Below are positions 1 through 21,027 of a stretch of 21,027 nt of DNA, in pieces. The DNA comes from a virus. Taxonomy: Duplodnaviria; Heunggongvirae; Uroviricota; Caudoviricetes. How positions within the stretch are numbered: position 1 is the first letter of the stretch; every line of letters begins with the position of its first letter. Position numbers and translations under genes: made by a program. The notes beneath the pieces were generated by a model. That model was not told the origin of the DNA and did not search any database. It saw only the letters and a list, made by a program, of their open reading frames with translations. The stretch is from the IMG/VR virus record IMGVR_UViG_2690316152_000009. One strand, written 5' to 3'.

Positions 1-1002
1 TTACCCTCTATTGTCAAAAGGGTTCAATTCAACAGCAGCCTCTAAATGACCTGGAGCAAAATGCGCATAACGCATAGTCATTTTTATATCGCTATGCCCC
101 AGTATTTTTTGCAACACAAGAATATTTCCGCCCCGCATCATAAAATGACTGGCAAACGTGTGACGTAGCACATGAGTTAATTGCCCATCAGGAAGCTCGA
201 TCTTCGCTCTCTTAATTGCAGCGTCAAAAGCCTCATAACATGGTGAAAATAGCGCTCCTCGTTTTTTAGGAAGCATAGCCTGCAATTGAGGTGAAATCGG
301 TACAGTGCGGTTCTTCTTTCCTTTAGTTTTAACAAATGTGATTCGACCGGGCAGTACTTGAGATTGCTTTAATCCTTCTGCTTCACTCCACCGAGCACCC
401 GTCGCAAGCCCAATACGGACAACAACCCCCAAATCTTTATTCCGTGACTCATCACACGCAATCAGAAGGCGTTCAATCTCATCTACATACAGAAACGCCA
501 GTTCCTTTTCTTCCTCACGAAACTTGCGAATACCAGTCAGGGGGTTTTCACCAGACCACTCCCCAAGGCGCTTCAGTTCGGCAAAAACAGCATGTAGATA
601 TGACTGCTCGCGATTAACGGTTGCTTCACTAAGTTTTTTCTTCCCCTTGGGATTCCATTCTCCTGATAGCCTTCTTTCCCGATAAGTAGCAAACATATTT
701 TTGTCAAACTGAGAAGCAAATGGATCTCCCAGCCTGGAACAAATCGCCTCAAGTTTGACTTTGCGCTCTGCACCAGAGGACAAGGTTTTACCGTACATCT
801 CAAACCAACGAGCAATCAACTCAGAAAGACGAGGACCAGAACCATCTTGAAACTCGTCTCCAACTCTACTATTCATTAAACGGCGCTCATAAGAGAGCGC
901 CTCACTTTTTGTCGCAAACTGTTTACGAATGCGTTTTCCCGATGCCCCGTAGGGATAACATTCGCAAAGCCATTTACCTGATGGAATCTTACGAACCGAC
1001 AT
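1..1002 (-). CDS. int: P2-type tyrosine integrase
   Basis: 333-aa ORF; tyrosine-recombinase C-terminal motifs (HVLRHTFASHFMM, LGHSDIKMTMRYAHFAP) and P2 Int-like N-terminus (GKRIRKQF, FVKTKGKKNRTVPIS) recognised from memory of P2 Int; position at prophage end matches the P2 map. Confidence 0.9.
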   Translation of the reverse strand: MSVRKIPSGKWLCECYPYGASGKRIRKQFATKSEALSYERRLMNSRVGDEFQDGSGPRLSELIARWFEMYGKTLSSGAERKVKLEAICSRLGDPFASQFDKNMFATYRERRLSGEWNPKGKKKLSEATVNREQSYLHAVFAELKRLGEWSGENPLTGIRKFREEEKELAFLYVDEIERLLIACDESRNKDLGVVVRIGLATGARWSEAEGLKQSQVLPGRITFVKTKGKKNRTVPISPQLQAMLPKKRGALFSPCYEAFDAAIKRAKIELPDGQLTHVLRHTFASHFMMRGGNILVLQKILGHSDIKMTMRYAHFAPGHLEAAVELNPFDNRG

Positions 1003-1007
1003 TTTAG

Positions 1008-1355
1008 TTACTTATCACATAAATCAAATGCAGCCTTAGTGACATCCCCCAGACTCTTTTTTAACCCTGGGGCGGCATCATTATCTAGCCAAAATGGATT
1101 ATTGTTATCTAACGGTAACGCACCAAATGTTTTACCTTTTATTCGAGCCAAACCTGTAAGTGCATATAACTTATTATCGTCAAAATTCATCACATAAGGA
1201 TTACCATCAAGACACTGTAATTGAACCTCATCAGTATTAAATGGCCATACCCCATTGAAACTCTCACGTTCAATAGTTTTAAAAGGCATTGCGACGGCGG
1301 AAAAAGAAAACATAGATAAAAAAGTAACTAATAGTTGAACCTTTTTTACTTTCAT
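1008..1355 (-). CDS. Secreted (periplasmic) protein of unknown function, cargo between C-like repressor and int
   Basis: 115-aa ORF; N-terminal Sec-type signal peptide (MKVKKVQLLVTFLSMFSFSAVA, AxA cleavage site); two Cys in mature part; GAGG SD before ATG; no Cys lipobox. Confidence 0.6.
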   Translation of the reverse strand: MKVKKVQLLVTFLSMFSFSAVAMPFKTIERESFNGVWPFNTDEVQLQCLDGNPYVMNFDDNKLYALTGLARIKGKTFGALPLDNNNPFWLDNDAAPGLKKSLGDVTKAAFDLCDK

Positions 1356-1384
1356 ATCATTACCTCAATTTAGCTCAAGTAAGA

Positions 1385-2035
1385 TTACAAATTAAAAAAT
1401 GCCCTAGAAATGACACCACCTACCAAAACCCCTACGCAGATAAAGAATATTATTTCTTTTGGATAAAGTCGGATTAATTCTGAAGCACGAAGTCGGACTT
1501 CTGGTAAGGTCGAACTCTCTGTGTGGCTTGATGCCGATTGTTGCTCTAACCACGACAATGCAGACTGTAACTGAGAACGAGTAAGATCGTTTAAACGTCC
1601 TGTACCGAAATTGATATGGCAATACCGCAGAAGTTTTTGTCGAAGTCCACAGTCTTCACTGTTACGTAGTAATAAACTTACAAGAGCCTTACAGGCATCA
1701 TGATCTTTACATCGCTCAAGCATTGCATGCAGAAAACTCTCCGCTGTTTTATATTGATTTACTGTCATATCATCAATACCAGTTACACCAATCTCCGCAT
1801 GTACTTTTTGCCAAATAATAAACGCTTCAGTATTGCTAGCTTCTGCAATAGCAGCAACCAAGCTATTTAGCTCCTTACGCTGAGCCTTAAGCAAAGGGCG
1901 ATCGTCATCATCATTATTCGAAGGGATTGCGATATTGACGGTCTGAGAACCATCATATCGCTCTATCTGAATATTCTTTTCGTGAAAATCACGCCCAGCA
2001 ACGCGATTGTTTGAACCGTTTGAGTTGACGGCCAT
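1385..2035 (-). CDS. C-terminally membrane-anchored (tail-anchored) protein of unknown function
   Basis: 216-aa ORF; GGGAGG SD 6 nt upstream; single hydrophobic segment at extreme C-terminus (EIIFFICVGVLVGGVISRAFFNL); N-terminus carries NNRVAGRDFHE motif shared with C-terminus of upstream repressor. Confidence 0.6.
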   Translation of the reverse strand: MAVNSNGSNNRVAGRDFHEKNIQIERYDGSQTVNIAIPSNNDDDDRPLLKAQRKELNSLVAAIAEASNTEAFIIWQKVHAEIGVTGIDDMTVNQYKTAESFLHAMLERCKDHDACKALVSLLLRNSEDCGLRQKLLRYCHINFGTGRLNDLTRSQLQSALSWLEQQSASSHTESSTLPEVRLRASELIRLYPKEIIFFICVGVLVGGVISRAFFNL

Positions 2036-2050
2036 GTCACCTCCCTACTA

Positions 2051-2455
2051 TCACCTACCCTTAGTTTCGTTATAGTCACGACCAGCGATACGGTTATTAC
2101 CACCAGAAATATTTAACTCACGTCCTGATGGCTGAGTTTCCTTTTCACTGATCGCACCTTTTAAAGCCCCAATCACCGCATTTTTCACATCTAACGAAGC
2201 TGCTCGAAAGCGAGTAATCAACTCCTGCTCATCATCGTTATAAGTTTCAGGTGAGTGAATTCCCAACACAACATACTGAACATCAAGGCCAAAACGAGAC
2301 AGCGCTGCCAAATACGCAGCATCAGGAAAGCTATCTCCTTTCTCATATCTAAGCTGAGTTAGCTTTTTGACTCCACCAATGTCGCTCATGGCAACTTGAC
2401 TAAGTCCCAATCTTTCCCTTTCCTCACGCAACCGCTGACCAATATCATTTTTCAT
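2051..2455 (-). CDS. HTH (XRE-family) transcriptional repressor, putative immunity repressor (P2 C / 186 CI positional analogue)
   Basis: 134-aa ORF; N-terminal HTH (LREERERLGLSQVAMSDIGGVKKLTQLRYEKGDSFP); first gene leftward of divergent switch region, as P2 C. Confidence 0.75.
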   Translation of the reverse strand: MKNDIGQRLREERERLGLSQVAMSDIGGVKKLTQLRYEKGDSFPDAAYLAALSRFGLDVQYVVLGIHSPETYNDDEQELITRFRAASLDVKNAVIGALKGAISEKETQPSGRELNISGGNNRIAGRDYNETKGR

Positions 2456-2530
2456 ACAAAAACCTTGACAGGTATCTTTTTTGATACCAAAATGATTTCA
2501 CGAGCTATTAGATGATCACAATATACCACT
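2456..2530. promoter_or_regulatory. Divergent lysis/lysogeny switch region with perfect inverted repeat GGTATC-N6-GATACC (2471-2488) overlapping a candidate rightward promoter (-35 TTGACA 2465-2470, weak -10 CAAAAT 2488-2493)
   Basis: 75-bp intergenic region between divergent repressor gene and early operon; palindrome and -35 hexamer read directly; -10 assignment weak. Confidence 0.4.
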
Positions 2531-2737
2531 ATGAAACAAGTTCTTCACGATACCAGATCACGCATTCCGCGTAACACCGCCACAGGTCCAAGACTGGCAC
2601 TTCGGCTGTCCCTCGAGGAGCGAGCCGTCATTGATGAAATGGCAGCTAAAGAACAACGCTCATCCTCTAACATGGCGCGCATGATCTTCCTTCGCGGCCT
2701 AGAGCTAACCCAGAAAGAACAAAACAAATCTTCCTGA
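2531..2737 (+). CDS. Small putative ribbon-helix-helix DNA-binding protein (first early gene)
   Basis: 68-aa ORF; RLALRLSLEERAVIDEMAAKEQRSSSNMARMIFLRGLE resembles RHH (Arc/CopG/MobC-like) pattern; no obvious SD, start uncertain. Confidence 0.45.
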   Translation: MKQVLHDTRSRIPRNTATGPRLALRLSLEERAVIDEMAAKEQRSSSNMARMIFLRGLELTQKEQNKSS

Positions 2738-2753
2738 TCAGGAGGCTAGTGGG

Positions 2754-2957
2754 ATGTCAGGTATAACCATCAATATCAATGTGAATGCCCCCTATGTATC
2801 CCTGCAGAAATATGCAGAGATAACAGGTATCCCTCTTAATACATGCAAAAAGATGTTGGCTGACGGTCGAATTATTATCCGACCCAAACGCGCCAAAATG
2901 GAAAAGCCTGAAGTAAACCTTGTGGCGATGTTAAAAGACGCTTTGGCTAACAGCTAA
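2754..2957 (+). CDS. Cox/Apl/AlpA-like HTH excisionase-regulator
   Basis: 67-aa ORF with GGAGG-like SD (caggaggctagtggg ATG); HTH segment VSLQKYAEITGIPLNTCKKMLADGRI typical of AlpA/Cox/Xis-type proteins; position matches P2 cox / 186 apl. Confidence 0.6.
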   Translation: MSGITININVNAPYVSLQKYAEITGIPLNTCKKMLADGRIIIRPKRAKMEKPEVNLVAMLKDALANS

Positions 2958-2978
2958 AACAATGAACAGAGCACCATC

Positions 2979-3329
2979 ATGAAAAAAAACGCTAATAATC
3001 CATACTCCAAATTTCGTAATGGCGTAGAACGCCATGTACACCACGTCGCTACCAGTGCATCACGTAGTAACAGTCGCTATAACCTGAACGAGACGCACGC
3101 AACACCGGATGGCCACGCTGTAAAACAAATCGGCGAGCATGCCTGGCTGATTGAGAAAGCTGGAATCGTGGTCCACAAATGCCCACGCAATCCGTTTACC
3201 GGAAACCGCATTTTTGCATTGAACTGCGGCGACAATCACTTCGGGCAGGATTTCACATTATACGAAGCACTTCGCACGGTTGATCGTCTGCTTCGCGGGC
3301 AAAGTTTTATTAAACAGGCTGATTTATAA
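2979..3329 (+). CDS. Hypothetical early-region protein
   Basis: 116-aa ORF in early operon, co-oriented; no recognisable motif. Confidence 0.5.
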   Translation: MKKNANNPYSKFRNGVERHVHHVATSASRSNSRYNLNETHATPDGHAVKQIGEHAWLIEKAGIVVHKCPRNPFTGNRIFALNCGDNHFGQDFTLYEALRTVDRLLRGQSFIKQADL

Positions 3330-3339
3330 CAGGTGCTTT

Positions 3340-3618
3340 ATGACCAAAGAGCATGCACAAGGTGTATTTATCCGTTTTATTGATTTTCGCGGTGAACTGT
3401 TATTACGCGCATCAGCCATTGACGGAGTTGTTCCATCCGAAAAAAACGCAGCTACTTACGTTTATCTGAACGGTACGCGCCTGACTGTGGAGCTTCCGTA
3501 CCAGACCGTACGAGAAATCATTAGCGAAGCTGAAAAGGCACGTCAGGTTAATGGCGATGAACCCTATATCGAAATTATTTGTATGGATTCAGAAGCTGAA
3601 ATTCAGAAAGCAGATTAA
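3340..3618 (+). CDS. Hypothetical early-region protein
   Basis: ORF track frame 3280..3618; ATG at 3340 preceded by AGGTG SD is the more plausible start (about 92 aa). Confidence 0.5.
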   Translation: MTKEHAQGVFIRFIDFRGELLLRASAIDGVVPSEKNAATYVYLNGTRLTVELPYQTVREIISEAEKARQVNGDEPYIEIICMDSEAEIQKAD

Positions 3619-3626
3619 AGGGCGTT

Positions 3627-3872
3627 GTGATGGGCAAAGAATATAAAACTCTCATTAACAAAGCACTTGAGCGTTTTTATTTTCGCTTAAGTGCATCAGG
3701 CGCTCATGCTGAACGTGCGGCCCGTGACTCATTGACCAGAGCAATCCGAAGTCTGTATGACGTGGCTTTTTACGCTGATGATCTGGATGCACTTAACGAA
3801 CTTTCCGAGCTGATCTATGCCGCAGAATGCGGGGAACATATTGAACCGTATAAGCTGGGAAATATCGCATGA
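3627..3872 (+). CDS. Hypothetical early-region protein
   Basis: 81-aa ORF (GTG 3627 or ATG 3630); stop overlaps next ATG (ATGA). Confidence 0.5.
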   Translation: MMGKEYKTLINKALERFYFRLSASGAHAERAARDSLTRAIRSLYDVAFYADDLDALNELSELIYAAECGEHIEPYKLGNIA

Positions 3873-3982
3873 GTATATTTATCTCATGGCTTGTTCTGAT
3901 TATTTCGGTGGTCTGCGCCATTGGGATTATGCGAATTATTAATTCAGTAAAAAAGATTGAACGCTTTTTCACTGAAGAATAA
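3869..3982 (+). CDS. Small hydrophobic (single-TM) peptide, 37 aa
   Basis: ATG overlaps upstream stop (ATGA coupling); translation MSIFISWLVLIISVVCAIGIMRIINSVKKIERFFTEE; not in ORF track because it is short. Confidence 0.35.
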   Translation: MSIFISWLVLIISVVCAIGIMRIINSVKKIERFFTEE

Positions 3983-4068
3983 CCGCGCAAATAAGACCCC
4001 AGGTTAAATAAGAAAATGTGAAAACAATCCGCATTCGCGGAGGTATTCGCACACGCCAAGGAGGCGTA

Positions 4069-4272
4069 ATGGCAATTAAGCATTTTCCCGTCGTTCGTTT
4101 CACCTCCAAAGGACGTGAATACGAAGTTGACGAACGCCTGATTACCACAATCGACAAACACCGTTCAGAAAAGGATGCACATCACATCTATCTCACTGAC
4201 GGCACTTACTTTTGCGCCACCAACGTGGTGCAGGTAAATCTTATCAGACAGGTACAGGAGTCACGCAGATGA
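4069..4272 (+). CDS. Hypothetical early-region protein
   Basis: ATG 4069 preceded by AAGGAGG SD (4057-4063); about 67 aa; same frame as ORF-track 4018..4272. Confidence 0.5.
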   Translation: MAIKHFPVVRFTSKGREYEVDERLITTIDKHRSEKDAHHIYLTDGTYFCATNVVQVNLIRQVQESRR

Positions 4273-4514
4273 CCATTCTGGACTACATCGCTGCCAATCC
4301 GGGTTGTAGCGGTGGAGAAATCGCCGCAGCACTGAATACACCAACCACAACCATTAATGCGGAGCTACGCCGTCTCTGGCGCAGCGGTTCAGTCATAAGA
4401 AAAGAGCGCAAAACAGGCGGTCGCTTTTCTTATCAGGTAAACCCGATGCCGTTTGGGTGTAGCAACCCACTAACCCAGATGTTCAACCAGCTACTGAGGG
4501 AAATCAGAGCATGA
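4269..4514 (+). CDS. Small putative winged-helix DNA-binding protein
   Basis: ATG 4269 overlaps upstream stop (ATGA), AGGAG SD 8 nt upstream; about 81 aa; MTILDYIAANPGCSGGEIAAALNTPTTTINAELRRLWRSGSV resembles wHTH regulators. Confidence 0.5.
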   Translation: MTILDYIAANPGCSGGEIAAALNTPTTTINAELRRLWRSGSVIRKERKTGGRFSYQVNPMPFGCSNPLTQMFNQLLREIRA

Positions 4515-4655
4515 GCACCTCCAACTGCCGGAAACCACGTCGGGCTTCAGCAGCTCATCCGGCAGCAAAACAAACTCCATTAATTCCTGTTCCGGGTCTT
4601 TCCTGCACCTTGTGGCGGGAGGCCTTCGCACATCTGTAACAAGAGGATTGCCGCA

Positions 4656-5021
4656 ATGATTCTCGCCAACGACTTTCTTGAATACCTGCTCAACACAGAG
4701 CGTGATCTTGCCGTTCGCGTGCGTGAACGTTATGACATGTACCTGAAATCCCAGCTTGTACCGCAGCTCGCTGACGGAAAGATTGTTATTGATGGTCGCT
4801 ACATGATTGACAGCCACGAGGGAAATTACAGGCTTTACCGCATTGAAGGTGGCACCCCGTCCGTTATTGGCATTTACCAGCGCCCATCCTCTGCAATCGT
4901 CAATGTGATTGCCGACAGCATCCGCATCACACATCGCCATGCCGACACAGAAGACACCGTGCTGGAAATTCAGCGGCTGGCTACAGTCTGCCGCGACACC
5001 CTGAATGGCATGACGAAGTAA
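4656..5021 (+). CDS. Hypothetical protein immediately upstream of gene A
   Basis: 121-aa ORF with AGAGGA SD; co-oriented with A. Confidence 0.5.
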   Translation: MILANDFLEYLLNTERDLAVRVRERYDMYLKSQLVPQLADGKIVIDGRYMIDSHEGNYRLYRIEGGTPSVIGIYQRPSSAIVNVIADSIRITHRHADTEDTVLEIQRLATVCRDTLNGMTK

Positions 5022-5027
5022 ATCACT

Positions 5028-7850
5028 ATGACGGCAGAGTACATCAGGGACTGGCAACAACCGCGCCACGCAGTGGGGCGTGAAGGAACGGGGATCCCCG
5101 CTCCTGAATCCGCGCTTTCCTCCTGGCTGGATGCCTACCGGGCAGAGAACGAGCGCCGCCAGGAAATGGCTGATGCGGCGTTCTCCGCCACGCCGCTGGG
5201 CAACCTGATTAATAAAAGCCTAGACGCACAGGAAAAACAGGACAAAACAATCACACTGGCAGGAGACGCCAGAAAACAGGCACGCGGCGCGGTAGATGAG
5301 GCCATGGCCTCACTGCGCCTGCTGCCGTCCTATCTGCGCGATCCGCTTATTCGCCACCTCTCCTTCCTGCGCAAAAAACAGGAAGCCGATCGTCAGCAAG
5401 GAAAAAACGCCAGGCAGGCAGAACGCTATGCGCGTGGGACCCTGCGCAAAATATTCGAACGTCTGGAGCGCACCGATCACCGCTGGCTGACATCGGGTTA
5501 TCGCTCCCTTGCCGGACGTGAACGCCTGGACGATTTGATTTACCTGCCGCAACTCAACAAACACCAGATACAGACGCTGGCCACCATGACGGCGGCGATG
5601 TTCAGCAGCACCTTCGAAAAACTCTGCGATGGTTTTGGCGCGACTGATGGCGAGCTGACCATGGATGTAACGCTGAAGGCGTATCAGATGCTGGCCCGCA
5701 TGGCGTTACACTTACACGCCATGCCTCCGCATTATGACGCACTGACAACAGACAAAGACCGGAGGCACGAACCGGACACAGAACTGCTGCCGGGCGCAAT
5801 CCTTCGCCTGACCTGTGCGGAATGGTGGAAACGCAAACTGTGGCTGTTACGTTGCGAGTGGAGAGAAGAACAACTCCGCGCCGCCTGTCTAGTTTCCAGA
5901 AAAACATCGCCCTATCTGAGCCAGGACGCGTTAAGCGAGTTTCGCGCACAGCGCGAGAAAACACGCGATTTCCTGAAAAGTTTCATGCTGGAAAATGAAG
6001 ACGGGTTCACGATTGATCTCGAGACGGTGTATTACGCGGGAGTAAGTAACCCGGTTCACCGTAAGGCAGAAATGATGGCCACCATGAAGGGGCTGGAACT
6101 TCTGGCCGAAGCCCGTGGCGACAAAGCGGTGTTTCTGACTGTCACCTGCCCGTCAAAATACCACGCCACAACGGAGAACGGTCATCCGAATCCCAAATGG
6201 AACGGGGCCACAATGCGCGACTCCAGCGATTACCTGGTTAACACGTTTTTTGCGGCGGTCCGCAAAAAACTGAACCGCGACGACCTGCGCTGGTATGGCA
6301 TCCGCACGGTGGAGCCTCATCATGACGGCACCGTGCACTGGCATATGATGGTCTTTGCACATCCGGAAGAAATCGACACCATTGTGTCCCATACCCGCGA
6401 TATTGCCATTCAGGAAGACCGCCACGAGCTGGGCAATGATATTACTCCGCGCTTTAAGGTGGAGTATGTCGACGGCTCAAAAGGCACGCCAACCAGCTAC
6501 ATCGCCACCTACATCGGAAAGAACCTGGACAGCCGCGCCGTGGATGGCATCGACCCGAAAACGGACAAGCCACGCGTGGACCACGAAACCGGAAAATCAA
6601 TGGCCGAGAGCGTGGAACGCGCCATCGGCTGGGCGCGTCTTCACCGCGTCCGCCAGTTCCAGTTCTTTGGTATCCCCTCCCGTCAGGTATGGCGTGAACT
6701 CCGCCGCCTTGCCAGTCAGATGGCCCGCAACCCGGAAGGTCCACAACGTCTGGAAAATGACGCAATGGATGCGGTACTCGCTGCCGCTGATGCCGGGTGT
6801 TTTGCCACCTACATTGAGAAACAGGGTGGCGTACTTGTTCCACGCAAAGACTACCTGATTCGCACCGCCTACGACCTCGCAGAAGAGCTGAACGATTACG
6901 GCGAGCAAAGCGTACAGATTTACGGGATCTGGTCGCCACAAATCGGGGAATCTTCCCGCGTGTGCACGCACCCGGATAACTGGAAGCTGGTAAGACGTAA
7001 ACCGGAAGCGGAAGACAGCGCCCGCGAAAATGGTTTTGACCTTCAGGGCGGCCCTGCCGCCCCTTGGACTCGTGGCAATAACTGTCCCCGTGTACAGGAA
7101 ACGGACAACAACGGGACAGAACAGCCGGAAGAACGGCCAGCACCGTGGCCGCAGCTCCCTGACGGCGTTGAAGTGAACGAATGGATGCGCTCACTGAAAC
7201 GGCACGAACGCCGGGCGCTGATGCGTTCGCTTCGTGACAAACAGGCAAAAAACAGCAGTGATGAAATGCAGAGCTGGACACAGAGCCGCAAACAGCAGCG
7301 GCCTTTGCCTGATAACCACGAATTACTCGCTAAAGAATGGCGGGAGTCTGCTGAATCTCTCGGCCTGCATATCGGTGAACAGCAGATGCAGCACCTGTTA
7401 CGGGGCGGCAGTCTGTACGTTGACGGCAGCATCATTGCACCGCAGGGATTTGAAATTGTACGCAAACCGGATACCCGACCGGACAGCCGGATCACGCAGC
7501 TCTGGCAGCGCCTGAGCCGTAACCACGGCGTAAGCAGCACGGAGATCCGCCATAACCCGGTCGCCAGCTATCTGGAACAGCTGGGGGCATCAGACCCCGA
7601 AGCCGCCGCACGCCTGGCATCCACACTTCAGCAAGACCAGAACACCATGAAAACACCCGTTACCGTGCTTTCTGACATGCTGCGCGCCATCCGCGACGCA
7701 GAGCACGCACAGAGAATCAGTGAAACCACTGAACGCGCCCGCCGCAAAGCAGACCTGCTGCGAGGTGGCCTGACCAGTGGAAACAAAAAACAGACAGAAA
7801 CGGGATTCACAAATCCCGTAAATGAGCAAAAAACGCGCCGCGATATATGA
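5028..7850 (+). CDS. A: Rolling-circle replication initiator endonuclease (P2 gpA family)
   Basis: 940-aa ORF; HUH motif (VHWHMMVFAH) and dual-tyrosine motif (YIATYIGKN) characteristic of phiX174/P2 A-type Rep proteins; start codon may lie downstream (for example ATG 5167); long low-complexity C-terminal extension. Confidence 0.9.
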   Translation: MTAEYIRDWQQPRHAVGREGTGIPAPESALSSWLDAYRAENERRQEMADAAFSATPLGNLINKSLDAQEKQDKTITLAGDARKQARGAVDEAMASLRLLPSYLRDPLIRHLSFLRKKQEADRQQGKNARQAERYARGTLRKIFERLERTDHRWLTSGYRSLAGRERLDDLIYLPQLNKHQIQTLATMTAAMFSSTFEKLCDGFGATDGELTMDVTLKAYQMLARMALHLHAMPPHYDALTTDKDRRHEPDTELLPGAILRLTCAEWWKRKLWLLRCEWREEQLRAACLVSRKTSPYLSQDALSEFRAQREKTRDFLKSFMLENEDGFTIDLETVYYAGVSNPVHRKAEMMATMKGLELLAEARGDKAVFLTVTCPSKYHATTENGHPNPKWNGATMRDSSDYLVNTFFAAVRKKLNRDDLRWYGIRTVEPHHDGTVHWHMMVFAHPEEIDTIVSHTRDIAIQEDRHELGNDITPRFKVEYVDGSKGTPTSYIATYIGKNLDSRAVDGIDPKTDKPRVDHETGKSMAESVERAIGWARLHRVRQFQFFGIPSRQVWRELRRLASQMARNPEGPQRLENDAMDAVLAAADAGCFATYIEKQGGVLVPRKDYLIRTAYDLAEELNDYGEQSVQIYGIWSPQIGESSRVCTHPDNWKLVRRKPEAEDSARENGFDLQGGPAAPWTRGNNCPRVQETDNNGTEQPEERPAPWPQLPDGVEVNEWMRSLKRHERRALMRSLRDKQAKNSSDEMQSWTQSRKQQRPLPDNHELLAKEWRESAESLGLHIGEQQMQHLLRGGSLYVDGSIIAPQGFEIVRKPDTRPDSRITQLWQRLSRNHGVSSTEIRHNPVASYLEQLGASDPEAAARLASTLQQDQNTMKTPVTVLSDMLRAIRDAEHAQRISETTERARRKADLLRGGLTSGNKKQTETGFTNPVNEQKTRRDI

Positions 7851-7895
7851 AGCGCGCATAAAACAGGCAAAAACGGGATTTCAGAATCCCGTAAA
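7785..7895. repeat. Two copies of a ~38-bp element each containing an 8-bp-stem hairpin (ACGGGATT-N4-AATCCCGT) at the 3' end of gene A
   Basis: Copy 1 at 7785-7822 (inside A coding sequence), copy 2 at 7858-7895 (after A stop); hairpins at 7800-7819 and 7873-7892; on the minus strand each is followed by a T-rich run. Confidence 0.5.
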
Positions 7896-7926
7896 CGATT
7901 AATTAATCAACATAAGGAAAAGCGAC

Positions 7927-8328
7927 ATGAAAATTTGTATCGATGACGGCTCCACCAACATCAAGCTGGCATGGACTGAGAACGGCGAACGCCGCAACGC
8001 CATCAGCCCGAACAGCTTCAAGTCGGAATGGTCTGCGCCGTTCGGTGGCACGCAGCCCGCGAACTACATGCTTGATGGCGTGCGCTATGGTTTTGATCCG
8101 GTCAGCGATCGCTTTGTCCAGACAACTGACACGCAATACCAGTACAGCGATGTGAATGTCATTGCCATTCATCACGCGCTGGTCAAATCAGGCATCACGC
8201 CACAGGAGGTGGATGTGGTTGTCACCCTGCCACTGAGCGAGTATTTCGACACAAACGCACAGCCGGACATAGCCAACATCAACCGCAAAAAAAGCCCAGG
8301 ATTCCCGGGGCGGTTCAGAGGAGAGTGA
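7927..8328 (+). pseudogene. ParM/StbA-like actin-family partition ATPase, N-terminal fragment only
   Basis: MKICIDDGSTNIKLAW...ISPNSFK...YSDVNVIAIHHALVKSGI resembles the N-terminal about 125 aa of plasmid ParM/StbA (about 320 aa); reading frame runs into a 22-bp IS terminal repeat and stops. Confidence 0.6.
8296..8317. repeat. Solo 22-bp copy of the IS629-like terminal inverted repeat
   Basis: CCAGGATTCCCGGGGCGGTTCA is identical to 20461-20482 (terminus of the partial IS element); no IS body adjacent. Confidence 0.6.
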
Positions 8329-8330
8329 GA

Positions 8331-8822
8331 ATGCAAATTTCACCGGTTACTCTTCGTGTTGCGAAGGCGTTTATATCCAGACATCACCGACACAATAAAC
8401 CCCCGGTGGGGCATAAATTCAGCATTGGTCTGAGAAATGATGCCGGAGAATTGATAGGTGTGGCGACAGCCGGTAGACCTGTTGCACGACATTTGGACGA
8501 TGGATTAACGCTTGAAGTAAATCGCACATGTACCACAGGAGAACGCAACGCTAACAGCGCACTTTATGGTGCTGTCTGGCGGGCAGCAAAGGCTATGGGT
8601 TATCAACGTTGTATTACGTACACCCAGGCAGATGAATCAGGAGCATCTCTCCGCGCAGCTGGTTTTGTTCGTGTGAAAGAGCTTCCTCCAAGAAAAAGCT
8701 GGGCGGAATCAAGCGTCGCCCTGCGGAGTAAACGCGATCCGGTCGGAAACGGTGGTGTTCCTCGTGTGCTCTGGGAAATCAGGAGAATGAGTACCACTGG
8801 CATTCGCATCAAAGGAGAGTGA
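8331..8822 (+). CDS. Hotspot cargo protein, 163 aa, possibly GNAT-fold (acetyltransferase-like)
   Basis: ATG 8331 preceded by GGAGAG SD; weak by-eye match to GNAT core (segment TTGERNANSALYGAVWRAAKAMGYQRCITYT then LRAAGFVRV); stop TGA lies inside the SD of the next gene. Confidence 0.55.
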   Translation: MQISPVTLRVAKAFISRHHRHNKPPVGHKFSIGLRNDAGELIGVATAGRPVARHLDDGLTLEVNRTCTTGERNANSALYGAVWRAAKAMGYQRCITYTQADESGASLRAAGFVRVKELPPRKSWAESSVALRSKRDPVGNGGVPRVLWEIRRMSTTGIRIKGE

Positions 8823-9091
8823 TATGGCAACTTTGACAAAAAAAGAACAAGCATGGTTGAGCGAATTACAGGACGTTCTTGATCGCTGCCCATCACCGAA
8901 AAAAATTGGTTTTTACACCATTGGCGATAAAAGCATTTACCTGTATGACCTGCGCCGCATGGATGAAATCATGGAGGCTCTTGATAATCGTTCGTCAATG
9001 GATTGGTGTGTTGCTGTCCATGATATGAATGCAGGGTTTGATGAAAAGATTTTGTTCCCCTCATCAGTTGAAAGCACAGCAGGATAAGGAC
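8811..9091 (+). repeat. Direct repeat copy 1 (281 bp) carrying the coupling junction and the whole 87-aa gene
   Basis: Identical to 9497-9777 except one synonymous C/T difference (8889 vs 9575). Confidence 0.9.
8824..9087 (+). CDS. Hotspot cargo protein, 87 aa (copy 1)
   Basis: ATG 2 nt after upstream TGA, SD AAAGGAGAG; MATLTKKEQAWLSELQDVLDRCPSPKK...; no recognised family. Confidence 0.6.
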   Translation: MATLTKKEQAWLSELQDVLDRCPSPKKIGFYTIGDKSIYLYDLRRMDEIMEALDNRSSMDWCVAVHDMNAGFDEKILFPSSVESTAG

Positions 9092-9097
9092 TAACAC

Positions 9098-9508
9098 ATG
9101 ACCACTATTACCAAAGAACGTATTGAATTGTTCATTAAAAATCCGCTTGAAAACGGGCTTACTCGTGACGAACAAATGGAACTGGCACGAATTGCACTGG
9201 CATCGCTGGAAGCAGAGGCAGTTATGTTCTGTATATCAGGACAAAATGTAGATTCAGAAGAACATGTATCAACCAGCAAAGCGGTTGTTGATGCCTGGGT
9301 TGAAGAATGGAATCAGGTTGACGGAAGTCCTGGCGAACCACTGTACAAAACTATGCCACTCTACTATCACGCTGCCTTGCCAGCGCCGGTAGTGCCGGAT
9401 GAAATGTATTGGCAGGATGCGCCAGTTGAAGGCAGCAGCAAAGCGGCTGCATACGCTACAGGCTGGAACGCCTGCCGCGCCGCTATGCTTCATGGGAAAG
9501 GAGAGTGA
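9098..9508 (+). CDS. Hotspot cargo protein, 136 aa, acidic
   Basis: ORF between the two repeat copies; its last codons (KGE-stop) lie in repeat copy 2; no recognised family. Confidence 0.6.
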   Translation: MTTITKERIELFIKNPLENGLTRDEQMELARIALASLEAEAVMFCISGQNVDSEEHVSTSKAVVDAWVEEWNQVDGSPGEPLYKTMPLYYHAALPAPVVPDEMYWQDAPVEGSSKAAAYATGWNACRAAMLHGKGE

Positions 9509-9777
9509 TATGGCAACTTTGACAAAAAAAGAACAAGCATGGTTGAGCGAATTACAGGACGTTCTTGATCGCTGTCCATCACCGAAAAAAATTGGTTTTT
9601 ACACCATTGGCGATAAAAGCATTTACCTGTATGACCTGCGCCGCATGGATGAAATCATGGAGGCTCTTGATAATCGTTCGTCAATGGATTGGTGTGTTGC
9701 TGTCCATGATATGAATGCAGGGTTTGATGAAAAGATTTTGTTCCCCTCATCAGTTGAAAGCACAGCAGGATAAGGAC
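9497..9777 (+). repeat. Direct repeat copy 2 (281 bp)
   Basis: See copy 1; offset 686 bp. Confidence 0.9.
9510..9773 (+). CDS. Hotspot cargo protein, 87 aa (copy 2, identical protein)
   Basis: Identical translation to 8824..9087; the ORF-track ORF 9399..9773 is the same frame read from an upstream in-frame start. Confidence 0.6.
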   Translation: MATLTKKEQAWLSELQDVLDRCPSPKKIGFYTIGDKSIYLYDLRRMDEIMEALDNRSSMDWCVAVHDMNAGFDEKILFPSSVESTAG

Positions 9778-9807
9778 CCAGCAAATATACACAACCTATA
9801 AAACACT

Positions 9808-9834
9808 AAAGCGCCTCAGGGGCGCTTTTTGTTT
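9808..9834 (+). terminator. Rho-independent terminator closing the cargo cassette
   Basis: GC-rich hairpin AGCGCC-tcagg-GGCGCT (9810-9826) followed by TTTTTGTTT. Confidence 0.7.
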
Positions 9835-10359
9835 GCACAAAAGTGCACAAATTTGCACAATTTTTTTGAACGACTTTTTACCCTTCCGGCCCGCATGGCG
9901 GCTGGATCCGTCAAGGATCCGTGCGTGCACAAAAAAACGCGCTTTTTCTGCGCGCAGGTGACGGGGGAACAGCCCGCGTTTCAGGGGGTAAATAGCATTC
10001 CCTGAACGATGTCGCAGAGACACAACAGAATGGCCATATTTCTCACGCTGAGCATGAAAAAGGCGTGAGGGCTTTTGATTTGATGGGGTGAAAGGTAAGG
10101 CCGTCAAAATCGCACTGAGGCAGCGAGAACATACAGTCAACGCGGTGGAATTGCGTAAGAGTCTGACCGTCGATGGTGGCGATAAACTGGAAGGCGTCGT
10201 GAAATTATCTGATTGATACAGGAGCTGGAGAGCCGGGGCATAAATTTTTTATGCCCCGGCGAAGCAGCAGACAAGCGAAGCGCGTCAGCGATACGGCACC
10301 TTGCCGACCATACTTCATAAGTGCAAAATACGAGCAAAGAAATCAATGGAGGCTGTCTT
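9835..10359. other. About 0.5-kb non-coding region, candidate cos/packaging and regulatory region
   Basis: No credible ORF; lies where P2 cos sits (between hotspot and Q); TGCACAA x3 at 10-bp phasing (9834-9860), GGATCCGT x2 (9904-9922), perfect 13-bp-stem palindrome (10232-10260); cos sequence itself not identified. Confidence 0.3.
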
Positions 10360-10884
10360 ATGGTCATTAATTACAAGCAGTTAAGAGAAAAACGGGAGCA
10401 GGTAAAGGAGAGCTTTCGCCGCAATGAAGATCTGACCCCGCTTGTACGCCTTGCCCAGGGCATTGTTGATGCTTATGAAATCTCGCTGGAGCTGCCATCA
10501 CAGACCTGGACAGATAGCGACGGTAATCGCCAGCATTACGTTTCATGCGGACTGGAAGCAGCCGAAGGATTTCGCAGAATGCCTTTATCCCAGATCCCTG
10601 CCGCTACCCCCAAAGCATGGGGCAGCAATGATGAGCGAAAACTGACTTTTAGTATTGAAACGGTGGTTGACGACACACCTGGCGAAGTCGCGTTCGTACA
10701 CACTCCTGTTTCGATCGCAATGTATAACGATGAAATACAGGTTCGCGTTAATAATAATATCGTGCCACTTAAAGAAGGTAATTCACCCTACACCACCGTT
10801 TGTGAAGCCATTCAATATTACGTTCTCTCTGAAATTGATAATCTCAAGCCTGACGGCACCCAGAAAATGGTTCAACTCTGGTAA
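10360..10884 (+). CDS. Stand-alone hotspot ORF, 174 aa, unknown function
   Basis: ATG 10360 with GGAGG SD 7 nt upstream; followed by bidirectional terminator; no recognised motif. Confidence 0.55.
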   Translation: MVINYKQLREKREQVKESFRRNEDLTPLVRLAQGIVDAYEISLELPSQTWTDSDGNRQHYVSCGLEAAEGFRRMPLSQIPAATPKAWGSNDERKLTFSIETVVDDTPGEVAFVHTPVSIAMYNDEIQVRVNNNIVPLKEGNSPYTTVCEAIQYYVLSEIDNLKPDGTQKMVQLW

Positions 10885-10885
10885 A

Positions 10886-10917
10886 AAGGACAGCCCCATC
10901 ACGGGGCTGTTTTTTCA
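10886..10917. terminator. Bidirectional intrinsic terminator between the hotspot ORF and portal gene Q
   Basis: Hairpin CAGCCCC-atcac-GGGGCTG (10891-10909) flanked by AAAAA upstream and TTTTTT downstream; overlaps the last codons of Q. Confidence 0.6.
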
Positions 10918-11945
10918 TCAAGAAGAGCATAAGAGTTAAAACGGATCACCTCTTCGCCAAGCCAGTCATTGATGTGCTTCATAGCCTCCATGACGGGCAT
11001 CAGCTCGTTAATTGCGTAAACCCGCGCTGCCTTCTCCACATCGCCAAACGCACTTTTTTCGCCCGGCATCGCCCCCATCAGTTGCGGCGGAACGCGGTGC
11101 GCAGCCAGCACATCATCACGGGATGCCGCCTTAACATTCATGAATTCATCTTTTGCGGTGATCTGCTGGAACGGCAAAATTTGCACCCCCTCTTTGCCCC
11201 CGTTGGGCGCATGAATGAGCACGTTTTTAAACGCACCACCACCACGTGCCCCCTGTAGCGTTTCTTTCAGGGAGTCCATGCTTTCGCGGTTTACCTGCGC
11301 TGCACCGATGTAGATGATGCACCCGGCGTGGGATCCGTTGTCGTAGTACAGTTTTCTGAACATGTCCGCCGAATGAGAAAGGCTGGCCGAGAGTAATGCG
11401 CCAAGATATTCCGGCATGCCGTAGATTTCCTGGTTAATATCCGGATTCATCAGGTGGCACACTTTGCCAGGACGAAACTGAAACGCGTCCTTGCCATCCT
11501 GCACATACCACCATGATTCAAGATCGCTTCCGCGTCGCATGTATTTCGCCAGGGCGTGCCGTAATTTAAGCGGTTCGCCGAGCATATTGCTTCGAAGCTC
11601 AAGGAATGCGTTACCGAACACAAACCAGTCCAGCGCCAGCGCCGAGAAATCCTGCCGGGAAAGCAGCGGGTGCGGGATGTAGCAACCGAGTAATACATTG
11701 CGCTTAAAGTAAAGCGCAGACTGATGCCAGGACGTTTGCCGGGCAGCTCTTGCCAGACCGTACCAGTCCACCGGGGTTTCATACCACCGCCCGTTATCAG
11801 CACAGTACATATTGTCCAGCAGGTCATGCCCGGTCAGGCGATAAGGACCATCAAATGTGAATGCACTGAGCGATGATTCTTTCCTGAGCGCATCAGCGAG
11901 ATCAATGCGTGAACTCATGCGCACTTTTTTATTTTTTCTGCTCAT
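10899..11945 (-). CDS. Q: Portal protein (P2 gpQ family)
   Basis: 348-aa ORF; size, position and P2-like order (Q-P divergent from O); recognised by similarity to P2-type portal from memory. Confidence 0.85.
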   Translation of the reverse strand: MSRKNKKVRMSSRIDLADALRKESSLSAFTFDGPYRLTGHDLLDNMYCADNGRWYETPVDWYGLARAARQTSWHQSALYFKRNVLLGCYIPHPLLSRQDFSALALDWFVFGNAFLELRSNMLGEPLKLRHALAKYMRRGSDLESWWYVQDGKDAFQFRPGKVCHLMNPDINQEIYGMPEYLGALLSASLSHSADMFRKLYYDNGSHAGCIIYIGAAQVNRESMDSLKETLQGARGGGAFKNVLIHAPNGGKEGVQILPFQQITAKDEFMNVKAASRDDVLAAHRVPPQLMGAMPGEKSAFGDVEKAARVYAINELMPVMEAMKHINDWLGEEVIRFNSYALLDEKTAP

Positions 11946-13696
11946 CAGAACTCCATAACTGTGAAACGCTCGTTTTCTCCTTCGCCGCCAATTGGTTCGT
12001 TAATGACAGCAAGCATGGTTGCCCACGCAAGGTCGCCGTGGCTGATCCCCCTCGCGCGGTCCGTTTCGTAAGTGATAAAGCCGCCCGGTGTTTTCACCTT
12101 ACGCACGGCGTTAAAGGCTGCGACCAGCTCGCGTTCGGCGCGATCGTATTCCCACCGCCCGGCACGCATTATTTGCAGCATTTTCAGTACCAGCGACCGT
12201 TTTGATGACAGCGTGAAGGTGTACGGAATAGCAGCAGGGAAAAACCGTTTCACTATCTGATAAACAGCCTCCCCGTTCCCGCCCGTCACATCAATGCCGA
12301 TGTGTTCCACGTTGTAGCGACACGTGAACTCTTCAATGACTCTGGCCTGTTCTTCAAACTCCAGCCCCTGAACGCGTCGCGTCTCCACCGTTCGAAAACG
12401 GCCACCAGGAACAGACGGAGGAACCACCACGGACACAGCGCCGCTGTCGCCGTTGCCACTGCTGCCGTTTGCGTCATACCCAATCCATACCGGACGATTC
12501 CCCATCGGGCGGGGAGCAAAAGGTTTCCAGTCTTTCCAGTCGTCGTATCCGTCAACACCACAGCCAATCAGGATATTCAGGTTAAATGCCGATTCCCCTT
12601 CGCGGACAAACTCACACATATAGAGATTGAGGAACTCGTCTTCGGTGTTTTCATCACGAATTTCATCAATATCGGTGTGTTTCCAGCCGTGATTAACCAC
12701 ATCTTCCAGCGTGACAATTTGCCGCCACGTCCGGTCAGGGCAGATAAGCCCGTTATGCAGCGTTTTCCAGTCCACAGAAAAACGCTGGCGTTTATGCGTG
12801 GCCTTTTTCTCGTTCCAGCGGTCGCCGTTCCAGTAGGCGTATGCCTCGTGCGTTTCGGTGGATGGCGTGGAGAAGTAGGTGCGCCGCAGTCCGCTGAGGG
12901 TTGCCATAGCGCCAGCCACCTTGCGCAGTTCAGCAAAGCGACTGACCCAGAAAAATTCATCAAAATAAAAATTGCCCGTATAGGACTGCGCCGACGCAGC
13001 AGAAGTGCCGAGAAAATGCAGCTCTGCGCCGTTGGAGAGGATGATTTTATCGCCCCCTTTCAGCTCCACATCAACTTCAGCCGCGGCCTTCTGAATAATG
13101 CTTTTAAACTGGAACGCCTGACGACGCGACGCAGACAAAAAAATCTGGTTACGCTGGTAAGGTTGCGCCACATCGTCACGCAGCGCCATCAGCAGTGCTT
13201 CCTGTGCAAAATACCAGGTCGCGCCAATCTGTCGGGATTTCAGGATCATCCTGTTACGTATCCCGGCTTCCCTGCAAAGGGTCAGGGAGTCAAACCAGCC
13301 CCGCTGATGCCACTCCAGCCTGCTGATGATTTTTTCCCGCAGTGCGACAATCTGTTCCGGCGTGAAATGATTTTTGAGTTTTTTCGCCCGGCCTTTCTTT
13401 CCTGTGGCCGTCGCATCCGGCTGGCCATCATGCATTTTTTTAAGCTGCCGGGTCAGCAGGTCTATTTCCTTAAAGTCACCGCCTGTTTTATTCTGTTTTT
13501 CAGTAAGCTGGATGAGGCGCGCATCGATGGACTGCGTGACACGCTGCACGGGTGGCGTTTCATCCCACTGGTCGCGTTTTTTCCACGCATAAATCGTGTT
13601 CGGGTTTATTCCCATCAGACGTGATATTTCTGCGGGCGGATAACCCTGCCAGTAAAGTTGCCGCGCACGCTGGCGCACAAAAGCGTCCTGAATCAT
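11945..13696 (-). CDS. P: Terminase large (ATPase) subunit (P2 gpP family)
   Basis: 583-aa ORF; ILKSRQIGATWYF ATPase motif typical of P2-type terminases; N-terminal HTH-like region. Confidence 0.9.
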   Translation of the reverse strand: MIQDAFVRQRARQLYWQGYPPAEISRLMGINPNTIYAWKKRDQWDETPPVQRVTQSIDARLIQLTEKQNKTGGDFKEIDLLTRQLKKMHDGQPDATATGKKGRAKKLKNHFTPEQIVALREKIISRLEWHQRGWFDSLTLCREAGIRNRMILKSRQIGATWYFAQEALLMALRDDVAQPYQRNQIFLSASRRQAFQFKSIIQKAAAEVDVELKGGDKIILSNGAELHFLGTSAASAQSYTGNFYFDEFFWVSRFAELRKVAGAMATLSGLRRTYFSTPSTETHEAYAYWNGDRWNEKKATHKRQRFSVDWKTLHNGLICPDRTWRQIVTLEDVVNHGWKHTDIDEIRDENTEDEFLNLYMCEFVREGESAFNLNILIGCGVDGYDDWKDWKPFAPRPMGNRPVWIGYDANGSSGNGDSGAVSVVVPPSVPGGRFRTVETRRVQGLEFEEQARVIEEFTCRYNVEHIGIDVTGGNGEAVYQIVKRFFPAAIPYTFTLSSKRSLVLKMLQIMRAGRWEYDRAERELVAAFNAVRKVKTPGGFITYETDRARGISHGDLAWATMLAVINEPIGGEGENERFTVMEF

Positions 13697-13850
13697 TGCT
13701 CCCCCTGAGTAATTACAGGAAGATTACCCGCGCGCGAAACCGTTCTCCTTACCCCCCTGTTCTGGCCGTTTTCTTACAACAAAAGCCCTTTGTATCAGCC
13801 TGTTACGCTTTGCCATCATGACTGAAGAACCAGTCAGAGGGGCAAAAACT
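13697..13850. promoter_or_regulatory. Divergent late-promoter region between P and O
   Basis: Positional inference from the P2 map only; no activator-site consensus could be confirmed by eye. Confidence 0.3.
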
Positions 13851-14687
13851 ATGGCTAATGAAAAAAAGACATCCCGCAAAAAGTTTCGCGTGGCTGTCTC
13901 CGGATCAACTGTTGATGGCCGCGAAATCAGCCCGGTACATCTGCGTGAAGCCGCCGAGAACTTCAACCCGGATGTTTACGCTGCCCGCGTGAACGTTGAG
14001 CACTATCTCTCGCCATGCCCGTCAAGCGAATTTTCCGCAATGGGCGATGTCACCGCGCTGAGTACGGAAGATATTACGGAAGGCCCGCTGGCCGGACGTA
14101 CTGCGCTGTATGCAGAAATCGAACCGACCGAGCGCATGAAGCAGCTTGTCGCTGACGGCAAGAAAATCTATTCCAGTATCGAACTGCACCCGCAGTTCTC
14201 CGTTAACGGGCGCGCCTATCTGGTCGGGCTGGCGATGACCGACACCCCGGCAAGCCTGGGCACTGAGCGCCTGAAATTCACGGCACAGCAACGTCAGGCG
14301 GTGATGACGTTCAACAGTATCCAGGGTGAAGCGCCGCTTATCTCCGAAGCCATTGAGTCTGAAATCATCGAAATGGCAGAACAACGCCAGGAAGAAGGCA
14401 CCCAGTGGTTTAACCGCGTAATGGGGATTATTGGCCGTGGCCGCAAAGCGGATGACGCCAGTTTTTCCCGTATTCAGGAAGCGGTGGAAGGCGTCGCAAC
14501 GTCACAGGCCGACATTATCGACCGTTTTAATGTGCTGGAAGCCCGCCATCAGCAGGACCGCCAGAAAATCACGTCACTGACCACAGAGCTGACAGCATTG
14601 AAGGAAAAACTGCGCACGCAGGACGGCGATCCGCAGAACCGCTTCACCGCAACGGGCGCAGCCTCCGACCAGCTGGCTGACTTCTGA
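13851..14687 (+). CDS. O: Capsid scaffolding protein (P2 gpO family)
   Basis: ATG 13851 (MANEKK...); KKFRVAVSGSTVDGREIS, YLVGLAMTDTPASLGTERLKF resemble P2 gpO from memory. Confidence 0.85.
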   Translation: MANEKKTSRKKFRVAVSGSTVDGREISPVHLREAAENFNPDVYAARVNVEHYLSPCPSSEFSAMGDVTALSTEDITEGPLAGRTALYAEIEPTERMKQLVADGKKIYSSIELHPQFSVNGRAYLVGLAMTDTPASLGTERLKFTAQQRQAVMTFNSIQGEAPLISEAIESEIIEMAEQRQEEGTQWFNRVMGIIGRGRKADDASFSRIQEAVEGVATSQADIIDRFNVLEARHQQDRQKITSLTTELTALKEKLRTQDGDPQNRFTATGAASDQLADF

Positions 14688-14710
14688 TAAGACAAAGGAG
14701 CAAATTTTTT

Positions 14711-15763
14711 ATGAATCTGGTGATGTCAGATATTACCCGCAACAAGCTGGGTTGCTATATAGCGAAGCAGGCGTCGCTTAACAATATCCCGGTATCTGCA
14801 CTGGTATCGCGATTTACCGTGGAACCCGCGGTGCAGCAGCGTTTTGAAAACGCCTCAAAGGAAAGTACCGAATTTACGAAAAGAATTAACGTGATCGGCG
14901 TGACCGACCAGAAAGGCGAAAAAATCCTCCTGGACACCACCGGGCCAATTGCGCGCACGAATAGCAGTTATGACGGCATCAAACGCCGTAACCCGAATAA
15001 CGTGATCGATATGAAGTCTCGTCAGTACCAGTGCGAACAGGTGAACTACGATACCTTTATTTCGTACCCACAGCTTGATACCTGGGCGGCCCACAGCGAT
15101 TTTCAGTCCCGTATCAGTACACAGATCGCCCGGCAGGTAGCGCTTGATCGCATCATGATTGGCTTTAACGGCACATCCCACGCCTACGAGTCTGATTTTC
15201 ACACCAACAAGCTGCTTCAGGACGTTAACGTGGGCTGGCTGGAGCACATCAGAACCGATGCCAGCGAGCGCGTAATGAATGACGTGACGCTGACCTCCCG
15301 CAACATGGACAACACTGTGGCGCACGCGGGTAAGTATGCGAATGCCGATGCTCTGGTACAGGATGCGCGCTCATCCCTGCTGGATGAATGGCACAAGGAA
15401 GCTGACGACCTCGTGGTGATTATGGGGCGCAACCTGTTTAACTCGCTGCGTCTGCCCGTGCTGAACAGCATCAGCGGCCAGAATCCCAATGCGGAATTAC
15501 TTGCCGGGCAGCTCATCCTGTCATCGCGCACCATTGGCGGGCTGGGCGTGTTCCTTGCGCCGTTCTTCCCGGATGCAACGATGCTTATCACCTCGTTCAA
15601 CAACCTGTCGATTTACTGGCAGAAAGGTTCAATGCGTCGCCTGATGAAAGACGAGCCGGAATACAACCGCATCGCCACCTACCAGTCCATCAATGACGCT
15701 TATGTCGTTGAAGACTATGGCAAGTGCGCGATGGTCACTGGCCTGAAGTTCGCCGACAGCTAA
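14711..15763 (+). CDS. N: Major capsid protein (P2 gpN family)
   Basis: 350-aa ORF with AAGGAG SD; motifs FTVEP, GFNG, VGWL, DYVVEDY as in P2 gpN. Confidence 0.9.
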   Translation: MNLVMSDITRNKLGCYIAKQASLNNIPVSALVSRFTVEPAVQQRFENASKESTEFTKRINVIGVTDQKGEKILLDTTGPIARTNSSYDGIKRRNPNNVIDMKSRQYQCEQVNYDTFISYPQLDTWAAHSDFQSRISTQIARQVALDRIMIGFNGTSHAYESDFHTNKLLQDVNVGWLEHIRTDASERVMNDVTLTSRNMDNTVAHAGKYANADALVQDARSSLLDEWHKEADDLVVIMGRNLFNSLRLPVLNSISGQNPNAELLAGQLILSSRTIGGLGVFLAPFFPDATMLITSFNNLSIYWQKGSMRRLMKDEPEYNRIATYQSINDAYVVEDYGKCAMVTGLKFADS

Positions 15764-15808
15764 TCAACTCACGGCGGGCATCATGCCCGCCTGTAACGGA
15801 GAGAAAAA

Positions 15809-21027: not shown

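What the first reader, a model, noticed from the sequence alone, without database searches (positions are those of the whole stretch)
1008..2455. Two cargo genes inserted between the immunity repressor and int: membrane-anchored protein plus secreted protein
In P2 the repressor C is followed directly by int. Here a 216-aa protein with a single C-terminal membrane anchor and a 115-aa signal-peptide-bearing periplasmic protein lie between them, co-oriented and closely spaced, so they would be transcribed with the repressor in the lysogen. That is the classic position and expression logic of prophage superinfection-exclusion or abortive-infection genes (lambda rexAB beside cI, P22 sieA). I recognise neither protein as a known family.
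Basis: partly seen in the sequence, partly recalled or inferred. Interest (0 to 1): 0.7.

Follow-up and report, generated by a model that had tools for sequence, protein, structure and literature searches.

The report
Repressor-matched membrane partner plus periplasmic cargo
Between the repressor and integrase of this P2-like prophage lie a periplasmic cargo protein and a membrane-anchored protein whose start copies the repressor's tail, a matching peptide pair seen across many temperate phages that suggests a previously undescribed link between the repressor and the cell membrane.

Summary
Two real, co-oriented genes sit between the repressor (2051-2455) and int (1-1002), both under purifying selection.

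The reading as "two unrecognisable cargo genes" is only half right.

- **ORF115 (1008-1355)** is a signal-peptide-bearing DUF2511/YebY-family periplasmic protein. It occupies a variable slot where related prophages carry unrelated genes, mostly exported ones. This is the true cargo.
- **ORF216 (1385-2035)** is a tail-anchored inner-membrane protein with one Flk_N domain (PF27202). It follows this type of repressor in every tail-bearing locus examined, in P2-like and Mu-like prophages of Enterobacterales, Pseudomonas, Burkholderia, Ralstonia and Gilliamella.

The main new result is a shared peptide. The disordered C-terminal tail of the repressor (NISGGNNRIAGRDYNE) is copied at the disordered N-terminus of ORF216 (NSNGSNNRVAGRDFHE). 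Nine different motif variants were found in different lineages. Each is matched within its own gene pair (permutation z=6.3, 0 of 200,000), and codon usage gives no sign of recent gene conversion. Two repressors that lack the tail also lack the partner gene.

Best explanation (inferred): the two peptides pair directly, so ORF216 is a membrane-anchored partner or modulator of the repressor. ORF115 would be an envelope-acting lysogenic-conversion or exclusion gene. No function was tested, and neither protein matches a known defence family.

The parts
1..1002 (-). Tyrosine integrase (333 aa), last gene of the lysogenic operon
   Evidence: Pfam Int_N 5e-32 and Phage_integrase 2.5e-22; annotated as phage integrase in EDL933
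1008..1355 (-). ORF115: exported periplasmic DUF2511/YebY-family protein, the variable cargo slot
   Evidence: Pfam PF10709 at 28.4 bits (cutoff 21); phrog_2950 at 8.7e-40; PDB 7n0j YebY at E=0.0027 with Trp37, Cys48 and Cys113 aligned; pN 0.20-0.24 vs pS 0.69-0.84; G+C 0.34-0.35
1287..1355 (-). Signal peptide of ORF115 (residues 1-23, MKVKKVQLLVTFLSMFSFSAVA|M)
   Evidence: Basic n-region, hydrophobic core (KD19 1.66) and AVA cleavage motif, read from the sequence; the YebY family is periplasmic (PMC8689200)
1385..2035 (-). ORF216: tail-anchored inner-membrane protein made of an N-terminal repressor-like peptide, an Flk_N domain and a C-terminal TM
   Evidence: PF27202 Flk_N on the 98%-identical P0001 and on all homologues; NCBIfam Flk 1e-15 over residues 35-166; phrog_5825 at 6e-103; BLASTP to E. 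coli Flk 28% identity, 1e-10
1391..1462 (-). C-terminal transmembrane anchor of ORF216 (residues ~192-215)
   Evidence: The only hydrophobic segment, KD19 maximum 2.36; AF2 helix 192-215; conserved at the extreme C-terminus in 26 of 26 aligned homologues
1520..1900 (-). Flk_N helical-bundle domain of ORF216 (residues 46-172), facing the cytoplasm
   Evidence: AF2 pLDDT about 88-93; homology to the first repeat of Flk
1979..2029 (-). N-terminal motif of ORF216 (residues 3-19, VNSNGSNNRVAGRDFHE), a copy of the repressor tail
   Evidence: Smith-Waterman score 62 against the repressor tail, against 13-22 for the partner N-termini of other lineages; nearly invariant in homologues; pLDDT below 50, so predicted disordered
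2036..2050 (-). Repressor-ORF216 junction: the repressor stop TGA, then in-frame TAG TAG, then a GGAGG Shine-Dalgarno
   Evidence: The two ORFs are in the same frame but separated by three stop codons
2051..2455 (-). XRE-type HTH immunity repressor (134 aa): HTH, two helices and a disordered tail
   Evidence: Pfam HTH_31/HTH_3 and PHROG repressor families; AF2 helices up to residue 103, tail 103-134 mostly pLDDT below 50; divergent from the early Arc-like/Cox-like genes
2066..2116 (-). C-terminal tail motif of the repressor (residues 114-130, LNISGGNNRIAGRDYNE)
   Evidence: A relaxed pattern search found the motif only here and at the ORF216 N-terminus in all six frames of the window
2456..2530 (.). 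Divergent control region between the repressor and the early Arc-like gene (2531-2737)
   Evidence: Promoter-like site on the plus strand at 2465-2493, 10/12; same position as Pe/Pc in P2

Best explanation
The interval is the distal part of the lysogenic operon (repressor to int) of a P2-like (Xuanwuvirus-type) prophage. It holds two genes of different status.

**1. ORF216: a dedicated partner of the repressor.** It is a tail-anchored inner-membrane protein. Its cytoplasmic part is one Flk_N helical domain preceded by a disordered peptide that copies the disordered C-terminal tail of the repressor encoded 15 bp upstream.
- Shown: the gene pair and the peptide match are conserved and co-vary across P2-like and Mu-like prophages of several proteobacterial genera.
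- Inferred: the two peptides associate directly with each other, in a homotypic, beta-type pairing. Through this, ORF216 tethers, sequesters or otherwise sets the activity of a fraction of the repressor at the membrane. It would then be a membrane-anchored modulator of immunity or induction, whose specificity diversifies as immunity specificities do.

**2. ORF115: the real cargo.** It is a Sec-exported periplasmic protein with the YebY fold, in the variable last slot before int.
- Inferred: it is a lysogenic-conversion gene acting in the envelope. A likely mode is binding to or inhibiting an inner-membrane or periplasmic component, for example to exclude other phages or toxic peptides.
For: **Family assignments.**

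**Conserved pair versus variable slot.** The order HTH, then Flk_N, then a variable gene, then int appears in Klebsiella, E. coli, Rosenbergiella, Mixta, Izhakiella, Enterobacter, Kosakonia, Citrobacter and Serratia. The variable genes belong to unrelated families.

**Shared peptide.** It is present in all enterobacterial loci examined. Different but again matched motifs occur in:
- Ralstonia P2-like phage YO077_2
- Burkholderia Mu-like phage KS10 and Pseudomonas Mu-like phages B3 and Ps59
- 18 inspected loci of 30 IMG/VR prophage loci found with a distant Flk_N homologue; 17 show the match and L059, the most divergent, does not
- Pectobacterium, Gilliamella and P. aeruginosa Mu-like prophages
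- two metagenomic Mu-like elements

**Statistics.** Nine motif types give a diagonal score sum of 421 against a permutation mean of 221 (sd 31.5). None of 200,000 permutations reached it, and 8 of 9 tails best match their own partner.

**Not gene conversion.** Nucleotide identity within the motif is 53-71%, and only about 40% of identical residues use the same codon.

**Negative controls.** The two tail-less repressors of the same family, P0335 and P0342, have no motif-bearing or Flk_N gene downstream.

**The motif, not the fold, is the constant.** Partner proteins differ in the rest of their sequence: Flk_N plus TM, Flk_N alone, two-TM proteins, a zinc-ribbon plus TM protein. All keep the matched N-terminal peptide.

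**Disorder.** Both peptides lie in segments AF2 predicts as disordered.

**Specificity is set by the phage.** Two P. aeruginosa Mu-like elements carry different motif types (B3 and L068), each self-matched.

**ORF115.** It keeps the conserved Trp37, Cys48 and Cys113 of YebY. E. coli YebY is periplasmic and lowers the activity of the inner-membrane importer YebZ (PMC11923076). Its relative MlbQ is proposed to bind a lantibiotic.
Against: - No direct evidence of binding.
- A constitutively co-transcribed antagonist of the repressor needs an extra, unknown signal.
- Some partners lack a membrane anchor: KS10 gp12 and the Ralstonia ORF. Membrane tethering therefore cannot be the universal output.
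- The gene after the partner is an exported protein in 23 of 25 type-D loci, and also in KS10, Ps59, loci H and I, and probably B3 (annotated lipoprotein). That fits an envelope-directed exclusion module equally well.
- In one comparison (type G) the repressor tail scores higher with a related type-D partner than with its own.
- Matching peptides could also serve a third, co-evolving phage factor.
Confidence: 0.5

Rival explanations
1. ORF216 and ORF115 together form a superinfection-exclusion or abortive-infection cassette, one membrane and one periplasmic component. It is expressed from the repressor promoter and acts on incoming phages independently of the repressor. The peptide similarity would be incidental to function.
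For: - Position and operon logic.
- A membrane partner followed by an exported protein or lipoprotein recurs: 23 of 25 loci, plus KS10 gp11, B3 ORF22 (annotated lipoprotein) and Ps59 gp19.
- The int-to-primase interval is a minor defence hotspot in P2-like prophages (PMC13586616).
- Some slot-3 alternatives resemble candidate defence proteins: PDC-S48 at 1.4e-8, and a BRCT/WYL-like protein.
Against: - No PADLOC hit for either protein.
- ORF216 tracks the repressor type, not the third gene. It is kept when slot 3 holds cytoplasmic proteins (BRCT, DUF8087).
- The model does not explain the co-varying peptide match, or the loss of the partner when the repressor has no tail.
- The exported proteins belong to unrelated families, so an obligate two-component machine is unlikely.
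Confidence: 0.2
2. Amyloid-like (prion-type) signalling, as in Bab/Agp or NWD2/HET-S. The repressor is the sensor. A change in its oligomeric state, such as binding to incoming homologous DNA or inactivation, would template its tail. The tail would then template the identical N-terminal peptide of one or more membrane proteins and switch them on as exclusion or cell-death effectors.
For: - The genomic signature used to discover amyloid signalling motifs is present: a roughly 15-30-residue G/N/Q-rich motif at the C-terminus of one protein and the N-terminus of the protein encoded by the adjacent gene.
- Motif families are diverse, and each is self-matched.
- Both copies are predicted disordered in the monomer.
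- The Ralstonia and KS10 variants contain a VQIG / ITQVG core close to the G-phi-Q-phi-G signature of RHIM/PP/BASS3.
- Several loci carry two different membrane proteins with the same N-terminal motif.
- The partners are membrane proteins.
Against: - The commonest variant (NRVAGRDFxE) is charged and short, about one beta-arch.
- There is no NLR/STAND or Bell/HeLo-type domain.
- Flk_N is related to a regulatory protein, not a pore-former.
- Fibril formation was not tested.
- A repressor that aggregates irreversibly would endanger lysogeny.
Confidence: 0.15
3. The shared peptide is a recognition tag for a third factor, such as a protease or adaptor (ClpXP, Lon, FtsH) or a phage antirepressor. 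ORF216 would compete with the repressor for that factor as a decoy or buffer, without the two peptides touching each other.
For: - Both copies sit in exposed, disordered termini, where degrons usually lie.
- From general knowledge, the C-terminal tail of the Mu repressor controls its ClpXP sensitivity, and many of these elements are Mu-like.
Against: - Nine motif types exist, and two occur within one host species, P. aeruginosa. This is hard to reconcile with a conserved host factor.
- No further motif-bearing or obviously co-varying gene was seen in the window.
Confidence: 0.1
4. ORF216 mimics the host protein Flk (Fluke). It would reprogramme the flagellar type III export switch of the lysogen, for example to reduce flagella as a phage receptor or antigen.
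For: Homology to the first Flk_N repeat and the same tail-anchored topology. Flk inhibits the export specificity switch (PMC13344023).
Against: - Identity is only 28%, there is one repeat instead of the several in Flk, and the score is far below the NCBIfam equivalog cutoff (57.9 vs 353).
- The family is very common in Klebsiella pneumoniae prophages: P0097 on 754 contigs. That species is classically non-flagellate (general knowledge).
- It does not explain the match to the repressor tail.
Confidence: 0.03

Closest known systems
Flk (Fluke/RflH) of Salmonella and E. coli
   Same: Shares the Flk_N helical domain (28% identity over about 120 residues). Shares the topology: a cytoplasmic body held on the inner membrane by a single C-terminal anchor.
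   Different: ORF216 has one Flk_N unit, whereas BLASTP shows repeats in the 331-aa Flk. It carries an extra N-terminal peptide that Flk lacks. It is phage-borne, coupled to a repressor gene, and common in non-flagellate Klebsiella. It is a domain-level relative, not an orthologue.
YebY (PDB 7n0j) and MlbQ, the DUF2511 family
   Same: ORF115 scores above the Pfam threshold. It has a signal peptide and the conserved Trp37, Cys48 and Cys113 that form the YebY disulfide. Hadley et al. had already noted YebY homologues lying between a recombinase and a phage repressor in Enterobacteriaceae.
   Different: It is not in a yobA-yebZ-yebY copper operon and is only distantly related to E. coli YebY (E=0.003). 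The close homologues found (18 clusters) are few, and all seven loci checked place it in the same prophage slot.
Amyloid signalling gene pairs (E. coli Bab/Agp with BASS11; bacterial Bell/NLR BASS1-10; fungal NWD2/HET-S)
   Same: Adjacent genes whose products share a short terminal motif, at the C-terminus of one and the N-terminus of the other. There are many self-matched motif families. The setting is prophage-associated, and one partner is membrane-directed.
   Different: The C-terminal copy sits on a DNA-binding repressor, not on a cell-death effector. There is no NLR, TPR or STAND sensor. The motif is shorter and partly charged. Amyloid formation has not been tested.
ImmR-ImmA-Int module of ICEBs1 and phi105-type elements (from general knowledge, not tested here)
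   Same: A gene conserved together with the repressor, lying between the repressor and int in the same operon, which controls repressor activity rather than being cargo.
   Different: ImmA is a soluble metalloprotease. ORF216 has no protease motif or Pfam hit of that kind and is membrane-anchored. The proposed recognition is through a matched peptide, not cleavage.
Classical prophage exclusion genes beside the repressor (lambda rexAB, P22 sieA; repressor-int cargo of mycobacteriophages)
   Same: Same position and expression logic in the lysogenic transcript. ORF115 fits this pattern of variable, envelope-directed cargo.
   Different: There is no sequence similarity to any known defence protein. 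ORF216 is conserved with the repressor rather than variable.

Membership tests
Pfam PF10709 DUF2511 / YebY family (ORF115) | Profile match above the curated gathering score | tested here: met
   28.4 bits against a cutoff of 21, covering profile positions 2-87 of 87. RefSeq annotates the same gene as a DUF2511 domain-containing protein.
Pfam PF10709 DUF2511 / YebY family (ORF115) | Two strictly conserved cysteines forming the Cys48-Cys113 disulfide, plus the conserved Trp37 | tested here: met
   ORF115 has W37, C48 and C113 at the aligned positions (alignment to 7n0j; residue roles from PMC8689200). Disulfide formation itself was not tested.
Pfam PF10709 DUF2511 / YebY family (ORF115) | Extracytoplasmic location through a signal peptide | tested here: met
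   N-terminal MKVKK, a hydrophobic core and an AVA|M site, read from the sequence. No dedicated predictor or experiment was used.
Pfam PF27202 Flk_N domain (ORF216) | Profile match to the Flk N-terminal domain | tested here: met
   PF27202 is precomputed on the 98%-identical P0001 and on all listed homologues with a precomputed Pfam entry (one, P0005, has none). NCBIfam PRK10715 aligns residues 35-166 at 1e-15. BLASTP to E. coli Flk gives 1e-10.
Flk (flagella biosynthesis regulator) orthologue, NCBIfam NF007987 equivalog | Full-length match above the equivalog cutoff (353 bits) with the ~330-aa multi-repeat architecture | tested here: not met
   57.9 bits against a cutoff of 353. ORF216 is 216 aa with one repeat, and its context is a prophage rather than the pdxB-flk locus.
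Flk (flagella biosynthesis regulator) orthologue, NCBIfam NF007987 equivalog | C-terminal membrane anchor with a cytoplasmic body | tested here: met
   A single C-terminal hydrophobic helix. Flk topology is taken from PMC13344023.
Known anti-phage defence or superinfection-exclusion systems | Sequence similarity to a catalogued defence protein | tested here: not met
   PADLOC-DB returned 0 families for ORF115 and ORF216 at E up to 1.
Known anti-phage defence or superinfection-exclusion systems | Protection phenotype against other phages when expressed from the prophage | not testable with these tools
Moron (autonomous prophage cargo unit) | Variable presence at a fixed position in otherwise syntenic phages | tested here: met
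   Met for ORF115: slot 3 holds at least five unrelated gene families. Not met for ORF216, which is constant wherever the tail-bearing repressor occurs.
Moron (autonomous prophage cargo unit) | Own promoter and terminator | tested here: not met
   No terminator-like site, and no promoter-like site upstream of either gene, in 900-2800. This was a consensus scan only.
Amyloid signalling motif pairs (BASS / HET-s-type) | Short motif shared by the C-terminus of one protein and the N-terminus of the protein encoded by the adjacent gene | tested here: met
   Nine self-matched motif types; permutation z=6.3.
Amyloid signalling motif pairs (BASS / HET-s-type) | Association with an NLR/STAND-type sensor and a Bell/HeLo-type membrane-targeting effector | tested here: not met
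   The partners are an XRE HTH repressor and Flk_N or other membrane proteins. No NACHT, NB-ARC, TPR or Bell hit was found.
Amyloid signalling motif pairs (BASS / HET-s-type) | Fibril formation and prion-like templating by the motif | not testable with these tools
   Needs peptide ThT/EM assays and GFP-focus assays. AF2 shows only that the monomeric peptides are predicted disordered.
ImmA-type anti-repressor | Metalloprotease (HEXXH) domain that cleaves the cognate repressor | tested here: not met
   No peptidase family appears among the Pfam, NCBIfam or PHROG hits of ORF216. Only the gene position resembles immA.

The most novel reading that the evidence does not exclude
Many temperate phages of Proteobacteria, both P2-like and Mu-like, would wire their immunity repressor to one or more membrane proteins through a short self-matching terminal peptide, with a private "matched-tail" code for each immunity type. 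The peptide would work by homotypic beta or amyloid-like pairing. The repressor would then be not only a DNA-binding switch but one end of a signalling link between the prophage genetic switch and the cell envelope. The link could report envelope events to the switch, or fire membrane effectors when the repressor changes state.
Probability: 0.3. Interest if true: 0.9.

Novelty: new variant of a known kind. Interest (0 to 1): 0.72.

Why it matters
For non-SOS-inducible P2-like and Mu-like prophages it is largely unknown how the repressor is connected to cell physiology. A conserved, membrane-anchored protein that carries a copy of the repressor's own tail, with pair-specific co-variation, offers a concrete and easily testable candidate for that connection.

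The block is present in about 10% of complete E. coli genomes, including O157:H7, and is frequent in Klebsiella prophages.

If the peptides pair in an amyloid-like way, this would extend amyloid or prion-type signalling from NLR/Abi systems to the core lysogeny switch.

Practically, the work separates a true cargo slot from an immunity-module gene that annotation pipelines label "hypothetical" or "membrane protein". The slot holds ORF115 here and defence-like genes elsewhere, which makes it useful for mining envelope-acting exclusion genes.

Tried and rejected
- **Defence databases.** PADLOC returned nothing for either protein.
- **Solved structures, ORF216.** A sequence search of the PDB found nothing meaningful.
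- **Modelling the complex.** Paired homologues from loci may not be submitted. Only the two monomers were modelled.
- **Recent duplication or gene conversion as the cause of the match.** Rejected on codon evidence.
- **Readthrough fusion of the repressor and ORF216.** Rejected: three consecutive in-frame stops.
- **Flk mimicry of the flagellar switch.** Considered unlikely because of the abundance in Klebsiella and the failure of the equivalog cutoff.
- **Internal promoters or terminators that would make autonomous morons.** Only one weak promoter-like match (9/12, inside ORF115) and no terminator-like site.
- **Link to published transcription data.** In beetrevirus Fc02 the gene downstream of the repressor (e4) is co-transcribed in lysogens (PMC9936078). 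I could not show that e4 belongs to this partner family: tblastn with B3 ORF20 and with the P. aeruginosa partner did not hit Fc02. The published B3-like exclusion genes 9 and 10 lie on the other side of the repressor.
- **Viral-contig scan with the distant homologue P0181.** Found nothing.
- **Literature.** Searches for Flk_N, PF27202 or Flk-like phage proteins found nothing relevant.
Full report
**1. What is there**

On the minus strand the window starts with a lysogenic gene block:
- HTH repressor, 2051-2455 (134 aa)
- ORF216, 1385-2035
- ORF115, 1008-1355
- integrase, 1-1002 (333 aa)

The gaps between them are 15, 29 and 5 bp. Shine-Dalgarno sequences precede ORF216 and ORF115. A consensus scan found no terminator-like site between the repressor and int, and only one weak promoter-like match (9/12, inside ORF115). 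The early genes diverge on the other strand: an Arc-like gene at 2531-2737, a Cox-like gene at 2754-2957, and DUF4761.

The element is a P2-like prophage of the Xuanwuvirus (P88-like) type. It is 97% identical to Escherichia phage 520873 over 1-3400. Over 1003-2460 it is at least 99% identical to 475 complete E. coli genomes, including O157:H7 EDL933. There it is the degraded prophage next to yecA. In P2 itself C is followed directly by int.

**2. Both ORFs are genes, and both belong to described families**

Against orthologues in Klebsiella, Citrobacter, Serratia and Rosenbergiella, non-synonymous divergence is 0.20-0.30. Synonymous sites are at or near saturation, 0.5-0.86.

*ORF115*
- It matches Pfam DUF2511 above threshold and phrog_2950.
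- It matches the solved E. coli protein YebY (7n0j) with Trp37, Cys48 and Cys113 aligned. In YebY the two cysteines form a structural disulfide (PMC8689200).
- It has a standard signal peptide.
- YebY is periplasmic and structurally like the lantibiotic-binding protein MlbQ. It lowers the activity of the inner-membrane copper importer YebZ (PMC11923076).

*ORF216*
- It matches phrog_5825. Its homologues carry Pfam PF27202 Flk_N.
- NCBIfam aligns residues 35-166 to Flk at 1e-15, far below the equivalog cutoff.
- BLASTP to E. coli Flk gives 28% identity over about 120 residues, and shows that Flk itself contains repeats of this unit.
- The AF2 model has a confident helical bundle (residues 46-172), a disordered N-terminus (1-41) and a C-terminal helix (192-215) that is the only hydrophobic segment. 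Like Flk, it is a tail-anchored inner-membrane protein with a cytoplasmic body (PMC13344023).

Neither protein matches PADLOC.

**3. Conserved pair versus variable slot**

Homologues of ORF216 (60-66% identity) were traced to their contigs in Klebsiella, other E. coli lineages, Rosenbergiella, Mixta, Izhakiella, Enterobacter, Kosakonia, Citrobacter and Serratia. In every case the order is HTH repressor, then the Flk_N protein 9-15 bp downstream, then one further gene, then int.

The further gene varies between loci:
- DUF2511: the window, Klebsiella L021-23, Citrobacter L024, Serratia L026, Rosenbergiella L012
- a BRCT plus WYL-like 288-292-aa protein
- a 291-aa protein resembling the candidate defence protein PDC-S48
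- small acidic DUF8087 proteins
- a 244-aa membrane protein

ORF115 also has the lowest G+C of the region, 0.34-0.35. A 2026 census lists the integrase-to-primase interval as a minor defence hotspot of P2-like prophages (PMC13586616).

ORF115 therefore behaves as cargo, and ORF216 does not.

**4. The repressor tail and the ORF216 N-terminus are copies of one peptide**

The repressor ends ...LNISGGNNRIAGRDYNETKGR. ORF216 starts MAVNSNGSNNRVAGRDFHEKN. A relaxed pattern search found the motif only at these two places in all six frames of the window.

Both copies are conserved in all enterobacterial loci examined.

The match is kept at the protein level. Nucleotide identity in the motif is 59%, and across ten pairs only about 40% of identical residues use the same codon. 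Recent duplication or gene conversion is therefore not the cause.

**5. The match generalises and co-varies**

Relatives of the repressor and of the Flk_N protein led to other temperate phages with the same arrangement but different peptides. Each peptide is shared within its own pair.

| Element | Repressor tail | Partner N-terminus |
|---|---|---|
| Ralstonia P2-like YO077_2 | INGGSNNVQIGSV | ITDGNGNVQIGKV |
| Burkholderia Mu-like KS10 | VASGSGITQVGS | SASGFGIIQVAG |
| Pseudomonas Mu-like B3 | VTGDGNRTAGRDFHE | VTGSNNIVAGRDFIE |
| IMG/VR prophages (30 found, 18 inspected) | TFHGSVGQSVAGNVTNKSGVTFNV | DFHGDVGQAAAGDINNYGVSISL |
| Pectobacterium Mu-like | QIFNGDISGQFAGNQIIN | QEFNGTAQGQFSSRDIIN |
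| Gilliamella | VVGQVSSQNIYN | VVGQVAANNIYN |

Ps59 carries the same motif type as B3. In B3, Ps59 and Gilliamella the partner is a membrane protein without Flk_N. Of the 18 inspected IMG/VR loci, 17 show the match. The exception is L059, the most divergent (52% identity to the query). Three further pairs were found: P. aeruginosa and two metagenomic Mu-like elements.

I took one representative of each of the nine motif types and scored every repressor tail against every partner N-terminus:
- The true pairing sums to 421. The permutation mean is 221 (sd 31.5, z=6.3).
- None of 200,000 permutations reached the true value.
- Eight of nine tails, and eight of nine N-termini, score best with their own partner.

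Two members of the same repressor family that lack the tail, P0335 and P0342, have no motif-bearing or Flk_N gene downstream.

Within the repressor family the first ~100 residues are strongly conserved, while the last ~30 switch between motif types. AF2 predicts this tail as disordered, as it does the ORF216 N-terminus.

The rest of the partner protein varies. It can be Flk_N plus TM, Flk_N without TM (KS10, Ralstonia), multi-TM proteins, or a zinc-ribbon plus TM protein. The matched peptide is the constant feature. In some type-D loci a second downstream membrane protein carries the motif too.

**6. How it most likely works**

*Shown:* a gene pair whose products share a private, co-varying, disordered terminal peptide. 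One product is the immunity repressor. The other is usually membrane-embedded.

*Inferred:* the peptides recognise each other directly. A common host factor is unlikely, because two P. aeruginosa elements use different motif types.

The simplest functional reading is that ORF216 is a membrane-anchored partner that binds, tethers or titrates repressor molecules. It would then be a component of the immunity or induction circuit, and its specificity would diversify to avoid cross-talk between co-resident prophages. In gene position it resembles immA in the immR-immA-int operon of ICEBs1 (general knowledge), but it has no protease domain.

The main alternative keeps direct pairing but reverses the output. 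The repressor would be the sensor and the membrane proteins the effectors, as in the Bab/Agp amyloid signalling abortive-infection system found in E. coli prophage hotspots, and as in the Bell/NLR pairs of bacteria. The genomic signature is the same, and the Ralstonia and KS10 variants have a RHIM-like phi-Q-phi-G core. However, there is no NLR or Bell domain, the common variant is short and charged, and fibril formation is untested.

The gene after the partner is an exported protein or lipoprotein in 23 of 25 type-D loci. The same holds in KS10, Ps59 and loci H and I, and probably in B3, where the gene is annotated as a lipoprotein. These exported proteins belong to unrelated families, and some enterobacterial loci carry cytoplasmic proteins in the slot. 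This fits a cargo position that favours envelope-acting genes better than an obligate three-part machine.

**7. Novelty**

Both protein families exist in Pfam. Hadley et al. had noticed YebY homologues between a recombinase and a phage repressor. I found no description of phage Flk_N proteins or of the matched repressor-tail/partner peptide.

I class the finding as a new variant of known kinds: terminal-motif gene pairs, and repressor-partner modules. The function is open.

**8. Limits**

- All functional statements are inferences from sequence and context.
- No complex could be modelled.
- Fold searches gave only weak helical-bundle similarities.
- The nine motif types are not phylogenetically independent in any strict sense, although similarity between two different proteins within a locus is not something shared ancestry of loci produces by itself.
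- Some ORF starts in unannotated loci were chosen by eye.
- Phage 520873, the closest deposited phage, has these genes broken into pieces in its record, probably through assembly frameshifts.

Noticed in passing
window 2036-2053: The repressor and ORF216 are in the same reading frame, separated by three consecutive stop codons (TGA TAG TAG) and then GGAGG. The triple stop excludes readthrough, but the shared frame might be a relic of a former single gene or of a duplication.
   Followed up: partly
window 7927-8822: In the gpA-to-portal interval, the main P2 defence hotspot, there is a 133-aa N-terminal fragment of ParM (StbA_N, 1.8e-63). It is followed directly by a 165-aa ORF with a weak Mom-family match. 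EDL933 has a full-length parM plus a stability gene at this position. The junction looks like a recombination scar. ORFs 7927-10884 gave no PADLOC hits.
   Followed up: partly
L032 3504-3896, L040 3505-3894, L045 3485-3898, L055 3510-3899: Some type-D prophages carry a second small gene (129-137 aa) that also begins with the repressor-matched motif (MEFNGNVGQVAGGDIHNY...). It lies after the lipoprotein gene where one is present, and its C-terminal half (...ILPYFFF...) looks partly hydrophobic. One repressor tail may therefore serve several partners.
   Followed up: partly
L002 6647-7513, L015 4635-5513, L017 4663-5538: Alternatives to DUF2511 in the slot before int include a 288-292-aa protein with an N-terminal BRCT domain and weak WYL similarity (Klebsiella, Enterobacter). 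Kosakonia has a 291-aa protein resembling the PADLOC candidate PDC-S48 (1.4e-8). These are possible uncharacterised defence genes.
   Followed up: partly
L061 3357-4132: P2-like prophages whose repressor lacks the tail carry a different two-gene insert between the repressor and int. It consists of a 117-aa protein with two CxxC pairs and a 140-aa coiled-coil protein with a C-terminal anchor, and neither carries the motif.
   Followed up: no
L070 (EDL933) 18999-39419, versus window 1-2455: In O157:H7 EDL933 the prophage is heavily decayed: IS3 and IS30 insertions, a frameshifted tape-measure gene, a truncated gpD gene, and no head genes annotated in the locus. Yet the int-ORF115-ORF216-repressor block is intact and at least 99% conserved in 475 genomes. 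This fits retention by selection, or simply recent decay.
   Followed up: no
L028 3026-3559 (KS10 gp12), L027 3399-3977: The Flk_N partners in Burkholderia phage KS10 and in Ralstonia phage YO077_2 have no C-terminal membrane anchor. In the Ralstonia phage the partner gene is convergent with the repressor gene rather than downstream of it. Membrane anchoring and co-transcription are therefore frequent but not universal.
   Followed up: partly
window 2531-2957: Two small regulators open the early operon: an Arc-like RHH protein (phrog_3431, 1e-28) followed by a 67-aa protein annotated as Cox-like in phage 520873. P2 has a single cox gene here.
   Followed up: no
L001 (NC_049344) 1039-3065: In the deposited genome of phage 520873 the integrase is split into two CDSs. 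The ORF115 and ORF216 equivalents are unannotated, and each matches by tblastn in three pieces. Frameshift errors in that record are the probable cause.
   Followed up: no

What the first reader, a model, noticed from the sequence alone, without database searches (positions are those of the whole stretch)
1976..2110. Shared peptide motif G-x-N-N-R-[IV]-A-G-R-D-[FY]-x-E at the C-terminus of the repressor and the N-terminus of the downstream membrane-anchored protein
The repressor ends ...NISGGNNRIAGRDYNETKGR and the next protein begins MAVNSNGSNNRVAGRDFHEK.... The nucleotide sequences differ at many synonymous positions, so this is not a recent duplication but a conserved peptide motif. It may be a shared docking or cleavage motif, or a trace of an ancestral single HTH-linker-TM protein that was split.
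Basis: seen in the sequence. Interest (0 to 1): 0.5.

Follow-up and report, generated by a model that had tools for sequence, protein, structure and literature searches.

The report
Repressor tail mirrors membrane-protein head
In this E. coli P2-like prophage, the last ~20 residues of the lysogeny repressor repeat at the start of the membrane protein encoded next to it; the same co-varying pairing recurs in many Proteobacterial prophages, suggesting an undescribed link between a phage's master switch and the cell membrane.

Summary
The repressor (2051-2455, minus strand) ends LNISGGNNRIAGRDYNE. The next gene (1385-2035, minus strand) begins VNSNGSNNRVAGRDFHE. The alignment scores 62 against 21.9±4.4 for shuffles, and most shared residues use different codons.

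It is not a local oddity. About 30 non-redundant prophage loci from Gamma- and Betaproteobacteria show the same arrangement, in P2-like and Mu-like phages including BcepMu gp17/gp18 and phiE202 gp21/gp22. In each, an XRE repressor of this family carries a Gly/Asn/Gln/Val-rich tail, and the gene immediately downstream opens with a matching head. Cognate pairs match better than non-cognate pairs (z = 10-15).

In IMG/VR all 172 occurrences of the NR.AGRD[FY] motif are terminal: 75 tails and 97 heads. The heads sit on at least three unrelated bodies, nearly all membrane proteins. AlphaFold2 gives no confident structure for either motif segment (pLDDT below 50).

My best reading is a portable, homotypic docking module that couples the repressor to a co-expressed membrane protein. 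Its layout resembles amyloid-signalling motif pairs such as BASS and Bab/Agp, but with entirely different partner domains. The interaction and its outcome are inferred, not shown. I found no fused relatives that would support a split-gene origin, and a frameshift artefact is excluded.

The parts
2051..2455 (-). Prophage XRE-type repressor, 134 aa: an HTH domain, a helical hairpin and a low-confidence tail.
   Evidence: ORF. Pfam HTH_31/HTH_19/HTH_3 hits at E 8e-5 to 1e-3, below the gathering score. PHROG transcriptional regulator/repressor families. The PDB profile search hits only the HTH, best P22 C2 at E 9e-7. The gene is divergent from the Arc-like and Cox-like early genes and lies upstream of int.
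2264..2455 (-). HTH DNA-binding domain (residues 1-64).
   Evidence: AF2 predicts five helices with pLDDT about 90. The invariant RL.EERER...Q...YE motif is seen.
2138..2236 (-). Helical hairpin (residues 74-106, DEqELi.rFR.A.l.VK.A.l.AL). It is a probable dimerisation element.
   Evidence: AF2 helices 74-85 and 88-106. The segment is conserved across the family. The dimerisation role is inferred.
2060..2116 (-). Tail motif LNISGGNNRIAGRDYNETK (residues 114-132), followed by the basic end GR and three stop codons.
   Evidence: The tail (residues 107-134) has pLDDT below 50. The consensus is INVSG.GNRVAGRDYNENKK in homologs. Of 33 matched repressors, 32 end with at least 2 K/R in the last 8 residues.
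2036..2050 (-). 15-nt junction TAGTAGGGAGGTGAC, holding two extra in-frame stops and the Shine-Dalgarno sequence of the downstream gene.
   Evidence: No terminator-like site was found anywhere in 900-2800.
1385..2035 (-). Tail-anchored membrane protein, 216 aa: head motif, Flk_N helical domain and C-terminal TM helix.
   Evidence: ORF. phrog_5825 at E 6e-103. Precomputed PF27202 = Flk_N. NCBIfam Flk partial hit at E 1e-15. BLASTP to E. coli Flk gives 28% identity, E 1e-10. AF2 model.
1973..2029 (-). Head motif VNSNGSNNRVAGRDFHEKN (residues 3-21).
   Evidence: Residues G7, N10, R11, D16 and E19 are invariant in 55 homologs. Residues 1-44 have pLDDT of about 50 or below.
1904..1972 (-). Extended conserved head region (residues 22-44, IQIERYDGSQTVNIAIPS...). 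It is specific to the Flk_N-bodied class.
   Evidence: I24, D28, T32, N34 and P38 are invariant. The region is absent from the Zn-ribbon and 2-TM bodied heads.
1511..1903 (-). Flk_N-like helical domain (residues 45-175).
   Evidence: AF2 helices 50-174 with pLDDT 80-90.. Foldseek against PDB found nothing significant.
1388..1486 (-). C-terminal transmembrane anchor (residues about 184-216).
   Evidence: Hydropathy segment 187-216. AF2 helix 184-214.
2456..2530 (.). Divergent control region between the repressor and the Arc-like gene. It holds a promoter-like TTGACA-17-CAAAAT (2465-2493, + strand) with the inverted repeat GGTATC-N6-GATACC (2471-2488) in its spacer, a candidate operator.
   Evidence: The operator role is inferred.
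2531..2957 (+). Early lytic-side regulators that define the immunity region: Arc-like (2531-2737) and Cox-like (2754-2957).
   Evidence: phrog_3431 at E 1e-28 and phrog_575 at E 1e-27. Annotation of phage 520873.
1..1355 (-). Same-strand downstream genes, probably in one operon: a secreted DUF2511 protein (1008-1355) and the integrase (1-1002).
   Evidence: Pfam DUF2511, Int_N and Phage_integrase. The gaps are 29 and 5 nt, and no terminator-like site was found.

Best explanation
The repressor tail and the membrane-protein head are a cognate pair of short, intrinsically disordered, beta-prone (Gly/Asn/Gln/Val-rich) interaction motifs. Through them, the prophage's XRE-type lysogeny repressor and the membrane protein translated from the same operon recognise each other by like-with-like (homotypic) pairing.

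Two physical forms are possible. One is a discrete beta-ribbon in which the head mimics a tail-tail contact. The other is a stacked cross-beta assembly of the amyloid-signalling type. Either way, the head is a portable adaptor: it can be placed on different membrane-embedded bodies and ties each of them to its own repressor.

The consequence is one of two things. The membrane protein may control how much free repressor there is, through membrane sequestration or an anti-repressor-like action. Alternatively, the repressor may hold a membrane effector in check, and that effector fires when the repressor is lost or hijacked, as in a toxin-antitoxin or abortive-infection system.

What is shown: the motif pair, its conservation, its strictly terminal position, its obligate adjacency, its co-variation, and its modular attachment to different membrane proteins. 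What is inferred: physical binding, its geometry, and the direction of signalling.
For: 1. The similarity is far above chance, and it is maintained at the peptide level rather than the DNA level.

2. Both copies are among the most conserved parts of their proteins. In the head, G7, N10, R11, D16 and E19 are invariant in 55 homologs. The tail consensus is NVSG.G.R.AGRDYNE.KK.

3. The pair co-varies. In distant loci the motif differs, but tail and head change together. Examples are L020 YGNAQIGQASAGDIVN / FGGAQIDQAAAGDINN, L019 QVFKGSVSGVAGRDVV / QTFKGPVGDVAGNDVV and L014 QIFNGDISGQFAGNQIINN / QEFNGTAQGQFSSRDIINI. I ran a test that treats cognate and non-cognate pairs by the same rule. Over 64 non-redundant loci, cognate pairs scored 35.9 and non-cognate pairs 23.2 (z = 15, 0 of 20,000 permutations reached the observed sum). 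Among the 26 Gly/Asn/Gln-rich tails, the cognate head ranked first in 12 and in the top three in 20.

4. Independent drift from one ancestral duplication would not make cognate pairs more alike than non-cognate pairs. So the match is either selected or repeatedly re-made.

5. Position and adjacency are strict. All 172 NR.AGRD[FY] occurrences found in IMG/VR are terminal (75 tails, 97 heads). Tails lie in the repressor family in 48 of 51 cases, and the other three are cut by contig ends. Of 94 heads with an upstream ORF, 91 have a repressor-family ORF immediately upstream, mostly 3-25 nt away. In the wider set of loci a 4-nt ATGA overlap is common.

6. The module is portable. The identical head class sits on Flk_N+TM bodies (52 of 76), on Zn-ribbon+2TM proteins and on helix+2TM proteins. 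Other motif classes sit on coiled-coil+TM+periplasmic Cys-domain proteins such as BcepMu gp18 and phiE202 gp22.

7. Distinct motif classes coexist in one genus, each with its own cognate head: two in Pectobacterium and three in Gilliamella. That argues for pairwise recognition rather than a common host factor.

8. AF2 gives no confident structure for either segment in the monomer (pLDDT below 50), as expected for motifs that fold only on binding.

9. The composition is G 16.7, V 11.1, N 9.8, Q 7.7, L 1.0, P 1.6 and K 3.0 %. This matches the bias reported for bacterial amyloid signalling motifs (Dyrka et al., bioRxiv 10.1101/2020.01.06.895854, section read). The layout also matches their discovery criterion: C-terminus of the upstream protein, N-terminus of the downstream protein, collinear genes, and tiny gaps or overlaps.

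10. The module always sits at the immunity position, in P2-like prophages and in Mu-like prophages.
Against: No binding, localisation or phenotype data exist, and none were found in the literature searched.

The tools could not model a complex. Low AF2 confidence for the monomers is compatible with binding-induced folding but does not demonstrate it.

Within Enterobacterales the NR.AGRD motif is nearly the same across repressors whose HTH domains differ by 35-45%. Specificity between co-resident prophages of that clade is therefore not evident.

In the NR.AGRD class both partners carry the same charges (R, D). That is awkward for in-register parallel stacking and fits an antiparallel ribbon better, so the amyloid version is uncertain.

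A few tail-bearing repressors lack a recognisable head partner (L018/L165/L166, L030, L032).

Confidence: 0.58

Rival explanations
1. Competitive mimicry rather than direct tail-head pairing. The repressor tail docks on a site on the repressor's own folded part, such as the helical hairpin, in cis or across a dimer. The head copies the tail in order to compete for that site. The two motifs never touch each other, but the membrane protein still engages the repressor.
For: This reading explains both the sequence similarity and the co-variation with each repressor lineage. The helical hairpin next to the tail is conserved. The like-charged R-D pattern in both motifs is easier to accommodate if both bind a common complementary surface.
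Against: The hairpin (APLAVKAAALAALTAG) is much more conserved across lineages than the tails. It is therefore hard to see what on it would drive the motifs to diversify into distinct classes. No evidence for a tail-core contact appears in the AF2 monomer model, where the tail is unplaced at pLDDT about 40.
Confidence: 0.15
2. Both motifs are recognition signals for one third party, such as a host protease/unfoldase (degron), a chaperone, or a phage-encoded factor. Repressor and membrane protein would then be handled together, for example degraded at induction, without binding one another. This includes the first reader's 'cleavage motif'.
For: Both segments are low-confidence termini in the AF2 models, the usual place for degrons. 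Matched repressors end in a basic cluster. It is established knowledge that the stability of some phage repressors is set by their C-terminal tails, for example Mu Rep and ClpXP. That point comes from my own knowledge and was not tested here.
Against: Different motif classes coexist in the same genus, each with its own matching partner (Pectobacterium, Gilliamella, Pseudomonas). A shared host factor would hold the motif constant within a host, not let it co-vary pair by pair. The motif is found only in these two positions and in no other phage or host protein in the viral scan. There is no peptidase domain in the repressor and no third motif copy in the window.
Confidence: 0.1
3. Evolutionary relic. 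On this view the similarity is left over from a partial duplication or from fission of an ancestral HTH-linker-TM gene, and has no present function.
For: The two motifs flank a gene junction, which is where a duplication or fission scar would lie.
Against: Synonymous divergence combined with strong amino-acid conservation indicates purifying selection on both copies. Cognate pairs are more alike than non-cognate pairs across deep lineages. The same head occurs on unrelated bodies. No HTH-fused relatives exist among 138 representative clusters.
Confidence: 0.03
4. Artefact: one gene split by a sequencing or assembly frameshift, with low-complexity composition creating a spurious match.
For: None beyond the adjacency of the two ORFs.
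Against: There are three consecutive in-frame stops, a strong Shine-Dalgarno sequence and an ATG. The arrangement is identical in more than 500 independent complete genomes. The two-gene layout is conserved in dozens of genera. Composition-matched shuffles and Gly/Asn/Gln-rich non-cognate controls score far lower.
Confidence: 0.01

Closest known systems
Amyloid signalling motif pairs: fungal NWD2/HET-S, bacterial BASS1-10 (Bell-domain protein + NLR), and E. coli prophage Bab/Agp (BASS11)
   Same: A short motif of about 17-25 aa is shared by the C-terminus of one protein and the N-terminus of the protein encoded by the adjacent collinear gene, with tiny gaps or overlaps. The composition is G/N/Q/V-rich and L/P/K-poor. 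The motif is portable across different partner domains. Some heads carry 2-3 pseudo-repeats (L017, L046, L060), as HET-s and BASS1/6 effectors do. One partner is a membrane-acting protein. There is an E. coli prophage precedent in Bab/Agp.
   Different: The upstream partner here is a DNA-binding XRE repressor, not a Bell/HeLo cell-death domain. The downstream partner is a membrane protein, not an NLR/STAND or TPR-GreAB-PIN sensor. The polarity is therefore reversed: the membrane protein carries the N-terminal copy. The hosts are unicellular Proteobacteria. Amyloid formation is untested. The R-D charge pattern of the main class is not obviously suited to in-register stacking.
Membrane-anchored anti-sigma factors and other membrane sequestration of transcription factors; Flk, the tail-anchored flagellar regulator
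   Same: In both cases a cytoplasm-facing protein held in the inner membrane by a TM segment is paired with a soluble transcription regulator. Some bodies have a Zn-ribbon before the TM or a periplasmic domain after it, as many anti-sigma factors do. The body in this window is homologous to the Flk N-terminal domain.
   Different: The target is a phage repressor, not a sigma factor. Recognition appears to rest on a duplicated short motif rather than a folded sigma-binding domain. Flk itself has no head motif and no adjacent repressor gene. No regulated proteolysis components were seen.
Type II toxin-antitoxin operons with XRE-HTH antitoxins (HigA, MqsA, HipB type)
   Same: The operon starts with a small HTH protein that has a disordered C-terminal partner-binding tail. 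The second gene follows with a 4-nt overlap or a short gap, and the pair is carried on mobile elements. There are weak MqsA and HipB-coupled HTH hits.
   Different: The HTH protein occupies the prophage immunity-repressor position. The second protein matches no toxin family and no PADLOC model. Antitoxin and toxin do not normally share a sequence motif.
Phage anti-repressors (P22 Ant, 186 Tum, P4 epsilon acting on P2 C, CTXphi RstC, VP882 Qtip)
   Same: These are small phage proteins that inactivate a repressor by binding it. By my own recollection, not checked here, RstC and Qtip do so by driving the repressor into aggregates or foci. An Flk_N-like region also occurs fused to Rha/Ant-type N-domains (P0346, P0373, P0376). 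There is a weak phrog_245 'anti-repressor Ant' hit.
   Different: Known anti-repressors are soluble, usually under separate (LexA or quorum) control, and are not co-transcribed with the repressor they inactivate. None is known to copy the repressor's own tail.
Lysogen-expressed exclusion genes co-transcribed with the repressor (lambda rexA/rexB)
   Same: A membrane protein is expressed from the repressor operon in the lysogen (established knowledge for rexB).
   Different: There is no sequence relation, and Rex proteins share no motif with cI.

Membership tests
Amyloid signalling motif pair (FASS/BASS type) | Same short motif at the C-terminus of one protein and the N-terminus of the product of an adjacent, collinear gene. 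| tested here: met
   Window. About 33 non-redundant loci. Gaps are mostly -4 to +30 nt.
Amyloid signalling motif pair (FASS/BASS type) | Motif of about 20-25 aa, enriched in G/N/Q/V/I and depleted in K/P/L, with beta propensity. | tested here: inconclusive
   The composition matches: G 16.7, V 11.1, N 9.8, Q 7.7, L 1.0, P 1.6, K 3.0 % (compared with the text read). Aligned blocks are 9-34 aa, typically 15-21. Beta or amyloid propensity was not computed because ArchCandy was not available. AF2 gives pLDDT below 50 and no strands.
Amyloid signalling motif pair (FASS/BASS type) | Partners are an NLR/STAND-type (or comparable) sensor and a cell-death effector (HeLo/Bell/TIR/CHAT...). | tested here: not met
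   The upstream partner is an XRE HTH repressor. The downstream partners are Flk_N+TM, Zn-ribbon+TM or small TM proteins. No NACHT/NB-ARC/Bell hits were found.
Amyloid signalling motif pair (FASS/BASS type) | Motif forms amyloid fibrils or prion-like foci, and one side templates the other. | not testable with these tools
   This needs peptide fibrillation assays, ThT/Congo red binding, GFP-foci assays or solid-state NMR.
Amyloid signalling motif pair (FASS/BASS type) | Match to a defined BASS1-11 profile. | not tested
   The profiles and logos are not held in the texts available.
Prophage immunity repressor (cI/C type, XRE HTH) | HTH_XRE DNA-binding domain. | tested here: met
   Pfam HTH_31/19/3 at E 8e-5 to 1e-3, below the gathering score. 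The PDB profile search hits the P22 C2 repressor at E 9e-7. AF2 gives a five-helix HTH with pLDDT about 90.
Prophage immunity repressor (cI/C type, XRE HTH) | Sits at the immunity switch, divergent from the early lytic regulators. | tested here: met
   Divergent from the Arc-like and Cox-like genes and next to int in a P2-like prophage. Divergent from Ner-like, transposase and Mor genes in Mu-like prophages.
Prophage immunity repressor (cI/C type, XRE HTH) | Represses lytic promoters and confers immunity. | not testable with these tools
   Only a candidate operator is seen: GGTATC-N6-GATACC inside a promoter-like site.
LexA/lambda-cI type self-cleaving repressor | C-terminal S24 peptidase domain with an Ala-Gly cleavage site. 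| tested here: not met
   There is no Peptidase_S24 hit. The protein is only 134 aa, with an HTH, two helices and a tail.
Flk (flagella biosynthesis regulator) family | Flk_N helical domain. | tested here: met
   Precomputed PF27202 Flk_N on homologs. NCBIfam NF007987 partial match at E 1e-15, residues 35-166. BLASTP to E. coli K-12 Flk gives 28% identity, E 1e-10.
Flk (flagella biosynthesis regulator) family | C-terminal membrane anchor. | tested here: met
   Hydropathy segment 187-216. AF2 helix 184-214.
Flk (flagella biosynthesis regulator) family | Full-length equivalog (about 331 aa, score at or above the 353-bit cut-off, chromosomal pdxB-flk locus). | tested here: not met
   The score is 57.9 bits against a cut-off of 353. 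The protein is 216 aa and prophage-borne. Flk lacks the head. It is an Flk_N-domain protein, not an Flk ortholog.
Type II toxin-antitoxin module | Antitoxin-first two-gene operon with a short gap or overlap. | tested here: met
Type II toxin-antitoxin module | Second gene belongs to a known toxin family or is growth-inhibitory. | tested here: not met
   No toxin family in Pfam, NCBIfam or PADLOC. Toxicity itself cannot be tested here.

The most novel reading that the evidence does not exclude
The tail/head pair may be a true amyloid-type (prion-like, templating) signalling motif that wires a prophage's master repressor to a membrane effector. A change in the repressor's state, such as loss from DNA, clustering, or hijack by a satellite or a rival phage, would then be converted into a self-propagating fold. 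That fold would either switch the prophage out of lysogeny or kill the cell. This would put amyloid signalling inside the lysis-lysogeny switch of P2-like and Mu-like phages of ordinary unicellular Proteobacteria, with a transcription factor as the signalling partner.
Probability: 0.2. Interest if true: 0.9.

Novelty: new variant of a known kind. Interest (0 to 1): 0.72.

Why it matters
How temperate phages other than the lambda/LexA paradigm sense when to leave lysogeny, and how prophage-encoded membrane proteins are controlled, are both open questions. For P2-like phages, P2 itself is classically non-inducible.

The pair found here is a conserved, co-varying and portable motif pair that ties the master repressor to a membrane protein. 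It occurs in two unrelated phage lineages, P2-like and Mu-like, across Gamma- and Betaproteobacteria. About 10% of complete E. coli genomes carry it, as do the isolated phages BcepMu and phiE202.

It gives a concrete and easily mutated handle of about 18 residues on each side for testing a repressor-membrane connection. If the pairing proves to be cross-beta templating, it would extend amyloid signalling from NLR-type immune sensors to transcription factors and to the lysogeny switch. If it is a discrete beta-ribbon, it would still be a new and compact way of building specific protein pairs, with possible use as orthogonal docking tags.

Tried and rejected
- **Frameshifted single gene or sequencing error: rejected.** There are three in-frame stops, a Shine-Dalgarno sequence and an ATG, and more than 500 genomes are identical.
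- **Recent DNA duplication or gene conversion: rejected.** Only 4 of 10 identical residues share a codon.
- **Low-complexity chance match: rejected.** Shuffles and Gly/Asn/Gln-rich non-cognate controls score much lower.
- **Bias in my first co-variation tests.** The heads there were chosen by eye or by score. I re-ran the test with one identical rule for cognate and non-cognate pairs, and the result held.
- **Fused HTH-Flk_N-TM ancestors or 'all-in-one' relatives: none found.** None appears among 138 representative clusters. The few long hits are Rha/Ant-type N-domains, or longer heads.
- **Known defence systems.** There are no PADLOC hits for the membrane protein or the DUF2511 protein, and only weak HTH-level hits for the repressor.
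- **Solved structures.** Only the HTH matches by sequence. Foldseek of the membrane-protein model gave nothing significant. The best hit was SaPI2 Stl at E 0.6, which I do not rely on.
- **LexA control.** A single CTGT-N8-ACAG lies inside the replication gene, at chance level.
- **A third copy of the motif in the window: none**.
- **Named phages.** A tblastn search with the membrane protein found only phage 520873, where the gene is broken into 3 pieces, and weak Ralstonia hits. The repressor route found BcepMu and phiE202.
- **Literature.** Searches on amyloid + prophage repressor, Flk + tail-anchored + prophage, and Mu-like repressor + membrane protein returned no description of this pairing. 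The BASS papers do not mention HTH proteins or repressors.
- **Crude tail classifier.** A Gly/Asn/Gln content threshold proved a poor predictor of having a head partner (Fisher p = 0.001 with many discordant cases), so I do not rely on it.
- **Complex prediction.** This was not possible with the tool, which accepts single chains only and allows two jobs.
Full report
**What the window is**

The 21-kb window is the left part of a P2-like prophage (Peduoviridae, genus Xuanwuvirus). It is 97.8% identical to Escherichia phage 520873 over the region studied. Of 5,426 complete E. coli genomes, 525 carry it, nearly always at 99% identity or more, inserted next to yecA.

On the minus strand lie four genes:
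- integrase (1-1002);
- a secreted DUF2511 protein (1008-1355);
- a 216-aa 'membrane protein' (1385-2035);
- a 134-aa XRE-type HTH protein (2051-2455).

On the plus strand, divergent from these, are an Arc-like gene (2531-2737) and a Cox-like gene (2754-2957), followed by the P2-type replication gene. This is the classic P2-type immunity region, so the HTH protein is in the repressor position. That assignment is an inference from position and from the HTH fold. The profile search against PDB hits only the DNA-binding domain of P22 C2.

No terminator-like site lies between the repressor gene and int. The 15 nt between the repressor and the membrane-protein gene hold two extra stop codons and a strong Shine-Dalgarno sequence. 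The two genes are therefore almost certainly co-transcribed in the lysogen.

**Checking the observation**

The repressor ends ...LNISGGNNRIAGRDYNETKGR, and the next protein begins MAVNSNGSNNRVAGRDFHEKN.
- Ten of 19 aligned residues are identical, and two more are conservative.
- The local alignment scores 62, against 21.9±4.4 for 20,000 composition-preserving shuffles, none of which reached it.
- This block is the only similarity between the two proteins.
- Only four of the ten identical residues share a codon, and nucleotide identity is 33/57.

A frameshifted single gene is excluded by the three in-frame stops, the separate ribosome-binding site and start codon, and the identical layout in hundreds of independent genomes.

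**Anatomy of the two proteins**

AlphaFold2 with family alignments gave the following for the repressor:
- a confident five-helix HTH (residues 1-64);
- a helical hairpin (74-106);
- a low-confidence tail (107-134, pLDDT about 40).

For the downstream protein it gave:
- a low-confidence head (1-44, pLDDT about 50 or below);
- a confident helical domain (45-175);
- a C-terminal transmembrane helix (184-214), also seen by hydropathy.

The helical domain is the Flk_N domain. This rests on precomputed Pfam PF27202, a partial NCBIfam Flk match at E 1e-15, and 28% identity to E. coli K-12 Flk at E 1e-10. Flk itself has no head motif and no neighbouring repressor. The prophage protein is therefore a tail-anchored Flk_N-domain protein with an extra N-terminal head, not an Flk ortholog.

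**The pair is conserved**

In 120 homologs of the membrane protein from Escherichia, Klebsiella, Serratia, Erwinia, Kosakonia and other genera, the head reads M.VNS.G..NR.AGRDF.EN.IQI..FDG.HTINIAIPS. Residues G7, N10, R11, D16 and E19 are invariant in a 55-sequence alignment. In repressor homologs from the same range of genera the tail reads INVSG.GNRVAGRDYNENKK.

**The pair co-varies**

More distant repressor homologs have different Gly/Asn/Gln-rich tails. I fetched their loci from one genome per species and from IMG/VR. The gene immediately downstream, often overlapping by ATGA, begins with a motif that matches its own repressor's tail. Examples, written tail / head:
- Jeongeupia: TVDYGNAQIGQASAGDIVN / TVSFGGAQIDQAAAGDINN
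- a proteobacterial MAG: KQVFKGSVSGVAGRDVVK / KQTFKGPVGDVAGNDVVK
- Pectobacterium: QIFNGDISGQFAGNQIIN / QEFNGTAQGQFSSRDIIN
- a Rhodocyclaceae MAG: RIGQQINGPISGGVAGRDFVQ / RMKQEINGDVEGGIAGRDIVR
- IMG/VR locus L152: QVFHGAVSGGVAARDIINN / QEFQGNVDGGVAGRDIVNQ

My first tests used heads picked by eye or by score, so I repeated the comparison with a single rule applied equally to cognate and non-cognate combinations: the best score over all start codons in a fixed window after the repressor stop.
- Over 64 non-redundant loci, cognate pairs scored 35.9 and non-cognate pairs 23.2. The permutation z-score was 15, and none of 20,000 permutations reached the observed sum.
- Among the 26 loci with Gly/Asn/Gln-rich tails, the cognate head ranked first in 12 and in the top three in 20.

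If the two motifs had simply drifted apart from one ancient duplication, a tail would be no closer to its own head than to the head of another lineage. The excess therefore means the two copies evolve together.

**The motif is strictly terminal and strictly paired**

- All are terminal: 75 lie within 12 residues of a stop codon, and 97 lie within 25 residues of a start codon. None is internal.
- Fifty-six contigs carry both copies 70-90 nt apart.
- Tails lie in the repressor family in 48 of 51 distinct cases; the other three are cut by contig ends.
- Of 94 heads with an upstream ORF, 91 have a repressor-family ORF directly upstream, usually 3-25 nt away.

The window holds no third copy.

**The head is portable**

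The same NR.AGRD head is attached to three kinds of body:
- Flk_N+TM bodies (52 of 76 distinct proteins);
- small proteins of about 115-145 aa with a CPxC...CNHC zinc ribbon and two TM segments;
- small proteins of about 140 aa with a helix and two TM segments.

Other motif classes sit on small one- or two-TM proteins. They also sit on larger proteins with an Flk_N-like part, a coiled coil, a TM segment and a periplasmic Cys-containing domain. Almost every partner is a membrane protein. The constant parts of the system are therefore the repressor, the motif pair and a membrane location.

**Where it occurs**

The module sits at the immunity position of two phage types:
- P2-like prophages in Enterobacterales, and Burkholderia phage phiE202 gp21/gp22;
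- Mu-like transposable prophages in Pseudomonas aeruginosa and Gilliamella, and Burkholderia phage BcepMu gp17/gp18.

The host range in my sample covers Enterobacterales, Pseudomonas, Aeromonas, Aggregatibacter, Gilliamella, Bordetella, Burkholderia, Jeongeupia, Thiothrix, Cellvibrio, Xanthomonadales and Rhodocyclaceae.

Repressor homologs without such a tail have no head-bearing neighbour. Examples are a chromosomal Pseudomonas group lying upstream of a response regulator, and phage Mana. A few tail-bearing repressors also lack a recognisable head partner (L018/L165/L166, L030, L032).

**How it most likely works**

Several features together are what one expects of a like-with-like interaction motif:
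- two copies of the same short, low-confidence, beta-prone peptide;
- one copy at the free C-terminus of a soluble DNA-binding protein, the other at the free cytoplasmic N-terminus of a membrane protein made from the same mRNA;
- conservation, co-variation and transferability between bodies.

I therefore think the head docks the membrane protein onto its own repressor (confidence about 0.6).

Two geometries are possible. The first is a discrete antiparallel beta-ribbon, in which the head imitates a tail-tail contact. The R-D pattern of the main class would then form cross-strand salt bridges. The second is an in-register cross-beta stack, as in amyloid signalling. I cannot tell them apart here.

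Distinct motif classes coexist within a single genus, each with its own partner (Pectobacterium, Gilliamella, Pseudomonas). This argues against the main rival, that both motifs are read by one host factor such as a protease.

The direction of signalling is open, with two branches.
- Branch (a): the membrane protein sequesters or otherwise modulates the repressor, much as a membrane-anchored anti-sigma factor does. Supporting this, membrane anchoring is the constant feature, some partners have periplasmic domains or zinc ribbons, and Flk_N-like regions also occur in Rha/Ant-type anti-repressors.
- Branch (b): the repressor holds a membrane effector in check, and the effector is released when the repressor is lost or hijacked. 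Supporting this are the antitoxin-first operon layout, the small TM partners, and the variable-effector/constant-sensor pattern typical of defence systems.

I give these two branches roughly equal weight.

**Comparison with what is known**

The layout is that used to discover fungal and bacterial amyloid signalling motifs (Dyrka et al., bioRxiv 10.1101/2020.01.06.895854). The composition of the aligned blocks is G 16.7, V 11.1, N 9.8, Q 7.7, L 1.0, P 1.6 and K 3.0 %. This matches the bias those authors report.

An E. coli prophage system, Bab/Agp, has been shown to use such a motif (BASS11) in abortive infection (Ibarlosa et al., bioRxiv 10.1101/2024.11.07.622273).

The defining partner domains, an NLR- or TPR-type sensor and a Bell/HeLo-type effector, are absent here. 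The polarity is also reversed, and amyloid formation is untested. This is therefore not a member of the BASS systems as defined. At most it works like them.

Neither BASS paper mentions HTH proteins or repressors. Four literature searches found no description of this pairing. I therefore rate it a new variant of a known kind, namely paired terminal motifs across adjacent genes. The partner combination, a prophage master repressor with a membrane protein, appears undescribed in the literature I could search.

**Limits**

- Everything about binding, geometry and phenotype is inference.
- The structure tool could not model complexes.
- Within Enterobacterales the motif barely varies among otherwise divergent repressors, so pair specificity is not evident at that scale.

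Noticed in passing
window 2531-2737 (+) versus about 2545-2682 (-): RefSeq annotation of E. coli 55989 calls a 45-aa hypothetical protein on the minus strand here (L001 7546-7683). The plus-strand 68-aa ORF matches the Arc-like repressor family phrog_3431 at E 1e-28 and is annotated as such in phage 520873. The RefSeq call is probably on the wrong strand.
   Followed up: partly
window 2456-2530: The divergent control region holds a promoter-like TTGACA-17-CAAAAT (2465-2493, + strand). A perfect inverted repeat, GGTATC-N6-GATACC (2471-2488), lies in its spacer and is a candidate repressor operator over the early promoter. A 12-nt direct repeat ATACCA..ATGA lies at 2484 and 2523.
   Followed up: partly
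window 7927-10884: The window matches the E. coli 55989 prophage at 99.4% up to position 8292 and then diverges. The ParM-like gene is cut to its N-terminal StbA_N part (7927-8328). It is followed by a weak Mom-like ORF (8325-8822, below the Pfam cut-off) and by several ORFs with no family hit, up to the portal gene. This looks like a variable cargo region of the P2-like prophage.
   Followed up: partly
window 1008-1355 (-): A signal-peptide-bearing DUF2511 protein (phrog_2950) sits between the membrane-protein gene and int, apparently in the same operon. It is a likely lysogenic-conversion 'moron' of unknown role.
   Followed up: no
L018 5386-5721; L165 6386-6721; L166: In a Janthinobacterium-type lineage the repressor keeps a Gly/Gln-rich tail (MVFHGKVGQQIHGDITAPQTINVGRKKK). 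The next ORF (111 aa) overlaps the repressor's last 62 nt in another frame. It has only a TM segment plus the Cys-containing C.FDGK.Y.VG...C.C domain, with no head and no Flk_N. This is either a decayed partner or a different way of linking the two.
   Followed up: partly
L284 2914-3696 (BcepMu gp18); L285 2937-3680 (phiE202 gp22); L012, L013, L020: A conserved periplasmic C-terminal module, C-x-[FY]-[DAG]-G-[KH]-x-[YF]-x-x-G-[ST]...C, follows the TM segment in the larger head-bearing proteins. It has no family assignment. It suggests that some partners sense or act in the periplasm.
   Followed up: no
P0346, P0373, P0376: An Flk_N-like region (..QR..L....IW..H...GV.S..ELT..QY..A...L) occurs C-terminal to Rha/Ant-type anti-repressor N-domains. 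It gives a weak phrog_245 'anti-repressor Ant' hit for the window protein. This hints that Flk_N is a phage regulatory domain that the host protein Flk may have borrowed, or the reverse.
   Followed up: partly
P0280, P0285, P0300, P0306, P0308: Some Flk_N+TM proteins have a longer N-terminus: a helix (DERLAKLAELLKDE) followed by a different Gly/Asn-rich motif (IKVKGAGNTINVGGTQVNL). This is presumably another head class. The cognate repressors were not examined.
   Followed up: no
L002 (Escherichia phage 520873) 2459-3065: In the deposited phage 520873 genome the membrane-protein gene matches in three tblastn pieces and is left unannotated, and the integrase is split in two. Either the record has frameshift errors or this prophage copy is decaying.
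   Followed up: no

What the first reader, a model, noticed from the sequence alone, without database searches (positions are those of the whole stretch)
8318..9834. Translationally coupled four-gene cargo cassette in the A-to-Q hotspot: candidate undescribed accessory or anti-phage module
This sits where P2 carries tin/old and where P2-like prophages are known to carry exchangeable defence cargo. It holds four co-oriented ORFs (163 aa, 87 aa, 136 aa, 87 aa) that are not phage core genes. Every junction has the upstream TGA stop embedded in an AGGAGAGTGA Shine-Dalgarno followed 1-2 nt later by ATG, which implies obligate co-expression, and the unit ends in a strong terminator. The first protein aligns weakly by eye to a GNAT-fold core, which would be compatible with an acetyltransferase-type toxin or effector; that is unproven. 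I recognise none of the four as a known defence protein.
Basis: partly seen in the sequence, partly recalled or inferred. Interest (0 to 1): 0.8.

Follow-up and report, generated by a model that had tools for sequence, protein, structure and literature searches.

The report
Mosaic prophage cargo with Mom-like enzyme
The "four-gene cassette" is a patchwork of small genes borrowed from lambda-like phages and stitched into a P2-like prophage at a reusable junction sequence; only one gene has a predictable activity, a relative of the phage Mu enzyme that modifies DNA to escape restriction, so it looks like phage counter-defence cargo, not a new anti-phage system.

Summary
The ORFs, the terminator and the GGAGAGTGA junctions exist, but the cassette holds three different genes, not four. 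The two 87-aa genes are copies inside a 281-nt direct repeat with one mismatch, and the 87→136 junction lacks the motif.

The window is a P88-like (P2-family) prophage, and the region lies in the known gpA–gpQ variable locus.

- **Changes from relatives:** compared with PhiR44_2 and E. coli 190693, a 1.6-kb deletion has truncated parM and removed parR. A 686-bp insertion has added a chimeric 136-aa Ea22/EaA-like ORF and the second 87-aa copy.
- **The junction:** it is the conserved 3' end of lambdoid ea22 genes (…GGCATTCGCATCAAAGGAGAGTGA). It precedes at least 8 unrelated gene families, so it marks module shuffling, not an obligate system.
- **Gene 1:** this is an XF1762-family GNAT whose closest solved structure is Mu Mom. 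It keeps equivalents of Mom R111 and S124 but lacks the HTH-like insertion and R151. Relatives sit beside, or are fused to, DNA methyltransferases.
- **The 87-aa protein:** it has a confident predicted fold with no known relative, and it occurs independently of the GNAT.
- **Defence search:** PADLOC found nothing.

The best reading is lambdoid accessory genes led by a probable DNA-modifying counter-defence enzyme. It is moderately interesting and not a new defence system.

The parts
7927..8328 (+). Truncated parM pseudogene. It has 123 codons of ParM N-terminal domain, then 10 codons from a 22-bp filler and the junction, and it ends at the junction TGA.
   Evidence: Pfam StbA_N E=1.8e-63, profile positions 1-123 of 158. 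Homology to intact parM of PhiR44_2 and P88 stops at 8292. RefSeq annotates the same remnant in E. coli 190693 as a pseudogene.
8293..8314 (.). A 22-bp filler at the joint of the 1.6-kb deletion. The deletion removed the parM 3' part, parR (Plasmid_stab_B), a ClpX-type zinc-finger gene and most of an Ea22-like fragment.
   Evidence: blastn against PhiR44_2: window 7501-8292 = L001 1202-1993, and window 8315-9091 = L001 3597-4373. Alignment. Pfam hits for the deleted genes.
8315..8333 (+). Junction 1: TCAGAGGAGAGTGAGAATG. It is the remnant 3' end of an Ea22-like gene and carries a Shine-Dalgarno sequence, a TGA stop and the ATG of the GNAT gene.
   Evidence: In PhiR44_2 and Wanchaivirus PDP110P2 the same sequence ends an Ea22-like ORF (…NIGIKGE*) directly before the GNAT gene.
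8331..8822 (+). XF1762-family, Mom-like GNAT gene (163 aa). The conserved core is residues 1-150. The tail …TTGIRIKGE* is encoded by the junction.
   Evidence: NCBIfam NF045478 E=5e-61, 204.7 bits against a cut-off of 50. phrog_1384 'Mom-like DNA modification protein' E=4e-42. AF2 pLDDT 86. Foldseek top hit is Mu Mom 8bv8, E=4e-9, TM 0.73.
8796..8826 (+). Junction 2: GGCATTCGCATCAAAGGAGAGTGATATG. It is identical to the 3' end of lambda ea22.
   Evidence: Lambda ea22 ends …GCTGGCATTCGCATCAAAGGAGAGTGA. 41 IMG/VR hits carry this extended junction.
8824..9087 (+). orf87, copy 1 (87 aa). It belongs to phrog_1714, function unknown.
8811..9091 (+). First copy of the 281-nt direct repeat.
   Evidence: the repeat finder family D1. 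The single difference is 8889 C versus 9575 T.
9098..9508 (+). Chimeric 136-aa ORF. Its N-terminus matches an 'EaA'-annotated lambdoid protein and its C-terminus matches an 'Ea22'-annotated lambdoid protein. It ends …GKGE*.
   Evidence: tblastn: residues 1-44 are 93% identical to L003 4622-4753, and the full length is 66% identical to L003 3906-4343. blastn overlap of the two source segments at 9190-9231. PHROGs 5117, 60 and 660. No Pfam hit.
9497..9777 (+). Second copy of the 281-nt direct repeat. It includes junction 3 (AAAGGAGAGTGATATG).
9510..9773 (+). orf87, copy 2. The protein is identical to copy 1.
9808..9834 (+). Intrinsic terminator that closes the unit: AAAGCGCC-TCA-GGGGCGCTTT followed by TTGTTTG.
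   Evidence: Terminator scan: 9 pairs, 5 of them G-C, loop of 3. It is the first convincing + strand terminator after gpA.

Best explanation
This is not one four-component system. It is a mosaic of independent accessory genes of lambdoid origin in the gpA–gpQ cargo locus of a P88-like (P2-family) prophage.

**How it was built (shown by comparison)**
1. The ancestral locus was parM–parR–ClpX-ZnF–Ea22-fragment–GNAT–orf87, as in PhiR44_2. The Ea22-fragment–GNAT–orf87 part has lambdoid early-region relatives.
2. A 1.6-kb deletion fused parM codon 123 to the junction in front of the GNAT gene.
3. A 686-bp piece (a chimeric EaA-N::Ea22-C ORF plus a second orf87) entered by homologous recombination with a lambdoid Ea22–orf87–EaA array.

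**The junction**
- The genes are joined by the conserved ea22 3'-end sequence …GGCATTCGCATCAAAGGAGAGTGA(N1-2)ATG.
- I infer that it gives Shine-Dalgarno/stop-restart coupling and also provides the homology at which gene-sized modules are swapped.

**Function (inferred)**
- The only gene with a predictable activity is the XF1762-family GNAT, a compact relative of Mu Mom.
- It most likely transfers an acyl or aminoacyl group onto nucleic acid, probably phage DNA. That would protect the DNA from host nucleases.
- It would be made during lytic growth by read-through from the early operon through gpA.
- orf87 and the 136-aa chimera are lambdoid early-region proteins of unknown role. The chimera and the second orf87 copy may be neutral by-products of recombination.
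For: **Architecture**
- The breakpoints against PhiR44_2, P88, E. coli 190693 and a lambdoid phage are mapped.
- E. coli 190693 is identical across the finding region but lacks the 686-bp insert.
- At SNP 8889, copy 1 carries the lambdoid allele and copy 2 the P88-type allele. This fits a crossover within the first 78 bp of the repeat.
- Wanchaivirus PDP110P2, an HK97-like phage, shares exactly 8315-8832 at 99.4% identity. That is the GNAT gene from junction to junction, flanked there by a true Ead/Ea22 protein (PF13935, E=3e-41).
- GC content is 41-52% in the cassette against 56-62% in gpA.

**Junction**
- Lambda ea22 ends with the same 24 nt.
- 41 of 123 IMG/VR hits carry the extended …GIRIKGE* form. 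Their downstream genes fall into at least 8 unrelated families.
- Dydecka 2020 noted a '+GE' end on all Ea22 proteins, of unknown significance (PMC7093339).

**GNAT gene**
- NCBIfam XF1762, E=5e-61.
- The top structural match is Mu Mom 8bv8.
- Profile alignment pairs Mom H58/R111/N121/S124 with H19/R65/N73/S76. H19 and R65 are invariant and N73 and S76 nearly invariant across a family with 3861 representatives at 50% identity.
- R111 is specific to Mom and is not a general GNAT residue (10.1101/861617).
- Homologues lie beside DNA methyltransferase or replication genes in Burkholderia phi1026b and an M. abscessus prophage. One lies directly after DNA polymerase A in an environmental phage.
- Fusions exist to a D12 N6-adenine methyltransferase, a C5-cytosine methyltransferase and YodL/LPD28 polyvalent-protein domains.

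**Independence of the genes**
- 32 phage records carry the GNAT and 79 carry orf87. PhiR44_2 is the only record seen in both lists. The orf87 list showed only 40 of its 79 records, so overlap among the other 39 was not checked.

**Transcription**
- There is no + strand terminator between gpA and the cassette.
Against: - No biochemical data exist for any XF1762-family protein (literature search returned nothing).
- This protein scores below Pfam's Mom threshold (22.4 against 27.1 bits).
- It lacks Mom's essential HTH-like insertion. It has no equivalent of R151, Y59 or Y159 in the alignment, which is low-confidence for the C-terminal half. A different substrate, such as tRNA, protein or a small molecule, is therefore possible.
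- The promoter is unknown. A par-type promoter upstream of parM could express the genes in lysogens.
- The XF1762–orf87 pair is kept in all P88-like loci examined, and in two lineages that lost parM by independent deletions. This could mean a functional link, or only tight physical linkage.
- The parM remnant ends in frame at the junction TGA. That could reflect selection for coupling, or a one-in-three chance.
Confidence: 0.6

Rival explanations
1. One reading: a dedicated, obligately co-expressed multi-gene anti-phage defence (or abortive-infection) module. It would be carried as exchangeable cargo at the P2 tin/old position and expressed in the lysogen.
For: - The location is a validated defence hotspot (PMC9122126).
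- The genes are tightly packed, co-oriented and closed by a terminator.
- An XF1762 homologue lies next to Kiwa (KwaAB) in a Klebsiella prophage.
Against: - PADLOC gives no hit for any of the proteins.
- The components do not co-occur elsewhere.
- Two of the four ORFs come from a recent duplication and insertion missing in the closest relative.
- The junction is generic to lambdoid exo-xis arrays.
- orf87 homologues occur in phage records of roughly 55-140 kb whose names suggest virulent phage groups (my reading of the names, not checked) as well as in P22-like temperate phages.
- The Rousset 2022 supplementary tables list this arrangement as a locus of the partition-system type (StbA + Plasmid_stab_B + hypotheticals). 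About a quarter of P2-like loci carry partition genes, not defence genes.
Confidence: 0.07
2. A GNAT toxin–antitoxin pair. The 163-aa protein would acetylate aminoacyl-tRNA as TacT, AtaT or ItaT do, and the 87-aa protein would be its antitoxin. The pair would stabilise the prophage, replacing the lost partition system.
For: - The protein has a GNAT fold.
- A small gene sits immediately downstream and is translationally coupled.
- The pair is retained where parMR has been deleted, in two independent lineages.
Against: - The nearest structure is Mom, not a GNAT toxin.
- The canonical acetyl-CoA motif R/Q-x-x-G-x-G/A is replaced by R72-N-A-N-S-A77 (sequence).
- There is no RHH or DUF1778 antitoxin. 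orf87 has no Pfam hit and no DNA-binding fold match.
- The GNAT occurs without orf87 in Kapi1, Wanchaivirus, ZF40, phi1026b and mycobacterial prophages.
- orf87 occurs without the GNAT in 78 of the 79 phage records that carry it, as far as the listed rows show.
Confidence: 0.06
3. The GNAT modifies a protein, tRNA or small molecule, not DNA. Together with the Ea22-like genes it would tune host physiology or the lysis–lysogeny decision, as reported for lambdoid exo-xis genes.
For: - The cassette's relatives lie in lambdoid early accessory regions, among Ead/Ea22-like genes.
- Lambda and Stx-phage Ea22 favours lysogeny (PMC7093339).
- Mom's DNA-binding HTH-like insertion and R151 are missing.
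Against: - Recurrent adjacency and fusion to DNA methyltransferases and replication genes across phyla.
- The Mom-specific Arg and Ser are retained.
- The 136-aa ORF has no detectable similarity to lambda Ea22 beyond the KGE tail.
Confidence: 0.22

Closest known systems
Phage Mu Mom (Pfam PF25680; PDB 8bv8). It is a GNAT that transfers glycine from Gly-tRNA(Gly) to N6 of adenine in dsDNA, giving 6-NcmdA and restriction evasion (PMC13219725).
   Same: - It is the best structural match (E=4e-9, TM 0.73).
- Both have a GNAT core without the glycine-rich acetyl-CoA motif.
- Equivalents of H58, the Mom-specific R111 (ELNR versus EVNR), N121 and S124 are conserved.
- Both are phage-borne, single-gene enzymes.
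- In ZF40 the homologue sits after the lysis genes, much as mom sits at the late end of Mu.
   Different: - It is 163 aa against 241 aa, and has no N-terminal extension.
- Mom's essential HTH-like insertion (residues 175-209) is replaced by a shorter, conserved 26-residue insert (119-144; W124, G139 and G141 invariant among close relatives).
- R151, Y59 and Y159 are not matched.
- It scores below the Pfam Mom threshold.
- There is no com-like regulator.
- It lies in early or replication-type contexts.
- Its activity has not been tested.
XF1762 family (NCBIfam NF045478) / phrog_1384 'Mom-like DNA modification protein'
   Same: It is a full-length, high-scoring member (204.7 bits against a cut-off of 50). 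The identical protein is annotated in RefSeq E. coli genomes (WP_001167293).
   Different: Nothing differs; it is a member. The family has no characterised representative.
Lambdoid exo-xis / ea-region gene arrays (Ead/Ea22-like, EaA, ST64T orf-87)
   Same: - orf87, the 136-aa ORF and the junction all have their closest relatives there.
- The genes end in the same '+GE' tail noted for Ea22.
- The genes are gene-sized mosaic modules.
   Different: - Here the array sits in a P2-family prophage between gpA and the portal gene, behind a decayed parMR locus.
- The 136-aa ORF is a chimera of two such genes.
- orf87 is duplicated.
P2 tin/old and other gpA–gpQ hotspot cargo (Rousset 2022)
   Same: It has the same chromosomal position and the same pattern of exchangeable cargo.
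   Different: - No component resembles a known defence protein.
- The ancestral cargo here is a ParMR partition system plus lambdoid accessory genes.

Membership tests
XF1762 family (NCBIfam NF045478) | Whole-protein HMM score above the curated cut-off | tested here: met
   204.7 bits against a cut-off of 50, E=5e-61, profile positions 2-130 of 143
Mu Mom family (Pfam PF25680) | Pfam Mom HMM at or above the gathering score | tested here: not met
   22.4 bits against 27.1, and only profile positions 3-124 of 202 are matched. Several relatives do pass.
Mu Mom family (Pfam PF25680) | GNAT fold with Mom as the nearest structural neighbour | tested here: met
   AF2 model pLDDT 86. Foldseek rank 1 and 2 are 8bv8 chains, E=4e-9, TMq 0.73, ahead of all generic GNATs.
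Mu Mom family (Pfam PF25680) | Essential, Mom-specific Arg (R111) and Ser (S124) | tested here: met
   hhalign pairs R111 with R65 and S124 with S76. R65 is invariant and S76 at least 90% conserved across the divergent family.
Mu Mom family (Pfam PF25680) | Essential R151, plus Y59 and Y159 | tested here: not met
   The aligned positions are S103, R20 and L107/R108. The C-terminal half of the alignment has low confidence.
Mu Mom family (Pfam PF25680) | HTH-like insertion (~175-209) between β6 and β7, required for activity | tested here: not met
   A 26-residue conserved insert (119-144) lies at the same topological position. It contains only one short helix and has lower pLDDT.
Mu Mom family (Pfam PF25680) | Gly-tRNA-dependent modification of adenine in dsDNA | not testable with these tools
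   Needs biochemistry or nucleoside mass spectrometry.
Canonical acetyl-CoA GNAT / GNAT toxin–antitoxin (TacAT, AtaRT) | Acetyl-CoA pyrophosphate-binding motif R/Q-x-x-G-x-G/A after β4 | tested here: not met
   The sequence at that position is R72-N-A-N-S-A77. The motif definition is from established GNAT literature.
Canonical acetyl-CoA GNAT / GNAT toxin–antitoxin (TacAT, AtaRT) | A conserved adjacent antitoxin partner (RHH/DUF1778) | tested here: not met
   The upstream gene is a parM remnant. orf87 has no Pfam, PDB or fold match and is distributed independently of the GNAT.
Known anti-phage defence systems (PADLOC-DB 2.0) | An HMM match of any component | tested here: not met
   No family matched any of 5 proteins at E≤0.1.
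Multi-gene system (any kind) | The components co-occur across unrelated genomes | tested here: not met
   The GNAT occurs without orf87 in Kapi1, Wanchaivirus, ZF40, phi1026b and an M. abscessus prophage. orf87 follows at least 4 different upstream genes.
Ead/Ea22-like (Pfam PF13935), for the 136-aa ORF | A Pfam match, or similarity to lambda Ea22 | tested here: not met
   No Pfam hit. BLASTP against lambda Ea22 gives E=1.1, with only the KGE tail shared. It is related to ORFs that depositors labelled Ea22 or EaA.
ParM (plasmid segregation actin) | Intact N- and C-terminal domains | tested here: not met
   Only StbA_N positions 1-123 of 158 remain, and the C-terminal domain and parR are deleted.

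The most novel reading that the evidence does not exclude
The XF1762 family would be a minimal Mom-type enzyme that installs a nucleic-acid acyl or aminoacyl modification not yet described. It would work without Mom's HTH-like insertion, often alongside or fused to DNA methyltransferases, as a pan-phylum phage counter-defence. The family has about 3,900 clusters at 50% identity, and the E. coli and Mycobacterium prophage versions are 55% identical. Separately, the ea22-type GGAGAGTGA junction would be a dedicated module-exchange linker, which would explain the unexplained '+GE' end of Ea22 proteins.
Probability: 0.3. Interest if true: 0.7.

Novelty: new member of a known kind. Interest (0 to 1): 0.33.

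Why it matters
- **For hotspot mining:** position in a defence hotspot plus tight translational coupling does not make a defence system. Here the coupling signal is a recombination linker shared by unrelated lambdoid genes, and half of the "system" is a recent duplication.
- **A candidate for experiment:** the XF1762 family is large, unusually conserved and uncharacterised. It keeps Mom's distinctive catalytic residues and repeatedly associates with DNA methyltransferases. With Mom's tRNA-dependent chemistry now solved (2026), this compact variant is a cheap target for discovering another DNA modification or anti-restriction mechanism.
- **The '+GE' motif:** the analysis also suggests that the puzzling '+GE' C-terminus of Ea22 proteins is a nucleotide-level feature, not a protein motif.

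Tried and rejected
- **Assembly artefact for the 87–136–87 repeat: rejected.** The exact arrangement is in at least 24 contigs from independent assemblies, in prophages 98.3-100% identical to the window. No complete E. coli genome of 5,426 has it collinear.
- **Sequence searches against PDB: uninformative.** A single-sequence search and a 37-sequence profile found nothing for the GNAT. Only the fold search linked it to Mom. PDB sequence searches for orf87 and the 136-aa ORF also found nothing.
- **PADLOC:** no hits.
- **Rfam on 7500-10900:** no hits at E≤1.
- **P2 cos 19-mer (sequence recalled from memory):** absent, even with 3 mismatches allowed.
- **Promoter scan:** no σ70-like site on the + strand upstream of the cassette. 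By eye there is only a weak TTCAGA-16-ATTAAT candidate at 7880-7907, so I make no promoter claim.
- **Literature search for 'XF1762':** no papers.
- **IMG/VR junction scan:** the pattern has only 15 specified bases, so by my estimate many hits are chance. I interpreted only the 41 hits with the extended …GIRIKGE* junction.
- **orf87 as a Com-like regulator of the GNAT: rejected.** It has no zinc-finger cysteines, lies downstream of the GNAT, and is distributed independently of it.
Full report
**1. What is in the sequence**

The window is a P2-family prophage of the P88 type (Xuanwuvirus).
- It carries an integrase at the left end, a CI-like HTH protein, gpA at 5028-7850 (+), and the portal gene at 10899-11945 (-) followed by terminase and capsid genes.
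- The finding lies between gpA and the portal gene. Rousset et al. 2022 describe this cos-proximal locus as a hotspot that holds tin/old in P2. About a quarter of P2-like phages carry a plasmid-partition system there (PMC9122126).

The four ORFs exist as described:

| ORF | Coordinates | Length |
|---|---|---|
| 1 | 8331-8822 | 163 aa |
| 2 | 8824-9087 | 87 aa |
| 3 | 9098-9508 | 136 aa |
| 4 | 9510-9773 | 87 aa |

- A good intrinsic terminator follows at 9808-9828.
- GGAGAGTGA occurs at 8320, 8814 and 9500, each 1-2 nt before an ATG. The window has 4 copies against 0.03 expected by chance.

Three points differ from the finding:
- ORFs 2 and 4 are one gene present twice, inside a 281-nt direct repeat (8811-9091 / 9497-9777) with a single mismatch.
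- The 87→136 junction is TAAGGACTAACACATG and lacks the motif.
- The TGA of the first junction ends a truncated parM (7927-8328; StbA_N positions 1-123 of 158).

**2. How the region was assembled**

PhiR44_2 and many E. coli prophages carry gpA–parM–parR–ClpX-type zinc finger–104-aa ORF–GNAT–orf87. The supplementary tables of Rousset 2022 list this arrangement with the same RefSeq protein accessions.

Compared with that arrangement, the window shows two changes:
- **Deletion.** It lacks 1,603 bp, from parM codon 123 to within a few bases of the junction in front of the GNAT gene. A 22-bp filler sits at the joint.
- **Insertion.** It has an extra 686 bp carrying the 136-aa ORF and a second orf87.

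Further comparisons support this history:
- E. coli 190693 is 100% identical across the queried region (window 7800-10300). It has the deletion but not the insertion. Over a longer stretch it is 97.3-99.4% identical.
- Strain PO06021 has a different parM deletion, so parMR was lost more than once.
- In a lambdoid phage (ON470583) the order is "Ea22"–orf87–"EaA". The 136-aa ORF is EaA N-terminus (93% identity over residues 1-44) joined to Ea22 C-terminus. The join falls in a 42-bp segment that both genes share.
- This is what results if a 686-bp Ea22C–orf87–EaAN circle, or an unequal-crossover product, recombines into the resident orf87.
- The single SNP fits this model. Copy 1 carries the lambdoid allele (C) and copy 2 the P88-type allele (T). 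That places the crossover in the first 78 bp of the repeat. This rests on one SNP.

The arrangement is real:
- The exact 136-aa protein is indexed in 102 blocks of the assembly collection.
- The 24 contigs read reduce to five non-redundant places, all with the same gene order, in prophages 98.3-100% identical to the window.
- No complete E. coli genome has it collinear.

The cassette has 41-52% GC against 56-62% for gpA, which fits a foreign origin.

**3. The junction is a lambdoid linker, not a mark of a system**

- Lambda ea22 itself ends …GCTGGCATTCGCATCAAAGGAGAGTGA (…AGIRIKGE*). The GNAT gene in the window ends with the same 24 nt (…TTGIRIKGE*).
- In the XF1762 family alignment the conserved core stops at about residue 150 and the tail is variable. 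The tail is therefore junction-derived.
- Wanchaivirus PDP110P2 (HK97-like) shares exactly window 8315-8832 at 99.4% identity, which is the GNAT gene from junction to junction. There it is flanked by a true Ead/Ea22 protein and an unrelated 187-aa gene.
- An IMG/VR scan for AAAGGAGAGTGA(N1-2)ATG returned 123 matches, some expected by chance. Of these, 41 carry the extended …GIRIKGE* junction.
  - Their upstream genes are mostly Ea22-like.
  - Their downstream genes fall into at least 8 unrelated families.
  - orf87 follows at least four different upstream genes.
- Dydecka et al. 2020 reported that all Ea22 proteins end in "+GE", of unknown significance (PMC7093339).

I infer that this tail is the translation of a nucleotide-level element. 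The element supplies a Shine-Dalgarno sequence and a stop-restart site for the next gene, and it supplies homology for swapping gene-sized modules. Translational coupling here says nothing about functional partnership.

**4. The proteins**

*GNAT (163 aa)*
- **Family.** NCBIfam XF1762 family, E=5e-61. phrog_1384 "Mom-like DNA modification protein", E=4e-42. Pfam Mom is below threshold at 22.4 against 27.1 bits.
- **Size and conservation.**
  - There are 5,662 clusters at 90% identity.
  - There are 3,861 representatives at 50% identity, of which 626 score E≤1e-30.
  - The M. abscessus prophage version is 55% identical.
- **Structure.**
  - The AF2 model has pLDDT 86 and a GNAT topology.
  - The best PDB match is Mu Mom 8bv8 (E=4e-9, TM 0.73), ahead of generic GNATs.
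- **Catalytic residues that match.**
  - Profile-profile alignment pairs Mom H58, R111, N121 and S124 with H19, R65, N73 and S76.
  - H19 and R65 are invariant and N73 and S76 nearly so in a divergent family alignment.
  - R111 and S124 are essential in Mom, and R111 is Mom-specific (PMC13219725; 10.1101/861617).
- **Differences from Mom.**
  - Mom's essential HTH-like insertion (175-209) is replaced by a shorter conserved 26-residue insert.
  - R151, Y59 and Y159 have no match, although the C-terminal half of the alignment has low confidence.
  - The canonical acetyl-CoA motif is absent, as it is in Mom (RNANSA).
- **Genomic context.**
  - Homologues overlap or adjoin DNA methyltransferase genes in Burkholderia phi1026b and an M. 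abscessus prophage.
  - One directly follows DNA polymerase A in an environmental phage.
  - One follows the lysis genes in ZF40.
  - Others lie in ea or nin-type regions of lambdoid and P22-like phages.
- **Fusions.** The domain is found fused to a D12 N6-adenine methyltransferase, a C5-cytosine methyltransferase, YodL/LPD28 polyvalent-protein domains, DUF6884 and serine recombinases.

Taken together, this points to a nucleic-acid-directed, probably DNA-directed, transferase used by phages. The chemistry is unknown.

*orf87*
- phrog_1714, function unknown.
- 143 clusters, all Enterobacterales.
- 79 phage records carry it. They include P22-like ST64T "orf-87" and several larger phages of about 55-140 kb that I take from their names to be virulent types (not checked).
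- The AF2 model is confident (pLDDT 90) but has no fold match.

*136-aa ORF*
- It hits only PHROG families of unknown function.
- It has no Pfam hit and no similarity to lambda Ea22 beyond KGE.

PADLOC found nothing for any of the proteins.

**5. Mechanism and rivals**

*Best-supported model (confidence about 0.6 overall)*
- The architecture is well supported. The DNA-modification function is an inference.
- The region is a set of independent lambdoid accessory genes in the P88-type cargo locus.
- It is probably transcribed by read-through from the early operon, because no + strand terminator lies between gpA and the cassette. This is inferred, and the promoter was not found.
- The GNAT acts as a Mom-like modifier that helps phage DNA evade host nucleases.
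- The chimera and the second orf87 copy may be neutral.

*Rivals*

| Rival | Confidence | Main reason |
|---|---|---|
| Four-gene defence system | ~0.07 | Components do not co-occur; no PADLOC hit |
| GNAT toxin–antitoxin pair | ~0.06 | No antitoxin-like partner; partners are distributed independently; nearest structure is Mom |
| Non-DNA substrate, or a role in the lysogeny decision | ~0.22 | Kept open by the missing HTH-like insertion |

**6. Novelty and verdict**

Every gene belongs to a catalogued family, the locus is a known hotspot, and the ancestral arrangement is already listed in a published table. The claimed new anti-phage module is not supported.

Two things are worth carrying forward:
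- the XF1762 family as an attractive uncharacterised Mom-like enzyme;
- the ea22-type junction as an explanation for the "+GE" tail.

Interest is about 0.33. Novelty: new member of a known kind.

Noticed in passing
window 8796-8826; L015 (lambda) ea22 3' end; L016-L135: The '+GE' C-terminal tripeptide reported on all Ea22 proteins, 'significance unknown' (PMC7093339), is encoded by a conserved junction, …GGCATTCGCATCAAAGGAGAGTGA(N1-2)ATG. Lambda ea22, the XF1762 GNAT gene and other ORFs share it. It precedes at least 8 unrelated downstream gene families. It looks like a Shine-Dalgarno/stop-restart element and recombination linker, not a protein motif.
   Followed up: partly
window 7784-7825 and 7857-7898: Two 42-nt direct repeats (81% identical) each contain a 20-nt palindrome, ACGGGATT-N4-AATCCCGT. 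They straddle the gpA stop codon, just upstream of the parM start. They may be a parC/ParR-binding remnant or bidirectional hairpins. parR is deleted in this prophage, so any par promoter here would be unrepressed.
   Followed up: no
window 10321-10884 (+): A 174-187-aa ORF (phrog_5091, E=1.8e-67, unknown function, no Pfam hit) is conserved next to the portal gene in several relatives (PhiR44_2, E. coli 190693, L006-L010). It lies outside the terminator-bounded cassette.
   Followed up: no
L005 (E. coli PO06021) compared with window 8255-8345: A second, independent deletion of parM–parR has different breakpoints. It also ends within the Ea22-like fragment upstream of the GNAT gene. The partition module is lost repeatedly while GNAT–orf87 is kept.
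   Followed up: partly
L136-L139 (Klebsiella prophage): An XF1762 homologue (80% identical) lies at the end of a replication/nin-type gene block. A Kiwa defence operon (KwaA/KwaB) follows immediately on the opposite strand, and an 87-aa ORF lies nearby.
   Followed up: no
P0384, P0430, P0440, P0437: There are multi-domain proteins in which an XF1762-type domain is fused to a Dam-like N6-adenine methyltransferase, a C5-cytosine methyltransferase, YodL+LPD28 polyvalent-protein domains, or DUF6884. I did not check whether these are true fusions or gene-calling merges.
   Followed up: partly
L007 (GCA_958323765.1, CATTLO010000002.1): This contig is 100% identical to window 3098-15508, so it is probably the source, or a clone of the source, of the window.
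   Followed up: no
window 19592-19600: A fourth GGAGAGTGA lies inside a 409-aa + strand ORF (18651-19880), not at a gene end. It is probably unrelated to the junctions.
   Followed up: no
window 8293-8314: The 22-bp filler at the deletion joint contains a small palindrome (CCCAGGATTCCCGGG). On the - strand it reads as a terminator-like hairpin followed by a T-run. Its origin is unknown.
   Followed up: no

What the first reader, a model, noticed from the sequence alone, without database searches (positions are those of the whole stretch)
8296..8317. Solo IS629-type terminal repeat fused to the ParM-like fragment, identical to the IS end 12 kb downstream
The 22-mer CCAGGATTCCCGGGGCGGTTCA occurs twice in direct orientation, at 8296-8317 (no IS body; it supplies the last codons and stop of the ParM fragment) and at 20461-20482 (true IS terminus). 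A lone terminal repeat implies an IS-mediated deletion or rearrangement scar that removed the IS interior and the 3' part of the ParM-like gene. The cargo cassette begins 14 bp after this scar, so its acquisition or expression context may have been shaped by IS activity.
Basis: seen in the sequence. Interest (0 to 1): 0.55.

Follow-up and report, generated by a model that had tools for sequence, protein, structure and literature searches.

The report
IS629 end scar in prophage
A 22-base leftover of a jumping gene (an IS629-type insertion sequence) marks where about 1.6 kb was deleted from the variable region of a P2-like prophage of E. coli; it is a real but ordinary and widely inherited deletion scar, not a working element.

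Summary
CCAGGATTCCCGGGGCGGTTCA occurs exactly twice, at 8296-8317 and 20461-20482, both on the + strand, with 0 copies expected by chance. It is the outermost 22 nt of the left inverted repeat (IRL) of an IS629/IS1203-type IS3-family element.

The window is a P2-like prophage. The solo copy lies in its gpA-gpQ variable hotspot, at a deletion junction. Phage PhiR44_2 is 99.4-99.7% identical on both sides. It carries parM-parR-clpX-like-hyp-XF1762 intact, and the window lacks 1,604 bp of this.

The XF1762 cassette was therefore already at this locus. The IS did not bring it in; the event only removed the genes between the parM start and the cassette.

The ParM' ORF reads through the 22-mer but stops 9 nt beyond it, in a conserved lambdoid-type linker.

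The scar is old. The same junction is in 12 of 5,426 complete E. coli genomes, and the exact 133-aa chimeric protein is on at least 847 contigs. Strain 190693 carries the scar without the downstream IS, so the two events are independent. That downstream copy is itself a 676-bp stump.

No intermediate with a full IS was found.

A second deletion allele shares the same parM breakpoint to the nucleotide. This suggests an IS terminus once sat there (inferred).

Interest is low.

The parts
7851..10898 (+). Variable hotspot of a P2-like prophage, between the replication endonuclease gpA (5028-7850) and the portal gene gpQ (10899-11945, minus strand)
   Evidence: RefSeq annotation of matching prophages. 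gpA has Pfam Phage_GPA and the portal has Phage_portal in sibling loci. The gpA-gpQ interval is a described hotspot of P2-like phages (PMC9122126).
7927..8295 (+). 5' fragment of parM (StbA/ParM N-terminal domain, codons 1-123). It ends with an A7 run (8287-8293) followed by GC; intact alleles have A6.
   Evidence: Pfam StbA_N, E=1.8e-63, residues 1-123. DNA is 98.6% identical to intact parM up to 8292. A7 versus A6 is shown.
8296..8317 (-). Solo remnant: the terminal 22 nt of the IRL of an IS629-type IS3-family element. The IS top strand is the minus strand, and the outer tip faces right, towards the cassette.
   Evidence: Exact match to the IRL tips at 20461-20482 and in L009, L141 and L142. 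Absent from intact relatives and from native cassette contexts.
8318..8330 (+). Lambdoid-type module linker GAGGAGAGTGAGA. It holds the ParM' stop (TGA, 8326-8328) and the Shine-Dalgarno sequence of XF1762. Base 8318 is G where every native linker has A.
   Evidence: Linker survey of all loci. Translation. Comparison with PhiR44_2.
7927..8328 (+). Chimeric 133-aa ORF: ParM residues 1-122 plus [11 protein letters not shown].
   Evidence: The exact protein is on at least 847 contigs, and the index lists it in 1,499 blocks.
8331..8822 (+). XF1762-family gene, the first gene of the 'cargo cassette'. It is now 13 nt from the scar.
   Evidence: NCBIfam NF045478, E=5e-61. Weak, sub-threshold Pfam match to the Mom family. 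No PADLOC hit.
8824..9087 (+). 87-aa gene (WP_000224220 type), second gene of the cassette. In 11 of the 12 complete genomes that carry the scar, this gene directly follows it.
19807..20482 (-). Truncated IS629-type element: IS nt 1-676 of 1,310 (IRL, orfA, start of orfB). Its inner break abuts the DUF1737/SASA gene of the prophage and its IRL tip abuts nleB2.
   Evidence: 99.7% identical to the full 1,310-bp copy in NZ_CP027391.1 and 95.4% to O157 IS1203. NCBIfam transpos_IS3.
20461..20482 (-). The second copy of the 22-mer: the IRL tip of the truncated IS.
20483..21027 (+). 3' part of nleB2 (nt 437-981), cut at its 5' side by the IS tip.
   Evidence: 100% identical to O157:H7 nleB2. NCBIfam NleB family, profile positions 154-329.

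Best explanation
The 22-mer at 8296-8317 is a dead remnant of an IS629-type (IS3-family) insertion sequence: the last 22 nt of its left inverted repeat. It was left at the junction of an IS-associated deletion in the gpA-gpQ hotspot of a P2-like prophage.

The ancestor looked like phage PhiR44_2: gpA, parM, parR, a clpX-zinc-finger gene, a 104-aa gene, XF1762, the 87-aa gene. The event removed 1,604 bp. That is parM from nt 369 onward, parR, the clpX-like gene, and the 104-aa gene except its last four codons. It also removed all of the IS except 22 nt.

Proposed order of events (inferred, about 50-60% confidence):
1. The IS inserted in parM right after ...AAAAAAGC, with its IRL towards the cassette.
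2. Its IRL end was then joined to DNA further downstream, finally to the linker in front of XF1762, deleting what lay between (IS-adjacent deletion).
3. The IS was then lost by an imperfect excision running from its other terminus to 22 nt short of the IRL tip. Such losses, with parts of the IS remaining, are described for IS3-family elements, especially with the IS-excision enhancer IEE.

In a sister lineage, the IS was lost cleanly after an earlier downstream deletion, or together with that DNA in one step. This gave the in-frame ParM'-Hyp fusion allele (L002 type), which has the same left breakpoint.

Later, XF1762 was lost from most scar carriers by deletion between the 10-nt AGGAGAGTGA linker repeats.

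Today the scar does nothing by itself. Its consequences are that the partition module is destroyed and that the cassette lies directly behind the parM 5' end. The chimeric ORF stops at the native linker TGA, 2 nt before the XF1762 ATG, so translational coupling could persist. Loss of the ParR autorepressor could raise transcription. Both of these consequences are inferred.

The scar is an inherited allele and is unrelated to the truncated IS 12 kb downstream.
For: Shown by tool results:
- The match to an IS629-type IRL tip is exact over 22/22 bases, terminal base included, with 0 expected by chance.
- PhiR44_2 is 99.4% identical to the window over 7001-8292, 99.6% over 8315-9091 and 99.7% over 9497-10950. 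It holds 1,604 bp where the window holds the 22-mer.
- O145:H28 strain 16003 has the same intact gene order.
- Native XF1762 contexts carry ...ATCAAAGGAGAGTGA and no 22-mer.
- The same junction is in 12 of 5,426 complete genomes, 2 IMG/VR contigs (one identical to window 1-9087) and 2 metagenome contigs, always in the same form.
- The exact chimeric protein is on at least 847 contigs.
- Strain 190693 has the scar in an intact prophage with no IS nearby.
- The L002-type allele (143 contigs) is a blunt 1,407-bp in-frame deletion with the same left end. The C after ...GC comes from the hyp gene, because no GCC parM allele exists in IMG/VR.
- All truncated alleles and PhiR44_2 share the parM codon ATA (PDI). 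The other intact alleles surveyed (about 100 loci) have ATG (PDM). So both deletion types arose in one narrow lineage.
- Two sequence changes sit right at the junction (A6 to A7, and A to G at 8318), whereas the flanks differ from PhiR44_2 at about 0.4% of sites.

From the literature:
- IS3-family excision with parts of the IS remaining, and IS-adjacent deletions, were seen experimentally (PMC8860574).
- IEE-dependent deletions of a few nt to more than 40 kb occur next to IS629, and IEE is an error-prone polymerase of the primase-polymerase type that tolerates primer and template dislocation (PMC9943667).
- Small remnants of IS ends are left after loss of other copy-out-paste-in IS (bioRxiv 10.1101/2023.06.07.543989).
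Against: - No intermediate with a full or longer IS was found, either at the parM site or next to the linker. Sources searched: 5,426 complete E. coli genomes, IMG/VR, JGI metagenomes, and six predicted ParM'-IS read-through proteins among 15 billion proteins.
- The proposed order needs one insertion plus three further events.
- The first base after the IS tip (G at 8318) is not the native base, so a simple 'IS tip joined to native target' needs an extra change.
- Neither scar junction shows microhomology, whereas the ISApl1 and IEE end-joining models expect 2-6 nt.
- Whether iee was present in the lineage was not tested.
- No + strand promoter was detected upstream of parM by the consensus scan, so the expression consequence is untested.
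Confidence: 0.8

Rival explanations
1. Same kind of scar, simpler history. The IS inserted just upstream of XF1762, at the linker. A single deletion then ran leftwards from 22 nt inside the IRL, through the rest of the IS and 1.6 kb of phage DNA, to parM nt 368. The L002-type deletion would be independent, and its identical left end a coincidence.
For: This needs only two events. The intact IRL tip abuts the linker, and 3 nt (TCA) are shared with the native sequence. Deletions that take the IS together with adjacent DNA, some leaving part of the IS, are known.
Against: Both deletion ends would lie at non-terminal positions. The L002-type allele, from the same PDI sub-lineage, breaks parM after the same nucleotide. 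For independent events that is roughly a 1-in-1,000 coincidence. No IS at the linker was found.
Confidence: 0.22
2. The 22-mer is templated 'filler' DNA.
For: There is no microhomology and there are extra or changed bases at the junction (A7, G at 8318), as in error-prone end joining. No IS intermediate was found.
Against: The copied stretch would have to end exactly at the IS terminal nucleotide. Templated fillers of this kind are not, to my knowledge, a usual outcome in E. coli. It does not explain the breakpoint shared with the L002 type.
Confidence: 0.04
3. The solo end is retained because it works. It could be a binding site for IS629 transposase supplied in trans, allowing one-ended or paired mobilisation. 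Or it could be a regulatory element: with the A7 run it forms a terminator-like hairpin on the minus strand.
For: The allele is widespread and invariant. On the minus strand CCCGGGAATCCTGGG followed by T7 folds at -16.2 kcal/mol, z = -2.2.
Against: - Invariance is expected from recent common descent.
- There is no inverted partner end in the window, and the two copies are in direct orientation.
- 22 nt is shorter than the IS3-family IR region generally needed for transposase binding (my own knowledge, not tested here).
- The bidirectional terminator at 10890-10910 already ends leftward transcription from the portal operon.
- The fold z-score is modest.
Confidence: 0.04
4. Chance match, or a conserved native part of the XF1762 cassette.
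For: None beyond its position next to the cassette.
Against: 0 copies expected by chance. It is absent from every native cassette context and from intact relatives. Eleven of the 12 scar-carrying complete genomes lack XF1762 altogether.
Confidence: 0.01

Closest known systems
IS629 / IS1203 group (IS3 family), left inverted repeat
   Same: 22/22 identity to the terminal bases of IS629-type IRLs (window copy, L009, L141, L142), and 21/22 to O157 IS1203.
   Different: Only 22 nt remain. There is no transposase, no right end and no target-site duplication, so it cannot transpose.
IS3-family excision and adjacent-deletion products: IEE-promoted IS629 loss, and the insertion-deletion-excision (IDE) model of operon formation (PMC8860574, PMC9943667)
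   Same: - An IS3-family element is involved.
- DNA next to the IS was deleted.
- The IS was lost with a small part remaining.
- Two genes were brought together into one transcription and translation unit.
   Different: This is a natural allele with no experimental history. IEE involvement is untested. No microhomology is seen at the junctions. The intermediate states are not observed.
Remnants of ISApl1 ends left after decay of Tn6330 (mcr-1), as reviewed in bioRxiv 10.1101/2023.06.07.543989
   Same: Loss of a copy-out-paste-in IS leaves a few bases of one end beside a cargo gene, which thereby becomes fixed in place.
   Different: That is an IS30-family element. Those deletions are close to IS length and use 2-4 nt microhomologies. 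Here another 1.6 kb was lost and the junctions are blunt.
gpA-gpQ (cos-proximal) variable hotspot of P2-like phages (PMC9122126; PMC13586616)
   Same: Same locus. Its content varies between near-identical phages, and pseudogene fragments are common there.
   Different: Neither paper mentions insertion sequences or transposases. Here the cargo is a ParMR module plus lambdoid ea22-region genes with no PADLOC defence hit.
ParMRC (StbA/StbB) partition system of plasmid R1
   Same: The truncated gene encodes the N-terminal domain of ParM (Pfam StbA_N). The deleted neighbour is a Plasmid_stab_B (ParR/StbB) gene.
   Different: Only codons 1-122 of 319 survive and ParR is gone, so the module is non-functional.

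Membership tests
Insertion sequence of the IS3 family (IS629/IS1203 group) | Two terminal inverted repeats | tested here: not met
   Only the outer 22 nt of one IRL is present. No second end lies within 3 mismatches on either strand, apart from the copy at 20461.
Insertion sequence of the IS3 family (IS629/IS1203 group) | orfA/orfB transposase with programmed frameshift | tested here: not met
   ParM coding sequence lies directly to the left and XF1762 directly to the right.
Insertion sequence of the IS3 family (IS629/IS1203 group) | 3-bp target-site duplication flanking the element | tested here: not met
   The flanks are AGC and GAG. Full copies show GTG/GTG and GGA/GGA.
IS-derived deletion scar (solo terminal remnant) | Sequence identical to a known IS terminus, including the terminal nucleotide | tested here: met
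   22/22 match to IS629-type IRL tips.
IS-derived deletion scar (solo terminal remnant) | Sits exactly at a breakpoint relative to intact relatives, and is absent from them and from the native context of either flank | tested here: met
   PhiR44_2, strain 16003, L005, L006 and L007.
IS-derived deletion scar (solo terminal remnant) | A relative carrying the complete IS at the same site | tested here: inconclusive
   None found in complete E. coli genomes, IMG/VR, JGI metagenomes or by exact protein look-up. Draft assemblies break at IS copies, so absence is weak evidence.
IEE-dependent IS excision product | iee gene present in the lineage when the event happened | not tested
   No IEE sequence was available to search with, and the event is old and phage-borne.
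IEE-dependent IS excision product | IS of a copy-out-paste-in family lost together with adjacent DNA | tested here: met
   An IS3-family end is present, and 1,604 bp of adjacent DNA is missing.
IEE-dependent IS excision product | Microhomology at the repaired junction | tested here: not met
   Junctions are blunt: parM ..AAGC|G against IS ..GTCT|CC. On the right only TCA is shared.
MITE (miniature inverted-repeat transposable element) | Both terminal inverted repeats and a target duplication on a short non-coding element | tested here: not met
   One partial end only.

The most novel reading that the evidence does not exclude
The scar and the L002-type allele are two surviving products of one natural insertion-deletion-excision series. 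That series was anchored at an IS terminus in parM.

It compacted a phage hotspot operon and placed the XF1762 (Mom-like?) cassette directly behind the parM 5' end. In both products the reading frame is kept, so the upstream ORF still stops at the native TGA beside the XF1762 start. In the scar allele this depends on the extra A.

This would be a rare natural trace of a process that has been shown only in the laboratory and is said to 'barely leave traces'. The two base changes at the junction would be the mark of error-prone IEE-type repair.
Probability: 0.35. Interest if true: 0.45.

Novelty: new member of a known kind. Interest (0 to 1): 0.25.

Why it matters
As it stands, this explains a pseudogene (parM') and a gene-order change in a widespread P2-like prophage lineage. 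It also shows that insertion sequences, not only recombination, remodel the gpA-gpQ hotspot.

It corrects the idea that the IS delivered the cassette. It also warns annotators that the 133-aa 'ParM domain-containing protein' is a chimera ending in IS-encoded residues.

If the nested-deletion reading is right, the locus offers a natural, datable example of IS-catalysed operon compaction. It could be tested by rebuilding the intermediate in a PhiR44_2 lysogen.

Tried and rejected
- **Intact IS at the parM site.** A query of 100 nt of parM left flank plus 100 nt of IS end found no junction in 5,426 genomes. The top hits were unrelated IS flanks with no similarity to the parM site.
- **Intact IS next to XF1762.** None found; only strain 190693 matched, through its 22 nt.
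- **First composite 600-nt query.** Uninformative, because truncated IS copies elsewhere outranked any junction.
- **Gapped and exact patterns for intermediates.** No hits in IMG/VR or in metagenomes.
- **Predicted ParM'-IS read-through proteins.** Six variants, none in the collection. A 123-aa 'partial' ParM ending exactly at the breakpoint exists on one contig.
- **Is ...AAAAAAGC a general hotspot with other partners?** Six further 18-mer hits in IMG/VR proved unrelated to parM, so they are chance matches.
- **Could L002's junction be a 5-nt microhomology event on a GCC parM allele?** No such allele exists in IMG/VR, against at least 120 loci matching the pattern with any base at that position; those tabulated carry G or A.
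- **Phylogeny from flanks.** The prophages are mosaic: the gpA 3' half is about 96-97% identical between carriers and the integrase regions differ. Only the parM 5' allele was informative.
- **Plasmid collection.** Only intact parM, no scar.
- **Papers not held.** Kusumoto 2011 and Ooka 2009 could not be read. Their content is cited second-hand from PMC9943667 and the bioRxiv review.
- **Defence function for the cassette.** No PADLOC hits.

Full report
**1. The observation**

The 22-mer CCAGGATTCCCGGGGCGGTTCA is present at 8296-8317 and 20461-20482, both on the + strand. There is no further copy on either strand even with three mismatches, and none in 100 shuffles. Beyond the 22-mer the two flanks agree at only 5 of 7 bases, which I treat as chance.

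The copy at 20461-20482 is a true IS terminus. It is followed inward by orfA (20102-20428, minus strand) and the start of orfB, both matching NCBIfam transpos_IS3.

Comparison with a full 1,310-bp copy in plasmid NZ_CP027391.1 shows that the window keeps only IS nt 1-676. That stretch is 99.7% identical to the plasmid copy and 95.4% identical to O157 IS1203.

The exact 22-mer is the IRL tip of this IS629-type isoform, also seen in strains 115 and B1.H1.18. The O157 IS1203 IRL differs at one base and the IRR at two.

**2. What the window is**

The window is a P2-like prophage of E. coli, laid out as follows.

| Coordinates | Strand | Feature |
|---|---|---|
| 1-1002 | - | integrase |
| 5028-7850 | + | replication endonuclease gpA |
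| 10899-11945 | - | portal |
| 11945-13696 | - | terminase |
| downstream of 13696 | + | capsid and lysis genes |

The prophage is cut at 19806, inside a DUF1737/SASA esterase gene, by the truncated IS. The IRL tip of that IS abuts nt 437-981 of nleB2, which is 100% identical to the O157:H7 gene.

Bases 1-9087 are identical to IMG/VR contig IMGVR_UViG_2648501784_000016.

The solo 22-mer lies in the gpA-gpQ interval (7851-10898). This is the known cos-proximal hotspot of P2-like phages (PMC9122126).

**3. Anatomy of the junction**

| Coordinates | Content |
|---|---|
| up to 8292-8295 | first 369 nt of a ParM/StbA gene (Pfam StbA_N, E=1.8e-63; 98.6% DNA identity to intact parM) |
| 8296-8317 | the 22-mer |
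| 8318-8330 | linker GAGGAGAGTGAGA |
| 8331-8822 | XF1762-family gene |
| 8824-9087 | 87-aa gene |

The chimeric ORF 7927-8328 reads ...[17 protein letters not shown]. The 22-mer supplies seven complete codons (PGFPGRF) plus the first base of an eighth, but the stop TGA (8326-8328) is in the linker.

The linker ...ATCAAAGGAGAGTGA(G/T)ATG is a conserved boundary between lambdoid ea22-region genes. In every native copy the base after TCA is A. Only scar alleles have G.

**4. Intact relatives**

Escherichia phage PhiR44_2 (PV340564.1) has the order gpA, parM (960 bp), a Plasmid_stab_B/ParR gene, a ClpX-zinc-finger gene, a 104-aa gene, XF1762, the 87-aa gene, a 174-aa gene, then the portal.

Its identity to the window is:
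- 99.4% over 7001-8292;
- 99.6% over 8315-9091;
- 99.7% over 9497-10950.

Relative to PhiR44_2 the window lacks 1,604 bp: parM nt 369-960, parR, the clpX-like gene, and the 104-aa gene except its last four codons. In their place it has one extra A in the A6 run, the 22-mer, and G for A at 8318.

O145:H28 strain 16003 has the same intact order. The cassette was therefore already at this locus and was not delivered by the IS.

In lambdoid prophages (strains S115 and 042) XF1762 is preceded by other genes that end in the same linker, without the 22-mer.

**5. Distribution**

The parM'-22-mer junction was found in the following places, always in the same form (A7, GC, 22-mer, G, linker).

| Collection | Carriers |
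|---|---|
| 5,426 complete E. coli genomes | 12: one with XF1762 (strain 190693, 100% identical over 7900-8800) and eleven where the 87-aa gene follows directly |
| IMG/VR | 2 contigs, one of them identical to window 1-9087 |
| JGI metagenomes | 2 contigs |

The exact 133-aa chimeric protein is recorded on at least 847 contigs, and the index lists it in 1,499 blocks.

The XF1762-less form is most simply a later 497-bp deletion between the two AGGAGAGTGA linkers. The reverse order cannot be excluded.

Strain 190693 carries the scar in an otherwise complete prophage, with no transposase gene within 16 kb. Its integrase region differs from the window's. The scar is therefore an old, inherited allele and is independent of the truncated IS 12 kb downstream. 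No complete genome has the junction at 19806/19807.

No plasmid record has the scar.

**6. A second allele with the same breakpoint**

Strains 266917_2 and PO06021 carry what I call the L002 type. Here parM is joined after the same ...AAAAAAGC directly to nt 108 of the 104-aa gene. This is a clean 1,407-bp deletion giving an in-frame 191-aa fusion that ends at the same linker stop. The exact protein is on 143 contigs.

The junction is blunt. The following C comes from the 104-aa gene, because no parM allele with GCC exists in IMG/VR. By contrast, at least 120 loci there match the same pattern with any base at that position, and those tabulated carry G or A.

All truncated alleles and PhiR44_2 share the codon ATA (PDIANINRKK). 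The other intact alleles I surveyed, from about 100 loci, have ATG. In the 439-bp 5' segment each truncated allele is closest to PhiR44_2, at 1-3 differences.

So two different deletions arose in one narrow lineage and end at the same nucleotide. I estimate the odds against this for independent events at roughly 1,000 to 1.

**7. Mechanism**

*Shown.* The 22-mer is IS-derived. It sits at a deletion junction. The cassette pre-existed at the locus. The allele is inherited.

*Inferred.* The shared left end is what one expects if an IS terminus once sat there, because IS-driven deletions have one end fixed at the terminus. My preferred history has three stages:
1. IS629-type insertion in parM after nt 368, with the IRL towards the cassette.
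2. The IRL end was then joined to DNA further downstream, finally to the linker.
3. Loss of the IS. In one branch the loss was clean (L002 type). In the other it ran from the far terminus to 22 nt short of the IRL tip (scar type).

*Support from the literature.*
- Laboratory work with IS3, with and without IEE, recovered IS-adjacent deletions, complete excisions, and excisions 'with parts of IS3 remained'. Homology at the ends was at most 6 bp (PMC8860574).
- IEE-dependent deletions from a few nt to more than 40 kb occur next to IS629 (PMC9943667).
- IEE is a polymerase of the primase-polymerase type that tolerates primer and template dislocation. This would fit the +1 A and the A-to-G change right at the junction, although that link is speculative.
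- Other copy-out-paste-in IS leave short end remnants when lost.

*Against.* No intermediate was found anywhere, there is no microhomology, and iee status was not tested.

*The rival.* The simpler history, an IS at the linker followed by one leftward deletion, needs fewer events but leaves the shared breakpoint unexplained.

**8. Consequences (inferred)**

The partition module is destroyed. XF1762 now follows the parM 5' fragment directly.

With A7 the chimeric ORF stops at the native TGA, 2 nt before the XF1762 ATG. With A6 it would run 24 codons further, overlapping the XF1762 start by about 70 nt. The L002 fusion is also in frame to the same stop. This could reflect selection for translational coupling, or chance (1 in 3 for each allele).

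In plasmid R1, ParR represses the par promoter (established knowledge). Its loss could therefore raise transcription of the cassette. However, the consensus scan found no + strand promoter between gpA and parM, so this is untested.

On the minus strand the scar plus the A7 run form a terminator-like hairpin (-16.2 kcal/mol, z = -2.2). I regard it as incidental.

**9. Verdict**

The scar is a new example of a well-known kind of relic. Interest is low, with a modest upside if the two alleles prove to be products of one natural insertion-deletion-excision series.

Noticed in passing
window 8811-9091 and 9497-9777: A perfect 281-bp direct repeat spaced 686 bp apart gives two copies of the 87-aa gene flanking a 136-aa ORF (9098-9508). 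PhiR44_2 and strain 190693 have a single copy. The IMG/VR contig identical to window 1-9087 ends inside the first repeat, which looks like an assembly break at the repeat.
   Followed up: partly
window 19806/19807 and 20482/20483: The truncated IS (nt 1-676) joins a DUF1737/SASA esterase gene of the P2-like prophage to the 3' 545 bp of nleB2 (100% identical to O157:H7). The tail genes are therefore missing, and a P2-like prophage is fused to an effector locus normally found in a lambdoid prophage. No complete E. coli genome shares this junction. As at the scar, the IRL side of the IS was kept and the IRR side lost.
   Followed up: partly
window 8800-8823, 9487-9512 and 8318-8330; many loci: The motif ATCAAAGGAGAGTGA(T/G)ATG recurs as the stop/start boundary between unrelated lambdoid ea22-region genes, both in lambdoid prophages and in the P2 hotspot. 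It seems to act as a short recombination linker. Loss of XF1762 in 11 scar-carrying genomes maps to it.
   Followed up: partly
window 8331-8822: The XF1762-family protein (NCBIfam NF045478) has a weak match, below the curated cutoff, to the Pfam Mom family, the phage Mu DNA-modification enzyme (E=1e-4, 22.4 bits against a cutoff of 27.1). It has no PADLOC hit, and its function in a phage hotspot is unexplored.
   Followed up: no
window 7800-7819 and 7873-7892: Two 20-bp palindromes of the form ACGGGATT....AATCCCGT lie 73 bp apart. One is in the 3' end of gpA and the other is just upstream of parM. They are candidate ParR-binding (parC-like) sites or minus-strand terminators.
   Followed up: no
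window 8288-8309, minus strand: The junction of the IS remnant with the A7 run creates a terminator-like hairpin, CCCGGGAATCCTGGG followed by T7, at -16.2 kcal/mol with z = -2.2.
   Followed up: partly
window 1-4055 versus 4541-19806: The prophage is mosaic. The integrase and early region is 98.7% identical to the yecA-linked prophage of cattle strain 115, which carries intact parMR followed by another IRL-side IS stump. The hotspot and late genes resemble strain 190693 and PhiR44_2.
   Followed up: partly
protein cluster (P0002, P0004): 188-aa 'plasmid partition protein' entries from complete genomes suggest at least one further truncated ParM allele with a different breakpoint. I did not examine them.
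   Followed up: no

Follow-up and report, generated by a model that had tools for sequence, protein, structure and literature searches.

Two copies of an 87-aa gene in the gpA-gpQ hotspot of a P2-like prophage: a recent recombination product with a chimeric neighbour gene

The window (the whole stretch of DNA analysed, 21,027 nt, IMG/VR record IMGVR_UViG_2690316152_000009) is a P2-like prophage, whose nearest named phages are of the P88 type (Xuanwuvirus). Its early genes are placed between the integrase (1-1002) and gpA (5028-7850), and past the terminase follow the scaffold, capsid, small terminase, gpL and lysis genes. The array described here sits between the gpA endonuclease and the gpQ portal, where a truncated parM, an XF1762/Mom-like gene, an 87-aa gene, a 136-aa gene, a second 87-aa gene and a terminator-like hairpin succeed one another. 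The features of this region are as follows:

1-1002, minus strand: prophage integrase, the sole integrase in the window
5028-7850, plus strand: gpA replication endonuclease (Pfam Phage_GPA, E=3.9e-131), left border of the hotspot and first gene of the operon
7927-8328, plus strand: truncated ParM, the N-terminal 122 residues and a foreign tail (Pfam StbA_N, residues 1-123 of a 158-position profile)
8296-8317, plus strand: footprint (22 nt) left at the parM deletion joint by the terminal inverted repeat of an IS3-family element
8319-8333, plus strand: inter-cassette linker AGGAGAGTGAGAATG before XF1762 (three matches in the window against 0.01 expected)
8331-8822, plus strand: XF1762-family/Mom-like protein of 163 aa, cargo of module 1 (NCBIfam XF1762_fam, E=5e-61)
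8811-9091, plus strand: repeat copy 1 (linker, 87-aa gene and 4 nt)
8824-9087, plus strand: 87-aa gene, copy 1 (phrog_1714; PHROG 1714, E=1e-50)
9098-9508, plus strand: 136-aa gene of the Ea22/DUF551 superfamily, chimeric, cargo of module 2 (PHROG 5117, 60 and 660)
9497-9777, plus strand: repeat copy 2
9510-9773, plus strand: 87-aa gene, copy 2, protein identical to that of copy 1
9808-9828, plus strand: intrinsic-terminator-like hairpin with a T run, closing the operon
10360-10884, plus strand: conserved hypothetical gene of 174 aa (phrog_5091; PHROG match, and a RefSeq CDS in the homologous locus L001)
10899-11945, minus strand: gpQ portal (Pfam Phage_portal in homologous loci, RefSeq annotation), right border of the hotspot
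10899-13696, minus strand: portal and large terminase

Both a repeat search and direct comparison show that 8811-9091 and 9497-9777, each of 281 nt and separated by 686 bp from start to start, differ at a single site, repeat position 79, which is C at 8889 and T at 9575. This site is the third base of the Cys22 codon of the 87-aa ORF (TGC/TGT), and the difference is therefore synonymous. The chance expectation for a near-identity of 281 nt within 21 kb is zero. Identity is lost sharply at each border of both copies, and the flanks are unrelated. Each copy begins 13 nt 5' of the ATG of the 87-aa gene and ends 4 nt past its stop, leaving the ORF intact on both sides (8824-9087 and 9510-9773) with identical proteins, and the starts of the copies fall in the K-G-E-stop codons of the XF1762 gene and of the 136-aa gene, respectively. 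An earlier, sequence-only reading had described a 281-bp direct repeat with one synonymous C/T difference, each copy of which opens in the last codons of a different upstream gene and holds the full 87-aa ORF, and these descriptions were borne out. A search for an RNA element in the repeat gave no Rfam match.

The first gene after gpA is a remnant: homology to full-length parM ends at 8292, and the gene is a pseudogene in the RefSeq annotation of E. coli 190693. The footprint at the deletion joint (8296-8317) is identical to 20461-20482, where a truncated minus-strand IS ends, and it is found in all double-module loci and in the 190693 locus (L001). The ParM cassette in relatives of the window prophage is of the type that has been reported in roughly one in four P2-like phages (PMC9122126; PMC13586616).

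The cargo of the first module belongs to the XF1762 family NF045478, which it matches over residues 3-136 with 204.7 bits against a curated cut-off of 50 bits; the 27 C-terminal residues are not covered by the profile and close with the common GIRIKGE tail. The protein also matches PHROG 1384, Mom-like (E=4e-42), and may thus be likened to the Mom protein of phage Mu, since it falls in the PHROG family of "Mom-like DNA modification protein". Unlike Mu Mom, however, it gives only a partial and sub-threshold match to the Pfam Mom family (PF25680, 22.4 bits against a gathering cut-off of 27.1), so the PHROG name is all that links the two. No solved structure of an XF1762 relative was found.

The family of the 87-aa protein is limited to Enterobacterales and has 15 invariant residues. 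An AF2 model with a pLDDT of 84 gives a confident in silico fold; the protein had no family match, and no named fold was found among solved or viral predicted structures. As for the 136-aa gene, it has 3793 mosaic relatives annotated as DUF551 or ead/Ea22-like. The protein itself matches no Pfam family at E<=0.1, including PF13935 and PF04448, and is without the DUF551 C-terminal domain that is present in many relatives. PF13935 or PF04448 is found in homologues that have modules in common with it, which makes the protein a fragmentary mosaic relative and not a full member. A second gene of 136 aa, in locus L010, was considered as a relative and proved to be unrelated, the common length being a coincidence. 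At E<=0.1, the PADLOC defence models gave no match for the ParM', XF1762, 87-aa, 136-aa or 174-aa proteins, and toxin-antitoxin models gave none among the cargo proteins. A literature search on XF1762, phrog_1714 and the RefSeq accessions returned no paper.

A search of the plus strand between the cassette genes (8367-9807) detected nothing that resembles a promoter or a terminator, and therefore the string is most likely transcribed together with gpA. The array would then amount to a set of translationally coupled, co-transcribed accessory genes 3' of gpA, its effect being to stack two cargo genes and to double the 87-aa gene.

The K-G-E-stop tail, ATCAAAGGAGAGTGA, carries the Shine-Dalgarno sequence, and hence the ribosome-binding site, of the 87-aa gene. 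It also lies 5' of XF1762 and of other genes of the region, and in related loci the full linker borders XF1762 on both sides. To judge by this distribution, the tail behaves as a recurrent inter-cassette linker. Its presence before XF1762 marks it as a linker rather than as a sign that genes are paired.

The double form is found well beyond the window. The exact 136-aa sequence occurs on 82 contigs, of which the longest measures 4.8 Mb; among the 24 examined for context, the order is XF1762-87-136-87 without exception. The double form is present, too, in one IMG/VR contig and one metagenome assembly, and is absent from 5426 complete RefSeq E. coli genomes. The carriers are not clones: outside a stretch of identity at about 6972-11744, they diverge from the window either in the terminase/scaffold region or, by around 5%, in the 5' portion of gpA. 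The C/T difference is phased alike in five of seven loci, while the other two have C in both copies. The worry that the repeat might be an artefact of assembly is largely answered by this recurrence in many independent assemblies.

Single-module forms, which the sequence-only reading had proposed to look for in related prophages, were found both as XF1762-87 and as 137aa-87. The first of these (variant A) is represented by E. coli 190693 and phage PhiR44_2; the former has the truncated parM of the window, whereas in the latter parM is intact. The second (variant B), in which a 137-aa gene precedes the 87-aa gene, is represented by E. coli 266917_2 and isolate 30821_1#280. In a third layout (variant C, XF1762-87-86aa), found in UTI89, the backbone is again P2-like. 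With the double form and with forms that have parM only, gene content between gpA and gpQ thus varies over at least four layouts. Strain 266917_2 also contains, besides its variant B prophage, a second P2-like prophage with XF1762-87; the co-residence of two such prophages was counted in favour of the crossover model set out below.

The two arms of the array have different relatives. On the left, the variant A locus L001 is identical to the window over 7055-9091 except at 8889. On the right, the variant B locus L013 is identical over 9190-13600 except at 9196, i.e., it has one mismatch in 4411 nt. On the opposite arms, L013 has 11 mismatches in 493 nt (7800-8292), and L001 has 23 differing sites from 10618 onward. 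At sites 10618, 10698 and 10704, all the double forms and both variant B loci have T/A/T, whereas variant A loci have C/G/G or C/A/T. There is no difference between L001 and the window over 9497-10617, so that the change of ancestry on the right arm, which rests on few genomes, is first visible 850 nt beyond the repeat. Each junction has identical DNA on one side and unrelated DNA on the other. Two further features lie where the arms meet:

9092-9196, plus strand: spacer and N-terminal module (MTTITKER...ELARIAL), 105 nt, of lambdoid type, 3' of the 87-aa gene
9197-9204, plus strand: putative crossover interval inside the 28-nt IALASLEAE joint (9190-9217)

The stretch 9092-9196, which includes a 10-nt spacer, belongs to neither variant A nor variant B. 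Its first part (9092-9162) is identical to lambdoid loci L003-L006, and 9092-9204 matches the gene 3' of the 87-aa gene in the lambdoid locus L014 except at 9097 and 9168; the A at 9168 is an allele of the 136-aa gene that is absent from all sampled relatives. The junction of a P2-type 87-aa gene with the following spacer, AGCACAGCAGGATAAGGACTAACACATGAC, is present in UTI89. The A at 9196 is the allele of the left-parent type, identity with variant B (L013) runs from 9197, and the L014 type departs at 9205. Arms of different ancestry (L001 and L013) that are joined within a common 28-nt stretch are what would be expected of an unequal crossover.

We lean, on balance, towards the explanation that XF1762-87-136-87 resulted from a single homologous crossover, out of register, between two P2-like genomes of the P88 type. 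In the gpA-gpQ hotspot, the parents would have had the same 87-aa gene with different cargo next to it. The order in the left parent would have been [truncated parM]-XF1762-87 and then an Ea22-like gene starting MTTITKER, as in the variant C layout, and the right parent would have had, as in variant B, a 137-aa Ea22-like gene 5' of the 87-aa gene. The joint of the Ea22-like genes, ELARIALASLEAE, would follow the 87-aa gene in the left parent and precede it in the right parent, and therefore the exchange would have been out of register. A crossover at 9197-9204 in this joint would have joined the Ea22-like genes of both parents as the 136-aa chimera, with an 87-aa gene remaining on each side. 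In this way, one event could account for the repeat, for a chimera confined to the double forms and for the change of ancestry at the junction. Judged by its sequence, then, the 136-aa gene is a chimera born of the event that doubled the 87-aa gene. The C/T difference would go back to the two parents, UTI89 having C and variant B having T, and the two loci with C in both copies might be due to later conversion or to assembly consensus.

The right parent (variant B) has been seen as sequence, and the left parent only as a layout, in UTI89, where the N-terminal module is different. The predicted left parent, with truncated parM, XF1762-87-MTTITKER and the same 3' end of the 87-aa gene, is absent from the 5426 E. 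coli genomes, from IMG/VR and from the JGI metagenomes; the exact 40-nt junction between the 87-aa and 136-aa genes was found only in one double-form contig and in one unrelated metagenome contig of 2.5 kb. The second P2-like prophage of 266917_2 was also considered as left parent and was rejected, as it has a different parM deletion and an 87-aa allele of lambdoid type.

The exact left parent and the enzyme responsible would both be matters of deduction. The exchange may have been carried out by RecA, or else by an annealase of the relaxed, Rad52-like kind supplied by a lambdoid prophage in the same host. The joint that the sampled parental types have in common is 28 nt long with three mismatches, which is short for RecA. 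Being both short and imperfect, it suggests that a relaxed phage annealase of the kind studied by De Paepe et al. may have acted there. Indeed, homology-driven exchange that tolerates divergence has been demonstrated experimentally in temperate phages (De Paepe et al. 2014, PMC3945230).

Another explanation, which is possible though clearly less probable, is that a 686-bp unit (the 136-aa gene and an 87-aa gene) was inserted into a variant A prophage, either as a small circle excised from a lambdoid prophage via the N-terminal repeats on either side of its 87-aa gene or by a double crossover within the 87-aa gene. It would fit the fact that the variant A locus L001 corresponds, at 100% identity over the local 2.6 kb, to the window minus exactly 686 bp. 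Lambdoid prophages could supply such a unit: in L005, the order is [136 homologue]-87-[55-aa gene], and the 134 nt that open the two flanking genes form a repeat with a period of 686 bp; over 9197-9520, moreover, lambdoid loci L004-L006 do not differ from the window. Yet both 87-aa copies are of P2 type at repeat positions 25, 39, 40, 51, 268, 271 and 274, where the sampled lambdoid prophages mostly differ. Moreover, the right arm past 10618 has the variant B alleles, so a second, unrelated exchange would be needed.

That the double form is ancestral and that the single-module forms are deletions between the 281-bp copies seems improbable. Deletion between direct repeats of this length is an easy event, and L001, which has the IS footprint at the parM truncation, has locally the very structure predicted for the product. 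The right arm of L001, however, has variant-A alleles. Furthermore, the N-terminal module of variant B (MTTFTDKE) differs and cannot be derived by deletion, and variant A with intact parM exists, whereas parM is truncated in every double form. The sequence-only reading had predicted that recombination between the copies would precisely delete the 136-aa gene; geometrically this holds, but none of the loci found is a proven deletion derivative, the 190693 locus being a local match with another right arm.

It is very doubtful that the 87-aa protein is the obligate partner, e.g., an antitoxin, chaperone or regulator, of any gene that happens to lie upstream, and that the array consists of two selected cognate pairs. 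Such a role would be in keeping with the close coupling of the genes, since in all 101 copies surveyed (in 93 loci) the 87-aa gene starts 1 nt past the upstream stop and has its Shine-Dalgarno sequence in the last codons of the upstream gene; both single pairs, moreover, stand alone in related prophages. The upstream proteins are, however, of 36 distinct and unrelated sorts: they comprise XF1762, many Ea22-like mosaics ending in GIRIKGE, DIGIKGE or MLHGKGE, and a 45-aa hydrophobic peptide ending in KEN. In P2-like prophages of Pectobacterium, it is gpA itself that lies directly upstream of the 87-aa homologue, and the K-G-E-stop tail, as noted above, precedes XF1762 too. The absence of matches to defence and toxin-antitoxin models also speaks against partnership. 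Downstream, the 101 copies have 45 distinct neighbours, most of them starting MTTITKER or MTTFTDKE, and in Edwardsiella and Klebsiella prophages a gene with a similar N-terminal module lies 10-11 nt 3' of the 87-aa homologue. No partner gene is thus constant across the 87-aa homologues, and these varied contexts imply that the upstream gene is not a conserved partner. The conserved neighbour across genera, if any, would be the downstream Ea22-like N-terminal module. The earlier proposal of a shared partner for two unrelated upstream proteins is accordingly not supported.

An assembly artefact, in which a short-read path was threaded through an 87-aa gene common to the P2-like and lambdoid prophages of one genome, is unlikely and has the smallest chance of these readings. 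In its favour, the carrier genomes are likely to have been assembled for the most part as drafts from short reads, an IMG/VR contig (L028) breaks off precisely at 9087, where copy 1 of the gene ends, and none of the complete RefSeq E. coli genomes has the array. Against it, the same structure recurs on differing backbones and in a 4.8-Mb contig, the C/T phase is mostly shared, the parental types sampled are perfectly identical at the switch over only 8 nt, too little for a k-mer graph error, and the A at 9168 is in no sampled relative. Integron-like or transposon-like mobility was rejected because the locus has no recombinase (the only integrase is that at 1-1002) and no structured ends, there being no inverted repeats at the linkers, and because plain homology explains the junctions.

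The repeat array is therefore real and recent, a product of recombination in a known hotspot, and the repeat is a by-product of that recombination, not a device. The sequence-only reading had seen in the locus a two-module array that arose by recent duplication or cassette shuffling; the two-module array and the homologous recombination of cassettes stand, while plain duplication does not, given that the arms differ in ancestry and the 136-aa gene is chimeric.

The region between gpA and gpQ was described as a cos-proximal diversity hotspot of P2-like phages by Rousset et al. (2022, PMC9122126), and again in a 2026 NAR study (PMC13586616). The array shares with this hotspot (old/tin) its position near cos between gpA and the portal gene and the turnover of its cargo by recombination. 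It differs in that the cargo has no defence match and appears to be co-transcribed with gpA and not to constitute autonomous defence cassettes. Neither paper, in the passages searched, yielded a case of two cassettes stacked by unequal crossover (PMC9122126; PMC13586616). A second resemblance is to the exo-xis/ea22 region of lambdoid phages (PMC10834534, PMC7093339), to which the 87-aa and 136-aa genes are native, and in which ea22 genes are reported to be mosaic (PMC10834534). In lambdoid prophages, the two genes lie between Ea22-like genes and xis-int, and their neighbours are block mosaics with common N-terminal modules. Here, unlike there, the genes are in a P2-like backbone.

The array also recalls the modular theory of phage evolution, which is reportedly due to Botstein. 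In lambdoid phages, "boundary sequences" have been described as exchange points, and the exchange points here similarly lie at short gene-border sequences, namely the K-G-E-stop/Shine-Dalgarno linker and the IALASLEAE joint. The difference from the usual modular exchange is that this one was out of register and that a gene was duplicated instead of a module being replaced. One might go further and suppose that the linker and ELARIALASLEAE are kept as the joints of a homology-guided cassette-exchange system common to lambdoid and P2-like phages, although we give this little credence. Were it true, the 87-aa gene and the following N-terminal module would be a conserved core that takes in variable cargo in frame, this core would be an early-expressed regulator or an anti-defence pair, and the window would show the system in the middle of an out-of-register exchange.

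The array is rather a well-resolved instance of ordinary phage mosaicism and not a new kind of system. Its interest lies in a reshuffling of cargo, in the main accessory hotspot of P2-like phages, for which the parental types, the breakpoint (to within 8 nt) and the product can be named. It shows genes of the lambdoid exo-xis/ea22 region entering P2-like phages, and short gene-border linkers, besides whole flanking genes, serving as exchange points. The mechanism of exchange in P2/P4 hotspots, which the 2026 study left open (PMC13586616), is one on which the array bears. It also flags the widespread 87-aa early gene as a recurrent anchor for recombination.

The parM gene is truncated exactly at a bare 22-nt IS end (8296-8317), a footprint common to E. 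coli 190693 and to all of the double forms, that is, the prophages in which the 87-aa gene lies on both sides of the 136-aa gene. This IS end belongs to a 29-nt direct repeat (8296-8324 and 20461-20489), within which lies an IS3-family terminal inverted repeat, presumably of an IS629/IS1203-like element to judge from the IS629 end sequence. Since the bare end coincides with the truncation point, an IS-associated deletion probably removed the 3' part of parM along with parR, a 104-aa gene and the ClpX zinc-finger gene.

The P2-like late region ends after the lysis genes, and over 18651-21027 it gives way to a NanS-like gene, a truncated IS copy and then a fragment of an effector gene:

18651-19880: NanS-like sialate O-acetylesterase (SASA and DUF1737)
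~19800-20482, minus strand: truncated IS3-family copy with OrfA (HTH_Tnp_1), a truncated OrfB (HTH_21) and an ALIL pseudoknot
20031-20147: ALIL frameshift pseudoknot (Rfam), within the truncated IS copy
20497-21027: C-terminal part of a type III effector of the SseK/NleB family, 176 residues that cover positions 142-317 of the 317-position profile

The window has no tail genes. Its prophage could be a remnant fused to lambdoid or effector DNA, which suggests an EPEC/EHEC-type host. A 28-nt inverted repeat (4400-4427 and 13472-13499), with 79% complementarity and 9 kb between its arms, is probably due to chance.

The 136-aa protein ends in …YATGWNACRAAMLHGKGE-stop (9480-9508), a C-terminus that matches the interior of longer DUF551 proteins (…YATGWNDCREAMLQSGNF…), the comparison being with locus L049, which carries the 87-aa gene, and related loci. 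From this match, it appears that the 87-aa cassette and its linker, the KGE-stop/Shine-Dalgarno sequence between cassettes, were joined in midway along a longer DUF551-type gene. At around 42-43% G+C (8800-9250 and 9550-9850), the 87-aa gene lies below the 52-60% of gpA and of the portal region, which fits with imported accessory DNA. In at least 24 lambdoid contigs among loci L015-L093, a 45-aa hydrophobic peptide (MIPISPLILVWGIGKIIEPV...KEN), which may be a small membrane protein, is encoded directly upstream of the 87-aa gene, and its gene has a linker variant of its own (AAGGAAAACTGAT).

The ORF list also contains a 124-aa ORF (9399-9773), which begins inside the 136-aa gene and runs through the second 87-aa copy in the same frame; most likely this is an artefact that arises because no in-frame stop intervenes, rather than a fusion protein. 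Finally, the exact 136-aa protein (9098-9508) occurs in some public records labelled Salmonella enterica, including serovar Typhi. Yet the DNA around the gene is 100% identical to that of E. coli prophages; either the assemblies could be wrongly labelled, or the gene could truly have spread across genera.

What the first reader, a model, noticed from the sequence alone, without database searches (positions are those of the whole stretch)
10321..10917. Stand-alone 174-aa ORF between the putative cos region and portal gene Q
P2 has no gene between cos and Q. This ORF has its own good SD, lies downstream of about 0.5 kb of non-coding DNA and ends at a bidirectional terminator shared with Q. A single-gene cargo at a defence hotspot could be a one-protein defence or lysogenic-conversion factor. 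The sequence has no motif I recognise.
Basis: partly seen in the sequence, partly recalled or inferred. Interest (0 to 1): 0.5.

Follow-up and report, generated by a model that had tools for sequence, protein, structure and literature searches.

The report
Uncharacterised prophage moron beside portal gene
A real, selectively maintained 174-residue gene of unknown function has been inserted, with its own start signals and terminator, between the packaging site and the portal gene of a P88/P2-like E. coli prophage; it belongs to a fast-evolving family that hops between "extra gene" slots of unrelated temperate phages, which makes it a good but untested candidate for a phage-versus-phage conflict protein.

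Summary
Window 10360-10884 (+) encodes a 174-aa protein with a GGAGG ribosome-binding site and a strong bidirectional terminator shared with portal gene Q. The window is a P88-like (Xuanwuvirus, P2 family) E. coli prophage. Phages P88 and P2 have nothing between cos and Q. Here a ~630-bp cassette (10289-10916) is inserted, and it even supplies the last six portal codons. About 31% of P88-like prophages in complete E. coli genomes carry it (397 of 5426 genomes). The gene is under purifying selection (dN/dS 0.07-0.2).

The protein matches PHROG 5091 (unknown function) and no Pfam, NCBIfam or PADLOC family. A confident AlphaFold model (pLDDT 85) has no convincing structural neighbour. Distant homologues (84 clusters at 50% identity) were found only in temperate phages in every context sampled. 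They sit in classical moron slots, usually followed by a terminator, and evolve much faster than neighbouring tail genes.

My best reading is a lysogen-expressed, non-enzymatic, protein-binding conflict factor, most likely anti-phage. This function is inferred, not shown. It is not a member of the Tai family. It already appears, as an unnamed "hypothetical", in the Rousset 2022 hotspot tables.

The parts
10289..10916 (.). Inserted cassette (moron) relative to phage P88. The left boundary follows the conserved ...GCGCGTCAG. The right boundary lies inside the last codons of the portal gene.
   Evidence: Alignment of the window with P88. P88 has about 20 bp here. Blastn shows that homology to P88-like phages without the gene stops at about window 10292.
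10301..10329 (+). Candidate sigma-70 promoter, TTGCCG-17 nt-CAAAAT (8 of 12 matches to consensus), lying inside the insert.
   Evidence: Read from the sequence. It falls below the 9/12 threshold of the scan. The same hexamers and 17-nt spacing (TTGTCT-17-CAAAAT) are kept upstream of the 60%-identical Salmonella homologue, although the surrounding DNA does not align. Inferred, not mapped.
10348..10352 (+). Shine-Dalgarno GGAGG, 7 nt before the ATG.
   Evidence: Sequence. GGAG is conserved in the Salmonella homologue.
10360..10884 (+). CDS of 174 aa (RefSeq WP_000236496; PHROG 5091). Soluble, pI 4.9. The predicted alpha+beta fold has an N-terminal helical hairpin, an antiparallel sheet and a C-terminal helix.
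10890..10910 (.). Bidirectional intrinsic terminator serving the ORF (+) and the P-Q late operon (-).
10899..11945 (-). Portal gene Q (context). Its last six codons (DEKTAP*) come from the cassette; P88 has DTQPTS*.
10232..10260 (.). Conserved perfect 13-bp hairpin without a U tract, just left of the insertion point. It is present in all P88-like phages examined.
9830..10288 (.). Conserved non-coding cos-proximal region of P88-like phages. The exact cohesive ends were not determined.

Best explanation
Shown:
- The region is a self-contained promoter-gene-terminator cassette, a moron in the sense of Hendrix and colleagues.
- It was inserted between the cos region and portal gene Q of a P88-like (P2-family) prophage.
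- It encodes a genuine, purifying-selected, soluble 174-aa protein of an unannotated family.

Inferred:
- The cassette is transcribed from its own weak sigma-70 promoter. It runs convergent to the Ogr-dependent P-Q late operon and is insulated from it by the shared terminator, so the protein is made constitutively in the lysogen.
- The protein has no enzymatic or membrane features and is fast-evolving, so I expect it to act by stoichiometric binding to another protein.
- The most likely target is a protein of a superinfecting phage. This would protect the lysogen population in the way the Tai, Tab and TerI morons do, which block tail assembly or packaging. Like those genes, this family sits next to packaging and tail modules.
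- The target and the step blocked are unknown.
For: Cassette and polymorphism:
- P88 and P2 have no gene at this position.
- The conserved left flank occurs at 1288 places in 1142 complete E. coli genomes, and the ORF at 401 places in 397 genomes.
- One other cargo, a 236-aa hypothetical, occupies the same site in strain SCU-115.

Real gene:
- dN/dS is 0.07-0.22.
- PHROG 5091 E-value is 1.4e-67.
- A profile search finds 84 clusters at 50% identity.

Own signals:
- GGAGG ribosome-binding site and terminator.
- The -35/-10 hexamers and their spacing are conserved at 60% protein identity in otherwise unalignable DNA.
- The four distant homologue loci scanned are each followed by an intrinsic terminator (weak in Trabulsiella), and two of the four have a promoter-like site just upstream.

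Mobility between moron slots of unrelated temperate phages:
- Q-holin interval (L013, CharmingMan).
- Rz1-terminase interval (L003).
- Tail chaperone-tape measure interval in E217-like myophages.
- Just after gpA, beside HicAB and Fic (Trabulsiella).
- Next to Ant/Bro morons.

Temperate phages only: among 50,697 phage genomes, only four P88-like phages and one lambdoid phage carry it.

Arms-race signature: in E217-like prophages the homologue is 31-45% identical where the sheath is 70-95% and the tape measure 49-81% identical.

Hotspot: the gpA-gpQ interval is an experimentally validated defence hotspot (PMC9122126).

Likely binder rather than enzyme:
- No catalytic or nucleotide-binding family matches.
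Against: - There is no expression or phenotype data of any kind.
- No homology to any of the 5027 PADLOC models.
- No homology to the Tai family.
- The candidate promoter is weak (8 of 12) and unmapped.
- In lambdoid and E217-like phages the homologues lie in the sense orientation inside late operons, so they may be made mainly during lytic growth. That would fit counter-defence or host takeover equally well.
- Rousset et al. catalogued this protein in their hotspot tables but did not report it among validated systems.
Confidence: 0.35

Rival explanations
1. Counter-defence protein. The product binds and inhibits a host or competitor immune system (Acr/Ocr-like logic), which helps the phage establish itself or be induced.
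For: - Small, acidic (pI 4.9), non-enzymatic and fast-evolving.
- Homologues lie in the sense orientation within late operons, or just after the Q antiterminator, so they could be made during lytic growth.
Against: - Absent from the virulent phages among 50,697 genomes.
- No linked aca-type regulator.
- In the P2-like phages it is convergent to the late operon and has its own terminator and promoter-like signals, a layout typical of lysogen-expressed morons.
- The fold similarities are below a convincing level.
Confidence: 0.2
2. Host-directed accessory factor. This would be lysogenic conversion in the broad sense: a cytoplasmic regulator or inhibitor of a host protein that changes the physiology or fitness of the lysogen and is unrelated to other phages.
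For: - Moron architecture.
- Prevalence in successful lineages such as ST131, O145 and O111.
- Neighbouring slots in other phages carry host-directed morons, for example TciA/TciB in CharmingMan.
Against: - Divergence much faster than the flanking genes is more typical of antagonistic co-evolution than of binding to a conserved host target.
- No signal peptide, lipobox or transmembrane segment was seen on reading the sequence, so a surface-conversion role is unlikely.
Confidence: 0.15
3. Accessory component of the phage's own packaging or tail morphogenesis, for example a cos- or portal-associated factor, or a partner of the tape measure protein.
For: It is adjacent to cos, portal and terminase here, and it keeps a fixed position between the tail chaperone and the tape measure gene in several E217-like prophages.
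Against: - About 69% of P88-like prophages, including plaque-forming P88, lack it.
- The position differs completely between phage types.
- No PHROG or Pfam structural annotation.
- In E217-like phages it is flanked by terminators and diverges far faster than the tail genes.
Confidence: 0.05

Closest known systems
Tai (tail assembly inhibition) morons, e.g. phi80 TaiEcA/orf63 (He et al. 2024, PMC11364771)
   Same: - A single cytoplasmic protein encoded by a moron of temperate phages.
- Mostly located next to the packaging module or in cos-proximal hotspots of P4 and P2 elements.
- A highly divergent family, expressed in the lysogen.
- Orientation opposed to the late operon in phi80, as it is here relative to P-Q.
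   Different: No sequence relationship: hhalign probability is 0.1-0.3% against TaiEcA and against a 12-sequence Tai profile. Tai is about 204 aa, and its family alignment shows a conserved R-N-x-x-A-H-N motif that this family lacks. No cognate anti-Tai-like partner gene is evident here. Function is untested.
Tab (JBD26 gp31) and TerI (Listeria phi10403S), prophage proteins that block tail assembly or DNA packaging of invaders (PMC10884400; bioRxiv 10.1101/2025.02.27.640495)
   Same: Small, domain-less moron proteins embedded in or beside terminase genes. They have their own promoter and give population-level defence by binding a virion-assembly protein.
   Different: Different hosts and phage types. 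Tab is 83 aa. Sequence similarity was not tested here. Those systems include self-immunity proteins, and none is identified here.
P2 old and tin, and other cargo of the gpA-gpQ hotspot (Rousset et al. 2022, PMC9122126)
   Same: Same hotspot of the same phage family, with variable presence. This very protein (WP_000236495/6) is listed as 'hypothetical' in their locus tables.
   Different: Old (a nuclease/ATPase) and Tin are unrelated proteins located on the gpA side of cos. This gene sits on the Q side of cos in P88-like phages, as a separate one-gene insertion. It has not been validated.
Classical morons (HK97 gp15, lambda bor/lom; definition of Juhala, Hendrix et al. 2000, from my own knowledge)
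   Same: A promoter-gene-terminator unit inserted between genes that are adjacent in related phages. Non-essential.
   Different: Those examples are membrane or surface proteins. This one is a soluble cytoplasmic protein with no recognisable domain.

Membership tests
Moron (extra transcription unit in a temperate phage) | The gene is present between two genes or sites that are directly adjacent in closely related phages. | tested here: met
   P88 and about 69% of P88-like prophages have the cos region abutting the portal gene. Four phage records and 397 genomes carry the insert.
Moron (extra transcription unit in a temperate phage) | Own terminator. | tested here: met
   Hairpin 10890-10910, -20.6 kcal/mol, followed by U6. 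Distant homologues are also followed by terminators.
Moron (extra transcription unit in a temperate phage) | Own promoter, active in the lysogen. | tested here: inconclusive
   TTGCCG-17-CAAAAT lies inside the insert and is conserved in the divergent Salmonella locus. It is weak (8 of 12), falls below the scan threshold, and there is no transcript data.
P2 gpA-gpQ hotspot cargo (Rousset 2022) | Located between the replication gene A and the portal gene Q of a P2-like prophage. | tested here: met
   gpA is at 5028-7850 and Q at 10899-11945. WP_000236496 is listed in their Table S5A.
Anti-phage defence system (any known) | Homology to a described defence protein. | tested here: not met
   PADLOC gives 0 families for the window protein and for three of four relatives. 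One relative has a 19.6-bit partial PglZ hit that was not reproduced in the other four family members scanned.
Anti-phage defence system (any known) | Reduces infection by some phage when expressed. | not testable with these tools
   Needs plaque or burst assays.
Tai family | Sequence or profile homology to TaiEcA (phi80 orf63). | tested here: not met
   hhalign probability 0.09% against the single sequence and 0.33% profile against profile.
Tai family | Blocks tail assembly of the invading phage; escape mutations map to tail proteins. | not testable with these tools
   Requires experiments.
Tab (JBD26) | Homology to the 83-residue Tab protein. | not tested
The sizes differ (83 against 174 aa; PMC10884400).
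Phage structural or packaging protein | Homology to a portal, terminase, capsid, tail or assembly family. | tested here: not met

The most novel reading that the evidence does not exclude
The gene is the founding member of a new family of single-protein, non-enzymatic prophage immunity factors (or, conversely, immunity inhibitors). The family would have a previously undescribed alpha+beta fold. It would travel as a promoter-gene-terminator cassette between the moron slots of P2-like, lambdoid and E217-like temperate phages of Enterobacterales. It would diversify rapidly because it recognises a variable protein of competing phages.
Probability: 0.4. Interest if true: 0.6.

Novelty: new member of a known kind. 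Interest (0 to 1): 0.45.

Why it matters
The protein is carried by about 7% of complete E. coli genomes, including the pandemic ST131 lineage and O145 and O111 STEC strains, yet it is annotated only as 'hypothetical'. It sits in a hotspot where more than a third of cloned cargo systems turned out to be anti-phage. If it is a defence or counter-defence factor, it would add a new domain-less family. It would matter for choosing phage-therapy hosts and for understanding P2/P4 ecology. It would also show that the Q side of cos is a second insertion point within the P2 hotspot. If it has no phenotype, it remains one more catalogued moron of unknown function.

Tried and rejected
1. Known families. 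Pfam, NCBIfam and PADLOC found nothing; PHROGs gave only an unknown-function family.
2. Solved structures by sequence profile. Nothing below E = 0.05.
4. Tai hypothesis. It was raised by the similar genomic positions and rejected as family membership by hhalign. Tab, TerI and GiPD474 were rejected on size, domain content or host.
5. The weak PglZ hit of one relative (19.6 bits). It was not seen for the other four family members scanned or in the structure searches, so I treat it as chance.
6. Domain fusions. The longer hits are mis-called starts or an unrelated repeat protein.
7. Ogr/delta-type late promoter (TGT-N12-ACA). Reading 10200-10359 shows none.
8. P2 cos 19-mer. It is not present at up to 3 mismatches, so the exact cohesive ends remain unlocated.
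9. Literature searches by accession and PHROG id found no paper.
10. The genome-contig scan with the close family found only two species representatives. Two search for related loci attempts with broad alignments failed for lack of conserved stretches.

Full report
**What is in the sequence**

The window is a P2-family prophage:
- integrase at 1-1002 (-);
- HTH repressor at 2051-2455 (-);
- replication gene A at 5028-7850;
- a variable cargo block;
- a conserved non-coding region;
- the finding;
- portal Q (10899-11945, -) and terminase P (11945-13696, -);
- head and tail genes.

By DNA similarity it is a P88-like phage (Xuanwuvirus, Peduoviridae). Region 9780-10940 is 99.7% identical to Escherichia phages PhiR44_2, vB_EcoM-569R5, vB_EcoM-705R2 and an ST131 prophage.

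The ORF's maximal frame starts at GTG 10321.

The stop codon at 10882-10884 is followed by a hairpin at 10890-10910. It folds at -20.6 kcal/mol and is followed by U6 on the + strand. On the - strand it folds at -18 kcal/mol and is followed by U5. Neither fold is matched by any of 200 shuffles. The hairpin overlaps the 3' end of Q.

**It is an insertion**

In phage P88 the conserved cos-proximal DNA ends in ...GCGCGTCAG, which already contains the portal stop codon. In the window the same sequence ends at 10288 and about 630 bp follow before portal homology resumes. The portal therefore ends ...LLDEKTAP here and ...LLDTQPTS in P88: the cassette replaced the last six codons and brought a new terminator. 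P2 itself has only cosL and the tQ terminator before Q.

In complete E. coli genomes the conserved left flank occurs at 1288 places in 1142 genomes. The cassette occurs at 401 places in 397 of 5426 genomes, always beside "phage portal protein" and never on plasmids. So about 31% of P88-like prophages carry it and the rest show the empty site.

One strain (SCU-115) has a different 236-aa hypothetical gene in the same interval. That gene also has no Pfam or PADLOC match.

**It is a real gene**

Alleles that differ by about 5% in DNA give dN/dS of 0.07-0.22. The protein matches PHROG 5091 over its full length (E = 1.4e-67, function unknown). Close relatives (46-95% identity) occur in E. coli, Salmonella, Yersinia and Trabulsiella. 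A profile search of 1.84 billion cluster representatives finds 84 clusters of 155-185 aa proteins with these shared motifs:
- Y-x2-S-L-x-L-P-x3-W-x-D-x2-G-x4-Y-V
- F-x-I-x-T-V-x-D-D-x-P-x-G-G

**What the protein looks like**

It matches no Pfam, NCBIfam or PADLOC family and no solved structure by sequence profile. Its pI is 4.9, and on reading the sequence I saw no hydrophobic segment or signal peptide.

With the 59-sequence alignment, AlphaFold2 gives a confident model (pLDDT 85, pTM 0.73). It has two N-terminal helices, an antiparallel sheet of about eight strands with one disordered loop (residues 74-92), and a C-terminal helix.

**Context of relatives**

Every sampled context is a temperate phage, and the position changes with the phage type:

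| Phage type or source | Position of the homologue |
|---|---|
| Salmonella P2-like phage | between cos and Q |
| Trabulsiella P2-like phage | directly after gpA, beside HicAB and Fic |
| Lambdoid phages (including phage CharmingMan) | between antiterminator Q and the lysis genes |
| Edwardsiella lambdoid prophage | between Rz1 and terminase |
| Xenorhabdus and Providencia prophages plus two metagenomic contigs, all E217-like myophages | between the tail chaperone and the tape measure gene |
| Another E217-like element | next to Ant/Bro genes |

The distant copies are followed by intrinsic terminators, and several have promoter-like sites just upstream.

For the close family, the candidate promoter TTGCCG-17-CAAAAT (10301-10329) lies inside the insert. 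It is conserved, spacing included, in the 60%-identical Salmonella locus, whose flanks do not otherwise align.

Among 50,697 phage genomes, only the four P88-like phages and CharmingMan encode a member. No virulent phage does.

In the E217-like prophages the homologue is 31-45% identical between phages whose sheath, tube, chaperone and tape measure proteins are 49-95% identical. For example, L018 against L019 gives sheath 95%, chaperone 91%, tape measure 81% and this gene 45%. In the P2-like pair the contrast is milder: 60% against 74-78% for portal and terminase.

**Interpretation**

The following are shown:
- a mobile, non-essential, selectively maintained single-gene cassette;
- restriction to temperate phages;
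- location in the experimentally validated gpA-gpQ hotspot (PMC9122126);
- evolution faster than its neighbours.

The following are inferred:
- expression in the lysogen from its own promoter;
- action by protein binding;
- a role in conflict with other phages.

I rank anti-phage defence by stoichiometric binding of an invader's protein first (0.35). The reasons are its restriction to temperate phages, its moron architecture, its orientation against the late operon in P2-like phages, and its recurrent placement beside packaging and tail modules. That placement resembles Tai, Tab and TerI (PMC11364771, PMC10884400, bioRxiv 10.1101/2025.02.27.640495).

It is not a member of the Tai family: profile-profile probability is 0.3%.

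The ranked rivals are counter-defence (0.2), a host-directed factor (0.15) and a role in the phage's own morphogenesis (0.05). The remaining probability is unassigned.

**Prior knowledge**

The protein (WP_000236496, and its near-identical variant WP_000236495) is listed at least 168 times as "hypothetical" in the hotspot locus table of Rousset et al. 2022. It usually appears with the ParM/StbA partition cassette. The table also contains the exact gene order seen in this window. It is not mentioned in that paper's text and is not among the validated systems. Full-text searches for the accession, the UniProt id and the PHROG id found nothing.

The element is therefore catalogued but uncharacterised. 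I rate it a new member of a known kind (hotspot moron), of moderate interest.

Noticed in passing
window 8811-9091 and 9497-9777: A perfect 281-nt direct repeat gives two identical copies of an 87-aa PHROG 1714 gene (8824-9087 and 9510-9773). They flank a 136-aa ORF (9098-9508, PHROG 5117). This looks like a recent cassette gain by recombination. The same gene order is listed for another assembly in Rousset 2022 Table S5A.
   Followed up: partly
window 7927-8822: ParM is truncated to 133 aa (N-terminal domain only) and abuts a 165-aa Mom-like DNA-modification gene (8325-8822). P88 and PhiR44_2 have full-length ParM, ParR and a ClpX-type zinc-finger gene here, so this prophage has lost its partition module.
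   Followed up: partly
window 10232-10260: A perfect 13-bp inverted repeat (GCCGGGGCATAAA/TTTATGCCCCGGC, -27 kcal/mol) with no U tract. It is conserved in all P88-like phages examined, about 30 bp from the portal stop in phages without the insert. It could be a terminator for Q or a packaging-related site.
   Followed up: partly
L022:2592-3302 (E. coli SCU-115, NZ_CP054368.1): A different single gene (236 aa, WP_223942718.1, no Pfam or PADLOC hit) lies between the cos region and the portal gene. The Q side of cos is therefore itself a small variable site.
   Followed up: partly
window 1008-2035 (-): Two cargo genes lie between the integrase and the repressor: a DUF2511 protein (115 aa) and a 216-aa PHROG 5825 protein with weak similarity to a moron membrane-protein family. 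This is a second accessory slot of the prophage.
   Followed up: no
L004, L006, L017-L019 (E217-like prophages of Xenorhabdus, Providencia and metagenomes): Homologues keep a fixed slot between the tail chaperone and the tape measure gene and are bracketed by terminators. They diverge far faster (31-45% identity) than the surrounding tail genes (49-95%).
   Followed up: yes
window 10615-10617 (codon 86 of the ORF): The window allele has Trp86 where most sampled alleles have Arg (AWGS against ARGS). Residue 86 lies in the predicted disordered loop (residues 74-92). The Trp allele is nevertheless common: this exact sequence is on 635 contigs.
   Followed up: no

Follow-up and report, generated by a model that had tools for sequence, protein, structure and literature searches.

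The window analysed here is a 21,027-nt stretch of viral DNA (IMG/VR record IMGVR_UViG_2690316152_000009). Its closest records and its gene order match phage P88, a Xuanwuvirus, and in a domain search a GPA replicase, a small terminase of the P2-type family PF05944 and a portal protein all scored in the window. Judged from its sequence, it is a P88-like (Xuanwuvirus, P2-family) prophage. The region under study, 9835-10359, had been described in a first-pass annotation as a repeat-rich non-coding gap that should, by its position, contain cos. The gap lies between the right-end accessory region that follows gene A and the 3' end of the portal gene Q, which is the place of cos in this family; P2-type terminase genes adjoin it, and the gene order is that of P88, P2 and 186. 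A block spanning 9834-10292 is conserved in 1142 of 5426 complete E. coli genomes (ca. 21%). The block is 100% identical in E. coli strain 4/0. RefSeq annotates nothing under it. The region is effectively non-coding as described, with the caveat that some phage records annotate ORFs in it. The features discussed below are listed in Table 1.

Table 1. Positions of genes and sequence features in the window.
Feature	Position	Strand	Remarks
GPA	5028-7850		
ParM, N-terminal fragment	7927-8328		
Bidirectional intrinsic terminator ending the upstream accessory genes	9808-9828	.	Scan of both strands; outside the conserved cos block
Distal array, three TGCACAA at 10-bp phase	9834-9860	+	Putative gpM recognition sites, by analogy
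T7 tract directly 3' of repeat 3	9861-9867	+	Kept in all TGCAC-type cos sites (alignments)
Imperfect 20-nt GC-rich palindrome in the spacer within cos	9886-9905	.	By eye and from alignment of relatives
GGATCCGT doublet, 11-bp tandem duplication	9904-9922	+	
Proximal (fourth) TGCACAA with A-run	9926-9936	+	72 bp from repeat 3, 31 bp from predicted cosN
Short GC hairpin CGCGC-N7-GCGCG between proximal repeat and cosN	9937-9955	-	Terminator scan
Predicted cosN, cohesive-end sequence GGTGACGGGGGAACAGCCC	~9957-9975	+	P2 homology; nicks uncertain by ~2 nt
Cos-to-hairpin spacer	9976-10231	.	Approximately neutral evolution
Perfect 13+3+13 palindrome (29 nt)	10232-10260	.	Putative ancestral 3' hairpin of the late P-Q (terminase-portal) operon
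Portal 3' UTR remnant, conserved	10261-10288	-	P88 comparison, junction census
Inserted cargo cassette	10289-10912	+	Absent from P88 and most relatives
Weak promoter-like site TTGCCG-17-CAAAAT	10301-10329		By eye, below scan threshold
Cassette ORF	10360-10884		174 aa, phrog_5091, function unknown
Cassette bidirectional terminator	10890-10910		Terminator scan and fold
Portal	10899-11945	-	
gpP, large terminase subunit	11945-13696		
gpM-family small terminase	15809-16609		

The TGCACAA triple reported at 10-bp spacing is present as described (copies at 9834-9840, 9844-9850 and 9854-9860), and so is the recurrence of GTGCACAAA at 9925-9933, in which a fourth TGCACAA copy occupies 9926-9932. The window contains about as many TGCACAA copies as expected (6 observed versus 5.7 expected). 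Their arrangement is unusual: no other 7-mer of the window forms a triple with a fixed period of 8-12 bp, and any such phased 7-mer triple arose in one of 300 first-order Markov simulations. The T7 tract that follows repeat 3 is possibly an intrinsic bend.

The same array is common to P2, 186, satellite P4 and ca. 30 enterobacterial prophages: 72 bp separate a phased TGCAY triple from a fourth TGCAY, and cosN follows the latter at 29-31 bp. In the records of P2, 186 and P4, where the cohesive ends are annotated, the layout consists of three phased TGCAT, a fourth TGCAT with an A-run, a GC hairpin and cosN, and the triples stand at the same distance from cosN as the triple of the window. The interval between repeat 3 and the proximal repeat is 72 bp at 31 of 34 sites selected by their repeats and at 93 of 98 sites selected by cosN, and it holds in P2, 186 and P4 despite unrelated spacer sequences; the proximal repeat is followed by cosN after either 29 or 31 bp. 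TGCAYWAAAA is invariant, or almost so, in every aligned phage and satellite, P2, 186 and P4 included. When 102 unique loci were selected only by cosN, conservation started abruptly at 9834, that is, at repeat 1. BLAST matches in phage records and in E. coli genomes likewise begin at this position, and the sequence upstream of it is not conserved among relatives.

The first-pass annotation had found no P2-type cos by eye. A homologue of the P2 cohesive end is nevertheless present, directly after the fourth repeat and the short GC hairpin. Its sequence is identical to the P2 cohesive end (cosL) at 13 of 19 positions and occupies the same architectural position; a proximal TGCAY with its A-run, a GC-rich segment and a G-rich 19-nt cohesive-end sequence all occur in the window. 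In a MAFFT alignment that included P2, 186, P4 and 34 other sites, the window repeats and the GGTGACGGGGG motif fell onto the repeats and cosN of P2, 186 and P4 to within 2 nt, the register against P2 cosN being ambiguous by ~2 nt. The overhang length in the window was assumed from P2. Intermediate cosN forms in other Enterobacterales (for example, GGCGAGGCGGGGGAGCAAG and GGCGACGGGGGGACAGCGC) link GGTGACGGGGGAACAGCCC to the P2 type, and the cosN of Enterobacter phage phiT5282H is identical to that of the window despite diverged flanks. The region is thus an ordinary viral element, a predicted cos of the known P2-family kind, and the expectation that cos lies in it appears correct.

Phage records provide further information about this site. 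The sequences of phages Chuche and P88_4B11, whose assemblies are probably virion-derived, lack 7 and 5 nt, respectively, solely inside the predicted cosN of an otherwise gap-free 185-nt alignment, and indels confined to cosN are expected if physical DNA ends lie there. A search with a 46-nt cosN query revealed no phage record that starts at the predicted cosN, and none of the 120 viral contigs that carry the site ends at it. The P88_4B11 record starts at the equivalent of window position 9879, a start that is arbitrary because the last bases of the record run straight on from there; the record of phage 500465-2 starts upstream of the block. To our knowledge, packaged-DNA ends are known for no P88-type phage. 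We did not find GGTGACGGGGG in a phage context in the searchable literature. The cohesive-end sequence varies between P2-like lineages, as illustrated by phiRSA1 with GGTGAGGCGGGGTCCAAC (PMC5694545), and by the cos ends of Smp131 (PMC3931495) and SEN4/5 (PMC5261728).

The likeness to the cos sites of P2, 186 and P4 therefore extends from the location between right-end accessory genes and the portal gene to the internal order, in which a G-rich cosN follows TGCAY, an A-run and a GC hairpin, with the distal triple exactly 72 bp upstream; as in P2, genes for P2-type gpM, gpP and gpQ lie alongside. P2, 186 and P4 have 19-nt 5' cohesive ends, the lambda overhang is 12 nt long, and P2 packages from monomeric circles. 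The window differs from the three sites in its repeat unit (TGCACAA rather than TGCAT(T/G)), in the distal spacing (10/10 bp versus 12-13/10), in the distance from the proximal repeat to cosN (31 versus 29 bp) and in its cosN, which is GGTGACGGGGGAACAGCCC with ends predicted from sequence; it also has ~100 extra bp between cos and the portal hairpin. P2 and P4 are identical over a stretch of 55 bp by count, which starts with the proximal TGCAT and runs to GCGCGC, and the proximal repeat of the window corresponds to its first bases. This stretch is presumably the published 55-bp core of the P2/P4 cos, for which PMC5694545 and PMC3931495 cite Ziermann & Calendar (1990). The papers accessible to us describe the 55-bp core and make no mention of the distal repeats.

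The sequence between repeat 3 and the proximal repeat contains several smaller features. The duplication of GGATCCGT pointed out earlier is real (9904-9911 and 9915-9922, 11 bp from start to start); the octamer occurs three times versus 0.55 expected, and 3 of 100 shuffled sequences reach this count. The proximal GGATC (9915-9919), which contains GATC, is kept across P88-type cos sites and the distal copy is specific to Xuanwuvirus; the doublet is a lineage-specific duplication in a spacer of fixed length. At the place of the imperfect GC-rich palindrome, relatives have CCGCC-N4-GGCGG or CGCCAG..CTGGCG. The short GC hairpin in front of cosN reads on the minus strand as a stem followed by U7, with a weak fold (z = -1.2); P2 and P4 have CCGCCC..GGGCGG at the equivalent place, and the hairpin form is not conserved in Novemvirus-type sites.

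In the cos of lambda, cosN is accompanied by cosB with its R3-I1-R2-R1 elements, which are bound by gpNu1 and IHF. The window shares with it the placement of one repeat near the nick and of the others across a fixed-length spacer, all on one side of cosN, a layout that by analogy suggests a small-terminase nucleoprotein assembly positioning the nuclease. There is no sequence homology between the two sites, the small terminases belong to different families (PF05944, that of P2 gpM, in the window), and, unlike in lambda, no IHF consensus was found in the spacer or elsewhere in the cos module. The pac site of P1, a headful packager, consists of clustered GATC-containing hexamers, seven in number, and its cleavage is controlled by Dam methylation. 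The window has two GATC 11 bp apart, ca. 40-50 bp from the predicted cleavage site, a resemblance that we note as a lead only; the cos sites of P2, 186, P4 and the Klebsiella type have no GATC here.

By analogy with P2 and lambda, the gpM small terminase would bind the TGCACAA repeats, of which the three distal copies are spaced by one helical turn each and the proximal copy lies exactly 72 bp (ca. seven turns) on. Bound gpM would position gpP to make staggered nicks ca. 31 bp past the proximal repeat, within GGTGACGGGGGAACAGCCC, and so produce G-rich cohesive ends. We infer from this analogy that the array is a terminase recognition site; a literature search revealed no demonstration of gpM binding to TGCAY for any P2-family phage. 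Whether the repeats are TGCAT or TGCAC goes with the gpM clade, which is no independent evidence, as all other head proteins track it likewise and the identities of gpM and gpP compared with repeat or cosN type simply mirror phylogeny.

In satellite-like elements of ~12 kb, the full module, which begins with repeat 1 and extends slightly beyond cosN, stands in otherwise different flanks. These elements share only the cos module with the phages and encode a primase, an Ogr/Delta protein, a P2-family capsid homologue and integrases. We tentatively propose, as a possibility that we consider rather doubtful, that the four-repeat TGCAY array with its invariant 72-bp interval is the code by which small terminases throughout the P2 family recognise DNA, and that sites with TGCAT and a GGCGAGG-type cosN (P2, 186, P4) and sites with TGCACAA and a GGTGACG-type cosN (P88, Novemvirus) form separate packaging-compatibility groups. 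If this were true, classical P4 satellites would be unable to exploit P88-like phages, which ca. 21% of E. coli genomes contain, and the distinct ~12-kb satellite class, which encodes a P2-family capsid protein of its own, would have adapted in evolution to the P88-type signal. The architecture itself (three repeats, 72 bp, one repeat, 29-31 bp, cosN) provides a cheap and concrete hypothesis for DNA recognition by P2-family terminases, and bears on which helpers can package which satellites.

Short direct repeats at helical phase could also be sites of a replication initiator, that is, true iterons as the first-pass annotation called them, or a parC-like centromere for ParM/ParR, the more so as P88 encodes ParM and a partition protein nearby and the window retains a fragment of the former. 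The same array, however, stands at the same distance from cosN in P2, 186 and P4, where the fetched cos-flanking regions contain no parM or partition gene, and it is also found in the small satellite-like elements. The window keeps intact repeats although its parM is truncated. Phages and satellites whose replication genes differ share the link between array and cosN, and conservation goes with cosN and not with the variable upstream genes. Replication in the P2 family starts at the gpA nick site inside gene A, without iterons. We find an initiator or partition role barely credible; the term iterons is better replaced by conserved repeat array of P2-family cos sites. Transcription control by the repeats and the spacer, as a promoter or operator for the accessory genes, or a small RNA gene located there, is also very improbable. 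The annotated start of P2 old-tin mRNA lies ca. 30 bp from the TGCAT triple, so that the -35 region in P2 should overlap the repeats, and there are several hairpins in 9835-10359. A promoter scan of this interval, however, revealed no σ70-like site; the neighbour of the triple, both in the window and in 186, is a terminator and not a divergent gene (in the window the terminator fold is -16.3 kcal/mol, z = -4.6), and the array is constant between phages whose flanking accessory genes differ.

Beyond cosN, the left arm of cos may include the first ca. 25-45 bp of the spacer, in which there is a G-run (9983-9987). The spacer evolves at approximately the synonymous rate: its diversity is 0.04-0.06, compared with 0.048 at third codon positions of the portal gene. 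RNAalifold analysis of 60 alleles on both strands of 9957-10292 revealed only one-sided changes and no compensatory pairs. A search of Rfam 15, conducted with the whole window at the gathering score and permissively with 9750-10420, produced nothing relevant (best E-value 0.34, far below gathering). Thus, with no Rfam match, no promoter and no compensatory covariation, the small RNA that had been suggested is unsupported. Some phage records annotate a minus-strand ORF in the region, and three (P88, P88_4B11 and PhiR44_2) annotate a 42-aa ORF at 10088-10216 whose 129-nt frame is open in most alleles, with fairly constant N- and C-terminal residues. If this were a real small protein, the region would be coding. 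Variant codons in the frame are nonsynonymous in 43 cases and synonymous in 15 (per-site ratio 0.98), the three codon positions vary equally, and about ten alleles have frameshifts or internal stops; the ORF belongs to no PHROG or other family, is not called by RefSeq, and starts with GTG or TTG with no ribosome-binding site clearly visible by eye upstream. Lacking coding constraint and a family, and disrupted by frameshift and stop alleles, it was rejected as a gene, and we regard a real protein as improbable.

The palindrome at the far end of the spacer is perfect, as had been stated (GCCGGGGCATAAA-TTT-TTTATGCCCCGGC), and, also as stated, it is not followed by a U-run; a T/U run is present on neither side, the sequences that follow being GAAGCAGC on the plus strand and UCUCCAGC on the minus strand. 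It folds at ca. -25 to -34 kcal/mol in context, with z = -5.7 on both strands. It thus has the GC-rich stem-loop of a Rho-independent terminator and not the U-tract, for which reason it does not qualify as a canonical intrinsic terminator; it was also absent from the output of the terminator scan. In P88, the palindrome lies ca. 23 nt past the portal stop codon, and prophages in which cos and spacer are different in sequence also have it behind the late operon, at the portal 3' end. Its diversity is about one-third of that of the flanks, and one compensatory change, T-A to A-T, was observed (in L193). The majority allele, with T at 10233, keeps full pairing only in the plus-strand RNA, which does not favour a purely minus-strand terminator role. 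We read the palindrome as the stem-loop at the 3' end of the late terminase-portal operon, where it would serve in termination, in stabilisation of the 3' end, or in both. The terminators tQ of P2 and tW of 186 are likewise strong GC-rich stem-loops just after the portal stop, between portal and cos; they differ in having a U-tract, and the palindrome of the window differs in being a perfect 29-nt DNA palindrome, split from the portal gene by a cargo cassette with its own terminator.

The perfect symmetry and the missing U-tract would also suit a function at the DNA level: a cruciform, a site for a dimeric protein, a recombination hotspot for cassette exchange or an accessory packaging signal. 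The cargo junction is merely 28 bp away, two alleles extend the palindrome to 19-bp arms through changes in the left flank, and cos-proximal regions of the P2 family are known hotspots of gene exchange (PMC9122126). We nevertheless consider such a function unlikely. The palindrome segregates with the portal 3' end and not with the cos module, being kept where cos and spacer differ, and it is missing from satellites and from phages of the Novemvirus type that have the same cos; only a single cassette type was ever seen at the palindrome/portal junction, the main cargo hotspot lying on the opposite side of cos, and the annotated terminators of P2 and 186 occupy the equivalent position. A junction census revealed only two states, and a multi-cargo hotspot at this junction was rejected.

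Taken from sequence comparison, the repeat-rich gap is most likely the cos of a common E. coli P2-family prophage, followed by a neutral spacer and then by the portal-operon hairpin. We are largely confident in the joint assignment of 9834-~10000 to cos, of 9976-10231 to the spacer and of 10232-10260 to a late-operon 3' stem-loop separated by the cassette. This locates packaging, for a prophage lineage that is among the commonest in E. coli, at a site where annotation pipelines give nothing or spurious small ORFs, and could be of use in the design of P88-based cosmid delivery vectors; the current understanding of phage packaging is unchanged by it. It also marks a fixed boundary for the cos-proximal hotspot of accessory and defence genes in P2-like phages, which makes cargo cassettes easier to delimit.

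The separation of the palindrome from the portal gene results from insertion of a single-gene cassette. The conserved remnant of the portal 3' UTR ends in a relic of the portal stop codon (TCA on the plus strand, 10284-10286). The cassette ORF matched PHROG only, with no Pfam or PADLOC match. A promoter for this downstream ORF had been considered possible in the repeat region, in which the scan gave no site; the sole promoter-like site seen lies in the inserted cassette, outside the conserved repeat region. The cassette also carries a ribosome-binding site and supplies the last five codons of the portal gene, whose product ends in ...LLDEKTAP* in the window and in ...LLDTQPTS* in P88.

From position 9834 onward, the window is predicted to hold a P2-family prophage cos region, together with the orphaned 3' hairpin of the portal operon. 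To read the layout across cos, the right and left genome ends of P2, 186, and P4 were joined. Cohesive ends of 19 nt are annotated in the P2 and 186 records, and the first 19 nt of P4 are the same as in P2. In all three genomes, TGCAT occurs approximately 124, 112, and 102 bp upstream of the cohesive-end (nick) sequence, cosN, and is followed by a fourth TGCAT with AAAA, a GC-rich hairpin, and then cosN. Repeat triple, proximal repeat, GC hairpin, and cosN follow one another in this order in the window as well. The first-pass annotation, made by eye, had rightly expected cos in this region but saw no P2-type cos sequence; a homologue is in fact present, and is listed with the other features in the table.

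Features of the predicted cos region, the adjoining cassette, and the prophage genes around them
Feature	Position	Strand	Description
Distal repeats (1-3)	9834-9860		TGCACAA, three copies
Proximal repeat	9926-9936		TGCACAAAAAAA
GC hairpin	9937-9955		CGCGC-N7-GCGCG
Predicted cosN	9957-9975		GGTGACGGGGGAACAGCCC; matches P2 GGCGAGGCGGGGAAAGCAC at 13/19 positions
Inserted cassette	10289-10912		Brings new portal C-terminus, ...EKTAP*
Promoter-like site in cassette			Weak; read by eye, under scan threshold
Ribosome-binding site in cassette			GGAGG
Cargo ORF	10360-10884		174 aa; phrog_5091, a family of unknown function
Bidirectional terminator in cassette			T-runs on both strands
Integrase	1-1002	-	First gene of the window, then CI-like repressor
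gpA replicase	5028-7850		Then small accessory ORFs, the non-coding gap, and the 174-aa cargo ORF
Portal	10899-11945	-	
Large terminase	11945-13696	-	
Scaffold, capsid, small terminase		+	After large terminase

Approximately 35 enterobacterial sites came from scanning a single genome of each species for the repeat 2-3 pattern, and 120 further sites from scanning viral contigs for the cosN pattern. These sites bridge the sequence gap between the cosN of P2 and that of the window: prophages of Klebsiella, Yokenella, and Brenneria combine TGCAC repeats with GGCGAGGCGGGGGAGCAAG, those of Trabulsiella have GGCGCCGGGGGGACAGCGC or GGCGACGGGGGGACAGCGC at cosN, and most of the remaining sites have the P88-type sequence. 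All sites, including P2, 186, and P4, could be aligned repeat-to-repeat and cosN-to-cosN with MAFFT, with a register ambiguity of ca. 2 nt. Cohesive ends differ among P2-like lineages, as in phiRSA1 (GGTGAGGCGGGGTCCAAC; PMC5694545), Smp131 (PMC3931495), and SEN4/5 (PMC5261728). By our own count, the stretch identical in P2 and P4, from the proximal TGCAT to GCGCGC, is 55 bp long, and is probably the "55-bp core" of cos of Ziermann & Calendar (1990), as cited in PMC5694545 and PMC3931495. Another cosN variant, GGCGACGAGGGAAGGGCGC, was seen with TGCAC-type repeats in a P2-like prophage of E. coli SW070917 (locus L192, 2094-2240). The P2-family cos is a well-known kind of element; this member is new, and is predicted by comparison.

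Repeat 3 and the proximal repeat are 72 bp apart in 31 of 34 sites chosen by their repeats and in 93 of 98 chosen by cosN. P2, 186, and P4 are among these, although their spacer sequences are unrelated to that of the window. The distance from the proximal repeat to cosN is 29 bp in the P2 type and 31 bp in the P88 type. Among loci picked by cosN alone, conservation starts at 9834, base 1 of repeat 1, with unrelated sequence upstream, and BLAST matches in both phage and E. coli collections start at the same base. P4, reported as having only the cos region in common with P2 (PMC9122126), retains the distal triple besides the core, and the P88-type module, extending from repeat 1 to just past cosN, is found in several elements of ca. 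12 kb. From the fixed geometry, the sharp boundary, and the satellites, we infer that the TGCAY array is a putative recognition site of the small terminase. In the cosB of phage lambda, one element is close to the nick site and others lie beyond a fixed spacer; the near and far elements of the TGCAY array are laid out similarly. No IHF consensus was found in the cos module of the window. The comparative architecture, above all the invariant 72-bp interval, also kept in satellites, offers a testable hypothesis on terminase recognition; it leaves the present understanding of phage packaging unchanged.

The satellite-like elements of ca. 12 kb (loci L018, L024, L032, L052, and L037/L046) were found in Kluyvera, Erwinia, Apirhabdus, and Izhakiella. 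They encode an 889-aa Toprim primase-helicase, an Ogr/Delta zinc-finger protein, tyrosine integrases, and a 432-aa homologue of the P2-family major capsid protein (PF05125, E = 1e-81); Psu and Sid were not detected in them with Pfam. Possibly, these are satellites that depend on P2-family phages and bring a capsid protein of their own. One contig, QAKE01000006.1 (L037/L046; 12,723 bp), has a cos region at each end. This contig is labeled as a Bacillota MAG, yet holds an enterobacterial satellite-like element, and at its start (L037) a Nextera adaptor (AGATGTGTA...) directly follows GGTGACGGGGGGACAG, which points to contamination or mis-binning, plus an untrimmed adaptor.

Among the records and viral contigs carrying the site, none was found to end at the predicted cosN. 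In a 185-nt alignment that is elsewhere gap-free, 7 nt are missing from phage Chuche and 5 nt from P88_4B11, in both cases exactly within the predicted cohesive-end sequence, and phage 500465-2 has one additional G at its start. The Chuche assembly is probably virion-derived, since this phage was isolated from mud. Assembly trouble restricted to the predicted cosN is suggestive, being as expected from real DNA ends.

All repeats listed in the first-pass annotation were recovered at the same positions. TGCACAA is about as frequent in the window as expected by chance (6 copies versus 5.7), but it is the sole 7-mer phased three times there, and any such triple arose in only 1 of 300 Markov simulations. 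The doublet sequence GGATCCGT is over-represented (3 versus 0.55 expected), and is an 11-bp tandem duplication (GGATCCGTCAA / GGATCCGTGCG) within the fixed-length spacer. Both copies are kept across Xuanwuvirus, while other P88-type sites carry GGTCTGA...GGATCG there. Only the proximal GGATC, which holds a Dam site, is widely conserved; it is absent from P2, 186, P4, and Klebsiella-type cos sites. By analogy with P1 pac, a methylation role for the conserved Dam site may be speculated upon.

Across ca. 60 Xuanwuvirus-type alleles, variation within the block is highest in the sequence between cosN and the palindrome (9976-10231), with a nucleotide diversity of 0.04-0.06, similar to or above that of portal third codon positions (0.048; 11 loci with both measurable). 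This sequence matched no Rfam family, and neither a promoter nor a compensatory base-pair change was seen in it. A 42-aa ORF annotated here in P88, P88_4B11, and PhiR44_2 was rejected as coding: its codon positions are equally variable, variant codons are nonsynonymous in 43 cases and synonymous in 15 (per-site ratio 0.98), and frameshifts or stops occur in approximately ten alleles. A conserved G-run lies within the first 25-45 bp after cosN, and this part may still belong to cos; satellites and Novemvirus-type phages stay mutually similar up to there.

The palindrome (10232-10260) is perfect, and its fold in context is much stronger than that of shuffled sequence (z = -5.7 for both strands); as noted initially, it is not followed by a U-tract, and this holds for both strands. 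The portal stop codon of P88 is ca. 23 nt away, and tQ of P2 and tW of 186 are annotated at the equivalent relative position. A segment of ca. 70 bp bearing the palindrome is kept right after the late operon in two E. coli prophages with a different cos and spacer, following the portal gene in one and an Ogr/Delta gene downstream of portal in the other; in one of them a T-A pair is changed to A-T and the stem is preserved. Satellites and Novemvirus-type phages that share the cosN of the window lack the palindrome. The palindrome therefore goes with the portal operon and not with cos. The L192 prophage has a variant cosN yet the same portal-side palindrome. The cos module recombines independently of the portal 3' element.

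The palindrome is less variable than its flanks. In its commonest allele, position 10233 is T, giving a G-U pair solely in plus-strand RNA, and the perfect 13-bp form seen in the window is a minority allele. Action at the DNA level is possible, but we favor, with moderate confidence, a late-operon 3' stem-loop, serving as a non-canonical terminator, a stabilizer, and perhaps an obstacle to convergent transcription.

Beyond this stem-loop, homology with P88 ends at GCGCGTCAG (10280-10288, with a relic portal stop) and resumes within the last portal codons. In ca. 80 related loci, the junction between portal and palindrome has two states only, empty or occupied by this cassette; it is a single moron insertion and not a multi-cargo hotspot. 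The variable hotspot of Rousset et al. (PMC9122126) is, in terms of the window, on the opposite side, upstream of repeat 1. The cargo ORF, placed between the portal gene and the ancestral hairpin, had no Pfam or PADLOC match, and diverged alleles of the cassette occur in several viral contigs. Because of its position adjoining cos, it is a candidate accessory or defense gene.

The GPA, portal, and P2-type small terminase families were confirmed in the window with Pfam, and the nearest phage records are P88-like (Xuanwuvirus, Peduoviridae). Of 5426 complete E. coli genomes, 1142 have the block 9834-10292, nearly always as a single chromosomal copy, and in E. coli strain 4/0 it is 100% identical. 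Upstream of it, a 281-bp perfect direct repeat (8811-9091 and 9497-9777) duplicates an 87-aa ORF (phrog_1714) on both sides of ORF 9098-9508; in PhiR44_2, a near-identical phage, a single copy immediately precedes the cos block. Either recombination has recently inserted a cassette here, or the duplication is an artefact of assembly. At 7927-8328, ParM is reduced to its N-terminal 133 aa, followed by a Mom-like ORF (8325-8822; phrog_1384, under the Pfam cut-off), while P88 has a full parM (960 nt) and a partition gene; the partition module appears truncated and replaced. On the minus strand, 20031-20147 matches the ALIL pseudoknot (Rfam RF01497) over its full length, at 120.9 bits. This pseudoknot is the frameshift signal of IS3-family transposases, which would place an inserted IS element within the late region of the prophage.
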